A stretch of 28,169 nt of DNA from an uncultured Clostridia bacterium (GCA_947626705.1 CANQTJ010000001.1:1-28169), one strand, 5' to 3'. Counted from the stretch's first letter, positions 1-28,169 are shown. Numbers and translations are program-made. Notes: generated from the letters alone by a model not told the origin.

Positions 1-2
1 TA

Positions 3-701
3 GATTATGAATATTATAAAAAATATGGTATAAGAAAATATGGAGCACATGGAACATCACATCAATATGTTGCATATAGAGTAGCAGAAATTATGAATAA
101 GGACATAAAAGATTTAAAAATTGTAAATTGTCATTTAGGACAAGGAGCAAGTGTATGTGCTATACAAAATGGTAAGTCAGTAGAAACAAGTATGGGATTA
201 ACACCTCTAGGTGGTATTCCAATGGGAACAAGAAGTGGAGATTTAGACCCATCAGTAATAACTTATATAATGAAAAAAGAAAATTTATCAGCTCAAGAAA
301 TGGAAGATATATTAAATAAAAAATCTGGTGTGTTTGGTATATCTAGAATATCAGTAGATTTTAGAGATATAGAAAATGAAGCTTTAGCAGGAGGAATGCA
401 CGCACAGTTAGCATTAGACGTATATCATTATTTAACCGCTTCATATATAGCCAAATGTGCTGTTGCTATGGGCGGAATTGATGTAATTACATTTACAGCA
501 GGAGTTGGAGAAAAAGGTCCTATTTCTAGAAAAGCAATATGCGATTATCTTGAATTTTTTGGAGTAAAAATAGATGATGAAAAAAATCTAATAAGAGGAG
601 AAGAAGTAGAAATATCAGCACCAGATTCTAAAGTAAAAATTTATGTAGTTCCAACAAATGAAGAATTAATGATAGCAAGGGAAACTTTAAAGATGGTATA
701 A
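3..701 (+). CDS. ackA: Acetate kinase (ASKHA family), 5'-truncated by the window edge; paralog 1
   Basis: The frame is open from position 3 ([20 protein letters not shown]...), so ATG 93 is internal. Motifs: [46 protein letters not shown]. Confidence 0.93.
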
Positions 702-790
702 TAACATAAAAAAATTAAAAGTTTAACCAACTGGTTTATAGGTAAAACCTTTAAAAAACCTAAATATATTTACAAGGAATGTTAATAAAA

Positions 791-1981
791 ATGAAAATAT
801 TAGTTTTAAATTGTGGTAGTTCATCACTAAAATATCAATTAATAAATATGGATACAGAAGAGGTTATGGCATCAGGAAAATATGAAAGAATAGGAGAAAA
901 GGAAGCATTTATAACTCATAAAGTAAATGGACAAAAAATTGAAATAAAAAATCCAGCATATAATCATTCAGAAGCAATAGATTTTACTTTAAAACAATTT
1001 ACAAACCCAGAATATAAAGTAATAGATAGTTTAGACGAAATAAATGCAATAGGACATAGATTAGTACATGGAGGAGAAAAAATTTCAGAATCTGTTATTA
1101 TAGATGAAAAAGTTGAAGAAGTTTTAAAAGAATATACAGATTTAGCACCATTGCATAATCCAGCTTGTATATTAGGAATAAAAGCATGTAAAGAAGTAAT
1201 GCCAGGTAAACCAATGGTTGGAGTATTTGATACTGCGTTTCATCAAACAATGCCAAAAGACAAATATATATATCCAATTCCTTATGAATATTATAAAAAA
1301 TATGCAGTTAGAAAATACGGATTTCATGGCACTTCACACATGTTTGTTTCCCAAAGATTATCAGAAATTGAAAATATACCTTTAGAAGGAACAAAAATCG
1401 TTACATGCCATTTAGGACAAGGAGCAAGTGTATGTGCAATTAAAGATGGAAAGTCAATAGATACAAGTATGGGATTAACACCTCTTGGAGGACTACCAAT
1501 GGTAACAAGAAGTGGAGATTTAGACCCATCTGTTGTAACATATATAATGAAAAAAGAAAATTTAACAGCCCAACAAATGGAAGATATGTTAAATAAAAAA
1601 TCAGGTCTTTCAGCTATGTCAAATTTAGAACCAGACTTTAGAGTTATTGAAAATAAATCAAATGAAGGTGATGAATCAGCAAAATTAGCTATTGAAAATT
1701 TTAATTATGTAATTGCAAGCTATATAGCAAAATACGCAGTAGCAATGAAAGGAATTGACTATATAATATTTACAGGAGGAATTGGAGAAAATCAAATTAA
1801 TATCCGTAAAGGAATTTGCCAAAAATTAGCATTTATGGGAGTTGATTTAGATATTGAAGCTAATAATATAAGAAGTGAAGAAAAAGTTATATCTAAACCG
1901 GAATCAAAAATTAAAGTATATGTAATTCCTACAAATGAAGAATTAATGATAGCAAAAGAAACTTTAAGACTAATAAAATAA
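791..1981 (+). CDS. ackA: Acetate kinase, paralog 2
   Basis: Motifs: MKILVLNCGSSSLKY, GHRLVHGG, LAPLHNP, FDTAFHQT, YGFHGTSH, GGIGEN, PTNEE. AAGGA (774-778) abuts ATG 779, so ATG 791 is the more plausible start. Confidence 0.95.
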   Translation: MKILVLNCGSSSLKYQLINMDTEEVMASGKYERIGEKEAFITHKVNGQKIEIKNPAYNHSEAIDFTLKQFTNPEYKVIDSLDEINAIGHRLVHGGEKISESVIIDEKVEEVLKEYTDLAPLHNPACILGIKACKEVMPGKPMVGVFDTAFHQTMPKDKYIYPIPYEYYKKYAVRKYGFHGTSHMFVSQRLSEIENIPLEGTKIVTCHLGQGASVCAIKDGKSIDTSMGLTPLGGLPMVTRSGDLDPSVVTYIMKKENLTAQQMEDMLNKKSGLSAMSNLEPDFRVIENKSNEGDESAKLAIENFNYVIASYIAKYAVAMKGIDYIIFTGGIGENQINIRKGICQKLAFMGVDLDIEANNIRSEEKVISKPESKIKVYVIPTNEELMIAKETLRLIK

Positions 1982-2020
1982 AAAGAAAATGTAAAAGATG
2001 GTTACAAAGAAGGATAAATA

Positions 2021-3022
2021 ATGGAAGATAAAATTGATATTTTACTAACAACATATAATACAAAAATTGAATATTTAAGAATGCAAATAGATAGTATATT
2101 AAATCAAACTTATAAAAACTTTGAATTGATAATTTCAGATGATTGTTCAACAAATCAAGAAGTAAAAGAAGTTTTAAAAGAGTATGAAAAAAAAGATAAT
2201 AGAATAAAATTATATTTTCAGGAAAAAAATTTAGGGTATACTAAAAATTTTGAATTTGTATTAACAAAATCTAATGCAAATTATATATGCTTTAGTGACC
2301 ATGATGATATATGGTATTCTAATAAAGTAGAAAAAAGTATAAAAATATTAAAAGAAAAAAATGTTGATTTAGTATATTGTGATGCAAAACAAATAGATGA
2401 AAAAGGAAATGTAATACAAGAAAGCTATCTAAAATATAAAAATATGCCAATAATTAATGAAAAAAATAATAAAAAGATATTATCATTTTCAAGACATATA
2501 GCTATAGGTTGTAGTCAAATGTTTACAAGACAAGTAAAAGATATAATGATACCATTTACAGAAAATACTATCGCACATGATTGGATTTCTGTATATATTG
2601 CTGATAGATTAAAAGGCATTTATTGTATACAAGAACCACTGTTAGGATATAGATTACATTCCAATAATGCATTCGGAGGAAGAAATCTTAAACAAAACAT
2701 AAAAAAATGGAAAGAAGAAAATGGCAATACATATAAATCTTATTTAAAGTATAGACATAAAGTGATTGTTGAAACATATTTAGCTGGAGTATTAATGTGT
2801 AAAGATTATAGTTTAAAACTTAAGAATAATGAGCTTGAAAATTTGGAAAATGAAGTTATAGAGTATTATAAAAAATCACAAAAGCATAAAATTGTGTATT
2901 GGAATTTTATTAAGTATTTTAAATATTTATATTTTAAGGGAATGAAAAAAAGAAAAATTAAGGAAATAATGATATTGCACTTTCCACTTATAAGTTATTT
3001 TATTTATTTGATTTTAAACTAA
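2021..3022 (+). CDS. GT2 glycosyltransferase, RgpB/rhamnosyltransferase-like
   Basis: LLTTYN...QIDSILNQTY...IISDDCS, FSDHDDIW (DxD), AHDW, YRLHSNN; RBS AGAAGGA. Paralogous to 4643..5632. The donor sugar is inferred. Confidence 0.88.
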   Translation: MEDKIDILLTTYNTKIEYLRMQIDSILNQTYKNFELIISDDCSTNQEVKEVLKEYEKKDNRIKLYFQEKNLGYTKNFEFVLTKSNANYICFSDHDDIWYSNKVEKSIKILKEKNVDLVYCDAKQIDEKGNVIQESYLKYKNMPIINEKNNKKILSFSRHIAIGCSQMFTRQVKDIMIPFTENTIAHDWISVYIADRLKGIYCIQEPLLGYRLHSNNAFGGRNLKQNIKKWKEENGNTYKSYLKYRHKVIVETYLAGVLMCKDYSLKLKNNELENLENEVIEYYKKSQKHKIVYWNFIKYFKYLYFKGMKKRKIKEIMILHFPLISYFIYLILN

Positions 3023-3057
3023 TAAAGGTGATATATTTATAAGTTAAATTTAAAATT

Positions 3058-3108
3058 TTATTAAATTACTTTCTTTTTATAGTAATTTAATAAGATTTCT
3101 GATATACT
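3058..3108 (+). promoter_or_regulatory. 13-bp perfect inverted repeat (operator-like) upstream of an extended -10 element
   Basis: TTATTAAATTACT (3058-3070) / AGTAATTTAATAA (3081-3093) with a 10-nt spacer; TG-A-TATACT at 3100-3108. It could instead act as a weak terminator for the upstream GT2. Confidence 0.45.
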
Positions 3109-3149
3109 AATATTGTTAATTAAGATTAGAATAAGGAGAATGATAAAAA

Positions 3150-3425
3150 ATGATGTATCCATATTGTAAATATGCTGATGAAACAGAAGTTGTATTTTCA
3201 CATATAATGAAAAATGAAAATGGAGAAGAAATAATACATGTACATTTTGAAAGACCAACACAACATGGATTTGATAGTGTTAGATTTGAACTTCCAAGTT
3301 GTAAAATATTATACAAAGATGGTAATTATACTGATGAAGAAATAGAATTATTTAAAACAGTTGTAGAACGAGGACTTCCATCTTTTTATAGATGGGCAAG
3401 AGAAGGGGGAATTCTTAGTGCCTAA
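3150..3425 (+). CDS. Small hypothetical protein of the type I recall paired upstream of DUF4160 genes (putative TA partner)
   Basis: RBS AAGGAG. MMYPY...DETEVVFSH...HVHFERP...GF...W..EGG pattern; overlaps the next gene's GTG by 8 nt. Confidence 0.75.
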   Translation: MMYPYCKYADETEVVFSHIMKNENGEEIIHVHFERPTQHGFDSVRFELPSCKILYKDGNYTDEEIELFKTVVERGLPSFYRWAREGGILSA

Positions 3426-3697
3426 TATACTAGAAATAATGCGGATATAAAATATACTTTTGGTCAAATGAAAATTGTGAGCCAATTCATGTACATATTT
3501 CAAAAGGAAAGCCAGTACAAAGTTCTACAAAAGTATGGCTTACTAAAAGTGGAGGTTGCATTTTGGCAAACAATGTAAGTAATATTCCAAGTAAAGACTT
3601 AGGAAAATTATTAGAAACAATAATTAATAATTATTTTTATATAATATCACAATGGAAAAAGCATTTTCCTGATGAGGAAATTAAATTTTATTGTTAG
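3418..3697 (+). pseudogene. DUF4160-like protein, interrupted by a +1 frameshift at 3442
   Basis: GTG start with RBS AGAAGGGGGA; the frame reads VPNILEIM-CGG-ATA-TAA. Removing C3442 gives a continuous 92-aa ORF ...GYKIYFWSNENCEPIHVHISKGKP...TKVWLTKSGGCILANN...IKFYC*, matching the DUF4160 Y.FWSNE..EP.HVH signature. Confidence 0.8.
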
Positions 3698-3722
3698 AGG
3701 TATAAGATTAATTATAATTGAA

Positions 3723-3756
3723 AGCAGATAATTAGTTGTTAATTATCTGCTATTTA
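3723..3756 (+). terminator. Probable intrinsic terminator
   Basis: Perfect 12-bp stem AGCAGATAATTA-GTTGT-TAATTATCTGCT followed by ATTT, just downstream of the DUF4160-like gene. Confidence 0.7.
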
Positions 3757-3757
3757 A

Positions 3758-3786
3758 TTGACAAAAAATACAATTATATATATAAT
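3758..3786 (+). promoter_or_regulatory. Consensus sigma-A promoter for the glycan operon
   Basis: TTGACA (3758-3763), 17-nt spacer, TATAAT (3781-3786), 47 nt upstream of wzm. Confidence 0.88.
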
Positions 3787-3833
3787 AAAAATGAATTTTT
3801 TGAACTTACACACTAAGAAAGGAATGGAAGAAT

Positions 3834-4625
3834 ATGGAATTCATAAAATCACTATGGAAAAATAAAAAAATGGTATATAAATTAGGAAAAAGCGATTTTA
3901 AAAATAGATTTGCAAGTACAAGCCTAGGAAGTATATGGGGCTTTTTACAACCATTTGTATTTATGATGATGTATGTAATAGTATTTCAGTTCATATTTGG
4001 AATGGAAGGAGATGGAGGCTCACCTTATGTAGTATGGTTTTTACCAGGAATGGCAATATGGCAATGTTTAAATGACAGTATAATGAGTTCAAGTATGTCA
4101 ATAAGAAATTATAGTTACTTAGTAAAAAAAGTAGTATTTCCAGTAGATGTAATTCCAATAATATCACTAATAGGAAGTTCATTTGTAGCAATATTTTTAT
4201 TATTAGTATCAACAGTAGTATGTATGATATTTGGGTATACACCGAATTTTTTAATAATTTTATATGTTATTATTGCATTATATGCATTTATAATAGCATT
4301 TACAAGATTAACTTCTGCACTAACAACTTTAGTACCAGACTTTTCAAACTTATTAGGAATATTAATGCAACTTTTTTTCTGGGCAACGCCAGTAGTATGG
4401 AGTGTAGCACGACTTCAAAATCATCAATTAATTTTAAAAATAATACAATGTATGCCATTTAGTTATTTAGTAACAGCATTTAGACAAGCATTTATGGGCG
4501 GAAATATAATAACTGCAAATCATGGAATATATACAATAATATTTTGGATAATAACAATATTAATGTTTATATGGGGAAATCATGTATTTAAGAAAAATAA
4601 AAAAGATTTTGCAGATGTATTATAA
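3834..4625 (+). CDS. wzm: ABC-2 type polysaccharide exporter permease
   Basis: K.DFK.RF..T.LG..W..L.P N-terminus, YLVKKVVFP, FWATPVVW, about 6 TM segments; upstream of wzt. Confidence 0.92.
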   Translation: MEFIKSLWKNKKMVYKLGKSDFKNRFASTSLGSIWGFLQPFVFMMMYVIVFQFIFGMEGDGGSPYVVWFLPGMAIWQCLNDSIMSSSMSIRNYSYLVKKVVFPVDVIPIISLIGSSFVAIFLLLVSTVVCMIFGYTPNFLIILYVIIALYAFIIAFTRLTSALTTLVPDFSNLLGILMQLFFWATPVVWSVARLQNHQLILKIIQCMPFSYLVTAFRQAFMGGNIITANHGIYTIIFWIITILMFIWGNHVFKKNKKDFADVL

Positions 4626-4642
4626 ATTGAAAGGAAATAAAA

Positions 4643-5632
4643 ATGAATGAAATAATAGATATATTATTACCAACATATAATGGTGAAAAATATATAAAAG
4701 AGCAAATAGACAGTATATTAACACAGACATATAAAAATATACAATTAATAATTTCAGATGATTGTTCAAAAGATAATACAGTACAAATATTACAGCAATA
4801 TGAAAATGATAATAGGGTAAAAATATATAAACAAGAAAATAATTTAGGAGTAGTTAAAAATATAGAATTTTTACTAAAAAAAGTAGAACATAAATATTAT
4901 ATGCTATCAGACCAAGATGATGTATGGTTACCACAAAAAGTAGAAAAGACAATGGAAGCACTAATAAATGAAAATGCAGAATTAGCATTTGGCGATTTAG
5001 AAGTAGTAGACCAAAACTTAAACACTATTTATCCTTCATTTGGAGATTTTATGTTATTAAACAGAAAAATAAAAAAATATATAAATACAAATAGATTAAA
5101 TTATTTATATAATTGTGTAACAGGTTGCACATTATTAGCTAAAAAGGAATCAATACAAGAAATATTACCATTGCCACAAAAATCAAAATATTTGATACAT
5201 GACCATTGGATAGGTTTAATACTTAGTTTAAAGGGTAAAGTAGTATATATACCAGAAAAATATATAAAATATAGACAACACGAAAATAATCAAGTAGGAA
5301 CAGACAAAATATCACATGGATTTAAAGAGATAGAGCAAGTAAGAGAGTTGTTTATAAATGTAAAATTAGGTGTATTTGGAACATACATTGAAAATAATGA
5401 AAAATTTCCTGAAGAATTACAAAAATTAAATATACAGGGATATGAGTATTATCAAATGTTAGAGAAAAAAAAGAAATTTAATTTTAAAAATTGGGGAGTA
5501 TTTCATAAATTATATAAAACTGAAACATTTAGTTATTATGTTTTAAATTTTATAATATTGAATTTACCAGCAATAGGTAAGCCATTTTTTAAAATTAGAT
5601 ATAATGTTTTAAAAGCTTTAAAGAAAAGATAA
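4643..5632 (+). CDS. GT2 glycosyltransferase, RgpB/rhamnosyltransferase-like
   Basis: LLPTYNGEKYIKEQIDSIL, ISDDCS, LSDQDDVW, VTGCT, HDHW, YRQHENNQVG. Confidence 0.9.
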   Translation: MNEIIDILLPTYNGEKYIKEQIDSILTQTYKNIQLIISDDCSKDNTVQILQQYENDNRVKIYKQENNLGVVKNIEFLLKKVEHKYYMLSDQDDVWLPQKVEKTMEALINENAELAFGDLEVVDQNLNTIYPSFGDFMLLNRKIKKYINTNRLNYLYNCVTGCTLLAKKESIQEILPLPQKSKYLIHDHWIGLILSLKGKVVYIPEKYIKYRQHENNQVGTDKISHGFKEIEQVRELFINVKLGVFGTYIENNEKFPEELQKLNIQGYEYYQMLEKKKKFNFKNWGVFHKLYKTETFSYYVLNFIILNLPAIGKPFFKIRYNVLKALKKR

Positions 5633-5656
5633 TTTACAAAAAGCGAGAGGAGGAAA

Positions 5657-7090
5657 TTGTTAGATAAACTAACAGAGGCTATAATGGAAAAAGATATAGA
5701 TAATATAGATGGTAAAGATAATATGAATAAAGATAATATGAATAAAGATAATATGAATAAAGATAATATGAATAAAGATAATATAGATAAAAATAATATA
5801 GATAATAATAATATAGGTAATAAAAGTAATATACAAAATGTAATAGAGATAAAAAATGTTACTAAAGACTATAAAATGTATAAAAATAAAAAAGCGAGAT
5901 TATTAGAAGCGGTATTACCATTTTTTCAAAATCATGATACTTTTAGTGCTATAAAAAATTTGAATATAGAAATACATAAAGGAGAAGTATTAGGAATTTT
6001 AGGTAGAAATGGAGCAGGAAAATCTACATTATTAAAGATGATTACAGGAGTAGTAAGTCCAACCTCTGGTACTTTAACAGTAAATGGAAAAATAAGTTCA
6101 CTTTTAGAATTAGGAGCAGCATTTAATCCGGAGTTGACAGGAGAAGAAAATATTTATCAACATGGACAAGTTATGGGATTAACAAATGAGCAAATAGAAG
6201 CAACAAAACAAGACATAATAGACTTTGCAGATATTGGAGAACATTTATATCAACCAGTAAAAACATATTCTTCAGGAATGTTTGCAAGACTTGCTTTTGC
6301 TTGTGCAATAAATGTAGATCCAGATATATTAATAGTTGATGAAGTATTATCAGTAGGCGATATGGCATTTCAGTTAAAATGTTTTAAGAAGTTTCAACAA
6401 TTTAAAGAAAAAGGAAAAACAATATTATTTGTAACACATAATGTAGCAGATGTATTAGAAAATTGTAATAGAGCTATTATATTAAACTCAGGGGAAAAAA
6501 TATATGATGGAGAAGTAAAACAAGGTGTAGAAAAATATAAAAAATTAATAACAGGAATGTTAGAGCAAGACAAAACTAAAAAACAGTTAGATGAAAATTT
6601 AGAAGGAAAATGGAAGAAAAATTTTAATATTAATCCAGATATGATAACTTATGGAACAGGAGAAATAAAAATAGTAGATTATGGTATTTTTAATGAAAAA
6701 GATGAGCCACAACAAATTATATCTAGTAATCAAGAAGTAAAAATAAAAATGAAAGCAGAATTTTTTGAAGATATGGAATGTCCAACATTTTCAATTACAA
6801 TTAAAGATTTTCTGGGAAAAGAAATATGCGGAACAAATACAAATTTCTTAAAGATATATACTGGAAAATGTAAAAAAGGAGAAAAATATATATATGAGTT
6901 TAAACAAAAACTTATGTTAGCTCCTGGAAAGTACACATTATCTTTAAGTTGTAGTATATTTGATTTTAATGGAAATTTAGTTCCAATAAATAGAAATTAT
7001 GATGCTATAATATTTGAAGTTATATCTGATAAAAATATTGTAGGATATTATGATATTGATACAAAGGTTGATATAAAAAAGGTAGATTAG
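5657..7090 (+). CDS. wzt: Polysaccharide ABC exporter ATPase with C-terminal carbohydrate-binding (Wzt_C-like) domain
   Basis: Walker A GRNGAGKS, signature YSSGMFARL, Walker B ILIVDE, H-loop VTH; about 165-aa C-terminal beta-rich extension (...LAPGKYTLSLS...). Start is TTG 5657 or ATG 5684. Confidence 0.93.
   Translation: MLDKLTEAIMEKDIDNIDGKDNMNKDNMNKDNMNKDNMNKDNIDKNNIDNNNIGNKSNIQNVIEIKNVTKDYKMYKNKKARLLEAVLPFFQNHDTFSAIKNLNIEIHKGEVLGILGRNGAGKSTLLKMITGVVSPTSGTLTVNGKISSLLELGAAFNPELTGEENIYQHGQVMGLTNEQIEATKQDIIDFADIGEHLYQPVKTYSSGMFARLAFACAINVDPDILIVDEVLSVGDMAFQLKCFKKFQQFKEKGKTILFVTHNVADVLENCNRAIILNSGEKIYDGEVKQGVEKYKKLITGMLEQDKTKKQLDENLEGKWKKNFNINPDMITYGTGEIKIVDYGIFNEKDEPQQIISSNQEVKIKMKAEFFEDMECPTFSITIKDFLGKEICGTNTNFLKIYTGKCKKGEKYIYEFKQKLMLAPGKYTLSLSCSIFDFNGNLVPINRNYDAIIFEVISDKNIVGYYDIDTKVDIKKVD
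5714..5818 (+). repeat. In-frame 15-bp tandem repeat (KDNMN)n at the wzt N-terminus
   Basis: AAAGATAATATGAAT x4 perfect (5714-5773), then three degenerate units (KDNID, KNNID, NNNIG). Confidence 0.95.
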
Positions 7091-7155
7091 TTATAATATT
7101 TTATATATTTAGATAGTATTTTTTCATTTATAATTTTTTAATAAGGTTAGTATTA

Positions 7156-9819
7156 TTGAATTCTAAAGATATGAAGGGAATGTTATTAAATATGGATAAT
7201 AATTCAGAAATGCATTTATTTATATTATGGGAAAAATCTTTATATAAAAAAGATGAAATAATTTCACAAATAAAGGAAAAATTTAAAATAATAAAAATCT
7301 ATAATGTAAAATGGTCTGATAAATATTTTATAAGCAATTTGTCGAGATTTTATGGAACAAATTTATTAGACTGTAAAGCAAAAGCTGAACATTGTGGTAC
7401 AGGCGAATTCCTTTTAATAATAGTAAAAGATGAAAATCCTATATATGAAAATAGAAATACAAGCAAAGGGATAAAAAACTTAAATATAAATATGTTTGAT
7501 AGCAAAGAAAAATTTAGAGAAATCACAGGTGGTGGTCATAAGGTTCATGCTACAAATGATGAGATAGAAACAAACCATGATATTACTTTATTATTAGGTA
7601 TTTCTTTAAATGATTTTAAAAATCAAAATAGTGAAGAATGGAATGGGGAGATAGAAAATCTAGAAAAAGATTTATTTGGATATAATGGTTGGGATAATGT
7701 GCAACAAATGTTTTATGCATTAAATAATTGTACCAAATATGCTATATTAAGAAATTATGAAGGTTTACCAGAAGAAATATATATAAATGAGCATAATGAT
7801 ATAGATTTAATATGTGAATCAAAAGAAAATTGTGCTTTAATATTAAATGCAGAAAAAGTTTTTCCTCAAGATTATAGAATTCATTATAGAGCAAAAGTAA
7901 AAGATAAATATGCAAATTTTGATTTAAGATATATAGGAGATAATTATTATTGTGAAAAATTAGAAACTAACATATTAAATAATAGAGTATATAATGATAA
8001 AGGATTTTTTGTATTAAGTGATGAAGATTATTTTTACACATTATTATATCACGCAATAATTCATAAAAGGATATTTAAAGAAGATTATAAAAATAGATTA
8101 GCAAATATGAATGATACAAATATAATAGATGAAAATTCAAAATTAGAAGATATGATAAAAATCTTAAAAAATTGGCTATCAGTTAATAAATATTTAATAA
8201 CAATACCAAATGATAAATCTGTTGACTTTAATATACAAAATGCTAAACAATTTAGACCACTATTGCAGTTAGAACAAACTAATAAAAAATTACAGCAATT
8301 TAATGATAATATAATAAAATGGTATCCATTTAAAAAATCAAAAAACATATTATTGGTAGGAGAAAATGAAATAATCGAAAAATACTTAAAAACGAAAACA
8401 GAAAATTTAATAGTATTAAGTAGATTTGAAAAAACAAATAAAGATTTAACTAACTATGAATTTGATTATATTTTAATATATGGAATAGAAAATTATAAAG
8501 ATTCAATTTTTGATATAAGAAAATATTTAAATGATGGTGGAAAGCTTATTATAATAGGAGATAACACCTTTGGAATTAACAATTGGAGTAATTATAGTAT
8601 TAATTTAGAATCTATAAAATTAGAAAATAATAATTTTGATAAAACAACTATAAGCAAAGTAAGAGATAGATTAATAGAAAACGGTCTAAATAATACAAAT
8701 ACATTTTATTGTTTTCCAAATTATAAAGAAACAGAAGTATTAATAAACGAAAATCATAATATTGAAGATTCTCAAATAGATAGATATAATCAAAATATAG
8801 AATTAAAACAAATAAAAGTATTTGATGAAATAAATATATTAAAAAAGATAATACGAGAACAACCAAAAATGCTAGAGTTTTTTACTAACTCATATTTTAT
8901 TGAAGCTTCAAAAAATAGCATAGACACAGATATTAAATATGTATCTTACAATAATTGTAGAAACGAAAAATATAAACTTATAACTTTATTAAAAGAGAAT
9001 ATAGTAGAAAAAATATCTGCAAATGAAGAATCTAAAGAACATTTAGGTAATATGAAACAAATAATACAAGATATAAAAAATATGAATACTGATAAAATAC
9101 AAGTATTAGACTATGAAGAAAATGGAAAAATCTTTAGTAAACTAATAAAAAATTATAAAACATTAGATGTAATATTAGCAGAATATTATAATAATTTTGA
9201 AGAAATACAAAAAATATTAAATGATTTAAAAAACATATTAATACAAAATTCAGTTAATTATGAAGAATGTAAAAATAATATAGATAAATTAGGACAACCA
9301 GAAGAACTTTTAAATAAACTTCATTATATGCCTAAAGCTTTTTGGGATATGATATCTAAAAATTGTTTTTACATTGAAAATAAATTTGTATTTTTCGACC
9401 AAGAATGGGTAAAAGAATATTTACCTGTTGAATTTATAATATATCGTTCTGTTATAAATTCTTATGATTTAATAAAAAAGATTGATGTAGATAAATTGCT
9501 AGAAAAGTTGGAAATATTGCAATATAAAGAATATTTCCAAAAAATAGATGAAAGCATAAGAAAAGAAATATTAAATCAAGAAGTATTTGAAGAAATGTAT
9601 AAAACAGAAACAAAAGGAGTAGATAACCTTATTAATGAAAATGCAATGTATAAAAATTATATAGACAAATTAGAAAATGAAGTTATAAGACAAGTAAATG
9701 AAGATAATTCTAAAAAACAAGAGTATATAATTGCATTAGAAAATAGGGTTAAACAATTAGAGGAAGTAAATAGTAAAAATGAAAAAATTATAAAAAAAAT
9801 ATTGTTTTGGAAGAGGTAG
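7156..9819 (+). CDS. Multidomain putative glycan chain-terminating/capping protein: NDK-like, nucleotidyltransferase-like, degenerate class I methyltransferase, kinase-like, coiled coil
   Basis: VHATND (aa130-135); YAILRN...DIDL (D215/D217); NIIKWYPF...FDYILIYGIE...LNDGGKLII; WDMISKN (D731,N736) and FDQEW (D748); heptad-rich C-terminus. The real start may be ATG 7192 (RBS AAGGGA). Confidence 0.65.
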   Translation: MNSKDMKGMLLNMDNNSEMHLFILWEKSLYKKDEIISQIKEKFKIIKIYNVKWSDKYFISNLSRFYGTNLLDCKAKAEHCGTGEFLLIIVKDENPIYENRNTSKGIKNLNINMFDSKEKFREITGGGHKVHATNDEIETNHDITLLLGISLNDFKNQNSEEWNGEIENLEKDLFGYNGWDNVQQMFYALNNCTKYAILRNYEGLPEEIYINEHNDIDLICESKENCALILNAEKVFPQDYRIHYRAKVKDKYANFDLRYIGDNYYCEKLETNILNNRVYNDKGFFVLSDEDYFYTLLYHAIIHKRIFKEDYKNRLANMNDTNIIDENSKLEDMIKILKNWLSVNKYLITIPNDKSVDFNIQNAKQFRPLLQLEQTNKKLQQFNDNIIKWYPFKKSKNILLVGENEIIEKYLKTKTENLIVLSRFEKTNKDLTNYEFDYILIYGIENYKDSIFDIRKYLNDGGKLIIIGDNTFGINNWSNYSINLESIKLENNNFDKTTISKVRDRLIENGLNNTNTFYCFPNYKETEVLINENHNIEDSQIDRYNQNIELKQIKVFDEINILKKIIREQPKMLEFFTNSYFIEASKNSIDTDIKYVSYNNCRNEKYKLITLLKENIVEKISANEESKEHLGNMKQIIQDIKNMNTDKIQVLDYEENGKIFSKLIKNYKTLDVILAEYYNNFEEIQKILNDLKNILIQNSVNYEECKNNIDKLGQPEELLNKLHYMPKAFWDMISKNCFYIENKFVFFDQEWVKEYLPVEFIIYRSVINSYDLIKKIDVDKLLEKLEILQYKEYFQKIDESIRKEILNQEVFEEMYKTETKGVDNLINENAMYKNYIDKLENEVIRQVNEDNSKKQEYIIALENRVKQLEEVNSKNEKIIKKILFWKR

Positions 9820-9822
9820 AAA

Positions 9823-11505
9823 ATGTTTATAAATAAAATTTTGCCACAAGGTTCAAAAAGAAGAGAAATAGTAAAAAAAATATATGTAAAATATTTTCAA
9901 AAATATAGTGAGGAAGAAAGAATATATTTAAAATGGATAAAAAATAATGAGCCAGATAATAAACAATTAGAAGAACAAAAAAATATAGAATTTAAAATAA
10001 AGCCTAAAATCAGTATAATTGTGCCAGTATACAATACACCTGAAAATTTTTTTAAAGAACTAGTTGAAAGTTTGCAAAAACAGACATATTCTAATTGGGA
10101 ATTATGTTTAGCAGATGGTTCGCCTGAACCAATAAAATATATGCAAGAATATCCAAAAATAGATAAAAGAATAAAATATAAGGTAATTGGAGAGAATAAA
10201 GGAATTTCAGGCAATAGTAATGAAGCATTAACATTAGTTACAGGAGATTTTATTGGTTTGCTTGACCATGATGACTTATTACCACCTTTTTCGTTATATG
10301 AAGTGGTAAAGGCAATAAATGAAAAGCCAGAAGCAGAATTTATATATTCTGATGAAGATAAATTAGAAACTTTAAAAGGACCAAGATATGGAGTATTCTT
10401 TAAGCCAGACTTTTCACCATATACATTAAATAGTGCAAACTATATTTGCCATTTTAGTATATTTAAAAAAGAATTGATGGACAAGCTAGGTGGATTTAGA
10501 AGTGAATATGATGGAAGTCAAGATTTTGATATAGTAGCAAGAGCAACTGAATTAACTCAAAATGTAGTGCATATTCCAAAGGTATTATACCATTGGAGAG
10601 CACATAAAAATTCAACTGCTCAAAATTCAGATTCAAAACCTTATGCATTTGAAGTAGGAAAAAAGGTTATAAAAGACCATATAAAAAGGAAACTTGATAC
10701 ATATGTAGAAGTTACAGATGGATTAACACCAGGAAGTTACGAGATAAAATATAAGGTAAAAGGGAATCCAAAAGTTAGCATAATAGTTGATGGAACAAAA
10801 ATTCAAATAGAAAAAATTATAGAAAAAGTAAAAATATCAACATATTCAAATTATGAAATAATTGCTATTTCAGATACAGAAATAGAAGGTCTAAAAACTA
10901 TAAAACCAACAGGAAATACATTTGTAGATTATAATGAAGCTGTAACACAAGCTGAAGGTCAGTATTTTATGATAGTAGATGAAAACTTAATTAAAATAGA
11001 CAAACCATCATATATTGAAGATTTAGTTGGAGTATGTCAAGATGAAGATGTTGGAATAGTAGGTACAAAATTATACAATAAAAAAGAAACAATAGAACAT
11101 TGCGGAATAGTTATAGGAATGAATGGTATGGGAGATTTTTTATATAAAGGAGCTCCAAAAGATATAGGAACATATATGCAGAGGCTTTTAATAATACATA
11201 ATGTATCGTGTGTATATGTAAAATATGCAATGATTGATAAAGAACTATTTATGAAAATAAATAAATTTACAAATGATTTTACAGGTTTAGCTGTAAGTAT
11301 TGATACTTGTCTTAAAATTTTAGATTTACATAAACAAGTTGTAATAAATCCTATAATTTCAATATGTGTAGAAAAAATTTCACAAGTAGAAAAAGTTGAT
11401 GAAGAAAAGTTACAAGAAAAATGGAAAAATCAATACAAAAATGGAGACATTTATTTTAGTCCAAATTTAAGTAAATCAAATACTGGATTAAGTTTAAATA
11501 TCTGA
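9823..11505 (+). CDS. GT2 glycosyltransferase with one intact and one degenerate GT-A domain
   Basis: ISIIVPVYNT, LLDHDDLL, YSDEDK, FKPDFSP, DGSQDFD, LYHWRAH; the second domain has VDENL where this family usually has NNDTE. Confidence 0.85.
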   Translation: MFINKILPQGSKRREIVKKIYVKYFQKYSEEERIYLKWIKNNEPDNKQLEEQKNIEFKIKPKISIIVPVYNTPENFFKELVESLQKQTYSNWELCLADGSPEPIKYMQEYPKIDKRIKYKVIGENKGISGNSNEALTLVTGDFIGLLDHDDLLPPFSLYEVVKAINEKPEAEFIYSDEDKLETLKGPRYGVFFKPDFSPYTLNSANYICHFSIFKKELMDKLGGFRSEYDGSQDFDIVARATELTQNVVHIPKVLYHWRAHKNSTAQNSDSKPYAFEVGKKVIKDHIKRKLDTYVEVTDGLTPGSYEIKYKVKGNPKVSIIVDGTKIQIEKIIEKVKISTYSNYEIIAISDTEIEGLKTIKPTGNTFVDYNEAVTQAEGQYFMIVDENLIKIDKPSYIEDLVGVCQDEDVGIVGTKLYNKKETIEHCGIVIGMNGMGDFLYKGAPKDIGTYMQRLLIIHNVSCVYVKYAMIDKELFMKINKFTNDFTGLAVSIDTCLKILDLHKQVVINPIISICVEKISQVEKVDEEKLQEKWKNQYKNGDIYFSPNLSKSNTGLSLNI

Positions 11506-11537
11506 ATTTGAAAATTTAGAAAGGAATATATATTAAA

Positions 11538-13754
11538 ATGAAAGAAGTAGATGTAATAGTTCCAATATATAATGCTTATGAATATACAGAAGAATGTATA
11601 AAGAGCATTATAAAAAATACTAATTTAAATAAAAACACATTAGTATTAATAAATGATAAAAGCCCAGATGAAAAAATACTACCAATGTTACAAAAATATC
11701 AAAAAGAAAATCAAGATAAAAGAATAACAGTTTTAGATAACGAAGAAAATTTAGGGTTTGTAAAAACAGTAAATAAAGGTATTCAATATTCTGAGAATGA
11801 TGTAATTTTATTAAATAGCGATACAGAAGTAACAAAAAATTGGATAGAAAAAATACAAGAATGTGCGTATTCAAATAAATATATAGCTACTGTAACACCA
11901 TTAACAAATAATGGAACAATATGCTCAGTTCCTAATTTTGGAGTAGATAATGAAATTCCAGAAAGATTTACATTAGAAGAATATGCAGAAATGATAGAAA
12001 AAGTTTCTAAAAGTAGATATCCAGAGCTTACAACTGGAAATGGCTTTTGCATGTATATAAAAAGAGATGTTATAAAAGAATTAGGTTTATTTGATGCAGA
12101 AACATTTGAAAAAGGATATGGAGAAGAAAACGATTTTTGCTATAGAGCATTAGACCATGGATATATAAATGTATTATGTGATAATACATTTATATATCAT
12201 AAAGGAACGCAAAGTTTTAAAAAAGAGAATATGACTGCTTCAAGAGCAGCACTTATAGAAGAACATATGGAACTATTAAGAAAAAAGCATCCAATATATG
12301 TACAAAAAACTGATAATTTTATAGCAAACAATCCATTAATAGATATACAAGAAAATATAAATTTAAATATATTATTATACAATAAAAAAAGAGTATTATA
12401 TTTAATAAATGAATGGGAAGAAAATATGGAGATGACAGGTGGAGCATCATTACATTTAAAAGATATAATATTATCAAATTCTAAAAATAATATTGCAAGT
12501 TTTGTGTTAGCACCAGATAAATTTGATTTATCAAGATTTAAATTATATTTGTATTCAGATAAATATTCAAGAGAAATATCAAATTATAAAACAGGAATAA
12601 GACAATATGGTCAAATAGTATATACAGATAATTCATATAAAGAAATGGTAGAAAATATATTAGATAGCTTTAAAATAGATATATTACATGTTCATCATTT
12701 CTTATTCCAAACTTTTGATGCAATTGAAATAGCAAAGCAAAGGAATATATATTCTATTATTACATTACACGATTTATATATGATTTGTCCATCAATAAAT
12801 ATGGTATATAAAGACAGATATTGTGAATATGATAAAAATAAAGATTGCACTAAATGTTTAAAGGCAAGATATGGAGTAAATGATAATGTATTGAATAATT
12901 GGCAAAAGACCTGCTTTGAAGTATTAAAACAATTTGATAAAATAATAGTACCATCAGAAAACACTAAAAAAATATTTAAAAATATATATAAAGATTTAGA
13001 AACTGAAGTAGTAGAGCATGGAGTAACAGTTGTTGAAACAAAAGCAAAAGAAAGAAAATCTAAAGATTTTAATGTAGCATTTGTAGGAGCAATGGCAATC
13101 CATAAAGGAAGTAATATACTAAAAGATTTAGTAATAAATAATAAAAATACAAATATAAAGATTCATTTATTTGGAAAATCAGAAGATAAAAAATTAACTA
13201 AAAATACTTCAAACTATATAAATCATGGGCAATATAAAAGGGGAGAATTACCACAATTATTAATAGACAATGATATAGATTTAGTGTGTATTTTTGCACC
13301 ATGGCCAGAAACGTATTCATATACTTTAACAGAAAGTTATATGGCAAAAGTACCAATACTTACATTTGATATTGGAGCAGTAGGAGATAGAGTAAAAAAA
13401 GATAATTTAGGTTGGGTAATAGATTTTGATGTAAATTCTTCAAAAATACTTGAAAAAATAGAAGAAATAAGTAATAATAATGAAGAATATAAAAATAAGA
13501 AAGATAATTTTAAAACATATAAATTTAAATTATTAGAAGAAATGCTAAAATATTATGACAATTTATATGAACATATTGAGATAAAAAAACAACTTGCAGA
13601 TGTTTATAATTTTATGAATTATAGAACAAAATCAAAAGAGTTTGATTTTAATGAATATCAAGCCAATTATGGACATGTTGTAAATAAATATGAAAAATTA
13701 AGAAGCTCTTTAATTTGGAAAGTAGCTAAAAAAGTCAAATCAAAATTTAAATAA
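11538..13754 (+). CDS. Bifunctional GT2 + GT4-like glycosyltransferase (putative glycan polymerase)
   Basis: N-terminal GT2 (VIVPIYN, NDKSPD, LLNSDTEV, GYGEENDF); C-terminal GT-B (LHVHH, TLHD, PWPETYSYTLTES); basic amphipathic tail SSLIWKVAKKVK. Confidence 0.88.
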   Translation: MKEVDVIVPIYNAYEYTEECIKSIIKNTNLNKNTLVLINDKSPDEKILPMLQKYQKENQDKRITVLDNEENLGFVKTVNKGIQYSENDVILLNSDTEVTKNWIEKIQECAYSNKYIATVTPLTNNGTICSVPNFGVDNEIPERFTLEEYAEMIEKVSKSRYPELTTGNGFCMYIKRDVIKELGLFDAETFEKGYGEENDFCYRALDHGYINVLCDNTFIYHKGTQSFKKENMTASRAALIEEHMELLRKKHPIYVQKTDNFIANNPLIDIQENINLNILLYNKKRVLYLINEWEENMEMTGGASLHLKDIILSNSKNNIASFVLAPDKFDLSRFKLYLYSDKYSREISNYKTGIRQYGQIVYTDNSYKEMVENILDSFKIDILHVHHFLFQTFDAIEIAKQRNIYSIITLHDLYMICPSINMVYKDRYCEYDKNKDCTKCLKARYGVNDNVLNNWQKTCFEVLKQFDKIIVPSENTKKIFKNIYKDLETEVVEHGVTVVETKAKERKSKDFNVAFVGAMAIHKGSNILKDLVINNKNTNIKIHLFGKSEDKKLTKNTSNYINHGQYKRGELPQLLIDNDIDLVCIFAPWPETYSYTLTESYMAKVPILTFDIGAVGDRVKKDNLGWVIDFDVNSSKILEKIEEISNNNEEYKNKKDNFKTYKFKLLEEMLKYYDNLYEHIEIKKQLADVYNFMNYRTKSKEFDFNEYQANYGHVVNKYEKLRSSLIWKVAKKVKSKFK

Positions 13755-13767
13755 AAAAGGATAGAAT

Positions 13768-15300
13768 ATGAAAGAAAAGTTAGGAAAAGTATATTTTAAA
13801 ATAGTATTTTTAGTAGAAATAATATTGTCATTATTAATGGGAATAGCTACATTTAGAGTATTATATAAAGTTTATGATATGGACTATATTTCTGTTCCTA
13901 ATTTAACAGTAGCAATAATATGTGCAATAATATTATTAGTAATAATAATTTGTAATGTAATAAGATATAAAAAAAAGGTAGAAAAGTTATTTTTAACATT
14001 TATAATACCTATAGGAATAATGTTTATTATTTTATTACCAATTAATTGTGTGCCAGATGAAGACTCACATACTTACAAAACATATGATTTATCAGTAGGA
14101 CATATAATAACACCATTTGGAGAAAACAAAGAAGGCAATATATATGTACCAAAACAATTTGTAGATTTTTATGAGCAACATAAAGATATAAATTATTCTG
14201 TTATACATGAATATTTATCAAAAGACACTAATTATAAAGAATTAGTACCAGTTCAAACAATAGCAAAGACATATTTTTTTATAAACTATATGCCTGGAGC
14301 AATAGTATTTATAATATGCAGATTATTAAACATAAATATAATATTAGCATGTTATATTATAAGATTGGTAAACTTTATTTTATCAATTATAATAGGATAT
14401 TATTGTATAAAAGTTATACCATTTGGTAAGTTAGTATTAGCGATATATATGTTTTTACCAATGTATATACAACAAATTGCATCAATTTCAGCAGATGCAA
14501 TTATAAATAGTATATCAATATTATTCATTGTATATAATTTAAAATTATTATGGCAAAAGGAAGATATGCGACCGATACAAAGAATGATATATTATGTACT
14601 AGCATTAAGTATTTCAGTATGTAAATATGTTTATTTTCCACTAACATTAATGAGTTTATTATTAATAAAAAATAAAAATATAAGTAAAATAAATAAAAAT
14701 AAATTGATAACTATATCATTAAGTTTATCTGTAGTTGTAGCAATTTTTTGGTTTGTTTTTTCACAACAATATATTGATACAAGGCAAATAATTATAGAAA
14801 GAAATGTAAAACCAATACAACAAATAACATATATATTACAAAAACCAGTTGAATATACAAAAATATTTTTTAATACTTTTGAAGAAAAAGGTGCATATTA
14901 TGTAAAAACATTTTTGGGTTCTGAATTAGGATTGTTAAATATAAAAATACCAGAAATATATATAATAATATATATGATTTCATTATCAATATTGCCATTT
15001 TTAGAGAAAAATGAAAAATCTTTAACTAAAATGCAAAAATGGTTAATGATAGTTATTTCTTTAATTTTAATTTTATTAGTAGAAACTGGTTTATACATTA
15101 CATGGTCTGGATTAAAGACGTCAATTATAGAGGGAGTACAAGGAAGATACTTTATTCCTGTATTTATATTAATACTATTATCTATAATAAATAAAAATAA
15201 TAAAATTGAAATAAAAAATTTAGGGATAAAATATTTTATTTTATATTTTGTTTTAAATATACTGACTTTGACAAAAATATATACAATATTTATACAATAA
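13768..15300 (+). CDS. DUF2142-like polytopic membrane protein (putative GT-C glycosyltransferase)
   Basis: PDEDSH motif in the first extracytoplasmic loop, SADA, K..Y, GVQGRYFIP; about 11-12 hydrophobic segments. Confidence 0.75.
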   Translation: MKEKLGKVYFKIVFLVEIILSLLMGIATFRVLYKVYDMDYISVPNLTVAIICAIILLVIIICNVIRYKKKVEKLFLTFIIPIGIMFIILLPINCVPDEDSHTYKTYDLSVGHIITPFGENKEGNIYVPKQFVDFYEQHKDINYSVIHEYLSKDTNYKELVPVQTIAKTYFFINYMPGAIVFIICRLLNINIILACYIIRLVNFILSIIIGYYCIKVIPFGKLVLAIYMFLPMYIQQIASISADAIINSISILFIVYNLKLLWQKEDMRPIQRMIYYVLALSISVCKYVYFPLTLMSLLLIKNKNISKINKNKLITISLSLSVVVAIFWFVFSQQYIDTRQIIIERNVKPIQQITYILQKPVEYTKIFFNTFEEKGAYYVKTFLGSELGLLNIKIPEIYIIIYMISLSILPFLEKNEKSLTKMQKWLMIVISLILILLVETGLYITWSGLKTSIIEGVQGRYFIPVFILILLSIINKNNKIEIKNLGIKYFILYFVLNILTLTKIYTIFIQ

Positions 15301-15312
15301 AAGGAGAGACTA

Positions 15313-17430
15313 ATGGAAAAAATGAGAGAATTTTTAAAGAAGGGAAATAATACAAAAATAAAAATTATAATTGCTTTAATAATATCTATAATAATTTCAG
15401 TAATATATACAGTAACAAGACCAATATTTGTAATAGACAGAATATTTCTTGTAGATGCTATATTAATGTTTATATCATTACATTTTATTATAAAATTAGA
15501 AGTAATGTATAATTTTATATATAAATATAGATATTATATAGCATTAATAATATTTGCAATAGAAGTAATATTTGAATATTCAGGCTCTTCCATAGGAGTA
15601 TATAATGATATATTACAGGGAGAATCAACGCAAAAATATTTTTCTCCTGTGTTAGGAAAATATAGAAGTATAAGGTCTGATGAGTGGGTAGTAAATACAC
15701 CAATATTTACTTCACAAGCAATAGATACAGATAGTAAATTTGCTTATTATAATGATAACTTAAGAGGAATTAATACAGATATGTTTTCAATAGTAGCACC
15801 AGCTGTATTAGATATATTGACAATAGCGAAACCATTTAATATAGGATATTTATTATTAGGTGCGTCAAGAGGGTTGTCAGTACTATGGGCAGGAAAATGG
15901 ATAGCACTTATGTTAATTGCATTTGAATTTTGTATGCTTATTACAGACAAAAAAAAGTTTGTTTCATTATGTGGAATGTTACTCATTGCTTTTTCCGCTT
16001 CTACAGCTTGGTGGAATATGACGGATTATTATATATGGGGAATGTTAGCTTTAATACTAGTAGATAAATATTTAAAATCAGATAAACTGAAAACTAAAAT
16101 AATATGTGCAATAGGAATATTTATTAGTGCAGTTTCTTATGTATTTATAATGTATCCAGCGTGGGAAGTAGCATATATATTTATATATATGGCAATATTT
16201 ATTACTTTATGTATTAAAAATAGAAAAATATATAAAATATATAAAAAAGATATATTAATAATATTTTTAGTAATTTTATCAATAGCTGGAATAGGTATGA
16301 GATATTTATATATGTCAAAAGATGCTTTAAATGCAACGCTTAATACAGATTATCCAGGAAGTAGATTTGAAATTGGTGGAAATGGTAAAAAAGTAGTATT
16401 TTCTTATGTATATAGTTTCTTATTTCCATATAATGACTTAGATAATCCTTGCGAATTTGCTGGAATGACATCATTTTATCCATTACCAATGATATTAGCT
16501 ATAATATATTTAATAAGAAATAAAGATAGAAAAAAACATTTTGCATTTTTTATACCATTACTAATTGTTTCATTACTATTTTCTATATTTACATTATTTG
16601 AAACAAATGAAACATTTGCAAAACTAACATTACTATATATGATACCAGGAAGAAGGTTAGCAATACCATTAGGATTTACACAAATATTAATGCTTATATA
16701 TCTAATCTCAATTACAGATAAAAATACAAAAATAATGAAAGATAATACAGCTAAAATTATTGCAATATTTTCTAGCATAATAATAATGAGTTTTGCAATG
16801 CAAACTGCGCCAAATATTTTTACAGGAGGATTACGAGCATATTGTATAGGTTTATTATTATTGATATTTTTATATTTAATATTAACAATAAATAATGAAA
16901 AAAATAAAAAGATTTTATTAGTAAGTTTAGCAGGAATTTCAATAATAACAGGAGCAACAGTAAATCCTATACAAAAAGGTATATCAGTATTAATAGATAA
17001 ACCATTAGCAAAAGAAATAAAAAGCATAGTATCTAGTGATACAGAAAATAATTTATGGATAACAGATAATACAGTATTTTATATGCCAAATTACTTACTT
17101 GCAAGTGGTGCAAAAGTTTTAAATTCAACAAATATATATCCTAATTTCGAATTGTTTAAAACAGTACTAGGTGAAGATGCACAAAAACAAGAAAATAGGC
17201 AAATATATAATAGATATGCTCATTTAACTATGGAAATAACAAATAATGAAAATAAAGTTGAATTAATATATCAAGATAGTATTAAATTAAAATTAACACC
17301 AGAAAAAGTAAAAGAATTAGGAATTAAGTACATTGTATCAACAAGAGATGTAGAAGAATTTGATACACAAAAAGTAGACTTTGAAGAAATATATAGTCAG
17401 CAAGGTGTGTCAATATTTAGAGTAAATTAA
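15313..17430 (+). CDS. Large polytopic membrane protein, putative GT-C-type glycan-decorating transferase
   Basis: RSIRSDEW acidic motif in an early extracytoplasmic loop, YPAW, T.YPG.R, many TM segments and a soluble C-terminal domain. GT-C status is inferred. Confidence 0.55.
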   Translation: MEKMREFLKKGNNTKIKIIIALIISIIISVIYTVTRPIFVIDRIFLVDAILMFISLHFIIKLEVMYNFIYKYRYYIALIIFAIEVIFEYSGSSIGVYNDILQGESTQKYFSPVLGKYRSIRSDEWVVNTPIFTSQAIDTDSKFAYYNDNLRGINTDMFSIVAPAVLDILTIAKPFNIGYLLLGASRGLSVLWAGKWIALMLIAFEFCMLITDKKKFVSLCGMLLIAFSASTAWWNMTDYYIWGMLALILVDKYLKSDKLKTKIICAIGIFISAVSYVFIMYPAWEVAYIFIYMAIFITLCIKNRKIYKIYKKDILIIFLVILSIAGIGMRYLYMSKDALNATLNTDYPGSRFEIGGNGKKVVFSYVYSFLFPYNDLDNPCEFAGMTSFYPLPMILAIIYLIRNKDRKKHFAFFIPLLIVSLLFSIFTLFETNETFAKLTLLYMIPGRRLAIPLGFTQILMLIYLISITDKNTKIMKDNTAKIIAIFSSIIIMSFAMQTAPNIFTGGLRAYCIGLLLLIFLYLILTINNEKNKKILLVSLAGISIITGATVNPIQKGISVLIDKPLAKEIKSIVSSDTENNLWITDNTVFYMPNYLLASGAKVLNSTNIYPNFELFKTVLGEDAQKQENRQIYNRYAHLTMEITNNENKVELIYQDSIKLKLTPEKVKELGIKYIVSTRDVEEFDTQKVDFEEIYSQQGVSIFRVN

Positions 17431-17443
17431 AGAGGAGAAATTA

Positions 17444-18175
17444 ATGGAAAAAATCTTATTAATAATACCAGCTTATAATGAAGAAGAAAACGTGTTAAAA
17501 GTTTATAATATGATAAAAGAATATAATGAAAAATCTGAGCAAAAATTAGATTATATATTTATTAATGATGGTTCTAAAGATAACACATTAAAAATTTTAG
17601 AAGATAATAAATTAAATCATATAAACTTAATTCATAATCTTGGAATTGGAGGAGCAGTACAAACAGGATATAAATATGCTTATGAGAATAATTATAATAT
17701 TGCAATTCAATTTGATGGAGATGGACAACATGATATAAACTATGTAGATAATATTTGTAAACCATTAATTGAAGGACAAGCTGATATGTGTATAGGAACA
17801 AGATATTTAGATAAAACATCAAGCGAATTTCAATCTACATTTATGAGAAGATTAGGTTCAAATATAATATCAACATTTATAAAAATTTTATGTAGAAAAA
17901 AAATTACTGACCCAACATCAGGTTTTAGGGCTGTAAATAGAACGGTTATACAAGAATTTGCTAAAAATTATCCTATAGAATATCCAGAACCAGAATCAAC
18001 AGTTTGTTTATTAGTTAATAAGTATATAATACAAGAAGTACCTGTTAGTATGAACGAAAGAACAGGTGGAGTTTCTTCAATAAGACTTTGGAAATCAATT
18101 GATTATATGGTTAAAGTAGTATTAGCAATAATAATAGATAGTATAAGTTTTAGAATAAAAAGGAGGAAAAAATAG
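17444..18175 (+). CDS. DPM1/GacI-like GT2 polyprenyl-phosphate glycosyltransferase
   Basis: IIPAYNEE, INDGSKD, NLGIGGAVQTG, QFDGDGQH, DPTSGFRA, R..G.SSI; followed by a DUF2304-like gene. Confidence 0.88.
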   Translation: MEKILLIIPAYNEEENVLKVYNMIKEYNEKSEQKLDYIFINDGSKDNTLKILEDNKLNHINLIHNLGIGGAVQTGYKYAYENNYNIAIQFDGDGQHDINYVDNICKPLIEGQADMCIGTRYLDKTSSEFQSTFMRRLGSNIISTFIKILCRKKITDPTSGFRAVNRTVIQEFAKNYPIEYPEPESTVCLLVNKYIIQEVPVSMNERTGGVSSIRLWKSIDYMVKVVLAIIIDSISFRIKRRKK

Positions 18176-18534
18176 TGCAAATAAAATTAAAAATAGCTTT
18201 GATTATTATTTTGTTAATATATATTTTTTGCATACTTAAAGCTGTAAAAAGAAAAAATATGAGAATTAATTATCTAATATTTTGGTCGATAACTGGCTTA
18301 TTACTTATTGTAGCATTATGTATTCCTAATTTAGTAGAAAATATATCAAGATTACTAGGATTTGAAATGCCAATAAATATGATATTTAGTGTAGCAATAT
18401 TTGTTATATTATATTTAATATTTAACTTAACGACTCTTATTTCTCAAGAACAAAATAAAAATGTATTGTTAATACAAGAAATATCAATATTAAAGCAACG
18501 TATAGAGGAATTAGAAAAAAATAAAGAGAATTAA
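18175..18534 (+). CDS. DUF2304/GacJ-like small membrane protein
   Basis: GTG overlaps the upstream TAG; three TM segments, ...L.LGFE.P.N.IF..., C-terminal coiled coil LIQEISIL. Confidence 0.85.
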   Translation: MQIKLKIALIIILLIYIFCILKAVKRKNMRINYLIFWSITGLLLIVALCIPNLVENISRLLGFEMPINMIFSVAIFVILYLIFNLTTLISQEQNKNVLLIQEISILKQRIEELEKNKEN

Positions 18535-18588
18535 ATATAATTTATAAACAAAAAAGTTTTATAAAATATCATAGAATGGAGAAAGAAA

Positions 18589-19632
18589 ATGGAAAAAGAT
18601 AATATAAAGCTTTCAATTGTCGCACTAGTATATAATTTAGAAAAATATTTGCCAAGATGTTTAGACTCATTAGTTAATCAGACATTAGAAGACATTGAAA
18701 TTTTGTGCGTAGATGATGGTTCAACAGATTCTGCCCCTAAAATTATAGATGAGTACGCACATAAATATCCTAACAAAGTAATTGCATTTCATAAAGAAAA
18801 TGGAGGAGAATTTACAACAAGAAATTATGGATTAGAAAGAGCAAAAGGTGAATATATAACTTTTGTAGATACAGATGATTATGTTGAAAAAGATTGGGCT
18901 GAAAAATTATATAATGCGGCTAAAGAAAATGATGCAGATTTAGCTGTATGTGCATTCGAAAGAATTAATTTAGAAACAAATAAAGTTGTATGCACAGATA
19001 TGACAAGATTTGGATATTCGTGTAAAGAAATTAAAGCAAATGATGATTTTGTAGTTTTTATAAATCCAGCTCCGTGGAATAAAATCTATCGAAGAGAAAA
19101 AATAAAAGATTTAAGATTTTTAAGTTTTAGAGGATTTAATGACACAATGTTTCTAATGGAAGCATATACAAAAATAGAAAAGATAGCATTTATACCAGAT
19201 GTATTATATCATTACTATTTAAGATATGATTCGCAAATACATACAATAAATGAACAAGATGTTAATAATTTAAAAAAATATTTATTAGAAGTGAAACAAT
19301 TTTATAAAGATAGCGGTAAATATGAAGAAATGAAATATATATTAGATTTAATGGCATTTATTCATTTAGGCGTATCTGTAATGTATAGAGCATCTTATGA
19401 TAAGAGTATAAATATAAAAAAGATGCTAAAAGAAACAATAATGTATTTAGATAATAATTTTAGTACATGGAGAAAAAATCCTTTCTTAAAATTTTCATAC
19501 TCAATAAAAAAAGGAATTAAACATTTAGGATTATGGGGTATAGCTCTACTATATAAATGGAATTTAGCAATTGTTTATATTAAAGTATACAGATTTATAA
19601 TAGATAAATTAAAGTTAGATATTAAATGGTAA
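18589..19632 (+). CDS. GT2 glycosyltransferase
   Basis: VYNLEKYLPRCLDSL, VDDGSTD, RN.GL..A.GEYITFVDTDD, PWNKIY. Confidence 0.9.
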   Translation: MEKDNIKLSIVALVYNLEKYLPRCLDSLVNQTLEDIEILCVDDGSTDSAPKIIDEYAHKYPNKVIAFHKENGGEFTTRNYGLERAKGEYITFVDTDDYVEKDWAEKLYNAAKENDADLAVCAFERINLETNKVVCTDMTRFGYSCKEIKANDDFVVFINPAPWNKIYRREKIKDLRFLSFRGFNDTMFLMEAYTKIEKIAFIPDVLYHYYLRYDSQIHTINEQDVNNLKKYLLEVKQFYKDSGKYEEMKYILDLMAFIHLGVSVMYRASYDKSINIKKMLKETIMYLDNNFSTWRKNPFLKFSYSIKKGIKHLGLWGIALLYKWNLAIVYIKVYRFIIDKLKLDIKW

Positions 19633-19663
19633 AATATATTCTTGTGAAAGGAACGAGATAAAA

Positions 19664-20038
19664 ATGGAAAAAGGGAGAAGTAATATGATGAAAATAATAT
19701 TAGTAATAATATATTTAATTTTAACAATTTCAGGTTTAATATTAATGAAAAAAGGGGGAAATTCAGGAACATTAGCAATAGAAAATGGAAATGCTAGTTT
19801 TGTTATTAATTTAATTAGTTTTGCAGGATTATTTTGTTATTTATTTAGTTTTTTACTATTTACGAAAATAGTTATAATGTTTGATTTAAGTTATATTATG
19901 CCAATTTGTACAGGTATAGTACAAGTAATTTCACTAATTGCATCAAAAATAGTATTTAAAGAAAACATAAGTATATATGGTATAATTGGTGCTAGTTTAG
20001 TAATAGCAGGTATAATAGTTATGAATCTAAAAAGATAG
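19664..20038 (+). CDS. Small 4-TM SMR/EamA (DMT)-like protein, possible lipid-linked sugar flippase
   Basis: Four hydrophobic helices; G..LMK.G, LSYIMP, VFKE.I....IIG..L...G. Start is 19664 or 19685; both have an SD-like site. Confidence 0.65.
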   Translation: MEKGRSNMMKIILVIIYLILTISGLILMKKGGNSGTLAIENGNASFVINLISFAGLFCYLFSFLLFTKIVIMFDLSYIMPICTGIVQVISLIASKIVFKENISIYGIIGASLVIAGIIVMNLKR

Positions 20039-20068
20039 TAATAAGTACCTTAGAGAGGAATATAAAAA

Positions 20069-20626
20069 ATGATAAAAATTAATAAAGCAAAACTAAAAAA
20101 TATTAATAATATAAATTTAATATTATTATGCATTATAATATTTTTGGTGTTAATAATATTAATAGCAATATATTTTATTAATAATTTGTTACCAAAAAAA
20201 TATAATATTCCTAATAATATTAATATATTAGAAACGAAATCAAGTTTTGAAGTAAATAACATAGAAAAAGGAAAAATATTTTCAAAAATTTATATAAAAA
20301 AGAAACTTAGTGATGAAGAACTAAAAGATTTTACTAATTATGTTTCAGGGCAAGGAAAAAATTTTTATTTTAATTATCAAATTATATTAGAAAATAATAA
20401 AAAAAATTATAGGGTAAAGACAATTATAAAAGATTCTAATGAAGCAATATTTTTTGATAAAACAAACAGTTCAGATAATAGTATTATTATAGAAGGAATA
20501 TTTTTAAATAAGAATTTTTTTAAAGAAAATTATAATATAAGTATTATTCAAAAAGATTATATAAATAATAATCCAGATAATAAAATAGTAAATTATTATA
20601 AAGATATAGGAAAAATAGGAGGATAA
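20069..20626 (+). CDS. Hypothetical protein with N-terminal membrane anchor
   Basis: RBS GAGAGGA; one TM helix (aa ~17-37), then an Asn/Lys/Ile-rich soluble domain; 1-nt gap to the next gene. Confidence 0.6.
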   Translation: MIKINKAKLKNINNINLILLCIIIFLVLIILIAIYFINNLLPKKYNIPNNINILETKSSFEVNNIEKGKIFSKIYIKKKLSDEELKDFTNYVSGQGKNFYFNYQIILENNKKNYRVKTIIKDSNEAIFFDKTNSSDNSIIIEGIFLNKNFFKENYNISIIQKDYINNNPDNKIVNYYKDIGKIGG

Positions 20627-20627
20627 A

Positions 20628-21989
20628 ATGAAAAAATATATATTAAATAAAAATGTTATAATACTATTATTCCTATTTGTAATAGCTTTTATTATTACAC
20701 TAAATCCAATTGATACAGAACAAGATGATATAATATATAGAGAAGCTTTTAATAATTTTTCGTCATTTATAGTATGGGCAAAAGAATTTATTTTATTATG
20801 GGGAGGGAGAGTTGTTGCATTATCATTATCTACATTATTTTTAAATTTAAATATAGGTATATTTAAATTGGCAAATGCAACTATAATTGTAATACTTGTA
20901 TATTCAATATATAAAATAATAGAAACTTTAAGTGATGAAGCTATAAAATATAAAAATATAATATTAATTTCAATAATGTGTTCATTTTTATTTATAAATA
21001 GGAATGTCATAAAATATTCTGTAACGTGGATAACAGGCACTTTTAATTATTTGTGGCCATGTACCGCAATGATAGTAGCAATGATACCATTTATAAAAAA
21101 ATTAAAAAATAACCCTATAAAAAAAGTAGAATATATAGTATATTTTTTAAGTACATTATTAGCTTCTAATATAGAGCAAACAGGAGTTGTTTTATTTGTA
21201 TTTATATCAATAATTATAGTAATAATAAAGTTAAATAAAATGAAAATAGAGAAAACATTATTAGCAAATTATATATTTTGTTTTATAGTTTTAATACTTT
21301 CATTAATGGCACCAGGTAATCATGTTAGATATTCAGCAGAATTACTAAGATGGTATCAAGATTTTGAAATGTTATCAATATTTGATAAAATTATACAAGG
21401 ACAAAGTGTTTTATTAGATCATTTAGTGAACCACTCAACTGTAACAATATTTATTATTTCAATATTATTGATGTATATTTCTATAAAAGAAAAAGATAAA
21501 AATAGAATAAAAATAGCTTTTATACCACTAATATATTCATTAATAAGAATTTTACCACTAAATGTATTATTATCTAGAATATACAGTAATGACATAATAA
21601 GTAGAATAGATAAATTATTTGCATTTAATACTTATGGTGTAAAAATGATATGTAACCCTTACATATATATTCCAATAATAATAGGAACATTTGTATTAAT
21701 AGTAATAGCAATCTTGATTTTTTTAAGCTATAAAGATGTAAAAAAATCTATTGTATATACATTATTATATTTAGCAGGAATATGTTCAACACTTTCATTA
21801 AGTGTATCACCAACAATTTTTGCATCAAGTTATAGAATATTTTTTGTAACAGATGTATTAAATGTACTATTAATAGCATCTCTTACATATCAAGCTATAA
21901 AATACATTAAAGATAATATAACAGTAGAAGTAATATATTTTATTTCAATTATTATTTTGGCATTTATAAATTTATTAGTTTACTTTTAG
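20628..21989 (+). CDS. DUF6056-like polytopic membrane protein (putative GT-C)
   Basis: QDD near the N-terminus, WGGRVV, GTFNYLWP, NIEQ, APGNHVR; about 12 TM segments. Confidence 0.7.
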   Translation: MKKYILNKNVIILLFLFVIAFIITLNPIDTEQDDIIYREAFNNFSSFIVWAKEFILLWGGRVVALSLSTLFLNLNIGIFKLANATIIVILVYSIYKIIETLSDEAIKYKNIILISIMCSFLFINRNVIKYSVTWITGTFNYLWPCTAMIVAMIPFIKKLKNNPIKKVEYIVYFLSTLLASNIEQTGVVLFVFISIIIVIIKLNKMKIEKTLLANYIFCFIVLILSLMAPGNHVRYSAELLRWYQDFEMLSIFDKIIQGQSVLLDHLVNHSTVTIFIISILLMYISIKEKDKNRIKIAFIPLIYSLIRILPLNVLLSRIYSNDIISRIDKLFAFNTYGVKMICNPYIYIPIIIGTFVLIVIAILIFLSYKDVKKSIVYTLLYLAGICSTLSLSVSPTIFASSYRIFFVTDVLNVLLIASLTYQAIKYIKDNITVEVIYFISIIILAFINLLVYF

Positions 21990-22006
21990 ATAGTACAAGC
22001 ATTAAT

Positions 22007-22140
22007 AAAAAACGGAACTAACATTTTCTAAAGCTCCTATGTCGCTAAGAAAATCTAAGTTTCGCATAATTATCTTCTACGTAAAGTCTATCATCTTTGA
22101 TGATGACTTTCCTAGAATATAAAAAAACGGAACTAACATT
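22007..22140. repeat. 19-bp direct repeat pair flanking a 96-bp hairpin-containing segment
   Basis: AAAAAACGGAACTAACATT at 22007-22025 and 22122-22140; internal stem AAAGTC-T-ATCATC-TTT-GATGAT-GACTTT (22083-22110). Confidence 0.9.
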
Positions 22141-22185
22141 ATTATATAATTAAAAATAATTGTAATAGAAAGGAAGATAAAGAAT

Positions 22186-24435
22186 ATGAAAAATAAGAGT
22201 ATTTTTAAAATAATATTAATTTGTATCGTTCTAATATTGATAGCACAAAATCTATCATTAGCAGTAAAGGAAATTATAGAAGAACAAAAAGCACAAAATC
22301 AAGTAAAATCTACTATAAAAACTGAAAATATATATGATAAAGAGAATAATAAGGTAACAGTACAAATAATATCAGATGTAGAATTAAAAAATACGAAACC
22401 ATCTTGGAAATTAAGTACAGATAAAAAAACATATACAAAAGAATTTTTCTCAAATACTAAATATACAACGCCAGTAGAAGATATATATGGAAATGTTGTA
22501 AATGCTAATATAAATGTTACCGAAATAAAACCTGCAGAACTTAATATGAATTATATTTATGATGCAAATACAAATAGTGTAACAGCTCAAATAATATCAA
22601 ATACTGAGTTAAAAGATACAAAACCATCTTGGAAATTAAGCAAAGATAAAAAAATATATACAAAAGTATTTAAAGAAAATACAACTTATTCTACGCCAGT
22701 AGAAGATATAAATGGTAATATTATTAATGCACAAATAAATGTTACAGGAGTGAAAATTGCAAAAATTCAAATGGATTACACTTATGATGAAAAAACAAAT
22801 ACTGTAATTGCAAAAATGATTTCAGATGTAGAACTAAAAGATACAAAGCCATCTTGGAATTTAAGTACAGATAAAAAGACATATACAAAAGTATTTACTG
22901 GGAATACAGAGTATAGCACACCAGTAGAAGATAAATATGGTAATATTATAAATGTAAAAATAAGTATTACACAAATAAAAATTGCAAAAATTCAAATGGA
23001 TTATACTTATGACGAAAAAACAAACACTGTAATAGCAAAAATGATTTCAGATATAGAACTAAAAGCTACAAAGCCATCTTGGAATTTAAGTGAAGATAAA
23101 AAGACATATACAAAAGTGTTTACTGGAAATACAGAATATAGTACACCAGTAGAAGATATGTATGGAAATATTGTAAATGTTGTTATAAAAATTAATAAAA
23201 TAGATGACAAAGCACCAGTAATAACATTAGACTATAAATATAATGATAATGATACAGTTACAATTTATATGAAATCTAATGAAAAATTAGGAGCTACAAA
23301 GCCATCTTGGAATTTAAGTAGTGATAAACTAATATATGAAAAAGTTTTTGATACAAATCAAGATTATACAACACCAGTAGAAGATATATATGGAAATTCT
23401 GTAAATGTAAAAATAAAATTAAAAAAGAAAAGATATGAATATAGACAATCAGATAATTCTAAAATTACTGTTGGATATATGTATACTTCTTATGAGAATG
23501 TAATTGTTCAAATTACATCAAGTGTTAAAATGGAAAATACAAAACCATCTTGGAAATTAAGTGAAGATGGATATAGATATACTAAAGTATTTTATGAAGA
23601 TACTAATTACACAACTCCTATACAAGATATTAATGGTGTAATAAAAAATGTTACTATAAATGTTGATATGTTTTTTGAAATAATGTTTGAAACTGGAACT
23701 TATGGAAGAAGCGGTGCTAGTATATATTCAGTAGCAGGTGGAAGTAACTTAGAATATTACAGATTTGGAAATGGACAAAATGTATTTTTTGCAACATTCT
23801 GTGTTCACGGATTTGAAGATTCATGGGATAGAGATGGAACAGTTTTAGTAGATATTGCAAACAATTTTTATAATAGGTTAAAAAATGACAAAGATAAAGA
23901 TTTAGCTAAAAAGTGGACAATATATATATTAAAAGAAGTTAATCCAGATGGTAGAAGATTAGGATATACTAATAATGGACCAGGAAGAACAACATTATAT
24001 AGTAAAGTTGGAAAAGGTATTGATATGAACAGATGTTGGCAGACAGATAGTTATTATAAAAGATATACTGATAGCAGAAATTATAATGGAACAGCAGAAT
24101 GTCAAGCTTATGAAGCAGAATATCTTAAAAACTTTTTATTAAGTCATAAATCTAACAATGGTCAAAATGTTTTAGTAGATTTACATGGTTGGTATAATCA
24201 ATTAATTGGTAATGAACAAATATGTAGCTATTATAAACAACAATTTCCAACTTGCTCAACAGCAACTTATGGAAAATATGGAACACAGTATTTAATTGCA
24301 TGGGCTAGACAAAATTTAGGAGCAAAAGCTTCACTAGTTGAATTGCCACAAGCAAATAATTATGCTCAAGTAAATAGTATGAGATTATCAGATAGATATA
24401 TTGATGCAACTTTAAATATGTTAAGAGGAATTTAA
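22186..24435 (+). CDS. Secreted repeat-stalk protein with C-terminal M14 zinc carboxypeptidase domain (MpaA/endopeptidase I-like peptidoglycan peptidase)
   Basis: Signal peptide (...NLSLA|V); six ~75-aa repeats; HGFE (H541,E544), NPDG, GIDMNR, DLHG (H667), VELP (E719). The peptidoglycan substrate is inferred. Confidence 0.82.
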   Translation: MKNKSIFKIILICIVLILIAQNLSLAVKEIIEEQKAQNQVKSTIKTENIYDKENNKVTVQIISDVELKNTKPSWKLSTDKKTYTKEFFSNTKYTTPVEDIYGNVVNANINVTEIKPAELNMNYIYDANTNSVTAQIISNTELKDTKPSWKLSKDKKIYTKVFKENTTYSTPVEDINGNIINAQINVTGVKIAKIQMDYTYDEKTNTVIAKMISDVELKDTKPSWNLSTDKKTYTKVFTGNTEYSTPVEDKYGNIINVKISITQIKIAKIQMDYTYDEKTNTVIAKMISDIELKATKPSWNLSEDKKTYTKVFTGNTEYSTPVEDMYGNIVNVVIKINKIDDKAPVITLDYKYNDNDTVTIYMKSNEKLGATKPSWNLSSDKLIYEKVFDTNQDYTTPVEDIYGNSVNVKIKLKKKRYEYRQSDNSKITVGYMYTSYENVIVQITSSVKMENTKPSWKLSEDGYRYTKVFYEDTNYTTPIQDINGVIKNVTINVDMFFEIMFETGTYGRSGASIYSVAGGSNLEYYRFGNGQNVFFATFCVHGFEDSWDRDGTVLVDIANNFYNRLKNDKDKDLAKKWTIYILKEVNPDGRRLGYTNNGPGRTTLYSKVGKGIDMNRCWQTDSYYKRYTDSRNYNGTAECQAYEAEYLKNFLLSHKSNNGQNVLVDLHGWYNQLIGNEQICSYYKQQFPTCSTATYGKYGTQYLIAWARQNLGAKASLVELPQANNYAQVNSMRLSDRYIDATLNMLRGI
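22321..23680 (+). repeat. Six intragenic ~225-bp repeats (TKPSW.LS.D...YTK.F..N..Y.TPVED..GN)
   Basis: TKPSW codons begin at 22393, 22618, 22843, 23068, 23296, 23539 (spacings 225, 225, 225, 228, 243); units 3 and 4 are nearly identical in DNA. Confidence 0.95.
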
Positions 24436-24443
24436 TTTTTAAA

Positions 24444-24508
24444 TATAGTTTGTTACAGTTCACTGAAAATCTTAATAAAGAAGAATTAAGCAGTGAACTG
24501 TAACTATA
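24444..24508. repeat. Long bulged palindrome in an intergenic region (REP-like)
   Basis: GTTACAGTTCACTG (24452-24465) / CAGTGAACTGTAAC (24491-24504), perfect 14 bp; inner CTTAAT/ATTAAG and outer TATA/TATA stems; no adjacent U-tract on either strand. Confidence 0.85.
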
Positions 24509-24537
24509 GTTGCGTCTTGAAAGGAACGTTAATAATT

Positions 24538-25314
24538 ATGAAAAAGAAAAATATTTTCAAGATAGTAATTTTTATCATTGTATTATTAATATTTATATTA
24601 TTAAATTATTTTGGTTTTATGAAAAAAAATAAAAAAGAAGATACAAATAATATTGATACAGAAGTTCGAGAAGATTATATGGACATGAAAAATAATTCTA
24701 TTATGTATAATGATGATGCTTCACTTGAAAATCTTAAAACTGAATACAACATAATAGGAGAAAATGACTTATATGAAGTTAATACAGAAAGTGATGGAAG
24801 AAAAGTCATTAATGTAAAAGCTTCAATAAATTACAAAGTTGCCTTTGCTGGTATAATTAAGGAAGCTAAACCAACTTTTGAAGATGTAAATTCTTTATTT
24901 GAAAAAAATGCTCCAAACAAAAATGGAATATGGATTACACTAGCAGATAGAAATAAAATATTAAATTATTTTAATAATAATGAATATTTAAAATATAAAT
25001 ATAAAATTGATGATGAAGGATATTTACAAATTGATGATAATAAAAATCCAACAGATATGGATAAAAAAATAGAAAAAATTATAAATGGTAAAAATCAATA
25101 TATATTAAATATCTCTAGTATGTATTATATGGTAGATACTGTTACTGGACAAATTGTAGATAATCCATATAATGAATTATCTAGGTATCAACCTTATGAA
25201 TATGTAAAAGATGAAGGAAAAATGATAATTTTTATATCTGAAAATAAAGATAATTATATGACAGAAAATGACATTTTTAGTAGTTTAATGAATTTAATAA
25301 ATTCCATTGAATAA
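24538..25314 (+). CDS. Hypothetical membrane-anchored/secreted protein
   Basis: RBS AAAGGA before ATG 24538; MKKKNIFKIVIFIIVLLIFILL anchor, then an acidic soluble domain with no recognisable motif. The track's start at 24493 lies inside the palindrome and is unlikely. Confidence 0.75.
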   Translation: MKKKNIFKIVIFIIVLLIFILLNYFGFMKKNKKEDTNNIDTEVREDYMDMKNNSIMYNDDASLENLKTEYNIIGENDLYEVNTESDGRKVINVKASINYKVAFAGIIKEAKPTFEDVNSLFEKNAPNKNGIWITLADRNKILNYFNNNEYLKYKYKIDDEGYLQIDDNKNPTDMDKKIEKIINGKNQYILNISSMYYMVDTVTGQIVDNPYNELSRYQPYEYVKDEGKMIIFISENKDNYMTENDIFSSLMNLINSIE

Positions 25315-25367
25315 AAGTTAAATTAATGTTAATATATAATTGTAGTTAATAGGAGGTATAAAATAAA

Positions 25368-27470
25368 ATGAAAAATACTATATTTTATAAAATAATATTT
25401 ATATTAACAATATTAATTTTGTTATCTTGTAATTTGTCATTTGCGTTAGAAAATATAATTAATAAGGAAACAAATAATAATGAAATGTATACTAAAAATG
25501 ATAACGAAATATCTGTTAAATATGAATATAATGAAAAAACTAATCAAGTAGTAGCAAAAATAATTTCTAAAATAAAACTAAAAAATACAAAACCATCATG
25601 GAAGTTAAGCACAGATGGACTAACATATACAAAAACATTTTCAGAAAATACAACATATAGTACACCAGTAGAAGATATAAATGGAGTTATAACAAATGTT
25701 GATATAAAAATTACACAAATAAAAGTATTTAATATAAATATTGAATACGAATATAATAATAGTAAAACTCAAGTAATAGCAAAAATTATTTCAAATATAA
25801 AATTAAAAAATACAAAACCATCATGGAAACTAAGTGCAGATGGACTAACATATACAAAAACATTTACAGAAAATACAATTTATTCAACACCAGTAGAAGA
25901 TATATATGGAAATACATTAACAGCTAATATAAAAATAAATGGAATAAAACAACAAAAAGCAACATTAAATATAAAAAAAATATATGATGGTTCAACAAAT
26001 ACAGTATCAGCACAAATAATCTCTGATGTTCCATTAAAGAATACAAAACCATCATGGAAATTAAGTGCAGATGGACTAACATATACAAAAACTTTTGCTC
26101 AAAATACAGTTTATTCAACACCAGTAGAAGATATATATGGAAATATCATAAATGTAAAAATAGAAATTGTAGAAATAAGAAGTGCCAAAGTTACAATGGA
26201 TTATATTTATGATGAAAAAACAAATAGTGTAACTGCTAAAATAATATCAGACATAAAATTAAAAAATACAAAGCCATCATGGAAGTTAAGTTCAGACTCA
26301 TTAACATATACAAAAGTATTTGCAGAAAATACAACTTATTCTACACCAGTAGAAGACATTTATGGAAATGTAATAAATGTTACTATAAAAATAGAAAATA
26401 TAGATATAACACCACCTGAAATAACAGTAGAATATATATATAATGATGATGATACTGTTACAGTATATATGAAATCAAATGAAAAATTATCAAATACAAA
26501 ACCATCATGGAAATTAAGTCAAAATCAATTAGTATATGAAAAAACGTTTACTATAGACCAAAATTATATAACACCTGTTGCTGATTTACATGGAGTTGAA
26601 ACAAATGTAAAAATTGAGTTTAAAAATAGAAAATTTACATATAAACAAGATGATAATTCTACAATAAAAGTGAGATATTTATATATAGGACGTACAAAAG
26701 CTATAGTAGATATTATATCATCAGTAAAAATAGCAGACACAAAACCATCATGGAAATTAAGTGCAGATGGTTATAAATATACAAAAACATTTTATGATAA
26801 TAATATATACACAACACCTATTCAAGATATTAATGGCGTAACTAAAAATGTAAATGTAATTGTAAATTTATTTGATAATTATTTAACAGGAATAGATGTT
26901 TCAGCTCATCAAGGAAAAATAAATTGGGCAGAAGTTAAAAATTCAGGAATTGACTTTGCTATAATTAGATGTGGATATGGACAAGATATTCCATCACAAG
27001 ATGATACATTTTTTGCGAGAAATATAGCAGAATGTGAAAGATTAGGAATACCTTATGGAATTTATCTATATTCTTATGCATTAACAGAAAATGATGCATA
27101 TTCAGAAGCAGACCATGTATTAAGACTTATAAAAGGACATAATCCAACATTTGGAATATGGATAGATATAGAAGACGCTGATGGATATAAAACAAGATAT
27201 GGAATGCCATCAAATGAAACTTTAACAAATATAGCTTCAATATTCTGTGATAAAATAATGCAAAATGGATATAAAGCAGGAATATATGCTAGTTGTTCAT
27301 GGTTTTCAAATCAATTAAGCAGTCCAAAATTAGATAATTATAATAAATGGATAGCTCAATGGAATAGCTGTTGTACATACAATAAAAAATATGTAATGTG
27401 GCAATATACATCTAAAGGTAAAGTTAATGGAATTTTAACAGATGTAGATACAGATATTTATTATAAATAA
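25368..27470 (+). CDS. Secreted repeat-stalk protein with C-terminal GH25 muramidase (lysozyme) domain
   Basis: RBS AGGAGG; signal peptide (...NLSFA|L); six repeats; GIDVS (D510), IIRCGYG, YLYSY, WIDIED (D600,E602), WIAQW, WQYTSKG...VDTD. Confidence 0.9.
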   Translation: MKNTIFYKIIFILTILILLSCNLSFALENIINKETNNNEMYTKNDNEISVKYEYNEKTNQVVAKIISKIKLKNTKPSWKLSTDGLTYTKTFSENTTYSTPVEDINGVITNVDIKITQIKVFNINIEYEYNNSKTQVIAKIISNIKLKNTKPSWKLSADGLTYTKTFTENTIYSTPVEDIYGNTLTANIKINGIKQQKATLNIKKIYDGSTNTVSAQIISDVPLKNTKPSWKLSADGLTYTKTFAQNTVYSTPVEDIYGNIINVKIEIVEIRSAKVTMDYIYDEKTNSVTAKIISDIKLKNTKPSWKLSSDSLTYTKVFAENTTYSTPVEDIYGNVINVTIKIENIDITPPEITVEYIYNDDDTVTVYMKSNEKLSNTKPSWKLSQNQLVYEKTFTIDQNYITPVADLHGVETNVKIEFKNRKFTYKQDDNSTIKVRYLYIGRTKAIVDIISSVKIADTKPSWKLSADGYKYTKTFYDNNIYTTPIQDINGVTKNVNVIVNLFDNYLTGIDVSAHQGKINWAEVKNSGIDFAIIRCGYGQDIPSQDDTFFARNIAECERLGIPYGIYLYSYALTENDAYSEADHVLRLIKGHNPTFGIWIDIEDADGYKTRYGMPSNETLTNIASIFCDKIMQNGYKAGIYASCSWFSNQLSSPKLDNYNKWIAQWNSCCTYNKKYVMWQYTSKGKVNGILTDVDTDIYYK
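25510..26880 (+). repeat. Six intragenic ~225-bp repeats homologous to those of 22186..24435
   Basis: TKPSW codons begin at 25587, 25812, 26043, 26268, 26496, 26739 (spacings 225, 231, 225, 228, 243). Confidence 0.95.
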
Positions 27471-27495
27471 ATGCAAAAGGGAGATATAGAATAAT

Positions 27496-28169
27496 ATGGA
27501 AAACAAAAAAGTAACATTAGTTATACCAATGTATTACGAAGAAAAAGTAGTAGAAGAATGTTATACAAGAGTAAAAGAAAATTTAAATAAATTAAAAAAT
27601 TATGAACATGAAATAATTTTTGTAAATGATGGAAGCAAAGATAAAACATTAGAATTATTAGAAGAAATAGCTGAAAAAGATAAAACAGTAAAAATAATTT
27701 CTTTTTCAAGAAACTTTGGTCATCAAGCAGCAGTGACTGCTGGACTTCAATATACTACAGGTGATGCAATTATAATAATGGATGCTGACCTTCAAGATCC
27801 TCCTGAGTTAATACCAGATATGTTAAAATTATGGGAAGATGGAAATGAAGTAATTTATGGAAAAAGAAAATCAAGAGAAGGAGAAAGTGCATTTAAATTA
27901 TTTACAGCAAAAATGTTTTATAAAACATTAAATGCACTTTCAGATGTTGAAATACCACGAGATACTGGAGATTTTAGATTAGTAGATAAAAAAGTAGTAG
28001 ATACAATAAATTCTCTACCAGAGCATAACAAATTTTTAAGAGGATTATTTAGCTGGGTAGGATATAAACAAATCCCATTTGAATATGAAAGAAAAGAAAG
28101 ATTTGCTGGAAAAACTAAATATCCTTTTAAAAAGATGATTAAATTAGCATCAGATGGAATTATAAGTTT
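27496..28169 (+). CDS. GtrB/YkoT-like GT2 undecaprenyl-phosphate glycosyltransferase, 3'-truncated by the window edge
   Basis: RBS AAGGGAG; VIPMYYEE, VNDGSKD, SRNFGHQAA, MDADLQDPP, DTGDFRL, R.AG.TKY. Absent from the ORF track because it has no stop in the window. Confidence 0.92.
   Translation, partial: MENKKVTLVIPMYYEEKVVEECYTRVKENLNKLKNYEHEIIFVNDGSKDKTLELLEEIAEKDKTVKIISFSRNFGHQAAVTAGLQYTTGDAIIIMDADLQDPPELIPDMLKLWEDGNEVIYGKRKSREGESAFKLFTAKMFYKTLNALSDVEIPRDTGDFRLVDKKVVDTINSLPEHNKFLRGLFSWVGYKQIPFEYERKERFAGKTKYPFKKMIKLASDGIIS

Follow-up and report, generated by a model that had tools for sequence, protein, structure and literature searches.

A five-module protein beside a CBM-bearing Wzt in an uncultured Clostridia genome as a candidate chain terminator with an uncharacterised front module

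The succession of a Wzt with a C-terminal carbohydrate-binding module (CBM) and an unusually composed 887-aa protein in the low-GC genome of an uncultured gut Clostridia bacterium raises the question whether this protein ends the growth of a surface glycan, and what the two enzyme-like domains at its front might add to such a role. A first-pass annotation of the window (the whole stretch of 28,169 nucleotides analysed here) had proposed a WbdD-like terminator and ruler next to the CBM-bearing Wzt, and the protein indeed stands where such an enzyme would be expected, with the architecture and the conserved catalytic residues of one. We propose that the locus provides a cell-surface glycan by the ABC-transporter-dependent route, and consider it likely on balance that the 887-aa protein both terminates the chains of this glycan and acts as their length ruler, with a phosphate-based cap that is elaborated by the front domains and read by the CBM of Wzt.

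All genes named in the first-pass annotation were found on the plus strand (Table 1). The gene order here is Wzm, GT2, Wzt with CBM, the 887-aa ORF, GT2 and GT2+GT4, and Pfam matches and the ORF list bear out the claimed sequence of a CBM-bearing Wzt, the 887-aa protein and two polymerase-type glycosyltransferases. Wzt displays both marks of the CBM-bearing type (PF14524), an ABC ATPase domain with a beta-sandwich domain of the Wzt_C family behind it, and among PDB sequences it matches best the full-length Wzt of Aquifex (8dku/7k2t, E 3e-73). The presence of Wzt_C supports a terminator function of the neighbouring protein. A 15-bp tandem array is located within the 5' end of wzt (5692-5820), and many decoration genes follow downstream in the locus. 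The position of wzm upstream of wzt is conserved in related loci, the GT2 between them has the same position in loci L001 and L007, and the GT2+GT4 gene is syntenic in loci L001 and L005. Synteny of the gene set is kept in dozens of species-level genomes, which implies that the arrangement is not due to chance.

Table 1. Positions of the genes, domains and modules discussed in the text (nucleotides counted from the first letter of the window; aa, residues of the respective protein).
Feature	Position	Strand	Evidence
Wzm, ABC-2 permease of glycan exporter	3834..4625	+	Pfam ABC2_membrane, E 1.2e-12
GT2 glycosyltransferase between wzm and wzt	4643..5632	+	Pfam Glycos_transf_2, E 4.6e-31
Wzt, ABC ATPase with C-terminal CBM	5657..7090	+	Pfam ABC_tran, E 1.1e-22; Wzt_C PF14524, E 2.5e-35
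Wzt ABC ATPase domain	about aa 64-316	+	Pfam ABC_tran, E 1.1e-22
Wzt_C carbohydrate-binding module of Wzt	aa 330-467, nt 6644-7057	+	Pfam PF14524, E 2.5e-35
887-aa five-module protein, candidate terminator	7156..9819	+	ORF list; likely real start ATG 7192
Module 1, NDK-like fold	aa 15-161, 7198..7638	+	VIA Z 12.9; Foldseek top matches NDKs
Module 2, Pol-beta-type NTase-like fold with helical lobe	aa 180-366, 7693..8253	+	VIA-wide fold search
Module 3, class I methyltransferase fold, SAM-binding motifs degenerate	aa 382-588, 8299..8919	+	VIA; profile vs PDB
Module 4, protein-kinase-like (APH-type) domain	about aa 591-821, 8926..9618	+	Foldseek
Module 5, single long helix, candidate coiled-coil ruler	aa 822-886, 9619..9813	+	AlphaFold
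GT2 (560 aa), polymerase candidate	9823..11505	+	Pfam GT2, E 4.5e-27
GT2+GT4 two-module glycosyltransferase (738 aa), second polymerase candidate	11538..13754	+	Pfam GT2, E 9.6e-21; Glycos_transf_1, E 3.3e-11; Glyco_transf_4, E 2.3e-9

The 887-aa ORF has no sequence match in Pfam, NCBIfam or the PDB, and its full-length relatives share 38-65% identity with it; judged from these relatives, its true start is likely the ATG at 7192. Two AlphaFold models (pLDDT 93.8 and 89.5) and fold searches with Foldseek and VIA corroborate the five-module architecture claimed earlier: an NDK-like domain, a Pol-beta-type nucleotidyltransferase (NTase)-like domain, a class I methyltransferase (MTase) fold, an APH-type kinase fold and a long helix. 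We refer to the first two, together about 360 aa, as the N-module, and to the MTase-like domain, the kinase and the helix as the C-module.

In module 4, the region of aa 590-800, previously suggested to be kinase-like, was found to have an APH-type kinase fold, with APH(2'') matched by Foldseek at E 2e-5 and probability 1.0. It keeps a nearly invariant K619 and the invariant residues D731, N736 and D748, which a weak hhalign match places on the HRD..N and DFG motifs; E750 and W751 are likewise invariant. A kinase fold with invariant D731, N736 and D748 argues for a terminator.

Module 3 has the MTase fold (3cc8 at Z 11.6 in VIA, and at E 6e-5 with the family profile against the PDB), and the suspicion that this MTase is dead gains support from its sequence. 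In place of LEIGANFGEIT or IGGGCGAIT, the motif I sequences of relatives, the query has LLVGENE; compared with the intact relatives, it has lost the motif I glycines, the acidic residue of strand 2 and about 25 residues. No Pfam MTase family matches the query, and relatives match PF13489, PF08241 and PF08242. Because its SAM-binding motifs are degenerate, module 3 is probably a pseudo-enzyme or scaffold, which is in agreement with a cap that is not methylated.

Module 5 consists of one continuous helix of 65 residues (446-510 in the AlphaFold model of the C-module) that ends in a basic and aromatic tail. Over its whole length heptad occupancy is 0.53, with two windows of 28 residues reaching 0.75, a moderate signal equalled by 102 of 2000 shuffles; the moderate periodicity and the shortness of the helix count against a ruler. 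The relatives are informative on its context. In some of them MTase-like domain, kinase, coil and GT2-GT2 form a single protein of 1190-1276 aa, in which the coil is the joint between terminator and GT2-GT2, and the GT2 directly downstream of the 887-aa ORF aligns with the GT2-GT2 part of these fusions at 56% identity (E 9e-117).

This layout is known from ORF6 of Klebsiella pneumoniae O7, a kinase and methyltransferase shown biochemically to cap the chain, which comprises a class I MTase, a kinase that cannot be recognised from its sequence but has an APH/AmiN-like fold with a catalytic Asp, a coiled coil and two GT2 modules (Kelly et al., J Biol Chem 2024, PMC11231755). As far as its published description allows a comparison, the window protein shares with ORF6 the order of MTase, cryptic APH-like kinase and candidate coil as well as the partners Wzm and CBM-bearing Wzt, and its relatives are fused to two GT2 modules exactly as ORF6 is, which further supports a terminator. 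It differs in its degenerate MTase motifs, in that no internal CBM domain was seen, in the polymerase GT2 being a separate gene, in the 360-aa NDK-like/NTase-like module in front, and in its host, a Gram-positive-type Clostridia MAG. The claim that no characterised terminator has such an architecture needs qualifying, as the C-terminal half of the protein matches the ORF6 layout and is probably the core chain terminator of a known class; the two extra enzyme-like modules ahead of it are real by fold and uncharacterised.

In WbdD of Escherichia coli O9a and K. pneumoniae O3 (PDB 4azs and others; PMC3482155) an MTase, a kinase, a coiled-coil ruler and a C-terminal membrane end are combined with a separate polymerase, and the CBM of Wzt reads the cap. 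The logic of MTase, kinase, candidate coil, separate polymerase and a CBM-read cap is the same in the window, but the profile of the 887-aa family gives no sequence match with WbdD at E <= 10, the top 50 structural matches do not include WbdD, and the kinase is of APH type versus the eukaryotic-type kinase of WbdD. We count the lack of sequence similarity to WbdD against our interpretation. The coiled coil of WbdD is also much longer than the 65 residues seen here, and the window protein differs further from WbdD in that its MTase is probably inactive and that it bears an extra N-module. Measured against the MTase-kinase-coil class of WbdD and ORF6, the window protein thus displays a kinase fold with its catalytic Asp right after the MTase and has Wzm, CBM-bearing Wzt and polymerase glycosyltransferases alongside, but lacks intact SAM-binding motifs and shows no homology to WbdD that is detectable by sequence. 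WsaE of Geobacillus stearothermophilus is a terminating methyltransferase combined with rhamnosyltransferases for the S-layer glycan, which caps by O-methylation. It resembles the present system as a terminating modification enzyme beside polymerase glycosyltransferases for an ABC-transporter-dependent glycan in a Gram-positive host, but is not known to have a kinase, NDK-like or NTase-like module.

A search for co-occurrence of the architecture with CBM-bearing wzt revealed that the C-module adjoins a Wzt with Wzt_C in 58 of 61 distinct loci, which is a further argument for termination. This tight adjacency is difficult to reconcile with a protein that decorates internal residues or side chains, e.g., with phosphate-containing substituents, in a glycan whose length is set otherwise. 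Such decoration would fit pairs of N-module and Pkinase genes in a Wza-Wzc-Wzx (Wzy-type) locus of Colwellia, where terminal capping has no role, and the decoration genes downstream in the window's locus; nevertheless, the CBM on Wzt implies a terminal signal, and the candidate coil, together with its fusion to polymerase GT2s in relatives, is the hallmark of a terminator layout (PMC11231755), so that we regard pure decoration as most unlikely.

The N-module is less easily placed. Module 1 has the whole-domain fold of NDKs (Z 12.9, rmsd 2.4 A, 124 of 143 residues aligned in VIA; Foldseek probability 1.0), with a His (H131) on the central strand followed by a Thr, and with a conserved Glu on the helix that comes next. 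In an alignment of the N-modules of 56 relatives, H131, T133, E138, H141, K76, K117 and R121 are invariant, and the strand with H131 matches the phospho-His strand of NDKs, a correspondence at the level of ranges that is compatible with His 117 of bacterial NDKs. By contrast, the complete active-site set of NDKs (Lys after strand 1, Tyr, Arg, Arg, Asn, His) is not present, an invariant Trp-Glu (W25, E26) replaces the Lys-Pro-Asp signature after strand 1, and the region before the His strand appears in the model to be rebuilt into a hairpin, a helix and a GGG loop. Module 1 has no significant sequence or profile match to NDKs, no Pfam match for the query and an hhalign probability of 0.3%; PF00334 is matched by only one of the 56 relatives, at E 0.001. 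This lack of an NDK sequence signature likewise counts against our interpretation.

Module 2 resembles the Pol-beta-type NTases MenT1 (Z 8.2), MenT4 (7.2), ANT(2'')-Ia (6.5) and LnuA (6.2), and also TglT, in a VIA range of 8.2 to 6.1; with the first four it shares the fold over 126-158 residues (Z 6.2-8.2), the DxD with a third Asp and a C-terminal helical lobe. The two-plus-one carboxylates of NTases (DxD...D) are present as D215, D217 and D256 and are invariant in the 56 sequences, as are R199, N200, H299 and K304. The Gly-Ser/Gly motif before the DxD strand is absent, its position being occupied by the invariant Arg-Asn (R199, N200), and unlike other NTases module 2 invariably follows an NDK-like domain. 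PF14907 is matched weakly and in two of the 56 relatives only. ANT(2'') and LnuA nucleotidylate sugar-like hydroxyls, and the resemblance to them is consistent with an N-module that acts on a glycan terminus.

The N-module forms 2239 clusters at 50% identity in many phyla, is separable and belongs to no Pfam family, and a kinase accompanies at least 90% of N-modules. It is located directly 3' of wzt in every Clostridia locus, fused or split, and we take this position and the kinase partnership as support for a role in capping. In other phyla Wzt is directly upstream of the N-module and Pkinase genes; in these loci Wzt_C was recognised by Pfam (L009, L010) or by our own HMM (L050, L058), and a CBM is suggested by ORF length alone in L056, L066, L075 and L084. 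Most C-module loci of the window protein's family have no N-module, and in relatives that bear both modules these are mostly separate adjacent genes, so that fusion is not the defining state. Moreover, the N-module and kinase pair also occurs in the Colwellia EPS locus mentioned above and, in Wukongibacter, away from glycan genes. Termination is therefore not an inherent function of the pair, and we count these occurrences against our interpretation.

At one slot of the C-module family the N-module and an MBL-fold protein exclude each other (30/0 vs 15/16), and the type of Wzt CBM co-varies with the occupant. Identity between CBMs is 0.45 between loci with and without the N-module versus 0.58-0.67 within each state, and identity of the Wzt ATPase domains hardly differs across states (0.75-0.78). 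Exclusivity and the drop in CBM identity are further arguments for our interpretation. However, the state changed only two to three times on Wzt trees, and ATPase-domain data do not reject monophyly of the loci with the N-module (p-AU 0.215), so that the co-variation could reflect shared ancestry; the absence of any tracking between CBM identity and the MTase state is a further point against.

It has to be considered that the N-module never touches the glycan and serves as a nucleotide helper (e.g., with an NDK-like domain that regenerates NTP locally through a phospho-His, to the benefit of an APH(2'')-like kinase that uses GTP) or as a regulatory nucleotide sensor, the cap being a plain phosphate. 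The clear NDK fold with an invariant His on the phospho-His strand is in line with this, as is the fact that no canonical NDK (PF00334) was found in the source genome or the 18 same-genus genomes searched, and the closest kinase structures are the GTP-using APH(2'') enzymes. We nevertheless think it very unlikely: the N-module is also common in Proteobacteria, of which the control genomes, E. coli and Caulobacter, carry ndk, the nucleotide-binding signature of NDKs is replaced by W25 and E26, and the full DxD...D set would argue for catalysis. Exclusivity with another enzyme at the same slot and the co-varying CBM type likewise speak for a part in the cap.

A donor pathway similar to that of Lic proteins is an alternative for the chemistry. 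Here, the APH-type domain would, like a choline or ethanolamine kinase, phosphorylate a small alcohol or amine head group, which an intact MTase modifies and the N-module activates and transfers to the glycan terminus, to be read by the CBM. In AFDB, C-module-like MTase and kinase units are fused to a "Phosphorylcholine metabolism protein LicD" (A0A1M7Y847) and a "Cytidyltransferase-like domain-containing protein" (A0A0E4HFS4), although both names are automatic annotation, and Foldseek places phosphoethanolamine N-methyltransferases high among its MTase matches, although VIA ranks generic MTases above them. Choline kinases have the APH fold, and the alternative slot occupant has the MBL fold of the phosphocholine esterase Pce. 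On the other hand, the window contains no cytidylyltransferase, LicD (PF04991) has no Pfam match to the 887-aa query at E <= 10 and is absent from the families matched by the 56 relatives, and in ORF6 of O7, the sole characterised enzyme of such layout, the kinase acts on the glycan itself. We consider this pathway improbable.

For the terminator that we prefer, architecture, folds, conserved catalytic residues, synteny, GT2 fusion in relatives and co-variation of CBM type with the N-module are observed, and the acceptor, the donor, the ruler function and every chemical step are what we infer. The C-terminal helix with its basic tail would anchor the 887-aa protein close to the membrane, next to the polymerase formed by GT2 and GT2+GT4, and hold the catalytic heads at a fixed distance from the membrane. 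Once the growing chain reaches the heads, the APH-type kinase would phosphorylate the non-reducing terminal sugar, and with the MTase domain as a non-catalytic scaffold the phosphate would stay unmethylated. The NDK-like and NTase-like module may then elaborate the terminus, or modify it in parallel, most likely to a phosphodiester or nucleotidyl-type cap, whose binding by the CBM of Wzt would license export. A phosphodiester is indirectly suggested by the fusions of C-module-like units to LicD-like or cytidylyltransferase-like domains, and by the MBL-fold enzyme as alternative occupant with a co-varying CBM type.

In a two-domain, uncharacterised N-module fused to a capping enzyme of known class we may have the source of a new kind of cap. 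More tentatively, and with more doubt than confidence, we suggest that N-module and kinase install an undescribed cap at the non-reducing end (e.g., nucleotidyl, pyrophosphate or another phosphodiester) that is read by a dedicated CBM type, and that the MBL-fold enzyme at the same slot provides a different cap that is matched by a CBM type of its own. If true, the N-module, with more than 2000 clusters at 50% identity in many phyla, would represent a widespread new family of glycan-modifying enzymes.

Chain termination that is coupled to CBM-gated export determines, in many bacteria, how long O antigens, S-layer glycans and wall polysaccharides become, and to our knowledge few types of cap have been characterised (methyl, phosphate, methyl-phosphate and beta-Kdo). 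With the C-terminal half of the 887-aa protein, an already known terminator class gains a new member and a new host group. The fusion of this half to an NDK-like/NTase-like module in front is a new variant, which may make a new kind of cap. The alternative accessory genes, which come with CBM types of their own (carbohydrate-binding module, Wzt_C, PF14524), belong to the same picture as the fusion.

The ORF list and Pfam matches agree with the coordinates and gene content reported in the first-pass annotation. The window has a G+C content of about 23%, and every listed ORF of at least 200 aa lies on the + strand. It derives from an assembly of 1.46 Mb in 165 contigs with an estimated completeness of 89%, and its closest named relatives are "Clostridia bacterium" MAGs from gut and rumen. 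The membrane-protein/small-GT2 block resembles machinery for extracytoplasmic glycan decoration and is part-syntenic in the related loci L001 and L007.

Genes of the glycan locus and its upstream neighbours in the window
Feature	Position	Strand	Remark
Acetate kinase, two in tandem	3-701 (truncated by window edge) and 779-1981	+	directly upstream of glycan locus
GT2	2021-3022	+	ORF list/Pfam
Wzm	3834-4625	+	ORF list/Pfam
GT2 between wzm and wzt	4643-5632	+	
Wzt	5657-7090	+	ABC_tran + Wzt_C (E 2.5e-35, aa 330-467)
887-aa ORF	7156-9819	+	
GT2, 560 aa	9823-11505	+	
GT2+GT4, 738 aa	11538-13754	+	
Membrane-protein/small-GT2 block	13768-21989		DUF2142, DUF7657/DUF7654, GT2, DUF2304, GT2, EamA-like (124 aa), DUF6056

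The 887-aa protein as a whole has no Pfam match at E <= 10 beyond noise and no NCBIfam match, and phmmer against the PDB gave nothing useful. Its likely start codon is ATG 7192. Homologue searches divide it into two units, an N-module (aa 16-365) and a C-module (aa 377-887), which were modelled separately on their respective alignments (A2, pLDDT 93.8; A3, pLDDT 89.5).

The C-module, which also stands alone as a protein of about 490-540 aa, begins with a class I methyltransferase fold (aa 382-588; 3cc8, Z 11.6), and the profile of full-length relatives (A1) likewise matches 3cc8 (E 6e-5). The first-pass annotation had noted that this methyltransferase looks dead, which is supported by comparison with relatives positive for a Pfam methyltransferase. 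The latter carry LEIGANFGEIT or IGGGCGAIT, then V-x-S-x-E and then a segment of about 25 residues, whereas the window protein has LLVGENE in place of motif I, a strand 2 without its terminal acid, and lacks the segment. Judged by these motifs, its methyltransferase is probably inactive, whereas the L007 protein is a relative with an intact one. The motif test finds a degenerate methyltransferase in 38 of the 61 distinct C-modules, which indicates a common, retained state. Four loci without the N-module (L119, L124, L143, L144) possess an additional free-standing paralogue (about 370 aa), whose similarity is confined to the methyltransferase part of the C-module and which sits directly before a C-module with a degenerate methyltransferase motif. 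A SAM synthetase (MetK) gene lies within several terminator loci (L025 9169-10356, L031 3363-4526, L026 3880-5013, also L049 and L143); as a marker of active methyltransferases it was rejected, since it occurs with both intact and degenerate ones (the latter e.g., in L026, where the methyltransferase looks degenerate).

The domain that follows matches the aminoglycoside kinase APH(2'') (Foldseek E 2e-5, probability 1.0); its invariant positions are D731, N736, D748, E750, W751 and R764, and K619 is almost invariant. The fold match and the invariant D731, N736 and D748 uphold the earlier description of aa 590-800 as kinase-like. In a weak profile alignment, D731..N736 and D748 fall on the HRD..N and DFG motifs of the Hanks-type kinases that accompany N-modules elsewhere. 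The motifs align consistently, but the hhalign match between C-module and Hanks-type partners (A3 versus A5) is weak (E 0.029, probability 1.7%), and kinship of the two kinase types was set aside. Residues 822-886 form one unbroken helix in the model, with a basic and aromatic tail at its end. Its heptad signal is moderate: occupancy is 0.75 in each of two windows, 0.53 overall, and 102 of 2000 shuffles match it.

C-modules are present in 35 of the 251 genomes and 10 of the 50 genera of the window's GTDB family. A CBM-bearing Wzt adjoins the C-module in 58 of 61 distinct loci; the remaining three stretches end early. One genus has the C-module within proteins of 1190-1276 aa (L130, L133 and L137, from genomes G115, G204 and G244), in the order MTase-like domain, kinase, coiled coil (approximately aa 535-620), GT2 and GT2. 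The 560-aa GT2 of the window is 56% identical to the GT2-GT2 part of these proteins (E 9e-117), and the fusion in relatives links terminator and polymerase. At the hinge between coil and GT2-GT2 the fusions share a conserved Ser-Trp-Lys-Ile-Thr-x-Pro-Leu-Arg, which also terminates many unfused terminators and is absent from the window protein.

The fusions reproduce the layout of Klebsiella pneumoniae O7 ORF6, whose N-terminal methyltransferase acts together with a cryptic kinase of AmiN/APH-like type (D441) to add a methyl-phosphate cap to the chain, and in which the capping domains and two GT2 modules are located at opposite ends of a coiled coil (Kelly et al., PMC11231755). Escherichia coli WbdD has its logic in common with the window terminator but no detectable sequence similarity. 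It was discarded as the closest relative, being without a sequence match and not among the top structural matches, and the profile of the Hanks-type partner kinases does not single out WbdD either.

Relatives of the N-module fall into 2239 representative clusters (50% identity), of which 573 reach E <= 1e-30. Their names in UniProt and AlphaFold DB are "Uncharacterized protein" throughout, their ESM Atlas clusters have no Pfam family attached, and profile A2 has no match in the PDB. Module 1 (aa 15-161) superposes over the whole domain on nucleoside diphosphate kinases (VIA Z 12.9, rmsd 2.4 A, 124/143 residues), and its top Foldseek matches are all NDKs. Real NDKs have a Lys-Pro-Asp signature after strand 1, where the window protein has Trp-Glu instead; the strand bearing H131 is predicted to be the phospho-His strand of NDKs. 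We claim the NDK fold but not membership of the family, since hhalign of A2 with two genuine NDKs of related genomes gave no significant match. Module 2 (aa 180-366) folds like nucleotidyltransferases of the Pol-beta type (MenT1 Z 8.2, MenT4 7.2, ANT(2'') 6.5, LnuA 6.2, TglT 6.1). Among 56 diverse sequences the invariant residues are W25, K76, K117, R121, H131 and E138 in module 1, and R199, N200, D215, D217, D256, H299 and K304 in module 2. A rival explanation sees the N-module as a means of nucleotide supply or regulation; in its favour, no canonical NDK (PF00334) was found in the window genome (G000) or in the 18 same-genus genomes searched. Two of 31 related genomes have one.

N-modules occur in solo form (355-420 aa), fused to a GT2, fused to a Hanks-type kinase (approximately 620 aa) and as part of giant proteins. 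The survey recovered 72 species-level loci, and at least 90% of the N-modules have a kinase-like partner. In all of the gut Clostridia loci the N-module lies immediately downstream of wzt and is followed by the C-module. Both are fused in the window and in L001, L007, L013, L026, L028, L032 and L038; more often the C-module is the next gene, and sometimes a GT2 or SAM synthetase gene separates the two. Beyond Clostridia, the N-module is fused to or beside a kinase of the Hanks type, in which the classic HRD and DFG motifs are present, and in several phyla this N-module+kinase gene again directly follows wzt. Wzt_C was found there by Pfam in L009 and L010 and by a purpose-built HMM in L050 and L058; for L056, L066, L075 and L084 a CBM is suggested by the length of the ATPase ORF alone (409-429 aa). 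Two cultured strains possess an N-module and a small Hanks-type kinase as a gene pair in other settings, namely Colwellia sp. C1TZA3 in a Wza-Wzc-Wzx (Wzy-type) EPS locus (L086 10001-11954) and Wukongibacter sp. M2B1 with no glycan genes nearby (L085 10001-11816). The pair is therefore not always a terminator.

Further C-module loci of the family have the N-module in only 2 of 32 cases. Where it is missing, the slot between wzt and C-module is either empty or occupied by a GT2 or by an MBL-fold protein about 300 aa long. The MBL-fold protein (Pfam Lactamase_B) is found in L005 (5861-6736), L118, L122, L123, L125, L132 and L140. N-module and MBL protein never occur together in the 61 loci (30/0 vs 15/16). 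Within the window's genus the N-module is patchy (8/61 genomes, three architectures), which fits serotype-like variation of the surface glycan.

Among PDB sequences, the Wzt of the window best matches 8dku/7k2t (E 3e-73), a full-length Wzt of Aquifex that bears a CBM. Mean pairwise identities were compared for 27 sequences from loci with the N-module (N+) and 23 from loci without it (N-). ATPase domains are similarly close in N+/N+, N-/N- and N+/N- pairs (0.78, 0.77 and 0.75), whereas the corresponding CBM identities are 0.67, 0.58 and 0.45. At an ATPase-domain identity of 0.80-0.85 the CBM values are 0.73, 0.65 and 0.46. A single split of the CBM tree (support 99) holds all N+ sequences and one N-. 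This co-variation is what cap-specific recognition would predict, yet it is not independent of ancestry, because the N-module state changes just 2-3 times on either Wzt tree (ATPase domain, CBM) and monophyly of N+ is not rejected on the ATPase-domain tree (AU test, p-AU 0.215). By the same test, recombination of a CBM+N-module cassette onto differing ATPase backgrounds is unsupported. Nor does the CBM track the methyltransferase state: same-state and different-state pairs have equal CBM identity within bins of ATPase-domain identity.

The best-supported reading, in which we infer all chemistry, is a capping and export model of five steps. The C-terminal helix would anchor the 887-aa protein beside the GT2 and GT2+GT4 polymerase and hold the catalytic heads at a distance; the APH-type kinase would phosphorylate the terminal sugar; the degenerate methyltransferase would be a structural part; the N-module would modify the terminus further; and the Wzt CBM would read the modified terminus and allow export. 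Internal decoration of the glycan, instead of its termination, is a rival to this model. The cap may be of the phosphodiester type, for which indirect support comes from the resemblance of the NTase domain to enzymes nucleotidylating sugar-like hydroxyls, from fusions elsewhere of the MTase+kinase unit to LicD- or cytidylyltransferase-like proteins (automatic names), from the MBL fold of the alternative slot occupant, a fold that includes phosphodiesterases, and from the co-variation of CBM type and slot occupant. A Lic-like pathway with a small-molecule donor is a further rival reading.

The locus family represents a natural experiment, in which one set of ATPase domain, kinase-coil terminator and polymerase occurs with interchangeable accessories (the NDK-like/NTase-like module, the MBL-fold protein, or none) and with CBM variants to match. 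Should new caps be defined by the accessory enzymes, these would widen the known chemistry of glycan termination, provide a first function for a large unannotated enzyme family nearly always paired with kinases, and yield new cap/CBM pairs for glycoengineering. This would also describe a surface-glycan diversity, patchy within one genus, of abundant uncultured gut Clostridia.

The 5' end of the wzt frame contains a 15-bp tandem array (5692-5820; 8.4 copies, 88% matches), which codes for a low-complexity extension of about 50 aa, rich in Lys, Asp, Asn and Met, ahead of the ATPase domain; relatives are without this extension. As the unit is in frame, a change in copy number would alter the length of the protein and not its frame. 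An RBS-like GGAGG at 5649-5653 precedes the wzt start, and ATG 5685 is a possible alternative start.
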